A stretch of DNA of 59,733 bases from an uncultured Muribaculaceae bacterium (lineage in GTDB: Bacteria > Bacteroidota > Bacteroidia > Bacteroidales > UBA932): NCBI GenBank assembly GCA_964542575.1, contig CAZIUO010000003.1, positions 1 through 59,733 of the forward strand. The letters are read 5' to 3'. This document shows, piece by piece, positions 1 through 59,733 of the stretch; position 1 is the stretch's first letter; each line of letters starts with the position of its first letter. Both the position numbers and the translations under genes were made by a program. The notes below the pieces were generated by a model that saw only the letters and a program-made list of their open reading frames with translations, was not told the origin of the DNA and did not search any database.

Positions 1-35
1 TCCAGCCCTTTAACAATATCGCAGACTTATAATTT

Positions 36-2249
36 CTAGCGGATGAACAGCAGCTCGCGGTACTTGGGCAGAGGCCAGCACTTGTCGTCCACAATCATCT
101 CCAGCTTGTCTATCTGGTAGCGGATGGGGTCGATCTTGGTCTCCACGGTGTCGTGGTAGGCGATGGCCCTCTCGCGGGCATCCTCTATCTTGTTGGCCTT
201 CTTGCGGGCGTTCACAAGCTCTTCCACCTGAGCTTCGATGGAGCTGGTGCGCTCTGCAATCTCCTCTATCAGCTTGAGGTTGCGCTCGGAGAGCTTGGCG
301 GCCTTCTCCTTGGGGAAGGTCTCGGCCACGGCCTTGACATTCTCCAGCAGCTGGCTCTGGTAGCGGGTCGCCACGGGGATTATGTGGTTCATCGAGAGGT
401 CGCCCAGCACGCGGGCCTCGATCTGGATCTTCTTGGTGTAGGTCTCCCACTTGACCTCGTTGCGGGCCACGAGCTCCTTCTTGGTCATTACGCCCAGGCT
501 CTCGAACATCTTGATGCTGGACTCGTCAAGATAGCGGTCGAAGATGACGGGGCAGGAACGCTCCACGTCCAGGCCGCGGCGGGTCGCCTCCTCCACCCAC
601 TCGTCGCTGTAGCCGTTGCCGTCGAAGCGGATGGGCTTGCAAGTGACGATGTCCTCGCGCAGGATGTCGATGATGGCGTGGTAGGTGGCGTTGTGCTCGG
701 TGCCCTGATACTGCCCTGCAATCTCCTTGATGCGGGCGTCGACCCTCTTCTTGAAGTCCACGAGGGCCTCGGCCACTGCGCAGTTGAGGGCGATCATACC
801 GGAGGCGCAGTTGGCCTCGCTGCCCACGGCGCGGAACTCGAAGCGGTTGCCGGTGAATGCGAAGGGCGAGGTGCGGTTGCGGTCGGTGTTGTCTATCATC
901 AGCTCGGGAATCTCGGGGATATCCATCTTGAGACCCTGCTTGCCGGCAATCGAGAGGGCGTCGCGGTCGGCGCTTTCAATGTGGTCCAGCAGGTCGGAGA
1001 GCTGCTTGCCCAGGAATGAGGAGATGATTGCGGGCGGCGCCTCGTTGGCGCCCAGACGGTGTGCGTTGGAGGCACTCATTATGGAGGCCTTGAGCAGGCC
1101 GTTGTGGCGGTACACGCCCATCAGGGTCTCCACCACGAACACTGCAAAGCGCAGGTTCTGCTCGGGAGTCTTGCCCGGCGCGTGCAGCAGCACGCCGTTG
1201 TCGGTGCAGAGGCTCCAGTTGTTGTGCTTGCCGCTGCCGTTGATGCCGTCGAAGGGCTTCTCGTGCAGCAGCACGCGGAAGCCGTGCTTGCGGGCGATGC
1301 GCTTCATAAGGGACATCAGCAGCATATTGTGGTCCACAGCCAGGTTGGTCTCCTCATAGATGGGGGCCAGCTCAAACTGGTTGGGAGCCACCTCGTTGTG
1401 GCGGGTCTTGCAGGGGATGCCCAGCTTGAGGGCCTCTATCTCCAGCTCGCGCATAAAGGCTGCGACGCGCTCGGGGATGCTGCCGAAGTAGTGGTCGTCC
1501 ATCTGCTGGTTCTTGGCCGAGTCGTGACCCATCAGGGTGCGGCCGGTGAGCAGCAGGTCGGGCCTTGCGGCGTAGAGACCTTCGTCTACCAGGAAGTATT
1601 CCTGCTCCCAGCCGAGGTTGCTGGTGACCTTCTTGACGGAGGGGTCAAAGTAGTGGCAGACATCGGTTGCGGCCACATTCAGGGCGTGGAGCGCGCGCAG
1701 CAGGGGAGCCTTGTAGTCCAGCGCCTCTCCCGAGTAGGAGATGAAGATCGTGGGTATGCAGAGGGTGTCGTCCATTATGAAAATCGGGGATGTGGGATCC
1801 CAGGCGGAGTAGCCGCGCGCCTCAAAGGTAGAGCGGATGCCGCCGGAGGGGAAAGAGGATGCGTCGGGCTCCTGCTGCACGAGCAGCTTGCCGCTGAACT
1901 CCTCTACCATTCCGCCCTTGCCGTCGTGCTCCACGAATGCATCGTGCTTCTCTGCAGTGCCCTCTGTGAGCGGCTGGAACCAGTGTGTGTAGTGGGTGAC
2001 GCCATTCTCGATTGCCCACTGCTTGATGCCGGCGGCGACCTGGTCGGCCACCTTGCGGTCCAGACGGGCACCGTTTTCGATTACATCTACCATTGCCTCA
2101 TAGACATCCTTGGGCAGGTATTTGTACATCTTTTCCTGGTTGAAGACCTTGCAGGCAAAATATTCTGAAGGTCTTTCGGAGGGAGTTTTCACCTCTAGGG
2201 GCTTTTTCTTGAAAGCCTCTCCCACCAGTTGAAATCTTAATGTTTCCAT
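36..2249 (-). CDS. glnN: Glutamine synthetase, type III (GSIII)
   Basis: 737-aa ORF. The length and N-terminus (METLRFQ..KKPLEVKTPSERPSEYFACKVFNQEKMYKYLPKDVYEAM) match Bacteroides-type GSIII as I recall it. ATG checked at 2249-2247. Confidence 0.9.
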   Translation of the reverse strand: METLRFQLVGEAFKKKPLEVKTPSERPSEYFACKVFNQEKMYKYLPKDVYEAMVDVIENGARLDRKVADQVAAGIKQWAIENGVTHYTHWFQPLTEGTAEKHDAFVEHDGKGGMVEEFSGKLLVQQEPDASSFPSGGIRSTFEARGYSAWDPTSPIFIMDDTLCIPTIFISYSGEALDYKAPLLRALHALNVAATDVCHYFDPSVKKVTSNLGWEQEYFLVDEGLYAARPDLLLTGRTLMGHDSAKNQQMDDHYFGSIPERVAAFMRELEIEALKLGIPCKTRHNEVAPNQFELAPIYEETNLAVDHNMLLMSLMKRIARKHGFRVLLHEKPFDGINGSGKHNNWSLCTDNGVLLHAPGKTPEQNLRFAVFVVETLMGVYRHNGLLKASIMSASNAHRLGANEAPPAIISSFLGKQLSDLLDHIESADRDALSIAGKQGLKMDIPEIPELMIDNTDRNRTSPFAFTGNRFEFRAVGSEANCASGMIALNCAVAEALVDFKKRVDARIKEIAGQYQGTEHNATYHAIIDILREDIVTCKPIRFDGNGYSDEWVEEATRRGLDVERSCPVIFDRYLDESSIKMFESLGVMTKKELVARNEVKWETYTKKIQIEARVLGDLSMNHIIPVATRYQSQLLENVKAVAETFPKEKAAKLSERNLKLIEEIAERTSSIEAQVEELVNARKKANKIEDARERAIAYHDTVETKIDPIRYQIDKLEMIVDDKCWPLPKYRELLFIR

Positions 2250-2268
2250 TGCTCGATTGTGTTGATTA

Positions 2269-3507
2269 TTAACTCTTTTTTGTCCAGTTCTCTATTCTGT
2301 GGAGCGCCTCCTCGGTGCGCTCGCGGTTGCCGAAGGCGGTGAGGCGCACATAGCCCTCTCCGCTGGGGCCGAAGCCGACTCCGGGGGTGCAGCTGACGTG
2401 GGCGCCGCGCAACATCTCCTCGAAGAATTGCCACGAGGGGCGGCCTCCGGGGGTCTTCATCCAGATGTAGGGGGCGTTCTCGCCGCCGTACACCGTGAAT
2501 CCCAGGCGCCTCAGGGTGTCGGTCATCATCTTGGCATTGCCCATATAGTAGTCGATGGTCTGCTGTATCTGATATTTGCCGTCGGGGGTGTAGATGGCCT
2601 CCGCCGCCCGCTGCGAAATGTAGCTGGTGCCGTTGAACTTGGTGCACTGACGCCTGTTCCACAGGGGGTTGAGGGCTATGCGCTCGCCGTCGAGAGTGGC
2701 GGCCGTGAGGCTCTTGGGCACGATGGTGTAGCCGCAGCGGATGCCGGTGAAGCCCGCCGTCTTGGAGAAGGAGTGGAACTCGATGGCGCACTTGCGCGCC
2801 CCCTTGATTTCGTAGATCGAGCGGGGGATGTCGGGATCCTTGATGTATGCCTGGTAGGCGGCGTCGTAGAATATCAGCTTGTCGTTCTTCACGGCGTAGT
2901 TGACCCAGGCGCGCAGCTCCTCCTTGGTGAGGACGGCTCCGGTGGGGTTGTTGGGGTAGCAGAGGTAGATGACGTCCACGTCGGTCTCCTCCGGCAGCCT
3001 CGGCTTGAAGCCGGTCTCCTCGGTGCAGGGGATGTAGACCACATTGGTCCAGCGGCCGTCTTCCAGCACCCCGGCCCGCCCTATCATTATGTTGGAGTCG
3101 ATGTACACCGGGTAGCTGGGGTCGGTGACTCCGATGGAGTTGTCCCAGCGGATGAGCTCCTGAATGTTGCCGGTGTCGGATTTGGCTCCGTCGTTGATGA
3201 ATATCTCGTCTATGTCCAGATGGATGCCGCGGGGCAGGAAGTCGTTCTTGAGGATCGCCTCGCGCAGGAAGTCATAGCCCTGCTCGGGGCCGTAGCCGTG
3301 GAACCCCTCCTCGGTGCCCATCTCGTCGGTGGCCTTGTGCATCGCCTCTATCACCGCCGGCGCCAGCGGCCTGGTGACGTCGCCCACTCCCAGCGAGATG
3401 ATGTCATACTCGGGATGCATCATCTTGAGCACGCTGATTTTCTTGGCGACATCTGCAAACAGGTAGTTGTTGGGCAGTTTCAGAAAGTGTTCGTTGACAA
3501 GTGCCAT
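2269..3507 (-). CDS. dapL: LL-diaminopimelate aminotransferase
   Basis: 412 aa. The N-terminus MALVNEHFLKLPNNYLFADVAKK is characteristic of Bacteroides DapL. It has class I/II aminotransferase length and sits directly downstream of dapF. Confidence 0.85.
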   Translation of the reverse strand: MALVNEHFLKLPNNYLFADVAKKISVLKMMHPEYDIISLGVGDVTRPLAPAVIEAMHKATDEMGTEEGFHGYGPEQGYDFLREAILKNDFLPRGIHLDIDEIFINDGAKSDTGNIQELIRWDNSIGVTDPSYPVYIDSNIMIGRAGVLEDGRWTNVVYIPCTEETGFKPRLPEETDVDVIYLCYPNNPTGAVLTKEELRAWVNYAVKNDKLIFYDAAYQAYIKDPDIPRSIYEIKGARKCAIEFHSFSKTAGFTGIRCGYTIVPKSLTAATLDGERIALNPLWNRRQCTKFNGTSYISQRAAEAIYTPDGKYQIQQTIDYYMGNAKMMTDTLRRLGFTVYGGENAPYIWMKTPGGRPSWQFFEEMLRGAHVSCTPGVGFGPSGEGYVRLTAFGNRERTEEALHRIENWTKKS

Positions 3508-3508
3508 A

Positions 3509-4315
3509 TTATTTCATATTAAATTCTCCTTCAAAAACTATCTCTGCGGGGCCTCCCAGAATCATATGGGAGTCGCTCTCGCGCCACTCGAGGAAAAGCG
3601 TGCCGCCGTCCATATTCACGGTGCACCGGCGCGGGGCGCGGCCCGTCTTGAAAGCCGCCGCGGCCACTGCGCAGGCTCCTGTGCCGCACGCCTGCGTGAT
3701 GCCGCTCCCGCGCTCCCAGACCCTCACGGTGAACTCCGAAGGGCCCTCCTGGCGGGCGAACTCTATGTTGCAGCGCTGCGGGAATGCGGCGTGGCGCTCC
3801 AGCACCGGCCCGCGCGATTCAACCGAATCGATTGAATCTGCAAAGATAACATAATGCGGGTTTCCCATCGACACAAAATATCCGAAACCGGGATCTTCCG
3901 CCTCGTTGAAGAGGGCCGGGTCGCAGAACGAGGGGACAAGCATATCCACGTTGACCCCCACGGGCCGGCCCGCCTGCAGCCTCACGGAGAGCTTCTTGAC
4001 TCCGGAGCGGGTGTCGAGCCGCACCGCAGGGTCGGCCGCCAGCCCCTTCTCGTAGAGGTAGCGCCCCACGCACCGCGCCGCGTTGCCGCACATAAGCGCC
4101 TCGCTGCCGTCGGCATTGAAGATGCGCATATAAAAGTCGGAGCCGCCGCCGTGGGATTTACCGAACAGCACCAGGCCGTCGCCGCCGATGCCCTTGTGCC
4201 GGTCGCTGAGGATGCGGGCCGCCTCGGAGGGGTTCTCTATCGGGTAGCGGTCGGCATCGACATAGATGTAGTCGTTGCCCGCCCCGTGCATTTTGGTAAA
4301 TCTCACTGTGCTCAT
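3509..4315 (-). CDS. dapF: Diaminopimelate epimerase
   Basis: 268 aa. Contains FTKMHGAGNDYIYVD and a second GNPH..F half-domain motif. Its ATG overlaps the gltD stop (ATGA). Confidence 0.9.
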   Translation of the reverse strand: MSTVRFTKMHGAGNDYIYVDADRYPIENPSEAARILSDRHKGIGGDGLVLFGKSHGGGSDFYMRIFNADGSEALMCGNAARCVGRYLYEKGLAADPAVRLDTRSGVKKLSVRLQAGRPVGVNVDMLVPSFCDPALFNEAEDPGFGYFVSMGNPHYVIFADSIDSVESRGPVLERHAAFPQRCNIEFARQEGPSEFTVRVWERGSGITQACGTGACAVAAAAFKTGRAPRRCTVNMDGGTLFLEWRESDSHMILGGPAEIVFEGEFNMK

Positions 4316-5658
4316 TTCGAAAGGTATTTATCTGCTTTGAGAGCGGCCTGCCTGCCGCTTGCCATTGCCTTCACTACCAGGGAGGCGCCTGAAGCCGCAT
4401 CTCCGCACACGAACACGTTTGCGGGGTATTCGGGCTGCACCGGCTTGAGGAAGCCCATCGCCAGCAGCGCCATCTCGGCCTTGATGATTTCGGGCTTGCC
4501 CTTCTCCACCATTATGGGGCGCCCTCCCTCGGGGTTGGGCTTCCAGTCTATCTCCTGCACGCGCACGCCGGTAAGGCGTCCTTCCTTGCCTATGAACTCC
4601 AGGGTGTTGATGTTCCAGCGGCGGGTGCACCCCTCCTCGTGGCTGCTGGTGGTCTTGAGGGTGCGGGGATAGCCGGGCCAGGGGTTGGCGGGGTCCACGG
4701 GACCCTCCACCGGACGGGGCATTATCTCTATCTGGGTCACGCTGCGGCAGCCCTGACGGTGGGCGGTGCCGATGCAGTCGCTGCCCGTGTCGCCGCCGCC
4801 GATCACCAGCACATCCTTGCCGTGGGCGTTCACCAGAGCGTCTTTGCCGAATTCGGCCCCCGCCAGCACGCGGTTCTGCTGCGAGAGCATCTCCAGCGCA
4901 AAGTAGACTCCCTTGAGCTCGCGGCCGGGAATTTTGAGGTCGCGGGCGTCGGGGGTGCCGGTGGCCACAATCACGGCGTCGTATTCAGAGGCGAACTTCT
5001 CGTCGCACACGATTTCCTGATTGAAGCGGAATTTGATGCCCTCCTGCTCCAGGAGCGACATACGGCGGTCTATGATGGCCTTGTTCAGCTTGAAGTTGGG
5101 GATGCCGTAGCGCAGCAGTCCGCCGCAGGATTCGTTTTTGTCGAACACGGTGACATCATACCCCTTTGCGTTGAGGGCGTCCGCCGCCGCAAGGCCGGAA
5201 GGGCCACTTCCTATGACAGCAATCGATTTTCCGTTGCGCTCTATGGTGCGCACGGAGACGTAGCCCTCCCGGAATGCGATTTCGGTGATCGCCGCCTCGT
5301 CCTCGCGGTTGGTGGTCGGCTCCGAGAGTATGCGGTTCAGCACGCAGGCTTTCTCGCAGAGGGCCGGGCACACGCGCCCTGTGAATTCGGGGAAGGGGTT
5401 GGTGGCGTTCAAAAGTTTGTATGCAAGTTCAAAATCGTCTTTGTAGAGGGCGTCGTTCCACTCCGGCGGCTTGTTGCCCAGAGGGCAGGCCCAGTGGCAG
5501 AAGGGGACCCCGCAGTCCATGCAGCGGGATGCCTGCAGTTTGCGCTCGCGGCTGTTGAGAGTCTGCTCTACCTCGCCGAAGTCGCGTATTCTGTCGTGGA
5601 TCGGCCTGTATCCGGCCTCCTGACGATGTATTTCAAGAAATGCTTTATTGTTTCCCAT
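4312..5658 (-). CDS. gltD: Glutamate synthase (NADPH) small subunit
   Basis: 448 aa. Has the N-terminal Fe-S Cys cluster (CMDCGVPFCH..CPLGN) and the dinucleotide fold VAVIGSGPSGLAAA. Lies immediately downstream of gltB. Confidence 0.9.
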   Translation of the reverse strand: MGNNKAFLEIHRQEAGYRPIHDRIRDFGEVEQTLNSRERKLQASRCMDCGVPFCHWACPLGNKPPEWNDALYKDDFELAYKLLNATNPFPEFTGRVCPALCEKACVLNRILSEPTTNREDEAAITEIAFREGYVSVRTIERNGKSIAVIGSGPSGLAAADALNAKGYDVTVFDKNESCGGLLRYGIPNFKLNKAIIDRRMSLLEQEGIKFRFNQEIVCDEKFASEYDAVIVATGTPDARDLKIPGRELKGVYFALEMLSQQNRVLAGAEFGKDALVNAHGKDVLVIGGGDTGSDCIGTAHRQGCRSVTQIEIMPRPVEGPVDPANPWPGYPRTLKTTSSHEEGCTRRWNINTLEFIGKEGRLTGVRVQEIDWKPNPEGGRPIMVEKGKPEIIKAEMALLAMGFLKPVQPEYPANVFVCGDAASGASLVVKAMASGRQAALKADKYLSK

Positions 5659-5670
5659 GGTGAAGTCTGT

Positions 5671-8600
5671 TTAATAGTCACGCTGCATGCCGGCAATCTT
5701 TGCGCTGAGCTTCTTTACCTGCTCCTGCTGCAGCACCTGCTTGTATTCGATAGGTATTACCTGGATAAAGTCCTCTACATAGCGGTTCCAGTCGTCGAGC
5801 ATCGTGCGCGCCAGCCGGCTGCCGGTGTAGAGGTAGTGCAGGCGGATGAGTTCGTGCAGCTCCTTGCGGGAGACGGCGTCCTCCACCAGGTTCATCTCCA
5901 CCATATCCATATTGCAGAAATAGTCAAAATTGTGGTTGCAGTCCCACACATAGGCCACGCCGCCCGACATACCCGCCGCAAAGTTGCGCCCGGTGGGGCC
6001 CAGTACAACCACGCGGCCGCCGGTCATATATTCGCAGCAGTGGTCGCCGGCACCCTCCACGACGGCGGTGGCGCCGGAGTTGCGCACTGCAAAGCGCTCT
6101 CCCACGCGGCCGTTCACGTAGAGTTCACCGCCCGTGGCGCCATATAATCCCGTATTGCCCGCTATGATGTTTTCGGCAGCGGAATATGTGGCGCGTGCGG
6201 GAGGGAATATCGCTATGCGGCCGCCGCTGAGCCCTTTGGCGTAGTAGTCGTTGGTCTCGCCCTCCAGACGGAAGGTGATGCCGTGGGCCAGGAACGCGCC
6301 GAAGGACTGCCCGGCGGAGCCTTTGAACTTGACGTTGACAGTGTCGTCTCCAAGGCCGTCATTGCCGAACCGGGAGGCTATGACGCCCGAGAGCATTGCC
6401 CCCACGGCACGGTCGGTGTTCTTGATGCCGTAGTCCAGATTGACCTCTTCCTGAGAGTTGAGAGCGGGCTGCGCGGCCTCTATCATCACCTTGTCCAGCA
6501 CAGTCTCCTGCATACCCAGCGGGGTCGCGGGGCAGCGGGCATCGCCGGTAAAGTGCAGCACGCCCTCCTCCTTGTGCAGCAGACGGCCCAGATCCAGCAC
6601 GCCGGGGGCGGCCTCCAGAAGCTCGGTGTGCCCCACGATGTCGTCCAGAGAGCGGAAGCCCATCTCGGCGAGATATTCGCGCACCTGCTGCGCTATGAAT
6701 TTGAAGTAGTTTACAAGATATTCGTATTTGCCGATGAAGTGCTTGCGCAGCTCGGGGTTCTGGGTTGCGACACCCATCGGGCAGGTGTTGGCGCTGCACT
6801 TTCTCATCATCACGCAGCCCAGCACTATCAGGGCCGACGTGCCGAATGCGAATTCGTCGGCGCCCAGCAGGGCCATCAGCACCACGTCGCGGCCCGTCTT
6901 GATCTGGCCGTCGACCTGCACCCTGACAGAAGAGCGCAGTCCGTTGCGCACCAGGGTCTGTTGCGCCTCGCTCAGGCCGATTTCGGGGGAGATGCCGGCA
7001 AAGCGCATACTGCTGGCGGGGGATGCCCCCGTGCCGCCCTCGGCGCCGCTGATCACCACGATGTCGGCCTTGGCCTTGGCCACTCCGGCGGCGATTGTGC
7101 CCACGCCGCTCTCGGCCACCAGCTTCACGGATACCGCCGCGGCGGGATTGACATTCTTGAGGTCAAAAATCAGCTGCGAGAGGTCCTCGATGCTGTAGAT
7201 GTCGTGGTGGGGCGGCGGCGAAATGAGGCTGATGCCGGGGATGCTGTTCCTGGTCTTGGCAATGATTTCATTCACCTTGAAGCCGGGCAGCTGGCCGCCC
7301 TCGCCGGGCTTGGCACCCTGCGCCACCTTGATCTGTATCTCCTCGGCATTCACCAGATACTCCGCCGTGACGCCGAAGCGGCCGCTGGCCACCTGCTTGG
7401 TCTTGGAGCTGAGGCTGATGCCGTCGTATGTGCTGTGGAAGCGTTCGCTGTCTTCGCCGCCCTCGCCCGTATTGCTGCGGGTGCCCAGGGCGTTCATCGC
7501 CAGGCAGATGGCCTCGTGCGCCTCTTTGCTGAGGGCTCCGAACGACATCGCGCCCGACACGAAGTGCTTCACAATCTTCTCCACGGGCTCCACCTCGTCT
7601 ATGTCTATGGGGTTCTTTTTCCAGGAGAGGAAGTCGCGGATGAATATGGGCTGCGCGGTGTTGTCGGCCAGGGCTGCGAACTCCTTGAACTTGGAGTAGC
7701 TGCCGGTGCGGGTGGCCAGCTGCAGGGTGGCTATGGCGTCGGGGTTCCAGGCGTGGCGGATGCCGTCGCGCCTCCAGTGGAACTGCCCGGCGTCGGGGAG
7801 GAAGTCCACTGAATCCTTTGCCGGATAGTAGGCCGCATTGTGGCGCGCAAGGGCGTCAGCGGCTATCTTCTCCAGCCCGATGCCGCCGATGGTGCTGTGC
7901 TCGGTGCCGAAGTATTTGCGCAGCAGGTCATCTCCAAGCCCGATGCTCTCGAAAATCTGGGCGCCGCGGTAGCTGCGGATGGTGGAGATGCCCATCTTGG
8001 CCATTATCTTGAAGAGGCCCTTCTTGACCGCCTCTATGTAGTTGTGCTCCGCGGTGTTGTAGTCCTCCTGGATCTTGTGGCGCTTGACCAGGTCGTCCAG
8101 GATGGCGAATGTCATATAGGGGCACAGGGCAGAAGCGCCGTAGCCCAGCAGCAGCGCCGCGTGCATCGTCTCCCTTATCTCGCCGCTCTCCACGATCAGG
8201 GCCGTCTGGACCCTCTTGCCGGCATCAATCAGATAGTGGTGCACGGCCGACACCGCCAGCAGGCTGGGAATCGCCACGTGGTAGCGGTCGGCGTCGCGGT
8301 CGGTGAGGATTATGTAGTTGTAGCCCTCCTCCACTGCGGAGAGAGCCTTGCGGCAGAGGTCGGAGAGCGCCTCGCGCAGCGAATCGCCCCCGCGGCCGTC
8401 AAACACCATAGGGAGCTTGATTGTATTGAAACCCTTGTAGCGGATATTGCAGAGAATGTCCAGCTGGGTGTTGTTCAGTATCGGATGGGGCAGGCGCACC
8501 ATCTTGCAGTTGTTCTCGTCTGCCTTGAGAATGCCGCTGCCCACGCGGCCGATGTACTCCGTGAGCGACATCACCAGATTCTCCCTGATGGAGTCGATGG

Positions 8601-10140
8601 CGGGGTTGGTGACCTGCGCGAACTGCTGGCGGAAGTAGTTGAACAGCAGCTGCGGACGGTCGCTGAGCACCGCCAGCGGGGTGTCGTTGCCCATCGAGGC
8701 GGTGGGCTCCTGGCCCTTCTCCGCCATAGGGGCTATGGTGGCGCTGATGTCCTCGCTGCTGAAGCCGAACTGACGCTCGCGCAGCAGCAGGTCGTCTACC
8801 GAATTGGCCACGTGGCGGCCGCTCTTGAGCTTCTCCAGCTGGATGCGGTTGGTGCTGAGCCACTGGCGGTAGGGGTGCTCGCCGGCCAGCGAGGCCTTGA
8901 TTTCGCCGTCGTAGTAGATTTTGCCCTCCTGGGTGTCCACAAGCAGGATTTTGCCCGGCTGCAGGCGCCCTTTCTCCACCACGTCCGCCGGCTTGATGTC
9001 CAGCACGCCCACCTCGCTGGCGACCATAAGGGTGCCTCCCTTGGTGATGGTGTACCTTGCGGGGCGCAGGCCGTTGCGGTCAAGCATACCGCCGGCATAC
9101 CGGCCGTCGGAAAAGAGCAGGGCGGCGGGGCCGTCCCAGGGCTCCATAAGTATGGAGTGATATTCATAGAAGGCCTTGAGGTCTTCGCTGATGGGGTTCT
9201 TGTCGTTGAAGCTCTCCGGAATCAGCAGGCTCAGGGCGTGGGGCAGCGAGAGGCCCGACATAACAAAGAATTCCAGCACGTTGTCAAGGCTGGCGGAGTC
9301 GCTGCGCCCCGGCTCGATTATGGGGGAGATCGACTTTATGTCGCCCAGCGCCTCGCTGGAGAGGACGCTCTCGCGGGCCTTCATCCAGGCGCGGTTGCCG
9401 CGGATGGTGTTGATTTCGCCGTTGTGCGAGAGGAGCCGGAAAGGCTGCGCCAGCGCCCACGCGGGGAAGGTGTTGGTGCTGAACCGGGAGTGGACCACGG
9501 CCAGCGCGCTGGTGAAGTAGGGGTCGGAGAGGTCGGGGAAATATTCTCTCAGCTGCATGGAGGAGAGCATTCCCTTGTAAACTATATCCTTGTTGCTCAG
9601 GGAGCAGATGTAGAAGTCCTTGTGGCTGATGCGGCGCTCTATCTTCTTGCGGATGAGGTAGAGGGTGCGGGGGAGGGTCTCAACCTCGCTCTCGCTGCAG
9701 CCGGTGATGAATATCTGTTTGATGGCGGGCTCGGTGGCGCCGGAGCGCTCTCCCAGCACGGAAGAGTTCACCGGCACGTCGCGCAGGTGGCTCAGCGTGA
9801 GCCCGGCGAGTTCCGTCTCCTCCTTCATTATCGCTATCATCTCGCTCTGGAGTGCCTCGTCCTTGGGCAGGAACACCAGGCCGGTGCCGTAATGTCCCTT
9901 TTCGGGGACGGGCACGCCCTGCAACAATATAAATTCGTGGGGAATCTGCACCAGGATGCCCGCGCCGTCGCCGTCACGGCCGACTTCGGCGCCGCGGTGG
10001 CGCATATTCTCCAGGACGCTGAGGGCGTCCAGCACCAATTCGTGGCTCTTCCCGCCGCGGATGTTCACAATCATGCCCACGCCGCAGGCATCGTGTTCGT
10101 ATCCGCTCCGGTAAAGCCCATTTTGTTCGTTTGCTGTCAT
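5671..10140 (-). CDS. gltB: Glutamate synthase large subunit
   Basis: About 1489 aa. Has an Ntn amidotransferase start (HDACGVGMIV), the FMN/Fe-S central region and a C-terminal GXGXG-type beta-helix region. The track start at 10179 is a TTG, so I prefer the ATG at 10140 (MTANEQNGLY..). Confidence 0.92.
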   Translation of the reverse strand: MTANEQNGLYRSGYEHDACGVGMIVNIRGGKSHELVLDALSVLENMRHRGAEVGRDGDGAGILVQIPHEFILLQGVPVPEKGHYGTGLVFLPKDEALQSEMIAIMKEETELAGLTLSHLRDVPVNSSVLGERSGATEPAIKQIFITGCSESEVETLPRTLYLIRKKIERRISHKDFYICSLSNKDIVYKGMLSSMQLREYFPDLSDPYFTSALAVVHSRFSTNTFPAWALAQPFRLLSHNGEINTIRGNRAWMKARESVLSSEALGDIKSISPIIEPGRSDSASLDNVLEFFVMSGLSLPHALSLLIPESFNDKNPISEDLKAFYEYHSILMEPWDGPAALLFSDGRYAGGMLDRNGLRPARYTITKGGTLMVASEVGVLDIKPADVVEKGRLQPGKILLVDTQEGKIYYDGEIKASLAGEHPYRQWLSTNRIQLEKLKSGRHVANSVDDLLLRERQFGFSSEDISATIAPMAEKGQEPTASMGNDTPLAVLSDRPQLLFNYFRQQFAQVTNPAIDSIRENLVMSLTEYIGRVGSGILKADENNCKMVRLPHPILNNTQLDILCNIRYKGFNTIKLPMVFDGRGGDSLREALSDLCRKALSAVEEGYNYIILTDRDADRYHVAIPSLLAVSAVHHYLIDAGKRVQTALIVESGEIRETMHAALLLGYGASALCPYMTFAILDDLVKRHKIQEDYNTAEHNYIEAVKKGLFKIMAKMGISTIRSYRGAQIFESIGLGDDLLRKYFGTEHSTIGGIGLEKIAADALARHNAAYYPAKDSVDFLPDAGQFHWRRDGIRHAWNPDAIATLQLATRTGSYSKFKEFAALADNTAQPIFIRDFLSWKKNPIDIDEVEPVEKIVKHFVSGAMSFGALSKEAHEAICLAMNALGTRSNTGEGGEDSERFHSTYDGISLSSKTKQVASGRFGVTAEYLVNAEEIQIKVAQGAKPGEGGQLPGFKVNEIIAKTRNSIPGISLISPPPHHDIYSIEDLSQLIFDLKNVNPAAAVSVKLVAESGVGTIAAGVAKAKADIVVISGAEGGTGASPASSMRFAGISPEIGLSEAQQTLVRNGLRSSVRVQVDGQIKTGRDVVLMALLGADEFAFGTSALIVLGCVMMRKCSANTCPMGVATQNPELRKHFIGKYEYLVNYFKFIAQQVREYLAEMGFRSLDDIVGHTELLEAAPGVLDLGRLLHKEEGVLHFTGDARCPATPLGMQETVLDKVMIEAAQPALNSQEEVNLDYGIKNTDRAVGAMLSGVIASRFGNDGLGDDTVNVKFKGSAGQSFGAFLAHGITFRLEGETNDYYAKGLSGGRIAIFPPARATYSAAENIIAGNTGLYGATGGELYVNGRVGERFAVRNSGATAVVEGAGDHCCEYMTGGRVVVLGPTGRNFAAGMSGGVAYVWDCNHNFDYFCNMDMVEMNLVEDAVSRKELHELIRLHYLYTGSRLARTMLDDWNRYVEDFIQVIPIEYKQVLQQEQVKKLSAKIAGMQRDY

Positions 10141-13756
<3,616 letters not shown>

Positions 13757-15393
13757 GGAGCAGGGCGCGCAGTGGCGCGTCAAGGCCCTAAAGATGAGTC
13801 AGAAGCTGCGCCATCGCGGCCCCGACTGGAGCGGAATATGGTGCGGCGGCAACGCAATTCTGGCCCACGAGCGTCTCTCGATCGTGGACCCCGAGAGCGG
13901 CGGGCAACCACTCTACAGCTGCGATGGCAGGCAGATTCTGGCGGTGAACGGAGAAATCTACAACCACCGCGAAATCCGCGCCCGCTACAGCGGCCGCTAC
14001 GAATTTGCCACCGGCAGCGACTGCGAGGTGATTCTGGCCCTCTACCGCGACAAGGGCATCGACTTTCTGGAGGATTTGAGCGGCATATTCGCCTTTGCCC
14101 TCTACGACGAGGAGAAGGACGAATTCCTGATTGCCCGCGACCCCATCGGGGTTATCCCCCTCTACATCGGCTATGACGACGACGGCACTGTGTATATCGC
14201 CTCCGAGCTCAAGGCGCTGGAGGGGATGTGCGGCCGCTACGAGCCCTTCCTCCCCGGCCACTATTACTGGAGCCGGGAGCCCGGGATGAAGCGCTATTAC
14301 AAGCGCGACTGGTTTTGCTACGACGCGGTGAAGGATGCCCCCGAAGGGGCCGGCAAGCTGCGCGGCGCCCTCGAGAGCGCGGTGCGCAGGCAGCTGATGA
14401 GCGACGTCCCCTACGGCGTGCTGCTCTCCGGCGGCCTCGACTCATCCATAATATCGGCCGTGGCGGTGAAATATTCCGAGCGGCGCATAGAGGACGACCT
14501 CAACTCCAAGGCCTTCTGGCCCCGCCTGCACTCGTTTGCGGTAGGGCTCAAGGGGGCGCCCGATCTGGCGATGGCCCGCAAGGTGGCCGACTACATCGGC
14601 ACGGTGCACCACGAAATCAACTACACGATACAGGAGGGGCTGGACGCCCTGCGGGATGTCATATACTTTACCGAAACCTACGACGTGACCACTGTGCGCG
14701 CCTCCACCCCGATGTACCTGCTCGCCAGAGTCATTAAGTCGATGGGCATCAAGATGGTGCTCTCGGGCGAGGGGGCCGACGAAATCTTCGGCGGCTATCT
14801 CTACTTTCACAAGGCCCCCGACGAGAGGGCCTTCCACGAGGAGACGGTGCGCAAGCTCTCCAAGCTCTATCAGTACGACTGCCTGCGGGCCAACAAGAGC
14901 CTCTCGGCCTGGGGCGTGGAGGGGCGCGTCCCCTTCCTGGACAAGGAGTTCCTGGATGTGGCGATGCGGATGAACCCCGCAGAAAAGATGTGCAGCGAGA
15001 GCAAGATGGAGAAATATGCGCTGCGCCAGGCCTTCTGCGACCTGCTCCCCTCCGAAGTGGCGTGGCGGCAGAAAGAGCAGTTCAGCGACGGAGTGGGCTA
15101 TTCGTGGATCGACACCCTCAAGAAAATCACCTCCGAGGCGGTGTCCGACGCCGAGATGGCATCCGCCGCAGAGCGCTTCCCCATCAATCCCCCCAAAAAC
15201 AAGGAGGAATACTACTACCGCAGCATATTTGCAGAGCATTTCCCCAGCGACAGCGCCGCGCGCAGCGTCCCCAGCGAAGCCAGCGTGGCCTGCAGCACAG
15301 CCATAGCGCTGGAGTGGGACGCCTCGATGCGGGGCAAGAACGACCCCAGCGGCCGTGCGGTGGCCGGGGTGCACAACGCCGCGCTGTAAGCCT

Positions 15394-17493
15394 CTACTCC
15401 GCAGTCCGCGCAATGCGGTGGGTGCCGCTCCCCACAGTGACGGTTCTGCCGCCGCCCGTTTCAACTTCCGCCACCATATTGGCGGGGATGCTGACCTCAA
15501 TGTAATCCCGGTCCACAGCGACCTTGACCGCCCCGCGGATTGTCGGCACGGTGGCTTTCGCCCACTGCAGCCGCCCGATTTGCGGGGCGATCCGCACCCT
15601 GGCGAATCCCGGCTCCAGCGGGGTGACCCCCATCAGGCCGAAGGGGATCGCATTGCCGGGGGCCGCCCCCGCGATGTGGTTCCAGTCCTGGTTGGGCTTG
15701 AAACTGTCGTCCCACGCCTCCAGAGTTATGGTGGAGCCCAGGCGGATGCCGTTGTACCAGCTGCGCAGGCCGGTGTCGGCCATCAGCGCCAGCGCCTCGT
15801 CTCCACGGCCGGCGGCATAGAGCGACTGCAGCAGGTTGTGGGCGCCGAATATGCTGCAGCGCAGGCCGCGCGACACCACGAAATCGGCCACCGAATCTAT
15901 GTATTCCGGCGGCACCAGGCCGCACACCAGCGGGGTCATATTTGAGTGCAGGGCGCTGTGGCCGCTGCCGGGGCCGTCGCGGAAAATCCCCTTCTCCGCA
16001 TCGAAGAATGTCTCCATAAAGGCACCGCGGGTCTCCTCTGCCAGAGCGGCGAACTGCCGGCTGCCGCCGTCGTCGCCTATGACGGCCGCGATCTCCTTCA
16101 GGCGCACCAGCGTGCGGTAGTAGAGGGCGTTGACCACCGCGTTGAAGTCGGTGTATTCAAATTTGTCGTCTTCCCCTCCCTCGCCCTGGGCCAGGCCCAG
16201 AATGCTGCTGTGGGGCCAGTCCACAATGTCTTTCAACGGCTCGGTGCGGTTTATGGAAGCCAGGAACTCCGGGCTTTGCCCGCGGGTGGTGGATATGAGG
16301 CCGCCGCTGCGCAGGTGTGTCATCGCGCGGGCCTTGAGAATCTCATAGTTCCGCTCCAGGGCGCGTGCGTCGCCCGTCCACAGATAGTCGTTCCAGGCAA
16401 TCTCCACCGCATAGAGAATCCACTCGGTGGGCCAGGTGGGCTTGGCCAGCAGCCACTCCAGAGTGCGGCGGTCCAGCGAATACTCCGCGTCGCTGCCGTA
16501 GTGGCACAGCTGCGAAATCAGCGCATCGTATTCATAGGGGATGCGCTCGCGGTTGCCGTCCACCCAGATCCCGGCAAACGAGCAGGCCTTGACGCTGTAG
16601 CGGCAGATGTCCCACACCGCGTTGAGGGTGTCGCTGCTGCACTCGAACGAGGCGGCTTCGGCGTTGAAGGGGTAGCTGTATGCGATGCGCTCCACCTTCA
16701 CGGGGGTCACATCCCCCTCGATGCTGCAATAGCGGAAAGGGGCCACCACCCCGACATAGTCGGGCAGCGGCACCGCCGCGGGGCCGGTGTTGCGCGCGTT
16801 GCGGCCGGGTTCCACCGTGTATGTGCGGCGCCCCGCCTCCACCGGCAGCAGAATTTCGTCGTAAACCACCGAGCTGATGCGCGGGGGCTGCTCTATGCTC
16901 CCGTTCTTGAGCCGCTCGCCTATTATCACCTTCACGGTGTCGGCCTTCGGGCTCTCCAGGGTCAGGCGCAGCTTGCCGAAGGCGTCTTTTGTAAAATCGT
17001 ACACGCCGCCCTGCACCGCGCCGCACTGCTGCAGCTCCGCCACCAGCGGATATGCGGGCGTGGCGTATTCAGAGAGGGTGCTATCCGTTTTGAAACGTTT
17101 ATAATCGGATAGACGGGTTTTCAAATCCTTGCCGGAAGCCGACTTCAGGCGCAGCTGCACCGCCCAGGAATACTCCTTTCCCGGCTCCAGGGCAGGGCCG
17201 CCGTAGCGGACCGACGTGCTGCTGCAGTCATCGACCCATCCGCTGTCCCAAATGGTGCCGCCGGCATCCTCCATCACAATGCGGTAGCCGCTCTGCAGGG
17301 TGCTGTCGCCCGCAGAGGGGACCTCCCAGCTGAAAGAGGGCCTGCCGGAGCGCACCAGGGCGCGCCTCCCGCCGCCGTAATCCACATCTGTGTGCACCAT
17401 AAGGTCGGTCCTGAGTGCCGTGGGGCACACTCCGCACGAGGCGGCCAGCATCACCGCCCCCGCCGCAAAGGCTGCTGCAAAAATCTTTTTCAT
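15394..17493 (-). CDS. GH78-like glycoside hydrolase (alpha-L-rhamnosidase family), lipoprotein
   Basis: 699 aa from MKKIFAAAFAAGAVMLAASCG (lipobox). The N-terminal pattern PSFSWEV..QSGYRIVM..IWDSGWV..SVRYGGPALEPGKEYSWAVQL is typical of the rhamnosidase N-domain. It is followed by a six-hairpin-like region. Confidence 0.6.
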   Translation of the reverse strand: MKKIFAAAFAAGAVMLAASCGVCPTALRTDLMVHTDVDYGGGRRALVRSGRPSFSWEVPSAGDSTLQSGYRIVMEDAGGTIWDSGWVDDCSSTSVRYGGPALEPGKEYSWAVQLRLKSASGKDLKTRLSDYKRFKTDSTLSEYATPAYPLVAELQQCGAVQGGVYDFTKDAFGKLRLTLESPKADTVKVIIGERLKNGSIEQPPRISSVVYDEILLPVEAGRRTYTVEPGRNARNTGPAAVPLPDYVGVVAPFRYCSIEGDVTPVKVERIAYSYPFNAEAASFECSSDTLNAVWDICRYSVKACSFAGIWVDGNRERIPYEYDALISQLCHYGSDAEYSLDRRTLEWLLAKPTWPTEWILYAVEIAWNDYLWTGDARALERNYEILKARAMTHLRSGGLISTTRGQSPEFLASINRTEPLKDIVDWPHSSILGLAQGEGGEDDKFEYTDFNAVVNALYYRTLVRLKEIAAVIGDDGGSRQFAALAEETRGAFMETFFDAEKGIFRDGPGSGHSALHSNMTPLVCGLVPPEYIDSVADFVVSRGLRCSIFGAHNLLQSLYAAGRGDEALALMADTGLRSWYNGIRLGSTITLEAWDDSFKPNQDWNHIAGAAPGNAIPFGLMGVTPLEPGFARVRIAPQIGRLQWAKATVPTIRGAVKVAVDRDYIEVSIPANMVAEVETGGGRTVTVGSGTHRIARTAE

Positions 17494-17554
17494 ACGGCAA
17501 ATGTATGAGTTGTTTTTAAAAAAATCCGTACCTTCTCGCCCAAATTCAGAAGCA

Positions 17555-18481
17555 ATGGAAAAGTATGAACTCGGCATCGCCTTCAGCGGAGGCGGCGCAA
17601 AAGGGGCGGCCCACTGCGGCGCGCTCCAGGCTCTCGACGAATTCGGCATCAAGGCAGATGCGGTGGCCGGCACCAGCGCCGGCAGCATAGCGGCGACCCT
17701 CTACGCGGCGGGCGTCCGCCCGGTGGATATGGCCAATATGTTCGCCACTATGGACTTCCGCGACCTGCTGGGGACCCAGAAGCCCAAGGGAGGTATGTTC
17801 GACTCCAAGCCGCTCGTGGCCCATCTGGCCAAGATTGTCCCCTTCAAGAATCTGGAAGAGCTGCCGATTCCCACCACCGTGGTGGCCACCAGCATAGAGC
17901 AGGGGTGCGCCCGCCTCTTCACCGAGGGGGAAATCGCCCCGCGCGTGGCGGCGTCCTGCTCCATCCCCATCATTTTCGAGCCGCTGAAGATAGGCTCGGA
18001 GCACTATGTGGACGGCGGCGCCCTGATGAACCTGCCGGTGAGCGCCCTGAGGGGCAGTTGCCGCAAGGTCATCGCCCTCAACCTGCACCACGCCGAGACC
18101 GTCCCCTACAAGGCGCGGCTGAGCGCCATCGCTATGCGCAGCTTCAACCTGATGTTCCTCTCCAACGCGATGTCGGAGGCAAAGCGCGCCGACCTGCTGA
18201 TAAACATCGACACATCAGCCTTCAGCGCTTATGACCTGAGCAAGGTGGAGACCCTGTTCCACATCGGCTACGACACCACCGTGGCGACTCTGGAGAAGGA
18301 GGGATACACCCGCGTCCGCCCGGCAGACAAGCTGGAATTCGCGCACAAGGCGCCCAAGAAAGCCAAGATGGACGATTTCAAAGTGCGCGCCGCCGAGCTG
18401 CGCAAGAAATCGGAAGAGCTGGAACTCTCTGCAAAAGAGCTGCTCGCGCGCCACAATCCGCGCAAGAAGCGCCTCCAGTAA
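17555..18481 (+). CDS. Patatin-like phospholipase
   Basis: 308 aa from MEKYELGIAFSGGGAKGAAHCG, with the GTSAGS nucleophile elbow and a DGG motif. Upstream codons in the track overlap the divergent gene. Confidence 0.85.
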   Translation: MEKYELGIAFSGGGAKGAAHCGALQALDEFGIKADAVAGTSAGSIAATLYAAGVRPVDMANMFATMDFRDLLGTQKPKGGMFDSKPLVAHLAKIVPFKNLEELPIPTTVVATSIEQGCARLFTEGEIAPRVAASCSIPIIFEPLKIGSEHYVDGGALMNLPVSALRGSCRKVIALNLHHAETVPYKARLSAIAMRSFNLMFLSNAMSEAKRADLLINIDTSAFSAYDLSKVETLFHIGYDTTVATLEKEGYTRVRPADKLEFAHKAPKKAKMDDFKVRAAELRKKSEELELSAKELLARHNPRKKRLQ

Positions 18482-18549
18482 GCTTTTTTGAGTAAACCGC
18501 TTGCGTTTTGCGGGAAATAATGTTATTTTGTAACATTAATTCTCCGTGT

Positions 18550-20640
18550 ATGCGCAAGCTGTTTCTGTACATACTGCTGCTGATTTTCTCCATCAGCTCA
18601 TTTTCAGACGCTTATGCCGTGCCCGCCCGCCCCTCGGCGGTGACTTTCAAACAGAAAGACGGCACCTCGTTCAAGGCCCGCATCCACGGCGACGAGTTCT
18701 GCCACTGGGTCACCACCGCAGAGGGCTACAACATCGTCTGCGGCGCCGGCGGCGACTGGTACTTTGCGCAGATTGACAATTCGGGCGCCCTCACCTCCAC
18801 CGGCGTCAGGGTCGCCCCCCTCTCCCGCCTCTCTTCTGAAGAGCGGGGCCTGCTGTGCAAGGACCTGCGCCCCACCCCCACCGCGCATCAGATGCAGATG
18901 AAGGCCTATATGCAGGCCACCACCCGCAGCACCCCCGGCGAAGAGCTGCTCCCGCCGATGCTCAGCGGCACCTCGATGAAGGCGTCGGGGCATCAGAAGT
19001 CGCTGGTGATTCTGGTCGCCTTTGCCGACGTCCCCTTCCGCGAGAGCAGCACCCCCGAGATGTTCGACGACCTGATGAACGGGCGCGACTACACCTACGG
19101 CGGCTCCACCGGCAGCGCCTGGCAGTATTATTACGACAACTCCAACTTCCGCTTTGACCCCGAGTTCACCATCGCCGGCCCCTACACCCTCTCCCACGAG
19201 CGGGCGTATTACACCGCCGACAGCGACGAGCGCGCCGGCGAAATGGCCCGCGAGGCGGCCGTCCTGGCCGATGCCGACATAGATTACACTGAATACGCCG
19301 ACGGCAGGATGGGGTATGACATCTTCATCTATTATTCCGGCGGCCAGGAGGCCGACGGCTCCGACGCGGAGGGCATCTGGCCCCACCGCAACTACTTTGA
19401 CCCCATAGAGCTGGACGGCGTCAGCCTCACCGGCTACGCCTGCAGCTCCGAGCTCTGCCTGCAGGAGGACGGTGTATCGGTGGGCTTTACCCAGATCGGC
19501 TCTTTCTGCCACGAATTCGGCCACACGCTGGGCCTGCCCGACTTCTACAACACCAACGGCAGCACCAACCCCGCCGGCCCCACCAATTTCTCCCTTATGG
19601 ACGTCGGCTGCTACAACAACACCTGCCGCACCCCTCCGGCGCTGAATATGCTGGAGCGCTGGATGCTCGGCTGGGCGCAGCCTGAAGTGATCGACGCCGA
19701 AGGCGACCGCACCCTGTATCCCGTGACCGGCGATTCGGGCCTCATAATGCCCACCGCCTCCGGCAAAGAGTATTTCCTGCTCGAATGCCGCGGCGCGGGG
19801 CAGAATGTCTGGGACAAGCCCGAATATATGGACTACTACGGCACCGGGGCCTACTGGGGGCTGATGGTATACCACGTGGATGTCTCCAAGGACATCGTCT
19901 GGCGCATAAACTCCGTGAACGCCACCACCGGCGGCGAGTGCTTCAACCTGATCTTTTCCAACCCCAACTGGGGCGGGAACTATGCGGCGGCATACCTCCC
20001 TTCGCACTGCTTCTTCCCCGGCGGGAACGCGGTGAGCGCAATCCGCAGCAGCTCCACGCGGGGCTATGCGGCCCGCGACGGCGGCAAACCCGCCTACGAC
20101 ATCACCGGCATCGAGCTCGACGGGGCGCAGAAGGCGGTGACATTCCGCGTCAGCACCCGCACCTCCGCCATAAGCGACGTCGCCACGCAGGTCTGGCAGC
20201 ACGACGCCCTCCTCACCTGGACCGATGCAGAAGCCACCGCGTGGACTCTGACTTTCGCCCCCGCAGAGGGCGGCGACAAGCGGACCGTCTCCGTGAGCAG
20301 CCCGGCGGCCCATCTGCCCGCCCTCAAAGCTGGCTGCAGCTACTCCGTCTCCATTGAAAACGACAGGGGCGGCGCCGCAGAGCTCACCCTCACGACCGCC
20401 GCAGAGCAGGGGCGCAACCCCCGCATAACCCTCTCCGGCGACAAGCTCACCTCCAAGGCTCCCGTCGTGCTGATGCTCTCCGACTGCGGCGACCTTCAGG
20501 ATGTCCGCTGGAGCGTGGACGGCGCCACCACCGACGGCTACGTCACCCTCAAGAAGGGTCAGCGCCGCATCCAGGCCACCGCCACCCTCGCTGACGGCAG
20601 CAAAGAATACTATATACGATATGTCAATGTAATCTTCTGA
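18550..20640 (+). CDS. M6-family (immune inhibitor A-like) zinc metalloprotease, secreted
   Basis: 696 aa. Has a signal peptide (MRKLFLYILLLIFSISSFSDAYA), the HEFGHTLGLPDFY zinc motif and C-terminal Fn3/Ig-like segments. Confidence 0.8.
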   Translation: MRKLFLYILLLIFSISSFSDAYAVPARPSAVTFKQKDGTSFKARIHGDEFCHWVTTAEGYNIVCGAGGDWYFAQIDNSGALTSTGVRVAPLSRLSSEERGLLCKDLRPTPTAHQMQMKAYMQATTRSTPGEELLPPMLSGTSMKASGHQKSLVILVAFADVPFRESSTPEMFDDLMNGRDYTYGGSTGSAWQYYYDNSNFRFDPEFTIAGPYTLSHERAYYTADSDERAGEMAREAAVLADADIDYTEYADGRMGYDIFIYYSGGQEADGSDAEGIWPHRNYFDPIELDGVSLTGYACSSELCLQEDGVSVGFTQIGSFCHEFGHTLGLPDFYNTNGSTNPAGPTNFSLMDVGCYNNTCRTPPALNMLERWMLGWAQPEVIDAEGDRTLYPVTGDSGLIMPTASGKEYFLLECRGAGQNVWDKPEYMDYYGTGAYWGLMVYHVDVSKDIVWRINSVNATTGGECFNLIFSNPNWGGNYAAAYLPSHCFFPGGNAVSAIRSSSTRGYAARDGGKPAYDITGIELDGAQKAVTFRVSTRTSAISDVATQVWQHDALLTWTDAEATAWTLTFAPAEGGDKRTVSVSSPAAHLPALKAGCSYSVSIENDRGGAAELTLTTAAEQGRNPRITLSGDKLTSKAPVVLMLSDCGDLQDVRWSVDGATTDGYVTLKKGQRRIQATATLADGSKEYYIRYVNVIF

Positions 20641-20642
20641 GA

Positions 20643-21056
20643 ATGAAACGCCTCTGCATCATATTCTGCCTGGCCGCCCTGCTGGCGGGCTGCAACGGCG
20701 ACAACACCGCCGCGCTGCGCGAGAATTTCCAGAGCCTGGAGAGCTATGGCATCTGCAAGGACGAGACAATGCTGCTTGCCATAGATATGACCAAGTACCA
20801 GTATATGTACAGCCCCTCCAAGGGCATCTGCCGCTTCACCGACGAGAGCGGGGAGCAGAGCCTGACGCTGACCCTGAGCGGGGAGCCGTCGGAAAACGGC
20901 TTCGTGCAGGGGAGCGTCTCCGGCACGCTGGGGCAGAGCGGCCTCAAGTTCACCGATTTGCATATAATCAAGAAGACCTCGGCCATGGTGTGGCTGTGGT
21001 CTGACCCCGACAAGTGCGGCATAATACTGCCCGCCTGGGGGACCGTTAACCGATAA
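20643..21056 (+). CDS. Small lipoprotein, unknown function
   Basis: 137 aa with lipobox LLAGCNG. Lies 2 nt after the M6 gene and 20 nt before susC-like. I recognise no family. Confidence 0.6.
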   Translation: MKRLCIIFCLAALLAGCNGDNTAALRENFQSLESYGICKDETMLLAIDMTKYQYMYSPSKGICRFTDESGEQSLTLTLSGEPSENGFVQGSVSGTLGQSGLKFTDLHIIKKTSAMVWLWSDPDKCGIILPAWGTVNR

Positions 21057-21076
21057 ACATCTAAGATTCAAGATTT

Positions 21077-24000
21077 ATGAGACTGAAACTGTTTTTAATT
21101 CCGTTTCTGACGCTGATATTTGCGCTGCAGGTGTCGGCCCAGAACGTGAGTGTGAATGGTATTGTCCTTGACGGGAACAACGAGCCCGTGATCGGAGCCG
21201 GCGTGCTTGTGAAAGGCTCGCAGAGCAACGGCGTCGTCACCGACCTCGACGGCAAGTTCTCGATGAAGGGGCTCAAGTCCAGCGACATCCTCGTAGTCTC
21301 CTGCGTGGGTATGATAACCCGCGAAGTCGCAGTGGAGCCTGAGCTCACCATCATACTCGAGACCGACCAGCAGATGCTGGACGACGTAATCGTGGTGGCC
21401 TTCGGCCAGCAGACCAAATCCTCGTTCACCGGCTCGGCCTCCGTCGTCAAGAAGGAGGACCTGGAGAAGAAGCAGCTCACCAACGTGCTCAGCGGCCTCC
21501 AGGGCCAGGTGGCCGGCCTGCAGATGGTGAACACCTCCGGCTCGCCCACCGCCACCCCCTCGATGGCCATCCGAGGCTTCGGCTCCATCAACGCCGGCAC
21601 CTCGCCGCTCATCATTGTGGACGGCGCCCCCTATGACGGCGGCTGGAACAACCTCAACCCCAGCGATGTGGAGAGCATCACCGTGCTCAAGGACGCCGCC
21701 TCCAACGCCCTCTACGGCGCCCGCGGCGCCAACGGCGTGATTATGATCACCACCAAGAAGGGCAAGGCGGAAGATGCAGTGGTGACCCTCAGCACCAAAT
21801 GGGGCCTCAACACCCGCGCCACCCAGGAATACGACTACATCACCGACCCGGGGCAGTATTATGAGCTCTACTATCAGGGCCTCTACAACTATAATGTCCG
21901 CGACAACGGCCTCTCCGCCTACGATGCGCACGTGGCCGCCAACAATTCCCTGGGGCGTCCCGCATCCCAGGGCGGTCTGGGCTACCTCGTATATTCCGTG
22001 CCCGACGGGGAGTATCTCATCGGCACCAACGGCAGGCTCAACCCCCACGCCACTCTCGGCAACCGCGTCTACAGCAACGGAAAGTTCTACACCCTGATGC
22101 CCGACGACTGGATTGACGAGGCCTTCCGCACCGGTATGCGCCAGGAATACAACGTCAACATTTCGGGCGGAGGCAGCAAGCTCAATTTCTACGGCTCGCT
22201 GGGCTACCTCAACAACAAGGGCATCGTGTACAACTCCGACTTCGAGCGCTACACCGCCCGCTTCAACGCCGACTACCAGGCCAAGAGCTATCTCAAGGTG
22301 GGGGCGCAGGTCAGCTACACCCACTCCGACCAGAACGACGTGGGGGACGGCGACAACCTCTTTGTGATGGTGTCCGAGCTCGCCCCCATCTACCCTGTGT
22401 ACCTGCGTGACGGCAACGGAGAAATAATGACCGACGCCAACGGCAAGATGTACGACTACGGCTCGGGCGAGAACGGCGGCGCCACCCGTCCCAGCAACCT
22501 GCTGCCCGCCCGCAACCCCCTGCAGGCCAACGAGCTCAACAAGAGCGGCAGCACGGCCAACGTCACCACCCTCAACGGCTATATGGACATCACCCCCATC
22601 GAGGGGCTCAAAATCACCCTCAACGGCACCGTGACCGACAACGAGTGGAACAATATGATGAAGATCCAGCCCTTCTACGGCAACACCGCCTCTACCTATC
22701 CCGGCGGCTACGTGGCCAAGACGGCCTACCAGACCTTCACCCTCAACTTCCAGCAGATTGTCAACTACACCCGCCAGTTCGGCCTCCACAACGTTTCCGT
22801 GATGGCGGGCCACGAGAACTACAAATACAATTACAACTATGTCTGGGGCGACCGCGAGAATATGTTCTCATACTACGACACCAACGAGCTTGACGGCGCT
22901 GTGAAGGTCGTTTCCAACGGCGGCACCTCCAGCGACTACAACACTGAGGGCTACTTCTCCCGCGCGATGTACAACTATGCCGAGAAATACTTCCTCTCGG
23001 CATCTTACCGCCGCGATGCATCGTCCCGCTTCCATCCCGACCACCGCTGGGGCAACTTCTACTCCGTGGGCGGCGCCTGGACCATAGACAAGGAGGATTG
23101 GTTTGACGTATCCTGGGTGGATATGCTCAAGTTCAAGATGTCCTGGGGCCAGCAGGGCAACGACGCCATCGGCGACTACCGCTACACCGACACCTACGAC
23201 ATCACCAACATAGACGGCGAGGTGGCCCTCGTGCAGTCTACTGTGGGCAACGAGAACATAACCTGGGAGACCAACAGCAACTTCAACACCGGCATAGAGT
23301 TCGACATCCTCAAGGGACGGCTCACCGGCGGCATCGAATATTTCCGCAGAAAGACCACCGATATGCTCTGCTTCGTGTATGTCCCGATGTCGGCAGGCTA
23401 CGGCGGATCTTACGACAATGTGGGCGATATGCTCAACCGGGGCGTGGAGCTTGACCTGCACTACAATGCAATCCGCACCCGCGACTTCAACTGGAACATC
23501 AGCCTCAACGCCACCCACTACAAGAACAAGGTGCTGATGCTCAACGAAGACAACAAGGGCTACAGCCTCGACGGCCACCCCGGCTACATCAACGGCTACT
23601 ACTTCCACGGCGAGGGGCTGCCCCTGCACACCTTCCGCCTGAAGAAATATGCGGGTGTCTCCGCCAGCGGCGAGTCGCAGTGGTATATGATAGACGAGAA
23701 GACCGGCGAGACCACCGTGACCACCTCCAGCTCCGACGCCACCTACTACAACTGCGGCAGCGCCGACCCCGTGCTCTACGGCGGTCTGAGCACCACCCTC
23801 TCCTGGAAAGGATTCGACCTCTCCGTGAACCTCAACTACAGCCTCGGCGGCAAGGCCATCGACTACGGCTACATCTCAATGATGTCCAACCCCTCGGTGG
23901 GCAACACCGGCTTCGCCCTGCACAAGGATCTGCTGGGCGCCTGGTCCGAGACCAACACAAGCTCCGACATCCCCCGCTTCCAATATGCCGTGAAGGATGT

Positions 24001-24271
24001 CGACTCCAGCTCCGCCAACGTCTCCGACCGCTTCCTGACCGATGCCAGCACCCTCACCCTGCAGACGGTGAACCTGGGCTACACGCTGCCCAAGAAGTTT
24101 GTCTCCAGGCTGGGGATGGGCTCGATGAGAGTCTTCGTCTCTGGCGACAACCTCTGCTACTGGAGCGCCCGCAAGGGCTTTGACCCCCGCGGCAGCTTCT
24201 GGGGCTCCACCTCCACGACTTCCTACTCGCCTGTACGCACATTTACAGGAGGTTTGACAATTCAGTTCTAA
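21077..24271 (+). CDS. SusC/RagA-family TonB-linked outer membrane transporter
   Basis: 1064 aa. Has a carboxypeptidase-regulatory-like N-domain (VSVNGIVLDGNNEPVIGAGVLVKG), a plug with a TonB box, and the terminal GGLTIQF. It has no STN domain. Confidence 0.92.
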   Translation: MRLKLFLIPFLTLIFALQVSAQNVSVNGIVLDGNNEPVIGAGVLVKGSQSNGVVTDLDGKFSMKGLKSSDILVVSCVGMITREVAVEPELTIILETDQQMLDDVIVVAFGQQTKSSFTGSASVVKKEDLEKKQLTNVLSGLQGQVAGLQMVNTSGSPTATPSMAIRGFGSINAGTSPLIIVDGAPYDGGWNNLNPSDVESITVLKDAASNALYGARGANGVIMITTKKGKAEDAVVTLSTKWGLNTRATQEYDYITDPGQYYELYYQGLYNYNVRDNGLSAYDAHVAANNSLGRPASQGGLGYLVYSVPDGEYLIGTNGRLNPHATLGNRVYSNGKFYTLMPDDWIDEAFRTGMRQEYNVNISGGGSKLNFYGSLGYLNNKGIVYNSDFERYTARFNADYQAKSYLKVGAQVSYTHSDQNDVGDGDNLFVMVSELAPIYPVYLRDGNGEIMTDANGKMYDYGSGENGGATRPSNLLPARNPLQANELNKSGSTANVTTLNGYMDITPIEGLKITLNGTVTDNEWNNMMKIQPFYGNTASTYPGGYVAKTAYQTFTLNFQQIVNYTRQFGLHNVSVMAGHENYKYNYNYVWGDRENMFSYYDTNELDGAVKVVSNGGTSSDYNTEGYFSRAMYNYAEKYFLSASYRRDASSRFHPDHRWGNFYSVGGAWTIDKEDWFDVSWVDMLKFKMSWGQQGNDAIGDYRYTDTYDITNIDGEVALVQSTVGNENITWETNSNFNTGIEFDILKGRLTGGIEYFRRKTTDMLCFVYVPMSAGYGGSYDNVGDMLNRGVELDLHYNAIRTRDFNWNISLNATHYKNKVLMLNEDNKGYSLDGHPGYINGYYFHGEGLPLHTFRLKKYAGVSASGESQWYMIDEKTGETTVTTSSSDATYYNCGSADPVLYGGLSTTLSWKGFDLSVNLNYSLGGKAIDYGYISMMSNPSVGNTGFALHKDLLGAWSETNTSSDIPRFQYAVKDVDSSSANVSDRFLTDASTLTLQTVNLGYTLPKKFVSRLGMGSMRVFVSGDNLCYWSARKGFDPRGSFWGSTSTTSYSPVRTFTGGLTIQF

Positions 24272-24280
24272 AACGCGACG

Positions 24281-26020
24281 ATGAATATGAAAAACAGATA
24301 TTTGAACACCCTGTGCGCCATCCTCTGCGGCCTGTTTGCGGCCGCCGGATGCATTGAGGAGACCTTCCCGGCAGACCAGGCCACTCCCGACCAGATGAAC
24401 AGCGCGTCATCGCTGAATTACCTCACGAACGGCCTCCCCGCCTACCTCGTGACCTGGGACACCTACGGCTCAAGCAACAACACCCAGGACTGGGGCTACC
24501 CCTGCCAGATGTATATGCGCGAAGTGATGGGAGAGGATTTCCCCGCCTACGACAACGGCTACAACTACTGGGTATGGCTGGAGAACGCCTCCTCCCTGCG
24601 CTATATGTACTACTACCCCTACTTCTATTACTACTCGTTCATCAAGAACGCCAACAATGTGATAAAGCAGGCCACTCTCGCCGATCCCGAGAGCAGCACG
24701 GCGGCCAAGAACAGCCTGGGCATCGGCCTCGGCTACAGGGCGATGCTCTATATGGAGCTCTCCCGTATGTATGAATACCGGCCCACCGGAGTCGAATCGC
24801 TTGACGCGGAGGCCGAGGACAAGGGCTGCCTGGACATCACCGTGCCCATCGTGACAGAAAACACCACCGTGAAGGAGTACTCCAACAACCCCTGCGCCCC
24901 CTTCTACACGATGTACCGCTTCATAATGGCCGACCTCAACCGCGCCGAGAACTGCTTTGACGGCTACTCTCGCGCCAGCAAGGCCGTTATGGACCAGAGC
25001 GTGATCTACGGCCTCAAGGTGCGGCTGTGGCTGGACATCGCCACCCGCTTCGAGCGCTTCCCCGCTTCGCTGGAGAAGCAGCTTGCAGCAGAAGGGAGCG
25101 GCGACGGCTACGACGACCTCGGCATCAAGACGGCCGCCGACTGCTATGCCAAGGTGATAGAATATGCAGAGAAGCTCACCGGCAACGCCGCCTACTCTCC
25201 TCTCACCCGGGAGGAGTGGACCAACCCCGAGACTGGCTTCAACACCCCCGAGGAATCCTGGATTCTGGGCACCTCCATCACCAGCAAGGAGCAGATAAAC
25301 TACAACTACTGGAACACATTCCTGGGCACTATGGCCTCCGAAGCCGACTGGGGTATGACAATGAAGAGCTACAGCGGCTACCGAATGATAAGCAAGTCGC
25401 TCTACGACAAGATCGGCAGCGGCGACTGGCGCCGCAACAGCTGGGTCGACCCCGCCGACGCCGGCAAGTGGCCCGCCCCGGAGAAATACCGCACCTCGGT
25501 GTCCGAGACCAAGTGGGCGGAAATCCCCGCCTACGCCAACCTCAAGTTCCGCCCGGGCAGCGGCTCGCTGGACAAGCTGGAGACCGGCCTCATCGCCTGC
25601 CAGCCTATGATGCGCATAGAGGAGATTTACTTTGACCTGTTCGAGGCCATCGCCCACAGGGACGGCGCCGGAGCGGCTGCAACCCGTCTGCAGGATTTCA
25701 TCAACACCTGGCGCTACACCGACGGCTCATACAAGTGCAGCGCAAGCGATATGGACTCCTTCATCACCGAACTGATGGTGCAGCGCCGCATAGAGTTCTG
25801 GGGCGAGGGCATCAACTACTTCGACTACAAGCGTCTGGCCCTCTCCGTGACCCGCAACTACGACGGCACCAACTACGGCAGCGACTACTGCCTCAACTCC
25901 TACAAGGGCTATGTGGCCCCCTGGATGAACTATATGATGCCCGAGACCGAGAAGGATATGAACCCCGCCGTGATTATCCCGCCGAACCCTTCCGGCGCGA
26001 TCACCGTGAGCGGCAACTAA
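24281..26020 (+). CDS. SusD/RagB-family lipoprotein
   Basis: 579 aa with lipobox FAAAGC. It has TPR-like SusD composition and starts 9 nt after susC-like. Confidence 0.88.
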   Translation: MNMKNRYLNTLCAILCGLFAAAGCIEETFPADQATPDQMNSASSLNYLTNGLPAYLVTWDTYGSSNNTQDWGYPCQMYMREVMGEDFPAYDNGYNYWVWLENASSLRYMYYYPYFYYYSFIKNANNVIKQATLADPESSTAAKNSLGIGLGYRAMLYMELSRMYEYRPTGVESLDAEAEDKGCLDITVPIVTENTTVKEYSNNPCAPFYTMYRFIMADLNRAENCFDGYSRASKAVMDQSVIYGLKVRLWLDIATRFERFPASLEKQLAAEGSGDGYDDLGIKTAADCYAKVIEYAEKLTGNAAYSPLTREEWTNPETGFNTPEESWILGTSITSKEQINYNYWNTFLGTMASEADWGMTMKSYSGYRMISKSLYDKIGSGDWRRNSWVDPADAGKWPAPEKYRTSVSETKWAEIPAYANLKFRPGSGSLDKLETGLIACQPMMRIEEIYFDLFEAIAHRDGAGAAATRLQDFINTWRYTDGSYKCSASDMDSFITELMVQRRIEFWGEGINYFDYKRLALSVTRNYDGTNYGSDYCLNSYKGYVAPWMNYMMPETEKDMNPAVIIPPNPSGAITVSGN

Positions 26021-26039
26021 TCTATGGGAGAATACAAAA

Positions 26040-27044
26040 ATGAAAAAAATGACTATCGATAAATTCCTTTGCGCGGCCGCAGCGGCGCTCACCCTTGCGG
26101 CAGTCTCCTGCAACAAGAGCGAGAGTTACGCTCCGGGGCCCGAAACCCCCGACGGCTGCATTGCGGCATACTTCACCTCATCCAACGAGTCCAGCATAAT
26201 CCTGAGCCCGGAGCAATATGCCGCCGCAAATGTCATCACCCTCAACGTGGCCCGCGAGGTCTCCGACTCCCAGGTGTCGGTGCCCATCGAGGTCCTCTAC
26301 AAGAGCGGCGAGATTGAAATCCCCGCCGCCGTGGAGTTCCAGGCGGGCGAATCCTCCGCCACCGTGGAAATCAGGCTCAACGGCCTGCAGGAGAAGGTGG
26401 AATACCCCTTCAGCATAAAGCTCGCCGACGAATATGCCGACCACTACACAATGCTGGAGGGCTCGGATGTCTTCACCGGCAGCGTGCTCATCGCCAGATG
26501 GGCAAAGGTTGTGGAGGACGCCACATTCTATTTTAACGGAGAATACTTCCCCACCACCTACTCCGACATCTACCATCTCGACGGCTTCAACCGCTTCTAC
26601 ATAGAGAACTTCCTGGGGAGCGGCATCGACCTGGGCTTCTCCATCAAGAGCTATGACTCCTCCAAAAAGGCCTTCATCCCCTTCTCCGCCACCGACAAGA
26701 CGACCTGGGCGGGCAAGTTCGTGCCGCTGGACCACTTCCTGGACGACCCCAACGGCAACCCCTGGTGGTGGCTGATGAGCGACGTGGTCAATTACGCATA
26801 CGCGTGCTGGAAACCCGACGGATTCAAATACTACATCAACTACATCAACTTCTATGCTGTGGACAACGATATCACCTACGACTGGATAGATATGAACGGC
26901 TCCGCGGATCCCGAGGAGCCGACCGGATACCTGTGCAGCTACACCTACCTCTCGCCCTACGAGAGCCCCGCAGACGACTTTGACGACTACATCTACCCCA
27001 ACTACATATATCTCTATATGTACTGGAACGGAATGGAAAAATAA
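26040..27044 (+). CDS. Surface lipoprotein, unknown function (SusE/F-position)
   Basis: 334 aa with lipobox AAVSCN. It occupies the position of accessory surface-binding proteins in PULs. The N-terminal region is beta-sandwich-like. Confidence 0.65.
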   Translation: MKKMTIDKFLCAAAAALTLAAVSCNKSESYAPGPETPDGCIAAYFTSSNESSIILSPEQYAAANVITLNVAREVSDSQVSVPIEVLYKSGEIEIPAAVEFQAGESSATVEIRLNGLQEKVEYPFSIKLADEYADHYTMLEGSDVFTGSVLIARWAKVVEDATFYFNGEYFPTTYSDIYHLDGFNRFYIENFLGSGIDLGFSIKSYDSSKKAFIPFSATDKTTWAGKFVPLDHFLDDPNGNPWWWLMSDVVNYAYACWKPDGFKYYINYINFYAVDNDITYDWIDMNGSADPEEPTGYLCSYTYLSPYESPADDFDDYIYPNYIYLYMYWNGMEK

Positions 27045-27070
27045 ACAACACCTAAAAAAACAGATCAGAT

Positions 27071-28219
27071 ATGAAAAGATTATTCACAAATGCCCGCAAG
27101 GCGGCCGCAGCGGCTGTCGTTGCATTGCTGGGCACCGCAATCCTGGCTTCCTGCGGTCCCGAGAAGGCGGACCCCGTGAAGCTCGCCACTCCCCAGCCCG
27201 CACTGCTCTCCTCCACCGAGACATCCCTGACATTCTCCTGGGACAAGGTATCTGGTGCAGTGCAGTATTCCTACACTCTCACCGCCTCCGACGGCACAGC
27301 AGTTGACGGCGGCACCACAGCCAACACCAGCATAGAATTCACCGGCCTGGCAAGCAGCGCCGCATACACCTTCTCCCTCACCGCATATCCCGAGGTGGGC
27401 AGCGAGGATTATCTGACATCCGACGCCGCAACCCTCACCGCCAACACCGCCGACATCCCGCCCGTGACCGAGCTCTGGCGCGTGACCGGAACCTTTGACG
27501 ATGGCACAGGCAATACTTGGGACGATGTTCTGATCGCATACAGCGACGGCAGCTACACCATCAAGGACTGGTACAACATCAAGGGCTACGATTTTGAATT
27601 CGTAATCAACGAAGACGGCACCATCGGCCTGACAAACGGCACTGTCAATGAATATGGCAATCCCAGCATAGAGGCCGGCGATGGTATGGTGGACATCTAC
27701 ACCGGCTATTATGAGGGCTACGCTTATTCCGGAATGGAAGGCGACAAGGAGTCGGGCAGCCTCTGGTTCTCCAGCTACCGTACAGATGCAGACTGCACCC
27801 TGACCTGGCCCGCAGTAGAAGTCGTTCCCGTCACAATGGACGAAATTGTAGGCACTTATACCCAGAGCAGCACCGGGTCGGAGGTATTCAACGGCGAGAC
27901 GTGGAATACCTTCGAATCAACAAACGATGTCACCATCGAGAAGGTTGACGACAACACCGTAACCGTTACCGGTCTTATGTACGAAGAAGGTTCAGTCCTG
28001 ACCGCGAAACTTGACACTGAGGCCGCAACCTTGACTTTTGAGCCGCAGTCTTGGCTTGAATATTACACCTTCTGCCTGTACGATGCCCAGGATTCACCTG
28101 TGATTGCCCATATCAGCAACGGCGTGATAAAACTCAACAACTGGACAGCTTTCTATGTGGGTGATGGCTGGACTTACAGCTATATTTATTCGGCAAAAAG
28201 TGTCCTGACCAAGAAATAA
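27071..28219 (+). CDS. Surface lipoprotein with Fn3-like domain
   Basis: 382 aa with lipobox ILASCG. Has an Fn3-like segment (TSLTFSWDKVSGAVQYSYTLTA..YTFSLTAY). The 3' half is visibly more AT-rich than its neighbours. Confidence 0.65.
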   Translation: MKRLFTNARKAAAAAVVALLGTAILASCGPEKADPVKLATPQPALLSSTETSLTFSWDKVSGAVQYSYTLTASDGTAVDGGTTANTSIEFTGLASSAAYTFSLTAYPEVGSEDYLTSDAATLTANTADIPPVTELWRVTGTFDDGTGNTWDDVLIAYSDGSYTIKDWYNIKGYDFEFVINEDGTIGLTNGTVNEYGNPSIEAGDGMVDIYTGYYEGYAYSGMEGDKESGSLWFSSYRTDADCTLTWPAVEVVPVTMDEIVGTYTQSSTGSEVFNGETWNTFESTNDVTIEKVDDNTVTVTGLMYEEGSVLTAKLDTEAATLTFEPQSWLEYYTFCLYDAQDSPVIAHISNGVIKLNNWTAFYVGDGWTYSYIYSAKSVLTKK

Positions 28220-31039
28220 TCAGTTATCCTCTGTATAAACTGTGATGAATCGGCTGCCGGAACATAAACGGCGGCCGATTTCTTTTATATAGGCCGCATC
28301 TATGCTCTCCAGTACAGATGCGTAGTCATAGCCGTAGTCCACGCCGCCGCTCACATAGTTTTCCATCTGATAGCGCTGGGCGATGATGCTCTCCGCGGTC
28401 TGGGCCTCCTGCTCGCCGCGGTGCTTGGCCAGATACTTGACAGCCACGGCCACCTCCTCTTCAGTGGGGCCGCCGCTGCAGAAGCGCTCCATCTCCCGCT
28501 CGACATCCGCCACAAGCAGCTCCTTCATCTCGGGCCGGGTCTGGAACTCAACATACGACTCGGCCGGGCGGTCTTTCTGCCCCGGATACATCTGGGTGTC
28601 GAACTCTATGTGGTAGGTGCCGCCCCTCTTCTCGCGGATGAGGTTGAGATAGCGCATAGAGAGTATGTGGTCCAGAATGTCCACCGCCGCAAAATTGCGC
28701 GCTGTTTTCTCGATGTCGCCGCTGAATATGCAGCAGACGTCGCACAGCGGAGCCGAGGGGGCGGGAGAAGTGCTCCTGCAGAGGATTTCGCGGCCGCTGT
28801 AGGCCTGTGTGCGGGGTTCAATGCCGGAGAGGCTGCCGCCGCGCCCCAGATCGAGCGGGGCCACATAGCGGCACACAAGGCTCTTGACCAGCTCGGGGTC
28901 GGCGTCGCTGCAGATATACAGCGCACCCCGCTTTGCCCCGGAGAATGCGGCAGCATAGAGCCTCTCCACAGATGCCATATCCAGCGCCGCCACGCCGGCG
29001 GAGTCGGCCTCGGCATTCCAGGGATGGCCGCCGCTGTAGAGATTCTGCCGCTCGCGGGAGAACTTCTCTATTTCGCTCACCGGCTTCGAGAGCTGGCGCA
29101 GATGCGCCTCGCGCGACTTCACAAGCTCCGCTTCGCTGCCAAAGCAAGGCTCCAGAATCTGCAGCGCAAGGGCCTCGAAAGCGGCCTCCTCCTTGCCTCT
29201 GAACGCGGTGAGACTGATGCGGGCCTCGCTCTCGCGAATGGCGACGCTGCTGGAGACCCCCGCAAGCTCCGGTTTGGTGCGCAGCGCGGGGCGGTCGCAG
29301 CCACGGAATCCCGCCATACGGCGGATGTAGGCGGCCGCCTCCTTGTCGCGCGCAATGCTGTCGGGGTCAAAGGCGCGGTAGCCGCTCTTGAATGTAAGGT
29401 CCATCGCCAGATGCACGCTGCCCTCCACCGGGGCGCTCTGCCGGTAATAAACCTTGAGGCCGTTGGAGAGCTTCCACATTCGGAGCCCCTCCTTGCCCAG
29501 GCTCTTCTCCGACACGATTCTGCCCTCGGGCATCTGCACCGAGAGGTCCAGGGCGGGGTATTCAATGAAGCGGCTTTCCAGCGGAGCGGCACACACTTGC
29601 GCCACTATGTCGCGCATCCGGTCGTAGCCGGGCACCTCCGATTCCGCGGCAGTGCTGCAGCAGTTGGAATATATGGCGCCGCTCTCGTCAAACATTTTCT
29701 GCGGATATTCCGCAATCGACTCCTCGGTGATGGAGGCTATGGCCTCGCGCTGGATGTCGGCATACTCGCGGGGACCGACCAGCGGCCATCCGCGCAGGAA
29801 GTTGTCCTGGCAGCGCTTCACAATGCGCTCGCTGGTGATGTCCGCATCCGCCATCTCGGAATCGAGACGGGTGCGCTGCAGCACATTGAGCTTGGCCGCC
29901 GCCAGCTCCGAGGGGCTGATGCCGTAGCGCAGCAGGCGCTCCTTCTCGCGCACCACCATCGCCAGGCATTCGCCCAGCAGGCTGTCGCGGCGCGGCATCA
30001 CGGTTATCATTGTTATGTAGTATTCGGGAGAATATTCGCTGGTGACGCACACCGCCGACTGGGCGGGGCAGCCGCTCTGCTTCTGGCACTCCTTGAGGCG
30101 GTCGCCGAGCACGCTGTTCACCACCAGGCGCGAATACATATCCCTGAAGGTCTCCCGCTCGCTGCGCTGCGCGAATTCGGGATAGGGCTGCTTGTAGAGC
30201 ACCTTGAGCGCCTTGTACTTGACCTCGGGGTCGGTCATGTTGCAGTAGAGGGGCTCGGTCTGAGCCGGGGGCATATACGCCTCCTTGGCGGCGGGGTTCA
30301 CCGCCGCGGGAATGTCGGAGAAGATGGCGCGGATGCGGCTTTCCATCTGCTCCACGTCAAAGTCGCCCACCACGATTATCGCCTGCAGGTCGGGGCGGTA
30401 CCACTTGTGGTAAAAATCCAGAATCTCCTCTCTCTTGAAGCCGTTGATGACCTCCAGGGTCCCCACAACGCTGCGCAGGGGCTGCTTGCCCCCCTTGTAG
30501 ATGAGTTCCGTCTGCCGCTGCGACATCCGGTTGCGGGAGTTGTCGAACAGGCGCCACTCCTCGCTTATCACCCCGCGCTCGTCGTCGAGCTCGTCCTGCT
30601 CGCAGGAGATGTCGCAGCTCCAGTCGCGCAGCACCAAGAGCACCGAATCCACAAACGAATCGCGCACCAGCGGCACTTTGGAGATGTTGTACACCGTCTC
30701 ATTGCGAGATGTGTAGGCGTTCACATTGTAGCCGAAGCGCACCCCCTCGCGGGAGAGGAACTCGATTATCCCCTTGTCGGGATAGTGGCGGGTGCCGTTG
30801 AAGGCCATATGCTCCAGAAAGTGGGCGAGGCCGTTCTGGTTGTCCTCCTCCTGCATCGCCCCCACATTGTGCACTATGAAGAATTCCGCGCAGCCGGCGG
30901 GGTTGCCGTTATGGGCTATGTAGTAGGTCAGGCCGTTGGGCAGCTGCCCGCGGGTGATGGATTTGCTGTCGGGGATATGCTGCGCCAGCGCACTGGCGGC
31001 AACGGCCAGCGCGGCCACGGTCGCAAGAATTCTTCTCAT
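28220..31039 (-). CDS. M16-family (pitrilysin/insulinase) zinc protease, fused tandem form, periplasmic
   Basis: 939 aa. Has a signal peptide (MRRILATVAALAVAASALAQ) and the inverted zinc motif HFLEHMAFNGT. Its size matches four-domain single-chain M16 enzymes. It is the last gene of the TBDR operon. Confidence 0.88.
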   Translation of the reverse strand: MRRILATVAALAVAASALAQHIPDSKSITRGQLPNGLTYYIAHNGNPAGCAEFFIVHNVGAMQEEDNQNGLAHFLEHMAFNGTRHYPDKGIIEFLSREGVRFGYNVNAYTSRNETVYNISKVPLVRDSFVDSVLLVLRDWSCDISCEQDELDDERGVISEEWRLFDNSRNRMSQRQTELIYKGGKQPLRSVVGTLEVINGFKREEILDFYHKWYRPDLQAIIVVGDFDVEQMESRIRAIFSDIPAAVNPAAKEAYMPPAQTEPLYCNMTDPEVKYKALKVLYKQPYPEFAQRSERETFRDMYSRLVVNSVLGDRLKECQKQSGCPAQSAVCVTSEYSPEYYITMITVMPRRDSLLGECLAMVVREKERLLRYGISPSELAAAKLNVLQRTRLDSEMADADITSERIVKRCQDNFLRGWPLVGPREYADIQREAIASITEESIAEYPQKMFDESGAIYSNCCSTAAESEVPGYDRMRDIVAQVCAAPLESRFIEYPALDLSVQMPEGRIVSEKSLGKEGLRMWKLSNGLKVYYRQSAPVEGSVHLAMDLTFKSGYRAFDPDSIARDKEAAAYIRRMAGFRGCDRPALRTKPELAGVSSSVAIRESEARISLTAFRGKEEAAFEALALQILEPCFGSEAELVKSREAHLRQLSKPVSEIEKFSRERQNLYSGGHPWNAEADSAGVAALDMASVERLYAAAFSGAKRGALYICSDADPELVKSLVCRYVAPLDLGRGGSLSGIEPRTQAYSGREILCRSTSPAPSAPLCDVCCIFSGDIEKTARNFAAVDILDHILSMRYLNLIREKRGGTYHIEFDTQMYPGQKDRPAESYVEFQTRPEMKELLVADVEREMERFCSGGPTEEEVAVAVKYLAKHRGEQEAQTAESIIAQRYQMENYVSGGVDYGYDYASVLESIDAAYIKEIGRRLCSGSRFITVYTEDN

Positions 31040-31044
31040 ATTTT

Positions 31045-32634
31045 TTAAAGATTTATGCCGACTGCAAGCGTGGCGATGTTGCGCACGCTGCCGTCAAGGT
31101 ATTCAGGCTTGGAGAGGAGTGAAACGAATCTGTCAGATGCTGTCACCTGCAGCGCGCGCCCCTTGGGCAGAAGGCGGGTGTAAGTGAAAGAGAGTGCGGC
31201 GCCTGCGCGGGAGGCGGTCAGATACTCGAACTGACGGTCGAGCCAGTTGTCAAAGCTGAGTATTGTGGTGGAAGTGCCGCCGGAGTAAGAGCCGTCGGTG
31301 GCGCGGTTGCCGCTGCCGCTGTAGAGCAGCAGGGTCGCGCCGGGGGAGAATATGTTCTTGCCCCTGGCCAGGTTCCACTCGCAGAAGGCGCTGGCGGTGA
31401 CGCTGCTGTAGCTGTTGGTGCGGTAGAAGGGGGTCACGGTGGTGCGCTGGTTGCGGGCGGCATATTCCAGAGCGCCCCCCGCCTTGAATTCGGGCTTGTA
31501 GCCGCCAGTCCCCTTGAAGAAGGTGTAGCCTGCCGATGCGGCGAGGTCGGTGCGGCTCAGGGACTGCTTCTGCCCGGTGTAGTTCACCACGGTGTTCTTG
31601 CCCGCCTCGGTGGTGTAGGTAAAGGTGTTCTCGCGGTTGTTCACGGGGGTGTAGCCCAGGTTGAAATCTATCAGGGAGAGCCGCTCGCCGCGCGGCAGCA
31701 GAATCTTCCCCTTGAGGGAGGTCTGCGCGCCGCTCCACTCGTAATAGACGGGGGAGGTGGATGTCTTGCGGCCGTAATAGCCGTTGCGCGCCAGAATTTC
31801 CGCCTCCACAAAGACCCTGGCCGCGCTGCCGCGCCAGTCAATCTGCAGGCCGGCCCCGCAGAAGGTGTTGTTCACGGGGCGGTATTCCTGGGTGGAGACG
31901 ATGCCGCTGTCGCCGCCCAGCCCCTCGCGGGTGCCGAAGAACCAGCCGCGGTCGCGGATTATGAAGTAGGTGCGGTCTGTGTCGCCGTAGAGCCCGCCCA
32001 TAATCTGCTCCACGCTGTTGCGGTAGCGCAGGTTGAATCCGGCATCGAGGCTCTCGCTTGCCGCATAGTCAAGTCCCAGGGAGAGGTCCATATCCTTGAG
32101 GATGTTGGAAAACCGGGGGTCCTTGACCTTGGTCTGGTCGCCGCAGAGGTAGTCCAGGCGTCCGCCGATGGCCAGCTTCCGCGTCAGGGAGTATGCCAGC
32201 GCCCCCTGCATCGCGTAGAGTTCGCGCTTTTTGCTCCCGGCGGTGTCGGAGTTGTCTTCCAGCAGGCCGAAGGGGTTGAAGTCGGGGTCCATCAGCACGG
32301 GCCCGCCCATCTGTTTCCCCTGAAAATTGGAATAGGACAGTCCTCCATAGAAGACTGTCCTTTCCGATAATCTGTTGTAAGTCTGCGCCTGCGCCCCGCC
32401 CGTAAAACTGTCGGCAGAAGAGCCGATGTCCATAAGCCCCCCGTTATCTTTTGTGGCGGAAATGACCGCGGTGGAGAGGCTTTCAACCCCCAGTCGCGTC
32501 AGAAGCGCGGCATTGGCGCTCTGCAAGTGGGGATTCGTCTGCAGCACAAAGCCGCAATCCTGCTGCCCGGCCGCCGGAAGGGCGGCGAGGCAGAGCGCAG
32601 CGGCCGTGCAAAGGAAGTTTCTGGAGCGGAACAT
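31045..32634 (-). CDS. Outer-membrane beta-barrel protein, unknown function (possibly DUF6850-like)
   Basis: 529 aa with a signal peptide and alternating beta-strand pattern rich in Y/G/S/T. It starts 12 nt after the upstream lipoprotein gene and ends 5 nt before the M16 gene. The family name is unverified recollection. Confidence 0.6.
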   Translation of the reverse strand: MFRSRNFLCTAAALCLAALPAAGQQDCGFVLQTNPHLQSANAALLTRLGVESLSTAVISATKDNGGLMDIGSSADSFTGGAQAQTYNRLSERTVFYGGLSYSNFQGKQMGGPVLMDPDFNPFGLLEDNSDTAGSKKRELYAMQGALAYSLTRKLAIGGRLDYLCGDQTKVKDPRFSNILKDMDLSLGLDYAASESLDAGFNLRYRNSVEQIMGGLYGDTDRTYFIIRDRGWFFGTREGLGGDSGIVSTQEYRPVNNTFCGAGLQIDWRGSAARVFVEAEILARNGYYGRKTSTSPVYYEWSGAQTSLKGKILLPRGERLSLIDFNLGYTPVNNRENTFTYTTEAGKNTVVNYTGQKQSLSRTDLAASAGYTFFKGTGGYKPEFKAGGALEYAARNQRTTVTPFYRTNSYSSVTASAFCEWNLARGKNIFSPGATLLLYSGSGNRATDGSYSGGTSTTILSFDNWLDRQFEYLTASRAGAALSFTYTRLLPKGRALQVTASDRFVSLLSKPEYLDGSVRNIATLAVGINL

Positions 32635-32646
32635 ATGGCGTGGTAA

Positions 32647-33981
32647 CTATTTCAGAGAGCTCTGTGCCCTCTGGTGGAAGTCGGTTGCAGTGTTGTTGGT
32701 CTCGGAGTAGATTATGTGCGCACCGGCAGCGATAGAAGCCTCGGCGTCGATGCCGGAGGGGTCAGTGGTGCCGTTCGCGAGATTGGCGGCGCTGCCGGGC
32801 TCGGTGCCCAGGGCATAGTTGTATACCAGCTTGCCCTCATTCTCTGCGAGAGCCTCGGTGGCAGCCTTGTCCACATTGCGGTAGATTGTGTAGCCCAGCT
32901 TGTTGGTCATCATCACATAGCCGCTGTTCACGTCGGAGGAGAATCTGTATTTGGACTCCTCGGGGGTCTTGGCGCCGTTCCACACCTCGACTGCATCCAC
33001 AATGGAGCTCTTGGCCACTTTCACCACATTGAAGGCGGCAGATGTGCCCATAGTGTGGTCAAATGCCTCGGTGTCCAGGCTCATTGCCTCGATGTCGGCC
33101 TTGGAAGCCTTCATCAGGAACACTGCGGGGGAGTTGTTGGAGAGGGCCCAGGCATTGCCCTGCGTAAAGGGAACCGTGGTCATATAGTGGGTTGCGGGAA
33201 TTGCGTCGTCAACCACATATTTCGCATTCTTGAACTGCTCGTTGGCGGTCATCACATAGTAGTCGGGGTTGTTCAGGGCCACGGAAGTCCCCACCGTTTC
33301 GGTGTGGTCTATCGCGCCGAAGACTGCCACGACAATCTGCGAATAGGGGGCAATGGTCACATCGGAAGAGAAAGACCAGATGGCGCCGATTGCGGGCAGC
33401 CAGCTCTCCTGTGCGTAGCTCTGGACGCCGTCAGTGCCATAATACTTGTTGGTGGCGTTGCTGTTGTAGGGAGCCAGCATACCGATTGCTATGTTGGTGG
33501 CGTCGGCCTCCACATCGGAGTTGTTGTAGAGCACGATGTAGGCGTCGTTGGTGTAATGCTTGCCTGCGTCAGTGGTGCAGCCGCCGCTGTAGATCTCCTT
33601 GATGATTATCTGCTGGGATACGACCTTGTTCAGAGCCACGGAAAACTGGTTTGTGGTGGCGTTGAGCACTGCGATGGAGCTGTTGCTGCCGCTGTAGGTG
33701 TAGGCCTCGGCGTCGCCGCTCTGCTTGAACGATGCGCTCGCGGTGTAGTTGTCCGCGGGAACGCTGAACAGAGCCACGCCGCTCGCGTTGGTGAGGGTGT
33801 CATAAACGGTGCCGGAAGCGTCCACCAGGGTGACGGGGACATTCTCCACAGCCATAGGCTCGCCGTCGAGCGCCAGCTGCACTTCAATGTCCACGAGCCT
33901 GATGTCGGGCACGACGTCCTTGCAGGATGCCGCCGCAAAGAGCAGCGCGGCAAAAGAGAAAATTGAAAGAATCTTTTTCAT
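32647..33981 (-). CDS. Lipoprotein, unknown function (possibly DUF4876-like; weak lamin-tail-like motif)
   Basis: 444 aa with lipobox AAASCK. Has an N-terminal Ig/prealbumin-like segment, then IIIKEIYSGGC...AYIVLYNNSD, which resembles lamin-tail-domain motifs. Starts 21 nt after the TBDR gene. Confidence 0.6.
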   Translation of the reverse strand: MKKILSIFSFAALLFAAASCKDVVPDIRLVDIEVQLALDGEPMAVENVPVTLVDASGTVYDTLTNASGVALFSVPADNYTASASFKQSGDAEAYTYSGSNSSIAVLNATTNQFSVALNKVVSQQIIIKEIYSGGCTTDAGKHYTNDAYIVLYNNSDVEADATNIAIGMLAPYNSNATNKYYGTDGVQSYAQESWLPAIGAIWSFSSDVTIAPYSQIVVAVFGAIDHTETVGTSVALNNPDYYVMTANEQFKNAKYVVDDAIPATHYMTTVPFTQGNAWALSNNSPAVFLMKASKADIEAMSLDTEAFDHTMGTSAAFNVVKVAKSSIVDAVEVWNGAKTPEESKYRFSSDVNSGYVMMTNKLGYTIYRNVDKAATEALAENEGKLVYNYALGTEPGSAANLANGTTDPSGIDAEASIAAGAHIIYSETNNTATDFHQRAQSSLK

Positions 33982-34002
33982 AACCTTACTTATTGTTTAT
34001 CA

Positions 34003-36990
34003 TTAAAATTTGAGTCTGAGGGTGAGCCCGTAGTAAAACTTGGGTATGTAGCTTGTCACGGATATCCGGTTGCCGGTGCGGCTGTCATAGAGCTGCGACA
34101 TATTGTTGAAGAAGTTGTTGGCGTAGAACGATATCGACGCCACATCGCCGATCTCCTTGGTCACATTGAAGTTGGCGCTGAAATAGGGGGTCAGGCGGCT
34201 CTCCTTGAAGGTGTAGTTGTATGAGGTGGTCTGCACCAGCGACACCATATCGGAATATTTCTGCGGGTCGCTGCTCTTGGCCTCCACAAAGTCGGGCCAG
34301 AAGTCGCGCAGCGTGCCGTCGCTGTAGGAGTAGTATTTGTCGGGGTAGAGCACGGTGTAGCAGTCGCCGTCGTAGATGGAGGCCTCCTCCACGCGCGAAG
34401 TCAGATCGGAGCGGTCGGCGATTACATACGAGCGGCGGCTGCCGTCGGCATTTTCGCTCAGGGTGCGGCTGTAGTGCAGCAGGCAGGCCTCCAGCTTGAA
34501 GGAGACCACCATCCTCACCTTGGGGATGTTGGTGGTGACGGTCACATTGGTCTTGAGGCTGCGGGTCTGCTGGCCGTTGGAGGTCTTGTATCCGCCGACG
34601 TAGTAGCCCACATATTTGAGCGGAGTGCGGTCGTAGCCCATCTGCGAGGTGGCCACATACGGCATATAGTCGGTGTAGACCTGCTTGTATGTGTAGTAGG
34701 TGCCGTCCAGGCGTATCTGGGTGTTGAGCGACTTTATCCGCTTGAAGTCCACCACATATTCAAATCCGCGGCGCACAATCGGATTGTCGTCGTTGTCCTC
34801 GTAATAAGTTGCCGTAAAGCCGTCCATCTTGCGGCCGGCGAGGGTGGCGGAAGGGTTGGCCCCGCTCTTGTCGCTCACTGTGATGACGCCGCTTTCGGGG
34901 TCCACCGAGAAGACGCGGTCGGCGGCGGGTATCGCGCTTGCCGCCTCGCTGTTCTTTATGGCGTCGGTGGGGGTGTAGAGATAGCTGAACCGCTCGTAGT
35001 CGTTCACCAGGCGGTAGGCGTCAAGGGTCCTGCTCATAAAGGCGGCCAGGCTCACCTTGTGCCCCGCCAGGTTGAAGTCCACCCCGACCTCCGCCTGCCG
35101 GTTGCGCTGCCAGCGCAGGGCGGAATTGTACACGATGGTGCGCGGCAGCACATAATAGGCGCTGTAGAGGTCGTTGATGCTGCCCGCGGTGGAGGTGAAC
35201 ACGTTTATGTCGTAATAAGTCGGCTGGGGAAAGAGTATCGAATAGGAAGGCTGCTTCACCGCCTGGCCCCAGCTGGCCCTCACCGAGAAGTCGCGCAGGG
35301 TGCGGCCGCGCCGCCCTTTCTCGGAAAACGGGCTGTAGCGGGCGTTGAAGCGGGGCGAGAGGCTGCTTGTGGTGCCGTATGCCGAGCCGCTGATTATTGT
35401 GTTGTCCCAGCGCACGCCCGCCACCAGGTTCAGCTCTCCGCTGCGCCCCACGGGCAACACGATGTCGTCCTCTGCATAGGCGGCCGCATTGTGCATCGCG
35501 GGGACCTTGCTGTAGTCATACGGACGGTATGTGGGGGCGGTGGACATATCTTCTGAATACTGCCCCTGCCCATAGTTGCGGTCCAGGGTCCAGTCGGCGC
35601 CCGCCTTGAACCTGTTCTTGACGTCGCCGAAACTGCGGGCCCAGTTGGCCTTGAGCGAGACTTTGGAGTTGAAGGGCTTGTCGTCCAGCACCATCATATT
35701 GTACCACTGCCCGGCGGGAATCCGGTCGGCAAAGAGATATCCCTGCTCTGTGGTGTGCAGGGCGGCCTGCGCCGTGGTGCCGAACACCGAGGTGTTCTCG
35801 CGGCTCAGCTTGTCGGAATATACGGCAGAAGCCTTGAGCTCTATGTTGGTGATCCAGCTCTTGCTCAGCAGCCAGTTGAAGGCGAGGCTGCCGCGCAGGG
35901 TGTTGTCGCGGCTGCGGGTATAGGCCTCGGTGGAGCGGTCGGGGTCGGCCCTGTTGTCCAGGCCGCCCGCGTTGCCGGTGAGCGAGGCGCTCACAGAGAG
36001 GGGCGTCTGCTCGAATATCCCCCTTGAAACGGTGTTGTTCCAGGCCAGCGACACCTGCTTGCGCTCATAGGAGGTGTAGGGCGACATCTGCAGCGATATG
36101 GAGCGGGTGTACTCCGCGCTGGTGTTGAGAGTGCCGCGGCTGCCCCCGCGCGAATTCGTCCCCAGGCCGAAGCCCTTGCTCAGGGAGACCTGCTTGGTGT
36201 TGGGGCTGGTGGTCATTGTCACCGTGAAGGGGGTCTTGCCCCGCTTGGTGTTGATTTTGACCACGCCGGATGTCATATCGCCGTATTCCACCGAGGGGAC
36301 GCCGGTGATTACCTCCACCGACTCCACGTTGGAAGATGCTATATTGTTGGTGGATACGCCCTTGAGATTAGTGCCGGAACGGTCGGCCCCCGAGAAGGAG
36401 GCGTTGCTGGAGAGGCGCACGCCGTCCACCTCCACCGCTGTGCCGAATGTGGAGTTGCCCCCCTCGCCCGAGGACTCGCTGCGGATGGCTATCTGCCCGC
36501 CGCTCCCGGTCAGATTGGGGTTGACCGTGCTTCCGCCCGGCAGCAGGCTGGCGATGTCGGAGACATTCAGCATCTGCACCTGCTCCAGCGCCGTGCGGTC
36601 TATCCTGCGCGATGTGGTGGCGGAGGAGGAATTCTCCTGCGCAGTGACCACCGCGCTCTCCAGCGCCAGGTTGTCCTGCAGCAGCGCCACGGAAAAATTG
36701 GTGATGTCGCGCGAAATCTTGATTTCCCGCTGCCAGGTGACATATCCCAGGCAGTAAACTTTGACTTCTGCGCTGCCGGCGCTGATGCCGGAAATGGAGA
36801 AGCGCCCCTTGGCGTCTGCGGTGGCCCACTGCCCCGTGGACTCTATCGCCACTGCGGCAAACTCCACAGGATCACCCGTTTCCTTGTCGCTGACAACGCC
36901 GGAGAGAGTATATGTCTGGGCAAAGGCCTGCGCACAGGAAAAAAGGCAGGCAAAAAGCAATATGAGTCTTCTTGTTTTCACAGCGCGCAA
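34003..36990 (-). CDS. TonB-dependent receptor with carboxypeptidase-regulatory-like N-domain
   Basis: 995 aa. Has a signal peptide (LILLFACLFSCAQAFA), TYTLSGVVSDKETGDPVEFAAV, a plug and a 22-strand-sized barrel ending in LRLKF. There is no ATG start; it uses TTG at 36990 or GTG at 36981. Confidence 0.88.
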   Translation of the reverse strand: MRAVKTRRLILLFACLFSCAQAFAQTYTLSGVVSDKETGDPVEFAAVAIESTGQWATADAKGRFSISGISAGSAEVKVYCLGYVTWQREIKISRDITNFSVALLQDNLALESAVVTAQENSSSATTSRRIDRTALEQVQMLNVSDIASLLPGGSTVNPNLTGSGGQIAIRSESSGEGGNSTFGTAVEVDGVRLSSNASFSGADRSGTNLKGVSTNNIASSNVESVEVITGVPSVEYGDMTSGVVKINTKRGKTPFTVTMTTSPNTKQVSLSKGFGLGTNSRGGSRGTLNTSAEYTRSISLQMSPYTSYERKQVSLAWNNTVSRGIFEQTPLSVSASLTGNAGGLDNRADPDRSTEAYTRSRDNTLRGSLAFNWLLSKSWITNIELKASAVYSDKLSRENTSVFGTTAQAALHTTEQGYLFADRIPAGQWYNMMVLDDKPFNSKVSLKANWARSFGDVKNRFKAGADWTLDRNYGQGQYSEDMSTAPTYRPYDYSKVPAMHNAAAYAEDDIVLPVGRSGELNLVAGVRWDNTIISGSAYGTTSSLSPRFNARYSPFSEKGRRGRTLRDFSVRASWGQAVKQPSYSILFPQPTYYDINVFTSTAGSINDLYSAYYVLPRTIVYNSALRWQRNRQAEVGVDFNLAGHKVSLAAFMSRTLDAYRLVNDYERFSYLYTPTDAIKNSEAASAIPAADRVFSVDPESGVITVSDKSGANPSATLAGRKMDGFTATYYEDNDDNPIVRRGFEYVVDFKRIKSLNTQIRLDGTYYTYKQVYTDYMPYVATSQMGYDRTPLKYVGYYVGGYKTSNGQQTRSLKTNVTVTTNIPKVRMVVSFKLEACLLHYSRTLSENADGSRRSYVIADRSDLTSRVEEASIYDGDCYTVLYPDKYYSYSDGTLRDFWPDFVEAKSSDPQKYSDMVSLVQTTSYNYTFKESRLTPYFSANFNVTKEIGDVASISFYANNFFNNMSQLYDSRTGNRISVTSYIPKFYYGLTLRLKF

Positions 36991-37008
36991 AATTAATTAC
37001 TTTTGCGC
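36985..37008. promoter_or_regulatory. 24-bp near-perfect palindrome (candidate operator) in the TBDR / polyferredoxin divergent gap
   Basis: GCGCAAAAtTAATTAcTTTTGCGC, with 11 of 12 position pairs complementary. It overlaps the TBDR TTG start codon (36988-36990) and a plus-strand TActTTTG -7-like box (36998-37005) located 29 nt before the polyferredoxin ATG. Confidence 0.45.
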
Positions 37009-37033
37009 AAATTTTATATCCCTAAAAAGAGCT

Positions 37034-39070
37034 ATGAGCAAGAAATCACTGATTTGCAAGAACTGGCCCAAGTATCTCCTGCAGTGGGGAGTGCTGGCGG
37101 CCCTCGTTTTCTTTTTGAGCGGCCTCGCTGCCAAGATTTTCCCGGCGATGGAGCCGGTCGACCCCGAAGCCTACTGCCCGATGGGGGGTCTGCAGGCCTT
37201 CGGCACCTTCCTCTCCAGAGGGTCCCTCCCCTGCTCGATGTCCTCCGCCCAGATTATGATGGGCATCGGCCTGGCCATCGCGGTGATTCTGTTCAGCAAG
37301 CTCTTCTGCGCCTTCCTCTGCCCCGTCGGATCGGTGGAGGACCTGCTGGGCAAGGCGGGGCACGCGCTGCACATCAAGAGCCTCGAAATCAAGAGCGGCA
37401 GCGCCGCAGACAAGATTCTGCGCATCGTCAAGTATGCCCTGCTCTTCTGGATTGCGTATATGACCATCTCCAGCAGCGAGCTCTTCTGCAAGAAGCTGGA
37501 CCCCTACTACGCCGCCGCCACAGGCTTCAAGGGGGAGATAGTGCTCTGGATGAGCCTCGCGTCGCTGTTTCTGGTGATTGTGCCCGCCCTCTTCATAAAG
37601 CGCTTCTGGTGCAGATACATCTGCCCGCTGGGGGCCCTCTCCAACACCTTCAAGTTCTACTTCGCCCTCGCGGGGGCGGGGATCGTGTTCTGGGTCCTGA
37701 GCCTCTGCGGGGTGCATTTCAGCTTTGTATGGCCGCTGGCCGCCCTCTGCATCATCGGCTATCTGCTTGAAATATTCTGCGGCAAGCCCAAGGGACAGCT
37801 GCTGCACGTCGCCGTGGACCAGGAGACCTGCACCCACAGCTGCTACCGCTGCCGCAAGGTGTGCCCCTACAACATTTCGGTGCCCGACTTCGGCGGCAAG
37901 GTCAATTCTGTGGACTGCACCCTCTGCGGCGAGTGCGTGGCCGCCTGCCCCGTGGGGGCCCTCAGCATCGGGAACTGCAAGAGCGGCAAAAAATGCGGCT
38001 TCGGCAAATATCTTCCCGCCCTGCTGGCGGTGCTGATTGCCCTGGCGGCCTACTTCGCCGGCCAGCGCACAGAACTGCCCACCATCAACGAGAGCTGGGG
38101 CGCCGCCGACAGCCTCGCCCTCTCCACCCTCAAGATAGAGAATCTCAAGACAGTGAAATGCTACGGCAGCTCTATGGCCTTCAAGAGCAAGATGGAGAAA
38201 ATCCGCGGCGTGTACGGCGTCAAGACCTACGTCGGCAGCCACACCGTCGTAATCAAATATGACCCCGCCGCAATAGACGAGCAGACCCTGCGCGGCAAGG
38301 TGTTCGACCCCTCCACATTCAAGGTGGCGACCCCCGACCCCGCCCTCCTGGACAGCCTCAAGATAGTCACCATCCGCACCGACAAGATGTTCGACAAGCT
38401 GGACCTCAACTATCTGGGACTGCAGATGCGCCTCACCGGCAAGCGGATCTACGGCCTCGAGTCGGAATACGCCTGCCCGCTGATAGTCAGGGTTTATGCC
38501 GACCCCGCAGAGCCTCTTGACAGCGACTTCTTCCGCTCTGTAGTGGAAAAGAAGTCTCTGGATATGCCCCTGCACGGCGGCGGAGTCAAGAGCACCCCTG
38601 TCGACTTCCAGTTCGTCAAGATGGAGGAGGGCGAGGGGCGCATCGCCACCACCGACTACCTGCAGAGGATGTTCGCCCCCTTCAAGGCGGAATACAAGGG
38701 GCGCTACCCCGACGGCGACTCCACCGTGGTGCTCAGCCGCAAGGAGGTCTACAAAGACAAGCCGCAGTTTATCTACGAAATTGCCGACCCCAACTACGAG
38801 AAGCCCATCGTCCGCCGCAACCTCCCCTACCTGAGCAACCATATCTCCAAGGAGGAGGGGGTCATCGGCCTCTATCTCAACCTCAACGGCGACTACAAGC
38901 CCGCCCTGCAGATCCGCTTTGCCGACCCTATGACGGAAGAGAAGCTCTGGGAGCTCCTCACTATGGAAAAATGGAGCATCAGCTATGCAGAGGATGACGT
39001 CCGCGAAGAGGACGCCCGCATCAAATTCACCGAGAAGGGCGTCTGCCGCCCCTATGTAGAAGCCGAATAA
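37034..39070 (+). CDS. Membrane-bound polyferredoxin, NapH/MauN/CcoG-type, with large non-Cys C-terminal region
   Basis: 678 aa from MSKKSLICKNWPKYLL. Has several TM segments, two CX3CP motifs (CAFLCP, CRYICP) plus YCPMGG, two 4Fe-4S motifs (CTHSCYRCRKVCP, CTLCGECVAACP) and a further TM. A tail of about 300 aa then contains a ferredoxin-fold/HMA-like unit without a CxxC motif. Confidence 0.8.
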   Translation: MSKKSLICKNWPKYLLQWGVLAALVFFLSGLAAKIFPAMEPVDPEAYCPMGGLQAFGTFLSRGSLPCSMSSAQIMMGIGLAIAVILFSKLFCAFLCPVGSVEDLLGKAGHALHIKSLEIKSGSAADKILRIVKYALLFWIAYMTISSSELFCKKLDPYYAAATGFKGEIVLWMSLASLFLVIVPALFIKRFWCRYICPLGALSNTFKFYFALAGAGIVFWVLSLCGVHFSFVWPLAALCIIGYLLEIFCGKPKGQLLHVAVDQETCTHSCYRCRKVCPYNISVPDFGGKVNSVDCTLCGECVAACPVGALSIGNCKSGKKCGFGKYLPALLAVLIALAAYFAGQRTELPTINESWGAADSLALSTLKIENLKTVKCYGSSMAFKSKMEKIRGVYGVKTYVGSHTVVIKYDPAAIDEQTLRGKVFDPSTFKVATPDPALLDSLKIVTIRTDKMFDKLDLNYLGLQMRLTGKRIYGLESEYACPLIVRVYADPAEPLDSDFFRSVVEKKSLDMPLHGGGVKSTPVDFQFVKMEEGEGRIATTDYLQRMFAPFKAEYKGRYPDGDSTVVLSRKEVYKDKPQFIYEIADPNYEKPIVRRNLPYLSNHISKEEGVIGLYLNLNGDYKPALQIRFADPMTEEKLWELLTMEKWSISYAEDDVREEDARIKFTEKGVCRPYVEAE

Positions 39071-39071
39071 T

Positions 39072-41021
39072 ATGAAAAGAGCCTTTCTGACCCTGGCGGC
39101 GCTGCTGTGCTGCCTCCTGGCCCGCGCCGACGAAGGTATGTGGCTGGTTAACGCAATTTCCCGCGCCCTGGAGGCGCAGATGCAACAGAAGGGGCTGGAG
39201 CTATCTTCCGGCGACATCTACAACGAAGAGAGCGGCGGCCTGTGCGACGCCATAGTGTCGCTGGACTTCGGCTGCACCGGCAGCTTCATCTCCTCCGAAG
39301 GGTTGCTGGTGACCAACCACCACTGCGCCTACGGCGACGTCCACGCCCTCAGCACCCCGGAGCACAACTATCTGGAAGACGGGTTCTGGGCCATGAGCCG
39401 CAGCGAGGAGATTGCCATAAAGGGTAAGAAGGCCTACCTGCTGCACCGCATAATCGATGTCACCGACGAGGTCGGTGCCCTCAAGGAGCAGGAGGCCGCC
39501 GCAGGCAAATCCACCGGCCTGCGCCGCCTGAGCTGGATTATGGAGAAGCGCTATGCCGCCCAGACCGGCTACGACGCCTCCCTCTCGGCGATGTGGGCCG
39601 GCGAGCGCTACTATATGGCGCTTTACGATGTCTACGACGACGTCCGCCTGGTGGCCGCCCCGCCCGTGAGCATCGCCGCCTTCGGCGGAGACGTGGACAA
39701 CTGGGAGTGGCCCCAGCACAAGTGCGACTTCGCCCTCTACCGCGTCTACAAGGACGGCGCCCCCCTCAACCCCCGCCGCCACCTGCAAATCAGCCGCAGC
39801 GGCTATGCCCCGGGCGACTTTGCAATGGTCATCGGCTATCCGGGGCGCACCGACCGCTACAGTTCCTCATATAAAGTCGAGTTCGAGCAGAACCTCTCGC
39901 TGCCCATCTCCAACCGCATCCGCGGCCGTCAGATGGAGATTTTGCGGCACTGGATGGACGCCGACCCGGCAGTCCGCCTCAAATATGCCGACAAATTCTT
40001 CTCCCTGAGCAATGTGCAGGAGCTTGACGAGGGGCAGGTGGACTGCTACAAAAAATATGGCGTCGTCCGCTGCAAGCGCCGCGAAGAGCACAAGATGCAC
40101 GGCTGCGACTCCCTTCTGCAGGCCATCAAGGCCAGATACCGCGACATCAGCGACGTGAAGCGCGGAGAAATCTACTACCGCGAGACCCTGGTGCGCTGCG
40201 GCGGCCTCAACCTTATATGCCTCAAGCTCAAGAACAATGTGTCCGGGCTGAATCTGGAGAAGGAATACGCCGCCCTGGATATGCGCGTGGAGCGGGACCT
40301 CTTCCGCTACTGCATAGAAGAATATTTTGAGAACGAGCCCGACAAATATCTCGGCGCCTTCCAGAAAGAGCTCAAGAGCCGCTTTGGCAGCGACTACGAC
40401 GCTATGGCGGAATATCTCTGGCTCGACCGTCCAGTGACGCGCGAAGACGGCCTCTTCCGCTTTTTCACCGACATCAACGCCTCCGCCTTCGCTTCGGTTC
40501 AGAGAGAGCTGGAGCAGGGGGTGACGGTGAACGAGCTGGAGCACCGCTACACCCGCGCCCTCTATCAGAATCGGCAGCGGCGGGGTCTGGAGCAGTATCC
40601 CGACGCCAACTTCACTATGCGCCTGACATTCGGCACCGTGAAGAGCTTCCGCCGTGGCTGCAAAAAGGTCCCCTGGCAGACCTGCGCCTCCGGCATCCTG
40701 GCCAAGGAAGACACCGCAGCCCACGACTTCTGCCTCAAGAGCGACTGGCGATGCCTGCTGTGCGACAGCTGCGACGCCGCCTTCCCGGTGAACTTCATCA
40801 CCGACAACGACATCACCGGGGGCAACTCCGGCAGCCCGGTGCTGAATGCGCGCGGAGAGCTCATCGGCCTGGCATTCGACGGCAACAAGGAGTCGCTCGC
40901 AAGCAACGCCTCGTTCACTGCGGCATACAACCGCTGCGTGTGCGTGGATATACGCTTTGTGCTCTGGACTCTGGAGCACTACGCAAAGATGGACGGCATC
41001 CTAGCCGAGATCGGAGAATAG
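39072..41021 (+). CDS. S46-family dipeptidyl-peptidase (DPP7/DPP11-like), periplasmic
   Basis: 649 aa. Has a signal peptide then the DEGMW start, catalytic His context VTNHHCAY and catalytic Ser context GGNSGSPVLN. Starts 1 nt after the polyferredoxin stop. Confidence 0.88.
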   Translation: MKRAFLTLAALLCCLLARADEGMWLVNAISRALEAQMQQKGLELSSGDIYNEESGGLCDAIVSLDFGCTGSFISSEGLLVTNHHCAYGDVHALSTPEHNYLEDGFWAMSRSEEIAIKGKKAYLLHRIIDVTDEVGALKEQEAAAGKSTGLRRLSWIMEKRYAAQTGYDASLSAMWAGERYYMALYDVYDDVRLVAAPPVSIAAFGGDVDNWEWPQHKCDFALYRVYKDGAPLNPRRHLQISRSGYAPGDFAMVIGYPGRTDRYSSSYKVEFEQNLSLPISNRIRGRQMEILRHWMDADPAVRLKYADKFFSLSNVQELDEGQVDCYKKYGVVRCKRREEHKMHGCDSLLQAIKARYRDISDVKRGEIYYRETLVRCGGLNLICLKLKNNVSGLNLEKEYAALDMRVERDLFRYCIEEYFENEPDKYLGAFQKELKSRFGSDYDAMAEYLWLDRPVTREDGLFRFFTDINASAFASVQRELEQGVTVNELEHRYTRALYQNRQRRGLEQYPDANFTMRLTFGTVKSFRRGCKKVPWQTCASGILAKEDTAAHDFCLKSDWRCLLCDSCDAAFPVNFITDNDITGGNSGSPVLNARGELIGLAFDGNKESLASNASFTAAYNRCVCVDIRFVLWTLEHYAKMDGILAEIGE

Positions 41022-43808
41022 CTTTTTGAGATATCTGCCGGTGTAGGACTCTGTGCAGCGGGCCACATCCTCAGGGGTGCCGCTGCACACGATGTTGCCG
41101 CCGGCCGCCCCCCCTTCGGGCCCCATATCCACAAGATAATCCACACTCTTGAGCACGTCCAGATTGTGCTCTATGACAATCACCGTGTTGCCCTGGTCCA
41201 CCAGCAGCTGCAGAACCTCCATCAGCTGCTTTATGTCGCCGAAGTGCAGCCCCGTGGTGGGCTCGTCCAGCAGGTAGAGGGTGTTGCCGGTGCTCTTGCG
41301 GCTGAGCTCGGCGGCCAGCTTTACGCGCTGGCTCTCGCCGCCGGAGAGGGTCGTTGAGGGCTGTCCCAGCTTCACATACCCCAGCCCGACATCTTCCAGC
41401 GCCTTGATGCGGGGGTAGATGTAGGGGTTGGACTTGAAGAACTCGCACGCCTGGGAAATAGTCATTTCCAGCACGTCGTTTATGTTCTTCCCCTTGTAGT
41501 GCACCGCCAGGGTGTCGGGCTTGTAGCGCTTGCCTCCGCACTCCTTGCAGGTGACGTGCGCGGGGGGCAGAAAGCGCATCTCGATCTCCTGGATGCCGGC
41601 CCCCTTGCAGGCCTCGCAGCGCCCGCCGGCGGTGTTGAACGAGAAGCGTCCCGCCTTGAAGCCGCGGATTTTGGCGTCCGGGGTCTGCCCGAACAGCTCG
41701 CGGATGGCGGTGAACACATTCACGTATGTGGCGGGATTGCTGCGGGGAGAGCGTCCTATGGGGCGCTGGTCCACCTCAATCACCTTGTCTATGTTTTCAA
41801 TCCCCTCCAGGGCGTCGTAGGGCAGCACCGGATAGAGAGAGCGATAGAACTTGTTGCTGAGCAGCGGCATCAGGGTCTGCGCAATCAGCGAACTTTTGCC
41901 GCTGCCGCTCACGCCGCTGATGCCCACCAGGCAGCCCAGCGGGATGGTCAGGTCCACATTCTTGAGGTTGTTGCCCCTTGCGCCGCGCAGCACGAGGCAC
42001 TTGCCGCTCCCCTTGCGCCGCACTGCGGGCACCTCAATGGCCTTGCGCCCCATCAGAAAATCGGTGGTGGGGGTCGACGGGGCCGACGCAATGTCCTTGG
42101 GAGAGCCGTTGTAGAGCAGTTCGCCGCCAAGTTCGCCCGCACCGGGGCCGAGGTCCACCAGCCAGTCCGCCTGCTCCATTATTTCGCGGTCGTGCTCCAC
42201 CACCAGCACCGAATTGCCCTCGTCGCGCAGCGTCTTGAGCGACGCTATCAGCTTGTCGTTGTCTCTCTGATGCAGCCCGATGCTGGGTTCGTCCAGAATG
42301 TAGAGGACATTCACCAGCTTGCTGCCGATCTGCGTGGCGAGCCTGATGCGCTGGCTCTCGCCGCCGGAGAGGGTCGCCACCGGGCGGTCCAGCGATAGAT
42401 ATCCCAGCCCTACATCCCTGAGGAAGCCCACCCGGTCGCCGATCTCCTTGAGCAGGGCGCCGCCGATGAGCTTCTGGCGGTGGTCCAGATGCAGCGGCAG
42501 CACCTTGACCCAGTCGTAGAGGGCGTCGATGTCCATTGCCGCCACCTCCGCTATGTTCTTGCCGTCAAGGCGGAAGCAGAGCGACTCCTTTTTGAGCCGG
42601 GTGCCGCCGCACTCGGGGCACACGGTGTATTGCACATACCGCTGCTCTTTGCGGGGCTGGGAGTCATCCCCCTCGGAAGCGGCCACCGCGCGCGGGATGA
42701 GTCCCTCGAAGGTGACCATCTGCTGCTCGCTGCCGCTGCCCACCCTCAGCAAATCCTCAGAGCCGTAGAGCAGCGCGCTCATAGCCTCCTCGGGAATCGA
42801 GTCGATGGGGTCTTTAAGTGAGAATTTGTATTTTTTTGCCAGCGCCTCGATGGTGTCGAACAGGGCGTTCTTGCGGCTGGGGCCCAGCGGCACAATCCCC
42901 CCCTCCGCAATCGAGCGGCTGCCGTCGGGGATAATCTTCTCCCGCTCCATACAAATCACCTTGCCCAGGCCGCCGCAGTGCGGGCAGGCCCCCTGGGGCG
43001 AGTTGAAAGAGAAGGTGTGGGGGGCCGGGGTGCTGAACGACAGCCCTGTGTCGGGGCACACATAGTTCTTGCTCAGAAAGCGCAGCGGCCCGCCGCCGTA
43101 TTCCATCAAGGCGATGCTCCCCTTGCCCTGCGCAAGGGCTGTGGCCAGCGAAGAGGCCACCCTGCTGCCGGCATTGCCGTCTATCTTGAGCTTGTCCACC
43201 ACAAGATATATGAAGTGGGTCTTGTAGCGGTCCAGCGGAGTTATCGTGGAGAGGTCGCGCAGCTCGTCATCTACCAGCACCTGGTTGTAGCCCTTCTTAA
43301 CGAGATGCTCGAACAGATCCTTGTAGTGTCCCTTGCGCCCCTGCACCAACGGCGAGAGCAGCAACAGCTTGCGGCCGTCGTACTCCTTCATTATCAGCTC
43401 CGCGATCATCGCGTCGGTGTAGCGGACCATCTCCTTGCCGGTCACGGGGGAGTAGGCCTGCGCCGCGCGGGCATACAGCAGACGGAAGAAGTCGTAGATT
43501 TCTGTCAGAGTCCCTATGGTGGAGCGGGGATTGCGCCCGGTGGTCTTCTGCTCTATGGCCAGGATGGGGCTCAGGCCGCGGATGTCGTCCACATCGGGCC
43601 GCTCCAGCATCCCCATAAACTGCCGCGCGTAGGTGTTGAGGGTGTCCACATAGCGGCGCTGCCCCTCGGCGTAGATTGTGTCGAAGGCCAGGGAACTCTT
43701 GCCGCTGCCGCTCACTCCCGTCACCACCACCAGCTTGTCGCGGGGGATGGAGAGGGATATGTTCTTGAGGTTGTGCGACCGCGCGCCTGTGATTTCGATA
43801 CTGTCCAT
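41001..43808 (-). CDS. uvrA: Excinuclease ABC subunit A
   Basis: 935 aa. Has [45 protein letters not shown] and two ABC modules. Its 3' end overlaps the convergent S46 gene by 21 nt. Confidence 0.95.
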
Positions 43809-44441
43809 CTATTGCAAAAAGGGATTTGCAGCGATTTCGTCTTCAATTGTCGTGGCATATCCGTGCCCCGGCAGCACATCGGTCTGCGGCGGCAGTGTCA
43901 GGATTCCGCTCTTGATGCTGCCCAGCAGCTGGTCAAAGTTGCCGCCGGGATGGTCGGTGCGCCCCACCCCGCCGCAGAAGAGGGTGTCGCCGCTCAGCAG
44001 CAGCCCATCGCTCTCCAGATAGAGGCAGACGCCTCCCGGAGTGTGGCCAGGGGTCGGGATGACCTCGAACCGCAGCCCTTCCGGCAGACTGCCGGTGCAG
44101 TTGCGGATGTCCAGGATTTCCCCCTCATACGGCTCATACTGCATCCCGAATGCGGGGCAGATGTGCGCCGCGGCGGCAAACACGCCGCTGTCCGCGGGGT
44201 GCATATACACCGGCACCTGCCATTTGGCCGCCGCCTGCCGCAGCGAGAGCACGTGGTCAAAATGGCCATGGGTCAGCAGTATGGCCTTCACGGAAAGCCC
44301 CTGCTTGTCTATGAAGCCCTCCAGCCGGGCGCGCTCGGCATCGCTGCCAGCGCCGGGGTCCACTATGACGCACTCGCCGCTGCCGTTGTACAGCACATAA
44401 TTGCACACTCTTAGCGGGTTGAAGTAAAAAACCTTATACAT
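43809..44441 (-). CDS. MBL-fold metallo-hydrolase (glyoxalase II-like)
   Basis: 210 aa with the THGHFDH motif. Its stop abuts the uvrA start. Confidence 0.85.
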
Positions 44442-44446
44442 AACCG

Positions 44447-44454
44447 CAAAATTA
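44447..44454 (-). promoter_or_regulatory. TAatTTTG -7 box for the MBL-uvrA operon
   Basis: Exact match to the Bacteroides TAnnTTTG consensus on the minus strand, only 5 nt upstream of the ATG (44441). Confidence 0.35.
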
Positions 44455-44467
44455 AAAAGTCTTTTAG

Positions 44468-44475
44468 TAATTTTG
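44468..44475 (+). promoter_or_regulatory. TAatTTTG -7 box for the deoxynucleoside kinase gene
   Basis: Exact TAnnTTTG match on the plus strand, 27 nt upstream of the ATG at 44503. The octamer is identical to the divergent box. Confidence 0.35.
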
Positions 44476-44502
44476 TGTGTTCAATCTTAAGAAAACGACA
44501 CA

Positions 44503-45117
44503 ATGCACATCGCCATCGCGGGAAATATCGGCAGCGGCAAAACCACGCTGACACGTATGCTTTGCGAGCACTACAAATGGACCCCCCGCTTCGAACCTGT
44601 GGACCACAACCCCTATCTTGCAGATTTTTATGAAGATATGGAGCGCTGGTCGTTCAACGTCCAAGTCTATTTTCTCAACAAGCGCTTCCGCGATGTAGTG
44701 GAAATCTCACGCAGCAACGATGTAATCGTGCAGGACCGCACCATCTACGAGGATGCCAACATCTTCGCCCCCAACCTCCACGATATGGGGCTTATGAGCA
44801 GCCGCGACTTCGAGAACTACAGCGACCTCTTCAGCCTGATGATTTCTCTGGTCAAGGCCCCCGACCTGCTGATTTACCTGCGCAGCTCGGTGCCCAACGT
44901 TGTGGGCAAAATCCAGAAGCGCGGCCGCGAATACGAGAGCAGCATCCGCATCGACTATCTCAACGGCCTCAACGAGCGCTATGAGAAGTGGATTTCCGGC
45001 TACAAAGACGGCAAACTGCTGATTCTTGATGTGGACAAGCTCAATTTCGAGGAGGAGCCTGCCGACTTCAGCACCGTCTGCGACCTGATCACCGCGCAGC
45101 TGCACGGCCTCTTCTAG
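44503..45117 (+). CDS. Deoxynucleoside kinase
   Basis: 204 aa with P-loop AGNIGSGKTTL, ..DR.IYED.. and the dNK-family layout. Confidence 0.85.
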   Translation: MHIAIAGNIGSGKTTLTRMLCEHYKWTPRFEPVDHNPYLADFYEDMERWSFNVQVYFLNKRFRDVVEISRSNDVIVQDRTIYEDANIFAPNLHDMGLMSSRDFENYSDLFSLMISLVKAPDLLIYLRSSVPNVVGKIQKRGREYESSIRIDYLNGLNERYEKWISGYKDGKLLILDVDKLNFEEEPADFSTVCDLITAQLHGLF

Positions 45118-45142
45118 CCCCCCGCCTCAGGGCTTCCCCAAT

Positions 45143-46621
45143 TTAGAACAGCACCCCGACAGTCAGCGCCAGAGCCACTCTGGAGCTTGCGCTCACCGTG
45201 GGCATCAGCATCATTCCGCCAACCGCTGCATAGGCAGAGAGCAGCGTGTTCAGGCGGTAGGTGTAGCGGGCGTCCACCTTGGCGCGGATATAATAGCTGC
45301 CCAGATAGTCCGCCTCGTCGCTGTACATATCGTTCACGAAATAATTGCCGTCTACTTTGGAGCCGCCGTAGGTGTATTCTGCCCCGAAGGCAAAGTTGTA
45401 GCCCAGATTGCCCGTCACCAGCAGCGAACTCTCGTGCGCCAGCTTGAGGTTCTTGCCCAGCATCACATAGGGGGTGATGCCGTTCCCCTTGAGGGTTGCA
45501 TCGGGCACATAGCGGCGCAGACTTATCATATTGAAGTCGGTGCCCGCACCGAATGTCCAGTCAAAGCTGCCGTCGGAGGCGATGTCGGTGTACCGGGTGA
45601 ATCCCAGGTCGGCGGCAATCAGGTTGTTGTCGGCGATGGTGGTGCCTCCCTTCAGCCAGTAATTCAGATTGTAGTCAAAGTCAAAGTTCAGGACGCTCCC
45701 GCGGTCCTCCGAAGCAAAATATCTGAGTCCGGCTCCCACCAGGAACTTGTCCACCTGGCCGAATGACGTGCCCGCCTCTTTTACGGTCGTGCCCCCCTTG
45801 TGCAGGGAGACCTGGGACAACAGATTTTCGCGGTTGTAGAAGAGGTCCGCCCCCATTAAGGAAGAGGCGTAGCTGATGTCGCCGATGCCGAAGTCGCCGC
45901 CCGCCCAGCGGTTGTCAAACGAGCCGAGCCCGTACATCAGCGCCACGGTGGTCGCCTCGCCGCCGGCGTTGATGCGGCTGGTTGCAGGCATCGTCTTATA
46001 TGAAAGGGTCAGGCCCAGAATGTTGTCGTCGTCGATTGCATAGGTGGCGCTGGGGGCAATCTCCATTTCAAAGCCGTTGTAGCGGGCCGTGGGGGCGTCA
46101 TTCTTGTTCGCTCCCTTGCCCCTGAAGTTTATGCCGAGCCCCAGCGAGAGGGCGTCGCCCAGCATCAGCGGGCTGGCTGCGCGGATCCCCACCGACGCGC
46201 TGCGCCTCTTCCAAAGGAAATCTTCGTCGTCGTTGAGCGCCACAAAAAAGGGCATATCCAACTCCAGGTCGTAGAGCGAATTGTTGTAGCGGCTCTTGTG
46301 CCGGCGGTCGGCGTCGAAATTGACCTCCGCCGCCACCTTGAAGCCGGCGATTTCCATCAGCATATCCCCGCCCAGGGCCATTGTGTTCTGCCGGGAGGCA
46401 TCCCAGGCATCGGTAAACGAGCCGCCGGTGATGCTGCCGCCCAGGGCCACATTGCGCCAGGAAGCCATATCCTCGCGTGCGAGGCCGGCAGAGCAGGAGG
46501 TGCCGTACCAGAGCGAGCGCTCTATGTTGAGGCGGTATGCCGCGCCGTCGTGGATGTCCTGCGCAGAGACTGCGGCCGCCGAGGCCAATATGCATATAAG
46601 CGAGAGAAATGTCCTTTTCAT
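45143..46621 (-). CDS. Outer-membrane beta-barrel protein, unknown function
   Basis: 492 aa. Has a signal peptide (ILASAAAVSAQD), amphipathic beta-strand pattern and a C-terminal aromatic residue (..TVGVLF). Confidence 0.55.
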   Translation of the reverse strand: MKRTFLSLICILASAAAVSAQDIHDGAAYRLNIERSLWYGTSCSAGLAREDMASWRNVALGGSITGGSFTDAWDASRQNTMALGGDMLMEIAGFKVAAEVNFDADRRHKSRYNNSLYDLELDMPFFVALNDDEDFLWKRRSASVGIRAASPLMLGDALSLGLGINFRGKGANKNDAPTARYNGFEMEIAPSATYAIDDDNILGLTLSYKTMPATSRINAGGEATTVALMYGLGSFDNRWAGGDFGIGDISYASSLMGADLFYNRENLLSQVSLHKGGTTVKEAGTSFGQVDKFLVGAGLRYFASEDRGSVLNFDFDYNLNYWLKGGTTIADNNLIAADLGFTRYTDIASDGSFDWTFGAGTDFNMISLRRYVPDATLKGNGITPYVMLGKNLKLAHESSLLVTGNLGYNFAFGAEYTYGGSKVDGNYFVNDMYSDEADYLGSYYIRAKVDARYTYRLNTLLSAYAAVGGMMLMPTVSASSRVALALTVGVLF

Positions 46622-46665
46622 ACAAAATCGGGTTTAATCAGGGCGAAGTTATGCAAATTATGGGG

Positions 46666-46717
46666 TAAAACAAAAGCACAGCGCACTGCAGGCCTTGCGG
46701 TCTGCCGTGCGCCGTGC
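46666..46717 (-). terminator. Intrinsic terminator after rplQ
   Basis: On the minus-strand RNA there is a 16-bp GC-rich stem (GCACGGCGCACGGCAG / CUGCAGUGCGCUGUGC, with one G-U pair and one mismatch). The loop is 10 nt, followed by UUUUGUUUU. It starts 18 nt after the rplQ stop. Confidence 0.7.
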
Positions 46718-46734
46718 TTTGATGCGGAGGGCGT

Positions 46735-47223
46735 CTACTCCTCTGCCTTGGGTGCTTCCTCAGCTTTGGGAGCCTCTGCCTTGGGGGCGTCAGCCTTCTT
46801 GCTGCGGCTGCGGCGGGTAGCGGGCTTCTTGGCAGCAGCCTTCTCGGTAGTTGCGAGAGCTGCCTCGTTGAAGTCTACCAGCTCGATGATAGCCATATCG
46901 GCTGCGTCACCTGCGCGGAAGCCGGTCTTGACGATACGGGTGTATCCGCCCGGACGCTCTGCGATCTTGGGTGCCACAACGCGGAAGAGCTCGGTCACCG
47001 CCTCTTTCTGCTTCAGATAGCTGAATACGGTACGGCGGGAGTGGGTCGAGTCGTCTTTGCTCTTGGTGATGAGGGGCTCGACATACATCCTCAAAGCCTT
47101 TGCCTTGGCCACTGTGGTCTCGATTCTCTTGTGCATGATGAGAGAGCAGGCCATATTGGCAAGCATCGCCTTGCGGTGTCCGCTTTTGCGACCCAGATGG
47201 TTAATTGACTTGTTGTGTCTCAT
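46735..47223 (-). CDS. rplQ: 50S ribosomal protein L17
   Basis: 162 aa. Starts [21 protein letters not shown] and carries a Lys/Ala-rich C-terminal tail with APKAE repeats. Confidence 0.95.
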
Positions 47224-47229
47224 ATCCTG

Positions 47230-48228
47230 TTATTCTTTTTTATCAATGTTGTACTTAGAAATGTCCATTCCGAAATTGAGCTTGAGCTTGTTCTCTACCA
47301 GGTACACAATCTCGGTGAGAGACTTCTTGCCAAAGTTGCGCAGCTTCATAAGCTCCTCCTTCTTGTGGGAAACCAGGTCGGCGATTGTCTCGATCTCGAC
47401 AGCCTTGAGGCAGTTGAGGGCGCGGACAGAAATCTCCAGATCCTGAAGTTTGGTCATAAGATGGTGGCGTATGCGCAGCGACTCCTCGTCAAGGTTCTTG
47501 TTCTCGGGGGTTGCCTGCTCCTCAAGAGTGATCTTGTCGTCAGAGAAGAGCATGAAGTGATAGATGAGTATCTTGGCTGCCTCTTTGAGCGCATCCTTGG
47601 GAGTGATGGAGCCGTCGGTGGTGATCTCGATAATCAGAGACTCGTAGTCGGTCTTCTGCTCTACGCGGCAGTCTTCCCTGCGGTAGTTCACATTCTTGAT
47701 AGGAGTGAATATCGAGTCGATCGCGATGGTTCCAATCGGCATTTTATCGTCTTTGTTCTCGTCTGCGGGGACATAGCCGCGGCCCTTGCCAATGGAGAAC
47801 TCCATCACGATTTTCACGCTGGGCTCCATTGTGCAGATGTGCAGGTCGGGGTTGAGTACCGTAAATGCAGAGAGGCTCTTGGCGAGGTCTCCGGCGGTGA
47901 ATTCTTGCTTACCACTAACAGTCACTGTTGCAGTTTCGCCCTCCTCGGTCTCTATCATTCTCTTCAGACGGACTTGTTTGAGGTTAAGGATGATGTCAAC
48001 CACATTCTCCATAACGCCGGGGATTGTGTCAAACTCGTGCTTGACACCCTCGATGCGGATCTTTGTGATGGCAAAACCCTCCAGAGATGAGAGCAAAATG
48101 CGGCGAAGCGCGTTACCTACTGTAGTCGCATAACCGGGTTCCAAAGGGCGGAACTCGAAACGACCAAAGGTATCGGTAGCGTCCAGCATTATTACCTTAT
48201 CAGGTTTTTGGAATGCTAATATTGCCAT
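47230..48228 (-). CDS. rpoA: DNA-directed RNA polymerase subunit alpha
   Basis: 332 aa with canonical NTD and CTD ([10 protein letters not shown]). Confidence 0.95.
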
Positions 48229-48269
48229 AAATTGATTTGTTTATTGGTGTTAGTGCTTAATTCACGCTG

Positions 48270-48875
48270 CTACTTGGAGTACAACTCGACGATATACTGC
48301 TCGTTGATTGTCTCGGGGATTTCGGAACGCTCAGGGGTATTGAGATACTTGCCTGCGCATTTTTCGCTGTCCCACTCGATCCAGGAGTATTTGCCGGTCC
48401 CGTGGGAGAGGCTGTCCTGAATCACTTCAAGGCTCTTTGAACGCTCACGCACACCAACAATGTCACCGGGACGGAGAATGGTGGAGGGAACATTGCAAAC
48501 CTCACCGTTGCGGGTGATGTGGCAGTGGCTCACCAGCTGACGCGCAGCCGCTCTGGTGGGAGCGATACCCATTCTGTACACCAGGTTGTCAAGACGGCTT
48601 TCGAGAAGAGTGATGAGGTTTTCACCTGTACGGCCCTTCATCTTGGCTGCTTTCTCGTACATGGAGCTGAACTGACGCTCAAGAAGACCGTAGATGTATT
48701 TAACCTTCTGCTTCTCTGCCAGCTGAACGCCGTACTCGGACACTTTCTTGCGTTTCTTGGCCAAGCCGTGCTGTCCCGGAGGATAGTTCTTCTTGTCCAG
48801 ATATTTGTCCGGTCCATAGACCGGTTCACCAAATTTACGGGCTATTTTGGTTTTAGGCCCTGTATATCTTGCCAT
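48270..48875 (-). CDS. rpsD: 30S ribosomal protein S4
   Basis: 201 aa, starting [17 protein letters not shown]. Confidence 0.95.
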
Positions 48876-48898
48876 AATTCTGATTCCTTTTTAGAAGA

Positions 48899-49288
48899 TT
48901 AAACTTTACGACGACCTTTGGGACGGCATCCGTTGTGAGGCAGCGGTGTTACGTCAATGATTTCGGTGACCTCGATACCCTCGGTATGCACGGTGCGGAT
49001 AGCGGACTCACGGCCGCTGCCGGGGCCCTTCACATAAGCCTTCACCTTGCGCAGACCCAGGTCGTAAGCAACCTTGGCAGCGTCCTGTGCAGCAACCTGA
49101 GCTGCATAGGGAGTGTTCTTCTTGGAACCTCTGAAACCCATCTTACCAGCGGAAGACCAGCTGATGACCTGGCCTGTGGAGTTGGTGATGGAGACAATTA
49201 CATTGTTGAAAGTTGAAGAGACATGAAGTTGTCCGTAAGCATCAACCTTAACAACTCTCTTTTTGTTTGTTGTAGTCTTTTTTGCCAT
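48899..49288 (-). CDS. rpsK: 30S ribosomal protein S11
   Basis: 129 aa, containing [14 protein letters not shown]. Confidence 0.95.
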
Positions 49289-49300
49289 AATTCAAGTCTC

Positions 49301-49678
49301 CTATTTAGTAGCTTTCTTCTTGTTGGCGACAGTTTTCTTGCGGCCCTTGCGGGTGCGTGCATTGTTCTTGGTGCTCTGACCGCGAACAGGAAGACCGACA
49401 CGGTGACGGATGCCGCGATAGCAACCGATATCCATCAGTCGTTTAATGTTCAATTGAACCGAAGAGCGAAGCTCGCCCTCGATCTTGTACTCTTCAGCAA
49501 TCTTACCACGGATTGCTGCAATCTGCTCATCGTTCCAGTCCTTGACCTTGATATCCTCGTCGATTCCGAGTTCGGAGAGGATTTTCTGGGAGGAACTGCG
49601 ACCGATACCGTAGATATAGGTAAGGCCTATAACTCCGCGCTTGTTGTTAGGTAAGTCAACTCCGGCTATACGTGCCAT
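49301..49678 (-). CDS. rpsM: 30S ribosomal protein S13
   Basis: 125 aa, starting [10 protein letters not shown]. Confidence 0.95.
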
Positions 49679-49715
49679 AATTTATTATTACTTTTTAAGT
49701 TTATTCTATTAATAA

Positions 49716-49832
49716 TTATGCTTGACGCATTTTGAATTTCGGATTCTTCTTGCAAATAACATACAAGCGGCCCTTGCGTTTCACGATCTTGCAATCGTCA
49801 CTGCGCTTTTTGATGGATGTTTTAACTTTCAT
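49716..49832 (-). CDS. rpmJ: 50S ribosomal protein L36
   Basis: Not in the ORF track because it is too short. Hand translation of the minus strand gives [38 protein letters not shown] plus TAA. It lies in the expected infA-rpmJ-rpsM position. Confidence 0.9.
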
Positions 49833-49853
49833 ATCGCTATGATCAATTTAATG

Positions 49854-50072
49854 TTATTTATATCTGAAGGAAATTCTTCCTTTGGTCAAATCATACGGAG
49901 ACATCTCTACTTTCACCTTGTCACCGGGCAGGATTCTGATGTAGTGCATCCTCATCTTGCCCGAAATGTGGGCGATAATTACGTGTCCGTTGTCCAGCTC
50001 AACGCGGAACATTGCGTTGGAGAGCGCCTCCACGATAGTACCGTCCTTCTCTATTGATGACTGTTTGGGCAT
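49854..50072 (-). CDS. infA: Translation initiation factor IF-1
   Basis: 72 aa with an S1-like fold ([20 protein letters not shown]). Confidence 0.95.
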
Positions 50073-50092
50073 AGTTTCTTTCCGTTGATCGT

Positions 50093-50860
50093 TTATTTAT
50101 TATCCTTTATATAGTCGAATGTAGTGAGTCTCTCGGCAGCGCCCCGGCGCACCACAACCGTCATCTCAAAATGAGCCGACTTCTTGCGGTCTGCCGTGTA
50201 CACGCCCCAGCCGTCGTCTGCGAGATATACATCCTTGACGCCCTCGTTGATCATCGGCTCGATGCAGATCACGTTGCCTTCGACAAGCTTCACGCCGTGC
50301 CCGCGGCGCCCGTAGTTGGGCACTTCGGGAGATTCGTGCATGTCGCGGCCGATGCCGTGTCCCACAAGTTCGCGCACCACGGAGTAGCCGCGAGCCTCGC
50401 AGAATGTCTGCACCGCATATCCGATGTCGCCGGTGCGGCAACCGGAAACGGCGGCCTCGATACCTTTGTAAAGGGAGTGTTCAGTAGTATCCAGGAGGTC
50501 CCGGTCAGCCGCACTGATTTCTCCGCAGGCAAAGGTATAGGCCGAGTCCCCGTAATAACCCTTGTACACCGTACCGCAGTCCACCGAGACGATGTCGCCC
50601 TCCTTGAGGACATAGTCCGAGGGGAAGCCGTGCACCACGTACTCGTTGACTGAGGTACAGAGGGTATAGGGGAATCCGCCATAACCCAAGAAGCCCGGCA
50701 CGGCACCGTTGTCGCGGATGAACTCCTCGGCAATGGCGTTAAGCTGCAGCGTCGTTACACCGGGAGCTACGTGTTTGCCCACCTCCGCGAGGGTGCGGGA
50801 AACAATCAGGGCGTTCTCCCTGAGCAGCTCTATTTCTTCTTCGGTTCTGACTTTGATCAT
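50093..50860 (-). CDS. map: Methionine aminopeptidase, type I
   Basis: 255 aa with pita-bread metal ligand contexts ([13 protein letters not shown]). Confidence 0.93.
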
Positions 50861-50884
50861 TTCTACCTGACTTTATAAAGAATG

Positions 50885-52210
50885 TTACATTCCTGAACGG
50901 CCCTGGAGACGACCAGTCTTCATAAGACCATCATAGTGACGCATAAGCAGGTGGCTCTCGATGTGCTGCAGAGTATCCAGCACAACGCCCACGAGAATCA
51001 GCAGCGAAGTACCGCCGTAGAAGGGTGCGAACTGGTTGTTGACTCCGAGCAGCTGGGCGAATGCGGGCAGGATTGCCACGATCGCCAGGAAGAAAGAGCC
51101 GGGAAGGGTTATGCGGGACATAATAGCATCAAGATATTCGGCTGTCTTCCTGCCGGGTTTGACACCGGGGATGAAACCGCCGTTCTTCTTGAGATCCTCT
51201 GCCATATTGGTAGGGTTGATCGTCACTGCCGTGTAGAAGTAAGTGAAGATGATGACCATTACAGCGAAGATGAAGTTATACCAGAATCCAACGGGGTTGT
51301 TGAGCACTGCTGCAAGACCCTTGGTGACGTCGAAGCGGGTGAACAGAAGCGGGATGAGCATCATCGCCTGGGCAAAGATGATGGGCATTACGCCTGCCGC
51401 ATTCACCTTCAGGGGGATGTTGTTCTTCACGCCGCCGTACATCTTGCCGCCCACAACGCGCTTGGCATACTGCACGGGAACCTTGCGCACGGCCTGAACC
51501 AGGGCGATGGTGGCCACGAACACGAAGAAGAGGACTATCAGCTCCACGATGAACATCAGGATACCGCCGGTAGTCTTGGTGAACTTCTCCATAAGCTCGA
51601 GGTAGAGGGCCTGGGGGAGACGTGCGATGATACCTATCATAATTATCAGGGAGATGCCGTTGCCCACGCCGCGGTCGGTGATTCTCTCGCCGAGCCACAT
51701 CACGAACATCGAACCGCCCAGCAGGATCAGCGTTGCAATAAATGCATACCAGCCGCTGCCCATCTGCGCCAGGAAGGCGCTGGCAGGGATCTGTGCACGC
51801 AGGTTTGCGATATACGCGGGACCCTGGATTGCGATGATAACGATGGTAAGATACCTTGTGTACTGGTTCATTTTTCTGCGGCCGCTCTCTCCCTCACGCT
51901 GCAGGCGCTGGAAGAAGGGGAACATCACACCCAGAAGCTGGATGACGATGGACGCAGAAATATACGGCATAACGCCCAGTGCGAACACCGAGGCGTTACC
52001 GAAAGCACCACCCGAGAACATGTTCATAAGGCCGAGCAGGCCCTCGGATGACTGCTTCTGAAGACCGGCGAGCTGAGCGGCATCGATACCGGGGATCACA
52101 ATGTAGCAGCCGAGTCTGTAGACTGCTATCAGAGCGATCGTGTAGAGTATCCTCTTGCGGAGCTCTTCGATCTTCCAGATATTCTTTAATGTCTGAGTAA
52201 AATTTGCCAT
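50885..52210 (-). CDS. secY: Preprotein translocase subunit SecY
   Basis: 441 aa with 10-TM SecY layout, in the conserved position after rplO. Confidence 0.95.
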   Translation of the reverse strand: MANFTQTLKNIWKIEELRKRILYTIALIAVYRLGCYIVIPGIDAAQLAGLQKQSSEGLLGLMNMFSGGAFGNASVFALGVMPYISASIVIQLLGVMFPFFQRLQREGESGRRKMNQYTRYLTIVIIAIQGPAYIANLRAQIPASAFLAQMGSGWYAFIATLILLGGSMFVMWLGERITDRGVGNGISLIIMIGIIARLPQALYLELMEKFTKTTGGILMFIVELIVLFFVFVATIALVQAVRKVPVQYAKRVVGGKMYGGVKNNIPLKVNAAGVMPIIFAQAMMLIPLLFTRFDVTKGLAAVLNNPVGFWYNFIFAVMVIIFTYFYTAVTINPTNMAEDLKKNGGFIPGVKPGRKTAEYLDAIMSRITLPGSFFLAIVAILPAFAQLLGVNNQFAPFYGGTSLLILVGVVLDTLQHIESHLLMRHYDGLMKTGRLQGRSGM

Positions 52211-52216
52211 AGTTTA

Positions 52217-52663
52217 TTAGAGAACTGTAGTCGTACCCTCTTTCGCCTCAATCTTCGCGATCGCGCTCTTGGAGAATGCGTGTGCAGTGACATCCAGCTT
52301 TGCAGTGACATCACCGTTGCCAAGGACCTTGACCGGCATGCCGGGGCGGACCAGACCTGCGGTCTCCATATCGTCGATGGTGACGGTAGAAGTGCCGAGG
52401 GCCTCGCTCAGAGCCTGGAGGGCAGATACGTTGACAACTGCAAATTCTACTCTTGTAGGGTTCTTGAAGCCGAATTTGGGGAGGCGACGCTGGATAGGCA
52501 TCTGACCGCCTTCGAATCCGATCTTGTGTGAGTAACCGCTGCGGGCCTGCGCACCCTTGTTACCGCGGGTTGCAGTTCCGCCGTATCCCGAACCTTGTCC
52601 GCGACCGATGCGCTTAACGTCCTTTACAGAACCTGCGGCGGGTTTAAGATTGTTCAATTTCAT
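52217..52663 (-). CDS. rplO: 50S ribosomal protein L15
   Basis: 148 aa, starting MKLNNLKPAAGS..RIGRGQGSG. Confidence 0.95.
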   Translation of the reverse strand: MKLNNLKPAAGSVKDVKRIGRGQGSGYGGTATRGNKGAQARSGYSHKIGFEGGQMPIQRRLPKFGFKNPTRVEFAVVNVSALQALSEALGTSTVTIDDMETAGLVRPGMPVKVLGNGDVTAKLDVTAHAFSKSAIAKIEAKEGTTTVL

Positions 52664-52676
52664 AGTATTGCTCTCC

Positions 52677-52862
52677 CTATTTTACTTCTTCAACTTTTAC
52701 AAGATGACGAACCTTTTCAATCATGCCGGCGGTTACAGGGGTAAGCTCGACCTCGATGGTCTGATGCATCCTGTGGATACCAAGGGCAAGCATATTTGCC
52801 TGCTGGCGCTTGGTGGCGCTGGCGGTACTTTTAACCTGAGTAATTTTAACTTTGTTTGCCAT
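52677..52862 (-). CDS. rpmD: 50S ribosomal protein L30
   Basis: 61 aa, KITQVKS..-type L30. Confidence 0.9.
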   Translation of the reverse strand: MANKVKITQVKSTASATKRQQANMLALGIHRMHQTIEVELTPVTAGMIEKVRHLVKVEEVK

Positions 52863-52876
52863 AACTTGGGATCTCC

Positions 52877-53395
52877 TTAACCGTTAAATACCCTGCTCAT
52901 AGGAATGCCGCGAAGTCCGGCAACGGTGTAGGCGTCGCGCATCTCGCACAGAGCTGCAACTGTAGCCTTCACCAGGTTGTGAGGGTTGGATGAACCTTTG
53001 GATTTTGCAATGACATCGTGAACGCCGACTGCCTCGAACACGGCACGCATCGCACCGCCGGCCTTTACACCGGTACCGGGAGCTGCGGGCTTCATGAACA
53101 CGCGTGCGCCGCCGAACTTGGCCTCCTGCTCGTGGGGGATTGTCTTCTTGCTCAGAGGGATCTTCACGAGATTCTTCTTAGCATCTTCGATACCCTTGGA
53201 GATGGCTGTCGTAACCTCATTGGCTTTACCAAGGCCATAACCGACAACACCGTTTTCATCGCCGACAACGACGATTGCGGCAAAACTGAAGTGACGGCCA
53301 CCCTTGGTAACCTTGGTCACTCTCTGCACCGCTACCAGCCTATCTTTGAGTTCCAGATCGACTGTCTTTACTTTCTTGATATTGATATCTGCCAT
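52877..53395 (-). CDS. rpsE: 30S ribosomal protein S5
   Basis: 172 aa, containing [13 protein letters not shown]. Confidence 0.95.
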
Positions 53396-53400
53396 AGCCT

Positions 53401-53760
53401 TTAGAATTTAAGGCCACCCTCGCGGGCAGCGTCTGCCAAACTTTTAACTCTGCCGTGATAGAGGTAACCTCCGCGGTCGAAAGAGACCGTGCTGATACCC
53501 TTCTCAAGAGCGCGCTGCGCGATGCAGCCGCCTACCACCTTGGCAGCCTCCACGCCGGAGAGACCTTTGCACTTCTCTGCAAGAGCCTTTTCGAGCGAAG
53601 ATGCGCTGGCCAGAGTGACGCCCTTGGTGTCATCTACCACCTGAACATAAATCTGCTTGTTGCTTCTGAACACTACCATACGGGGACGCTCGGGTGTACC
53701 GTTGACGACCTTGCGGATGCGATAGTGAATTCTTTGTCTTCTTTCTTGTTTAGTCATCAT
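53401..53760 (-). CDS. rplR: 50S ribosomal protein L18
   Basis: 119 aa. Two adjacent Met codons could serve as the start (53760 or 53757). Confidence 0.93.
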
Positions 53761-53775
53761 AATTCAATCCTCCTG

Positions 53776-54336
53776 TTATTTAGCTGAAGCAGATTTTCCG
53801 GCTTTGCGACGAAGCTGTTCGCCGACAAACTTGATACCCTTGCCCTTGTAAGGTTCAGGCTCGCGGAGAGTGCGGATTTTGTGAGCTACCTGACCAAGCA
53901 GCTGCTTGTCGCAGCTTTTGAGGACGAGCACGGGGTTTGCACCCTTCTTGACTGCTTCGGCCTCTGCCTTGATCTCCTTGGGAAGCTGGAAGTGGATGTC
54001 GTGGGAGTAGCCGAGGCTGAAGATCAGCACCTGGCCCTGAACCTCAACGCGGTAACCCACGCCGACAAGCTCCTGCTTTACGGTGAACATCTCGTGGCAG
54101 CCGGTAACCATATTTGCCAGCAGAGCGCGGTAGAGACCGTGCATTGAGCGGTGGCGGGGCTGGTCTGTCGGACGAGACAGGATGATTTCATTCCCCTCAA
54201 CCTTGACTTCGATGTCCTTGTCCACTTTCTGGAACATCTCGCCGTGAGGGCCTTTAACCTTAACCACGTTGTCGGCGCTGACCTCAGCGGTGACACCGGC
54301 GGGAAGGTGTACAGGTTGTTTTCCGATTCTTGACAT
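53776..54336 (-). CDS. rplF: 50S ribosomal protein L6
   Basis: 186 aa, starting MSRIGKQPV. Confidence 0.95.
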   Translation of the reverse strand: MSRIGKQPVHLPAGVTAEVSADNVVKVKGPHGEMFQKVDKDIEVKVEGNEIILSRPTDQPRHRSMHGLYRALLANMVTGCHEMFTVKQELVGVGYRVEVQGQVLIFSLGYSHDIHFQLPKEIKAEAEAVKKGANPVLVLKSCDKQLLGQVAHKIRTLREPEPYKGKGIKFVGEQLRRKAGKSASAK

Positions 54337-54370
54337 TATTCTGAAATTTTAATTATTTGCGTTTGGGGCA

Positions 54371-54766
54371 TTAATATACAAAGCAGAGTACCTCGCCGCC
54401 TACGTTCATCTCTTTGGCCTCTTTGTCGGTGATGATACCCTTGGAGGTGGAGATGATGGCGATACCCATTCCGTTCAGAACCCTGGGCAGGTCATCGGCA
54501 CCGGTGTAGCGGCGCAGACCGGGACGGCTCACGCGCACGATCTTCTTGATGGCAGCCTTCTTGGTTGTGGGGTGATACTTGAGGGCAATCTTGATGGTGT
54601 TCGAAGGGGTGCCTTCGATTACTTTGTACGCGAGAATGTAGCCCTTCTCGTGCAATACGCGGACGATCTCGCATTTGAGCTTGGAAGCGGGGGCCTCAAC
54701 GGTCTTGTGGCCCGCAGCGTAAGCGTTGCGAATTCTCGTCAGCAAATCTGCAATAGGATCAGTCAT
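54371..54766 (-). CDS. rpsH: 30S ribosomal protein S8
   Basis: 131 aa, starting MTDPIADLLTRIRNA. Confidence 0.95.
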   Translation of the reverse strand: MTDPIADLLTRIRNAYAAGHKTVEAPASKLKCEIVRVLHEKGYILAYKVIEGTPSNTIKIALKYHPTTKKAAIKKIVRVSRPGLRRYTGADDLPRVLNGMGIAIISTSKGIITDKEAKEMNVGGEVLCFVY

Positions 54767-54856
54767 TTTGTTTTGTTTTTTTACGATAGCGACGCCTTAT
54801 ATATTATATGTGTCCGGCGCCCGATATCCTTATTGTTAGTTAATATTAATGTTCTG

Positions 54857-55126
54857 TTACCAGCTGGCCTTCTTCACGCCGGGGATGAGGCCGTTGGAAG
54901 CCATCTCGCGGAACTGAATACGGCTGATGCCAAACTGGCGCATATAACCCTTGGGACGGCCAGTCAAAGAGCAACGGTTGTGCATACGGCAAGGGCAGGA
55001 GTTCTTGGGCAGTTTGTCAAGAGCGGCCCAGTCGCCTGCAGCCTTCAAGGCAGCACGTTTCTCTGCATATTTGGCAACTAATTTCGCGCGCTTTACCTCG
55101 CGGGCTTTCATTGATTCTTTTGCCAT
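54857..55126 (-). CDS. rpsN: 30S ribosomal protein S14 (long form)
   Basis: 89 aa, ending IPGVKKASW. Confidence 0.93.
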
Positions 55127-55132
55127 ACTATG

Positions 55133-55732
55133 TTATTTCTTGATGTTTTTAAAAGGTAAACCGAATTCGCGAAGCAGTGCATAAGCCTCTTCGTCGCTCT
55201 TTGCGCTGGTACCGAAGGTGATCTCCATACCCATAACCTTCACGATCTTGTCGATGTCGATCTCGGGGAAGATGATCTGCTCCTTGATGCCGAGAGTGTA
55301 GTTGCCACGGCCGTCAAAGTTCTCTGCGATACCCTTGAAGTCGCGGATACGGGGCAGGGAGATGGCGATGAGCCTCTCGAGGAACTCGTACATCTTGACA
55401 CCGCGCAGGGTGACCTTGGCGCCGATGGGCATGCCGCGGCGCAGCTTGAAGTTGGAGATATCCTTGCGGGAAACTGTCTGAACCGCCTTCTGACCGGTGA
55501 TTGCAGTGAGTTCTGCCTGAGCCACGTCAACGAGCTTCTTGTCCTGGGTAGCCTGGCCGACACCCTCGTTGAGAGTGATCTTGACAAGCTTGGGGACCTG
55601 CATCACTGAAGAGTAGGAGAACTGCTTCATCAGTTTGTCGACGATCTCATTTTTGTATTTAGCCTGCAGGGTGGGAACATAACCCTTGGCTACGGGAGCC
55701 TGAGCTGCCGGTGCTTGTTTCTTAGTTGCCAT
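55133..55732 (-). CDS. rplE: 50S ribosomal protein L5
   Basis: 199 aa. It has an Ala/Pro/Gln-rich N-terminal extension of about 15 aa relative to typical L5. Its ATG overlaps the rplX stop by 1 nt (TAATG). Confidence 0.93.
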
Positions 55733-56052
55733 TATTTGATTTCCTCCCCTGATTTTTTAGCATAGCGTACGAGTTTGCCGTCCTTGTCCAGACGACGGCC
55801 GATTCTGGTGGGGCCGCCCTTGACGGGATCCACTACCTGAAGGTTGGAGATGTGTATGCCTGCCTCCTGTTTGATAATGCCGCCCTGCGGATGCTGAGCG
55901 TTGGGTTTGGTGTGTTTGCTCACCATATTGATGCCCTCTACGATAGCGCGGTCCTTATCTTTGAGAACCTCGAGGACCTGACCGGTTTTGCCCTTGTCGT
56001 TGCCGGCATTCACATAAACCGTATCACCTTTTTTGATATGTAACTTTTTCAT
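55732..56052 (-). CDS. rplX: 50S ribosomal protein L24
   Basis: 106 aa with a KOW motif ([16 protein letters not shown]). Confidence 0.95.
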
Positions 56053-56062
56053 ACTTCAATAA

Positions 56063-56428
56063 TTAAATTACCTCAGGGGCAAGTGAAACGATTTTCATAT
56101 AATTCTCGCGGAGCTCACGTGCGACGGGGCCGAAGATACGGGTACCTACAACCTCACCTGCCTTGTTGAGCAGCACACAAGCATTGTCGTCGAAACGGAT
56201 GTAAGAACCATCGGGACGGCGGATTTCCTTTTTCGTGCGGACTACGACTGCGTTGGAGACTGCACCCTTCTTGGTGTTGCCACCGGGGATGGCGCTCTTT
56301 ACAGCCACAACGATTCTGTCGCCTACACTTGCGTAGCGATGACGGGTACCCCCGAGAACGCGGATGCAAAGAACCTCTTTGGCACCGCTGTTGTCAGCTA
56401 CTGATAAACGTGTTTCCTGCTGTATCAT
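56063..56428 (-). CDS. rplN: 50S ribosomal protein L14
   Basis: 121 aa, starting [17 protein letters not shown]. Confidence 0.95.
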
Positions 56429-56429
56429 A

Positions 56430-56684
56430 TTACTTAACTTTTTCTACGATTTCTACTAATCTCCAACGTTTGGTCTTGCTCAGGGGGCGGGTCTCCATGA
56501 TGCGGACCTTGTCACCCTCGCTGCACTCGTTCTTGTCGTCCTGAGCCACAAACTTGGTGGTCTTGTTCACGAACTTGCCGTAAATGGGATGTTTCTCTTT
56601 TGTCTTGACTGCAACAACAATAGACTTGTCCATTTTGTTGCTTACGACAATCCCGACTCTTTCTTTACGAAGATTTCTTTCCAT
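56430..56684 (-). CDS. rpsQ: 30S ribosomal protein S17
   Basis: 84 aa with an OB fold, in the position between rpmC and rplN. Confidence 0.93.
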
Positions 56685-56699
56685 AAGTCAAATCTATTA

Positions 56700-56900
56700 T
56701 TATTTGTTTTCAGCCTTTTTCCTCTCTTCGAGAATAGTGATCATACGGGCGATGTCGCGGCGTGACTTGGCAATCACAGAGGTGTTGTCCAAAGGGGAGA
56801 TGACGTGGTTCATCTTGGTGACAGAGAGATTGTTCTTTTCTGTCTCGATCCTTTCTTCGAGGTCCTTGAGAGACATCTCGCGGATTTCTTTAGCTTTCAT
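56700..56900 (-). CDS. rpmC: 50S ribosomal protein L29
   Basis: 66 aa, starting MKAKEIREMSLKDLEERI. Confidence 0.92.
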   Translation of the reverse strand: MKAKEIREMSLKDLEERIETEKNNLSVTKMNHVISPLDNTSVIAKSRRDIARMITILEERKKAENK

Positions 56901-56911
56901 TTCTATTCTCT

Positions 56912-57340
56912 TTAATTCATTGATTCAACATAGTCCCTTCTCACGATGAACTTGCAGGAGATGGGGAGCTTCTGAGCGCCGAGCTCGAGAGCCTCTTTTG
57001 CAACGCTTGCGGGCACGCCCTCAGCCTCGAAAATTATGCGGCCGGGAGTGATGGGGGCAACGAATCCTTCGGGGTTACCTTTACCTTTACCCATACGGAC
57101 CTCGGCAGGCTTTCTGGTGTAAGGCTTATCGGGGAAAACCCTGATCCAAAGATTACCCTCACGTTTCATACGACGGGCGATAGCCTGACGTGCAGCCTCG
57201 ATCTGTTGGCCGGTGAGCCAGCAGCTTTCCATTGTCTTGAGACCGAACGAACCGAAAGCAAGCTGGTTGCCCCTGCCTGCGTTCCCTTTCATACGGCCTT
57301 TCTGCTGCCTTCTAAATTTGGTTTTCTTAGGTTGTAACAT
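56912..57340 (-). CDS. rplP: 50S ribosomal protein L16
   Basis: 142 aa, starting [19 protein letters not shown]. It is the first ribosomal gene of the cluster in this window. Confidence 0.95.
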
Positions 57341-57416
57341 TGTCTTGTTATTTAAATAATTTCTAAGTTTCTGTTAATCAGCCCCTTACTAGCGACAGTG
57401 TCGGAAATAGGGAGTG

Positions 57417-57447
57417 CAAAGGTAGTGATTTTCCCGGAAATGCCAAA
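57417..57447 (-). promoter_or_regulatory. Consensus Bacteroidota promoter upstream of rplP
   Basis: The minus strand reads TTTG (57447-57444), a 19-nt spacer, then TAccTTTG (57424-57417). This matches the -33 TTTG / -7 TAnnTTTG architecture. The implied leader to the rplP ATG is about 70 nt. Confidence 0.5.
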
Positions 57448-57563
57448 CTTTTTTGACATTTTCGAGAGATTTTCGACCGATTTTTTTGATATTGATTTTG
57501 TTGCTTTTCAGCGCATTACAAATCTGCACCGCAGCGCGCGGGCGACAGTTTGCGACGGAATAC

Positions 57564-58292
57564 TCACCGGGCCTTGCGGCTGCGGCGGGCAAGGCGGCCG
57601 CGCTCCTTGTTCTGCTCAAGAGACTTGTAGTAGGGTTCGCGGAACTTCTCCGGAATGTAGATTTCGGGCCGCTCCTTGCCGAAGAGGAACTCGTACAGCT
57701 CGTCAAACTCGCCGTAGTTCCAGGCATTCACCAGCTGCTCCAGGTCGGCGTCCTCCCCCTCGGGCTCGTAGCGCTGCTTTATGTCCCCCTTGAAGAGCTT
57801 TGCCACCCCCTGCCAGAAGCCGGCGTTCACGCGGCCCAGATATTTCTTGATGATGTCGTAGGGGGGCATCCCCACCTCGCGGTCCACAAGGCGGATCATC
57901 ATAAGTCCCTGACTCAGAGTCAGTCCCTTGAACAGGGGCTCGAACTCCTTGAGCAGCTCATCCTTCATGCTGTTGAGGTATTTGTCCTGCTGGCGGCTGT
58001 TGTAGCCGCGGGCGGCAAACAGGCTGTCGGTCTCGCGGATTGTCTGGGCTATGAAAAGGGCATACGGATATGCCTTGCTGAAGTTGTGCACCCTGCGGGC
58101 GCGCTTGCGCCACTCCCGCTTGGAAAGATATTTCTTGGGGTGAATGCGGGCCGGGCGGATTTCGTCCACGAAGACGGTGTCGCCCCGGGCGTCAATCTCA
58201 AACTGGAGCACGTCCTGGGCCTTGAGAGAGAAGCCGGCGGCGCAGAAAAGCATCGCCGCCAGAGCCGTGAATATCTTTTTGCAAAAACGCAT
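57564..58292 (-). CDS. DUF4294-family protein, secreted
   Basis: 242 aa from MRFCKKIFTALAAMLFCAAGFSLKAQ. The core LSQGLMMIRLVDRE..GFWQGVAKLFKGDIKQRYEPEGEDADLE matches my recollection of DUF4294. Its start lies 2 nt after the radA stop. Confidence 0.75.
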   Translation of the reverse strand: MRFCKKIFTALAAMLFCAAGFSLKAQDVLQFEIDARGDTVFVDEIRPARIHPKKYLSKREWRKRARRVHNFSKAYPYALFIAQTIRETDSLFAARGYNSRQQDKYLNSMKDELLKEFEPLFKGLTLSQGLMMIRLVDREVGMPPYDIIKKYLGRVNAGFWQGVAKLFKGDIKQRYEPEGEDADLEQLVNAWNYGEFDELYEFLFGKERPEIYIPEKFREPYYKSLEQNKERGRLARRSRKAR

Positions 58293-58294
58293 AT

Positions 58295-59668
58295 CTACTT
58301 GAACACAAGCCTGCAAAGGGCAGGGATGTCGGCAACCGGTACAACTTCGATGCCACTCTCAAAGCAGTCGCCCTCCTTGTTGAAGGAGGAGATGTAGATC
58401 TTCTTGAAGCCGATTTTCTTGGCCTCGGCTATGCGCCGCTGCACCTGGCTCACGGGGCGGATTTCTCCGCTGAGGCCGATTTCCGCGCAGAAGCAGCTGC
58501 TCTGCGGCACGGGGATGTCAAAATTGCTGGAGAGGATGGCCACCGCCACCGCCATATCGCAGGCGGGGTCGCTGACCTTGAGGCCGCCGGCCACGTTCAG
58601 GAACACGTCCTTGGCCGCCAGCTTGAATCCGGCCCGCTTTTCCAGCACCGCCAGCAGCATATTCATACGGCGGGCGTCAAAGCCGTTGGCGTTGCGCTGC
58701 GGCATTCCGTAGGCTGCCGTGCTCACCAGCGACTGTATTTCTATCATAAAGGGGCGGCTGCCGTCCATCACCGAGGCGATGGCGACTCCGCTGAGGTTCT
58801 CGCTGTGCATCGGGATGAGGATTTCAGAGGGGTTGAGCACCTCCCGCAGCCCGGTGCCGGTCATTTCGAACACCGCCAGGGAGTCGGTGCTGCCAAAGCG
58901 GTTCTTGATGCCGCGCAGCAGGCGGTAGGCGCCGCGGGTGTCCCCCTCGAACTGCAGCACCACATCCACGATGTGCTCCAGCACCTTGGGGCCGGCGATG
59001 GTGCCGTCTTTGGTGATATGGCCTATGAGGATCACCGACGTGCCGCTCTCCTTGGCAAAGCGCAGCAGCCGGGCGGCGCATTCGCGCACCTGCGACACGC
59101 TGCCGGCCGAGGACTCGAGCGCCTCGCAGTAGATTGTCTGGATGGAGTCCACCACCAGAAGGTCGGGCTGCGCCGCGGCGGCCTGCTCCAGGATGTTCTC
59201 CAGCACCGTTTCGGAGAGAATCGTGCAGCTGGAGGCGTCGCCGCCCAGCCGCAGGGCGCGCATTTTTATCTGCCGCGGGCTCTCCTCGCCCGAGACGTAG
59301 AGGGTCTTGAGGCCGCGCCCCACAAGGGGAATCTGCAGCGCAAGAGTCGATTTGCCGATGCCGGGCTCGCCCCCCAGCAGAATCATTGAACCCTGCACCA
59401 TTCCGCCGCCCAGCAGGCGGTCGACCTCCTCCAGGCCTATGGAGAAGCGGTTCTCGTCGGTGAGGGAGATTTCGTCGAGGGTGAGGGGGCGGGCATCGGC
59501 CTCAGTGGCCAGAAATGCCCTGCCGCGGGGTGCCGCAGCCTGTTTCTTCTCTCTTTTGGGCTCCTCCACCATCGTGTTCCACTCGCCGCACGCGGGGCAG
59601 CGGCCCATCCATTTGGCACTCTCGTTGCCGCAGGAGGTGCAATACCACACCGTCTTCTCTTTAGCCAT
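58295..59668 (-). CDS. radA: DNA repair protein RadA/Sms
   Basis: 457 aa. Has an N-terminal zinc finger (CTSCGNESAKWMGRCPACGEWNT), Walker A GGEPGIGKST, KNRFG and a Lon-like C-domain. Confidence 0.93.
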   Translation of the reverse strand: MAKEKTVWYCTSCGNESAKWMGRCPACGEWNTMVEEPKREKKQAAAPRGRAFLATEADARPLTLDEISLTDENRFSIGLEEVDRLLGGGMVQGSMILLGGEPGIGKSTLALQIPLVGRGLKTLYVSGEESPRQIKMRALRLGGDASSCTILSETVLENILEQAAAAQPDLLVVDSIQTIYCEALESSAGSVSQVRECAARLLRFAKESGTSVILIGHITKDGTIAGPKVLEHIVDVVLQFEGDTRGAYRLLRGIKNRFGSTDSLAVFEMTGTGLREVLNPSEILIPMHSENLSGVAIASVMDGSRPFMIEIQSLVSTAAYGMPQRNANGFDARRMNMLLAVLEKRAGFKLAAKDVFLNVAGGLKVSDPACDMAVAVAILSSNFDIPVPQSSCFCAEIGLSGEIRPVSQVQRRIAEAKKIGFKKIYISSFNKEGDCFESGIEVVPVADIPALCRLVFK

Positions 59669-59672
59669 ATCT

Positions 59673-59700
59673 CTAAACTTTAAACACTAAACTCTAAACT
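59673..59700. repeat. Four tandem heptamers (CTAAACT-like) just upstream of radA
   Basis: The plus strand reads CTAAACT TTAAACA CTAAACT CTAAACT. On the radA coding strand this is AGTTTAG repeats ending 4 nt before the ATG. Confidence 0.6.
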
Positions 59701-59733
59701 TTCTACGCCCCAGCAACCCTGCCGCACATTTTC

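Follow-up and report, generated by a model that had tools for sequence, protein, structure and literature searches.

Six neighbouring genes in a 59,733-nt stretch of DNA (the whole stretch analysed, called the window below) raise the question of whether a TonB-dependent transporter (TBDT), its companion proteins, two peptidases and an iron-sulfur membrane protein make up one import system, and of what such a system would carry. The DNA comes from an uncultured gut or rumen Bacteroidales bacterium with a conserved importer-protease-iron-sulfur gene module. This module is a real variant of protease-associated import and, within the literature searched, an undescribed one; searches for the composite cluster found no description, and several apparent 'M16' hits proved to be mutant names or sample labels. 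Its function is proposed here, with confidence and doubt about evenly matched, to be protease-associated TonB-dependent uptake of peptides or small proteins.

Gene layout and control region

Four genes form an operon on the minus strand: the TBDT gene (34003-36990; 995 aa if the TTG start is used), a DUF4876 lipoprotein gene (32647-33981; 444 aa), a DUF6850 barrel gene (31045-32634; 529 aa) and an M16 protease gene (28220-31039; 939 aa). They are separated by gaps of 21, 12 and 5 nt, the M16 gene lying 5 nt from the gene upstream. On the plus strand, across a divergent gap of 43 nt, are found a polyferredoxin gene (37034-39070; 678 aa) and, after 1 nt, an S46 dipeptidyl-peptidase gene (39072-41021; 649 aa). 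The open reading frames and coordinates agree with the preliminary description of this DNA, which had reported a four-gene minus-strand operon (proteins of 995, 529 and 939 aa and a lipoprotein; gaps of 5-21 nt) divergent over 43 bp from a polyferredoxin gene followed after 1 nt by an S46 gene; its family calls (TBDT, lipoprotein, barrel, M16, NapH/CcoG-like polyferredoxin, S46) are likewise borne out by Pfam and NCBIfam. The TBDT may start at the TTG at 36990 or at a GTG at 36981; the public gene call on a near-identical contig (992 aa) is consistent with the GTG.

The control region between the TBDT and polyferredoxin genes (36982-37033) holds an 8+8 palindrome, GCGCAAAA-N8-TTTTGCGC, at 36985-37008. 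Bacteroides promoters have the -7 consensus TAnnTTTG, and we take the palindrome halves to be two back-to-back Bacteroidetes-type -7 boxes: TACTTTTG (36998-37005, plus strand) for the polyferredoxin gene and TAATTTTG (36995-36988, minus strand) for the TBDT gene. Most related loci have a comparable TAnnTTTG box ahead of the TBDT gene. The palindrome had been considered as a possible operator; that reading was dropped in favour of the promoter boxes. A sigma-70 promoter and terminator scan, which also picked out the palindrome, gave counts at chance level.

Protein families and predicted activities

The M16 protein (Peptidase_M16 and M16_C in Pfam) matches PqqL (6ofs) at 2.2e-57 over residues 22-863 and FusC (6b03) at 1.2e-36, as against about 1e-13, in the N-terminal domain only, for insulin-degrading enzyme. 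Comparison with FusC and PqqL had been proposed as a check, and matches that are full-length and far above insulin-degrading enzyme place the protein in the PqqL/FusC class. Its signal peptide is MRRILATVAALAVAASALA, ending before Q; the active site H73-x-x-E76-H77 is intact, as are the downstream glutamates, and H73, E76, H77, E154, E160 and E161 are invariant in 121 M16 sequences. The gene adjacent to the transporter group thus encodes a single-chain M16 protein of FusC/PqqL type with signal peptide and HxxEH motif, predicted from its sequence to be active and exported to the periplasm. C142-x3-C146 is conserved and specific to this M16 clade, being absent from PqqL and from 9LDY, the closest solved M16 structure, for which a literature search found no paper. 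All M16 homologues whose locus was read occur in this operon type; an exact look-up of the window's own M16 protein found nothing on record.

The S46 protein matches Peptidase_S46 (Pfam, 2.4e-156) and DPP11 (4xzy, 8.4e-90), with the TNHHC, CDFALYRVY and GGNSGSP motifs aligned. The catalytic His, Asp and Ser are kept in a chymotrypsin fold split by a helical domain, which is shorter and divergent, and an N-terminal signal peptide precedes them. Gly604 (FDGN) aligns with the Arg (FDRN) of DPP11, which we take to be a DPP7-like feature. The score against the NCBIfam Dpp7 equivalog is 380 bits, below the cut-off of 1200, and the protein is therefore an S46 family member and not a DPP7 orthologue. 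It is predicted to be a periplasmic dipeptidyl-peptidase, active and exported.

The TBDT (CarbopepD_reg_2, 8e-15, and Plug, 8.6e-09, in Pfam) consists of a signal peptide, a CarboxypepD_reg-like N-terminal extension, a plug and then about 750 aa. A candidate TonB box, LESAVVTAQ, was picked out by eye against the usual TBDT motif; orthologues also match TonB_dep_Rec_b-barrel. NCBIfam SusC models did not match the TBDT, the sole match being a weak siderophore-receptor model, and SusC-type NCBIfam and SusD_RagB Pfam models matched none of the operon proteins, which fall outside the SusC/SusD class. Comparison with FusA and YddB gave no sequence match in the PDB: phmmer returned nothing at E<=0.01, and a profile of seven orthologues returned weak generic NTE/plug matches, neither FusA nor YddB appearing at E<=1. 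Judged by sequence, similarity of the TBDT to FusA and YddB is undetectable, and it is a relative of neither; the resemblance to Fus is therefore one of analogy, not homology. The parallel with Fus and YddB/PqqL drawn in the preliminary description thus stands for the M16 protease, by its sequence matches, and falls for the transporter.

The lipoprotein belongs to DUF4876 (Pfam, 3.5e-09, above the cut-off) and has the lipobox AASC with Cys20; a PDB sequence search gave no match. Its gene directly follows the TBDT gene, always, in about 120 related loci, and in the window the non-SusC TBDT and the same-strand DUF4876 lipoprotein with lipobox form a pair of the Price 2023 type. The DUF4876 family has been proposed as the lid of non-SusC TBDTs (bioRxiv 10.1101/2023.03.17.533168); the protein here is a surface-lipoprotein candidate and putative TBDT lid.

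The barrel protein (DUF6850, Pfam, 1.3e-38) has a signal peptide, and its gene was found in every related locus. Its AlphaFold2 model (pLDDT 90, pTM 0.85), an outer-membrane beta-barrel, shows some 19-20 strands and lacks a plug domain; Foldseek found generic large barrels alone (TM 0.3-0.4). A viral-contig scan with DUF6850, a search of little use, gave no match. A second, orphan DUF6850 gene lies elsewhere within the window. In the Slam systems of Proteobacteria, surface lipoproteins have a dedicated extra barrel. The extra barrel beside a TBDT and surface-lipoprotein pair recalls these systems, and together with the plugless model and the orphan gene it would suit a role in envelope biogenesis or quality control, in which M16 and S46 would process or degrade the module's own envelope proteins, DUF6850 would be a Slam-like translocon that brings the DUF4876 lipoprotein to the surface, and no foreign protein would be imported. 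DUF6850 has, however, no similarity to Slam (DUF560) or Omp85 in Pfam and Foldseek searches; S46 and C69 enzymes are exopeptidases fit for nutrient peptides, and the orphan paralogue shows that a DUF6850 barrel can do without a partner lipoprotein. We consider such a role very improbable.

The polyferredoxin (Fer4_5 twice and 4Fe-4S motifs in Pfam), first described as NapH/CcoG-type, carries two CX3CP and two 4Fe-4S motifs, as CcoG does, and their cysteines are conserved. Like the cupric reductase CcoG and NapH/MauN/NosR it is polytopic, these motifs being followed by a TM helix and a predicted extracytoplasmic C-terminal domain. Unlike NapH/MauN/NosR, it scores far below every NCBIfam cut-off (NapH/MauN TIGR02163, 50.8 bits against 213; PRK09477, 43.4 against 234; NosR, 41.5 against 1000), and with no nap genes in the window it falls outside the NapH/MauN class. 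No cbb3 oxidase, nap or nos genes lie near the polyferredoxin gene, cbb3 and nap genes being absent across the window. Unlike CcoG, it has no Ig-like FixG_C domain by Pfam and is not assigned to the CcoG type; in its place, a C-terminal domain of 333 aa comes after the 7 predicted TM helices, opening with an HMA-fold unit and, by the positive-inside rule, predicted to be periplasmic. With the AF2 model (pLDDT 75), Foldseek gave local HMA matches (prob 1.0, TM about 0.7 over 61-66 aa) and no global match to the full model. C376, H403 and C481 are conserved in the C-terminal domain, which has a remote sequence match to copper-ATPase HMA repeats and is restricted to this polyferredoxin architecture (157 clusters among 1.84e9).

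Linkage across related loci

Conserved linkage, like gene families, intact catalytic motifs and export signals, was observed directly, here in 38 related loci with full flanks (21 species-representative and 17 metagenome loci, the latter partly redundant). The TBDT-DUF4876-DUF6850 trio is intact in 38/38; M16 is present in 29 (14 species-representative, 15 metagenome), S46 in 29 (16 and 13) and the polyferredoxin in 14 (9 and 5). Since 5/38 trios stand without any peptidase, peptidases are not obligatory. At least six gene orders were found, in varying flanking genomic contexts. In the window, polyferredoxin and then S46 diverge from a TBDT-to-M16 operon; elsewhere S46 and then polyferredoxin, S46 alone, or polyferredoxin alone diverge from the TBDT gene; L004, L006 and L028 have one co-directional six-gene operon, and in L015 the polyferredoxin gene follows the M16 gene. 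In the flank control, 72 module-flanking proteins fell into 69 Pfam families, none seen more than 5 times. The linkage of the module is beyond chance, and the neighbourhood conservation that the preliminary description had put forward as a test extends well outside this genome, in several gene orders.

The loci all come from one uncultured Bacteroidales clade, so part of the conservation is inheritance. Restriction to one clade, together with the occurrence of the polyferredoxin, and of the polyferredoxin-S46 pair, away from TBDT genes, would fit two divergent units held together by inherited synteny without functional coupling; but the genes have stayed adjacent through six or more rearrangements and across several genomic contexts, and two S46 paralogue clades and C69 stand beside the same trio, which leaves this account with a very slim chance. 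Because the polyferredoxin family is also found alone, its place in the module is the least secure; it would be an accessory, tied most closely to S46.

The S46 genes adjoining the trio form two deep paralogue clades, and their congruence with the TBDT tree is poor (Spearman 0.36, against 0.75 for M16). Three lineages have a C69 dipeptidase gene directly beside the trio: in the L126 group it lies 20 nt upstream of the TBDT gene, in L072 likewise upstream, and in L081 downstream. An S9 peptidase gene adjoins S46 in L002. These patterns suggest that peptidases were recruited repeatedly to the trio; that further peptidases have accrued (two S46 clades, C69, S9) favours bulk peptide degradation over a single cut that releases a cofactor.

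Cargo and relation to known systems

The stretch beyond the TBDT plug is of SusC-like size, the median for small-substrate TBDTs being about 570 aa (bioRxiv 10.1101/2023.03.17.533168), and suggests uptake of peptides or small proteins. Linkage, repeated peptidase recruitment, the predicted activity of M16 and S46 and the barrel length together point to an uptake cascade for such cargo. We infer the cargo type, the order of action, the topology and the role of the polyferredoxin. The DUF4876 lipoprotein would cap the non-SusC, long-barrelled TBDT from outside and aid cargo capture; the TBDT, powered by TonB, would bring the cargo into the periplasm; the PqqL/FusC-class M16 protease would cut it to oligopeptides and the DPP7-like S46 enzyme these to dipeptides, C69 dipeptidase completing digestion in some lineages. 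The DUF6850 barrel would be an obligatory third outer-membrane part, possibly a channel or assembly helper. As a best guess, the polyferredoxin would pass electrons from cytoplasmic 4Fe-4S clusters to its own periplasmic HMA-like, cysteine-bearing domain, which would reduce bound metal or disulfides arriving with the peptide cargo. That all of this forms a new Bacteroidales machine for protein or peptide utilisation, with a non-SusC TBDT, DUF4876 lid and DUF6850 barrel feeding a protease cascade coupled to membrane electron transfer, and with the polyferredoxin and the M16 CxxxC reducing metal-bound or disulfide-locked cargo for digestion or metal harvest, is a speculative and rather unlikely reading.

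The iron response of relatives counts against the peptide reading. Iron depletion raises DUF4876-TBDT loci 20- to 214-fold in three Bacteroidetes, P. gingivalis, B. thetaiotaomicron and P. intermedia, where they rank with the strongest iron-starvation-induced genes (PMC10434189); this argues for metal acquisition over amino-acid nutrition. None of the loci contains the exact E. coli Fur consensus; because approximate Fur matches (13-15/19 bases) are common by chance, position-specific motifs alone were retained. One such motif, ATCAT-N5-ATGAT, a Fur-box-like palindrome, has 9 copies in 819 kb of loci, 9/9 of them within about 160 nt upstream of a TBDT gene; AATGATAATCATTA, in four loci, is identical to a 14-base stretch of the Fur consensus used for the scan. 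The position of the palindrome before the TBDT gene in nine related loci likewise counts against the peptide reading.

These iron data would fit a Fus-like metal piracy, in essence the reading of the preliminary description, in which a metalloprotein or metal-binding peptide is imported, the proteases free its cofactor and the polyferredoxin reduces or passes on the metal. The FusC/PqqL class of the M16 protein and the CxxxC conserved in its clade, the polyferredoxin's CcoG-like motifs, its predicted periplasmic HMA-fold domain with C376, H403 and C481, that domain's remote match to copper ATPase HMA repeats, and the redox partners known from some Fus-like clusters (PMC6793856) agree with it. 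Set against this are the TBDT without detectable FusA/YddB similarity, the window's own 43-nt control region without a Fur-like box, the exopeptidases (S46 in 29/38 loci; C69), which are superfluous for cofactor release and suit complete digestion, the polyferredoxin's presence in 14/38 loci only and also alone elsewhere, and an HMA fold without a CxxC motif, which is no proof of metal binding. Metal piracy is judged unlikely. Alternatively, the cargo might be small, a non-protein metal chelate or another nutrient, and the genes for the peptidases and the polyferredoxin would be functionally separate neighbours: known lid-associated non-SusC TBDTs carry small substrates such as cobalamin and enterobactin (bioRxiv 10.1101/2023.03.17.533168), relatives are iron-regulated (PMC10434189) and five trios have no peptidase. 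This is improbable in view of the apparent co-transcription of M16 (gaps of 5-30 nt) in most loci, the repeated recruitment of peptidases of four families at different positions, a barrel region far longer than in small-substrate TBDTs, and a flank control in which other families did not recur comparably.

RagAB of Porphyromonas gingivalis is a SusC/SusD-type oligopeptide importer. Uptake of peptides or small proteins, the preferred reading, has a counterpart in RagAB with DPP4/5/7/11: there, too, oligopeptides enter through a Bacteroidetes outer-membrane TBDT with a surface-lipoprotein lid. Periplasmic DPPs of P. gingivalis feed on the imported oligopeptides (PMC8048996), S46-type enzymes turning them into dipeptides. 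Unlike RagAB, the module has a non-SusC TBDT with a DUF4876 lid, peptidases encoded in or beside the transporter operon, a second barrel and a polyferredoxin. In Fus and YddB/PqqL, too, a TBDT is encoded together with an M16 protease that is periplasmic, single-chain and built of four domains (Grinter et al. 2019, PMC6793856). The window's M16 is related in sequence to PqqL (2e-57) and FusC (1e-36) over its full length; the window's TBDT is unrelated in sequence to FusA/YddB and has a Bacteroidetes N-terminal extension. Unlike Fus, the module belongs to another phylum, has obligatory DUF4876 and DUF6850 and extra exopeptidases (S46; C69 in some lineages), and contains no FusB (TonB) or FusD (ABC) gene. 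BT1938/39, BT3632/33 and PG1019-22 (bioRxiv 10.1101/2023.03.17.533168; PMC10434189) likewise have a non-SusC TBDT followed by a same-strand DUF4876 gene, and the documented iron-starvation response is theirs; unlike the module, they have no reported M16, S46 or polyferredoxin partner, and BT3625-33 instead has PepSY-TM and ABC genes.

Characterised protease-associated import has so far been that of Proteobacteria (Fus, YddB/PqqL), and Bacteroidetes peptide uptake that of SusCD-type RagAB. The module would be a third, independently assembled solution, with a non-homologous transporter, a DUF4876 lid, an additional barrel and periplasmic peptidases in as many as three tiers. A branch of the DUF4876/DUF6850 transporter families would thereby gain its first concrete hint of function, namely peptide or protein cargo; in P. 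gingivalis and B. thetaiotaomicron, relatives of these families rank among the most iron-responsive genes. The module also brings out a small polyferredoxin family, for which no description was found, in which an HMA-like domain, predicted to be periplasmic, is linked genetically with a dipeptidyl-peptidase. Uncultured Bacteroidales of the ruminant gut seem to carry the module widely; protein breakdown in that habitat governs nitrogen efficiency.

A SusC/SusD-like pair adjoins the module at 21077-26020; these genes were rejected as module members because they are kept only in the closest relatives.

Linkage of the six genes

The linkage of the module genes is real. Re-read from the sequence, the six open reading frames have the positions, sizes, and spacings of the preliminary description: on the minus strand, the gene for a TonB-dependent transporter (TBDT; 34003–36990), first of the operon, is followed by those for a DUF4876 lipoprotein (32647–33981; after 21 nt), a DUF6850 barrel (31045–32634; after 12 nt), and an M16 peptidase (28220–31039; after 5 nt); on the plus strand, divergent from the TBDT gene across 43 nt, a polyferredoxin gene (37034–39070) is followed after 1 nt by an S46 peptidase gene (39072–41021). 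Co-occurrence beyond this genome, which that description named as a check, was borne out. A one-genome-per-species scan with a DUF6850 alignment gave 35 loci and a metagenome scan 80 further loci (L numbers denote these related loci); the trio of TBDT, DUF4876, and DUF6850 genes is intact wherever contig extent permits, and at least six gene orders keep the module genes together in differing chromosomal surroundings, among them one operon with all six genes in the same direction (L004, L006, L028). All six genes are present in seven of the 21 species loci with full flanks, M16 and S46 in five, S46 only in four, M16 and polyferredoxin in two, and the trio only in three; the 17 full metagenome loci, partly redundant, carry M16 (15), S46 (13), and polyferredoxin (5). 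Wherever polyferredoxin stands beside the trio, M16 is also there (14 of 14), and all homologues of the window M16 whose locus was read belong to the same operon type. As a control, 72 module-flanking proteins fell into 69 Pfam families, peptide deformylase being the commonest (five times). Of the public relatives, L010, from an uncultured bacterium, is the closest (93–96% protein identity); the others are Bacteroidales MAGs, mainly ruminant, some named Candidatus Cryptobacteroides.

The uvrA gene (41001–43808, minus strand) converges on the S46 gene and shares 21 nt with it (41001–41021); at the other end, an fn3 protein gene (27071–28219, plus strand) and the convergent M16 gene meet with no intervening nucleotide (28219/28220), so that neither module end has space for an intrinsic terminator. 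The fn3 gene closes an adjacent plus-strand locus (18508–28219), conserved in the closest relatives only and seemingly geared to protein use: an M6 (immune inhibitor A-like) peptidase gene (18508–20640), a SusC-like TBDT gene (21077–24271), a SusD-like protein gene (24281–26020), and, between the latter and fn3, a gene for a 334-aa protein of no family. Genes of nitrogen assimilation lie together at positions 36–15389: those for type III glutamine synthetase, an aminotransferase, DapF, both glutamate synthase subunits (small and large), and CTP synthase, and asparagine-synthase-like genes. The G+C content of the window is about 60%; between 48001 and 58000, over the ribosomal-protein/secY/rpoA cluster, it drops from about 0.60 to 0.48–0.56.

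Outer-membrane proteins and the relation to known import systems

We infer the regulation, topology, cargo, and all activities of the module: every reading given here rests on sequences, models, and the gene neighbourhoods of a single clade of uncultured bacteria. The TBDT comprises a CarboxypepD_reg-like N-terminal extension, a plug, and then about 750 residues (Pfam), with LESAVVTAQ, read by eye, as candidate TonB box. No SusC model in NCBIfam matched it, and the module is not a SusCD system; against solved TBDTs, phmmer and profile searches returned generic plug or extension matches only. The lipoprotein is a DUF4876 protein with lipobox (Pfam and sequence), and the module belongs to the DUF4876-lid TBDT group; conserved proximity and AlphaFold-Multimer modelling led to the proposal that this family forms a lid on non-SusC TBDTs that leaves an opening of about 20 Å (bioRxiv 10.1101/2023.03.17.533168). 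The barrel is DUF6850 (Pfam); its AlphaFold2 model is a plug-less barrel of about 19–20 strands (pLDDT 90, pTM 0.85), to which solved barrels have generic likeness only (Foldseek). A second, orphan DUF6850 gene (45143–46621, minus strand; 492 aa, Pfam 1.2e-32; 17% identity only to the operon protein) is found immediately downstream of rplQ, where the ribosomal-protein/rpoA/secY cluster ends; neither a TBDT nor a DUF4876 gene adjoins it.

The M16 protein is a single-chain, four-domain enzyme with signal peptide; its closest solved relatives, near full length, are the uncharacterised M16 9LDY (5.6e-101), PqqL (2.2e-57), and FusC (1.2e-36), and similarity to insulin-degrading enzyme and to mitochondrial processing peptidases is confined to its first domain. 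The likeness to Fus and YddB/PqqL seen in the preliminary description thus holds for the dedicated M16 protease and not for the transporter, as neither FusA nor YddB matched the TBDT by phmmer or profile. The published definition of protease-associated import (Grinter et al. 2019, PMC6793856) names, beside Fur-controlled expression, a protease, found here, and a FusA-family transporter, not found here; because of the last, the module is, judged by sequence, not of that family by descent but analogous to it, sharing a homologous protease. Literature searches returned no account of this composite architecture. The HxxEH motif and downstream glutamates are invariant in 121 aligned homologues. Of the 121 closest homologues, 118–121 keep C142-x3-C146 and 106 keep C50, and PqqL and 9LDY have no cysteine at these positions; the three cysteines could serve metal binding or redox chemistry within the catalytic half.

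Recruited peptidases and proposed peptide uptake

The S46 protein retains the motifs of its catalytic His, Asp, and Ser and has a shortened, divergent helical domain. It carries Gly at the position of the acid-specifying Arg of DPP11, which we take to mark a DPP7-like S46, and is therefore read as such. The S46 genes adjoining the trio fall into two deep clades, A directly divergent from the TBDT gene, B paired with polyferredoxin or at the operon end; since their pairwise distances track those of the TBDT poorly (Spearman 0.36; M16 0.75, DUF6850 0.73, polyferredoxin 0.61), the sequences indicate that S46 paralogues were replaced or independently recruited. In the most distant lineage found (L126 group; DUF6850 32–33% and M16 41–42% identical), the operon order is C69 dipeptidase, TBDT, DUF4876, DUF6850, M16, and S46, the C69 gene preceding the TBDT gene by 20 nt on the same strand; a C69 gene stands directly beside the trio in three lineages (L119–L132, L072, L081), and an S9 peptidase gene beside the S46 gene in L002.

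This repeated gathering of an endopeptidase, dipeptidyl-peptidases, and a dipeptidase round one transporter points to peptide delivery and complete digestion: most likely, the TBDT would bring peptides in and these enzymes would digest them to completion. Such import followed by peptidase digestion would resemble that by RagAB and the periplasmic DPPs of P. gingivalis, RagAB being the importer that we take for comparison. PMC8048996 describes these DPPs as acting on imported oligopeptides.

Polyferredoxin, metal, and control regions

The preliminary description had proposed import of a protein or metalloprotein, M16 cleavage, S46 trimming, and reduction of the released cofactor by the polyferredoxin. 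The latter has CcoG-like motifs (two CX3CP and two 4Fe-4S motifs, all conserved among homologues) and, in its AlphaFold2 model (pLDDT 75), seven TM helices followed by a 333-residue alpha/beta domain, the first unit of which resembles the HMA domains of MNK1, ATP7B, MerP, and CopZ (Foldseek probability 1.0, TM about 0.7), with conserved C376, H403, and C481; Foldseek gave no global structural match to the model. From charge distribution, the CX3CP and Fe-S parts would be cytoplasmic and the C-terminal domain periplasmic. By available tests the protein is neither NapH nor CcoG, scoring far under NCBIfam cut-offs for NapH, NosR, and others; the best NCBIfam match is NapH/MauN. An exhaustive search of 1.84 billion representatives found the C-terminal domain in 157 clusters only; full-length matches are nearly all 630–740 aa, five of five Pfam-checked matches have a Fer4_5 N-terminus, and one remote match lies in a copper ATPase, on its HMA repeats.

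Evidence against a role in such cofactor piracy comes from the distribution of the polyferredoxin, which occurs in only about one third of loci and whose relatives, close and distant, also stand alone, beside a nitroreductase gene (L052) or AMMECR1, radical-SAM, and Memo genes (L054). Its tightest partner is S46 clade B, the genes overlapping or nearly abutting even far from any TBDT, as in L048–L051, where the pair stands alone with a 14-nt overlap (polyferredoxin 10001–12022, S46 12009–13997). A gene for a MauE-family membrane protein (353 aa) converges on the M16 gene in L002 (12827–13888, minus strand) and L003 (9356–10417, minus strand), both without polyferredoxin, and an ORF alike in size and position, family not assigned, is present in L032 (14418–15479, minus strand); this may be chance or may hint at periplasmic thiol/redox chemistry.

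A metal link is favoured by the CcoG-like motifs and HMA-like domain of the polyferredoxin, by the palindrome and Fur-like sequences given below, and by DUF4876-TBDT loci elsewhere: iron starvation strongly induces them in P. gingivalis, B. thetaiotaomicron, and P. intermedia (PMC10434189). The palindrome ATCAT-N5-ATGAT has nine copies in 819 kb of related loci, all at most about 160 nt (about 95–160 nt) upstream of the TBDT start (L002, L003, L018, L021, L022, L027, L033, L034, L043), in several falling where the divergent S46 gene encodes its signal peptide in unusually AT-rich codons; AATGATAATCATTA, identical to a 14-base stretch of the Fur consensus used in the scan, is present in four loci, and a near-canonical Fur-box core in L022, L027, L040, and L043 (L040 without exact palindrome). 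Because Fur-like box and palindrome are absent from the control region of the window itself, and because of the scarcity, solitary occurrence, and S46 ties of the polyferredoxin, cofactor piracy is kept as the main rival of peptide uptake, not as the lead, and appears rather improbable. The window control region reads as two back-to-back TAnnTTTG elements, which we take to be the Bacteroidetes -7 consensus. The TBDT start codon is uncertain. GTG 36981 fits the public gene call of 992 aa, and the predicted -7 box TAATTTTG overlaps TTG 36990 and ends 6 nt before GTG 36981 (36979–36995), from which the TBDT mRNA would have little or no leader.
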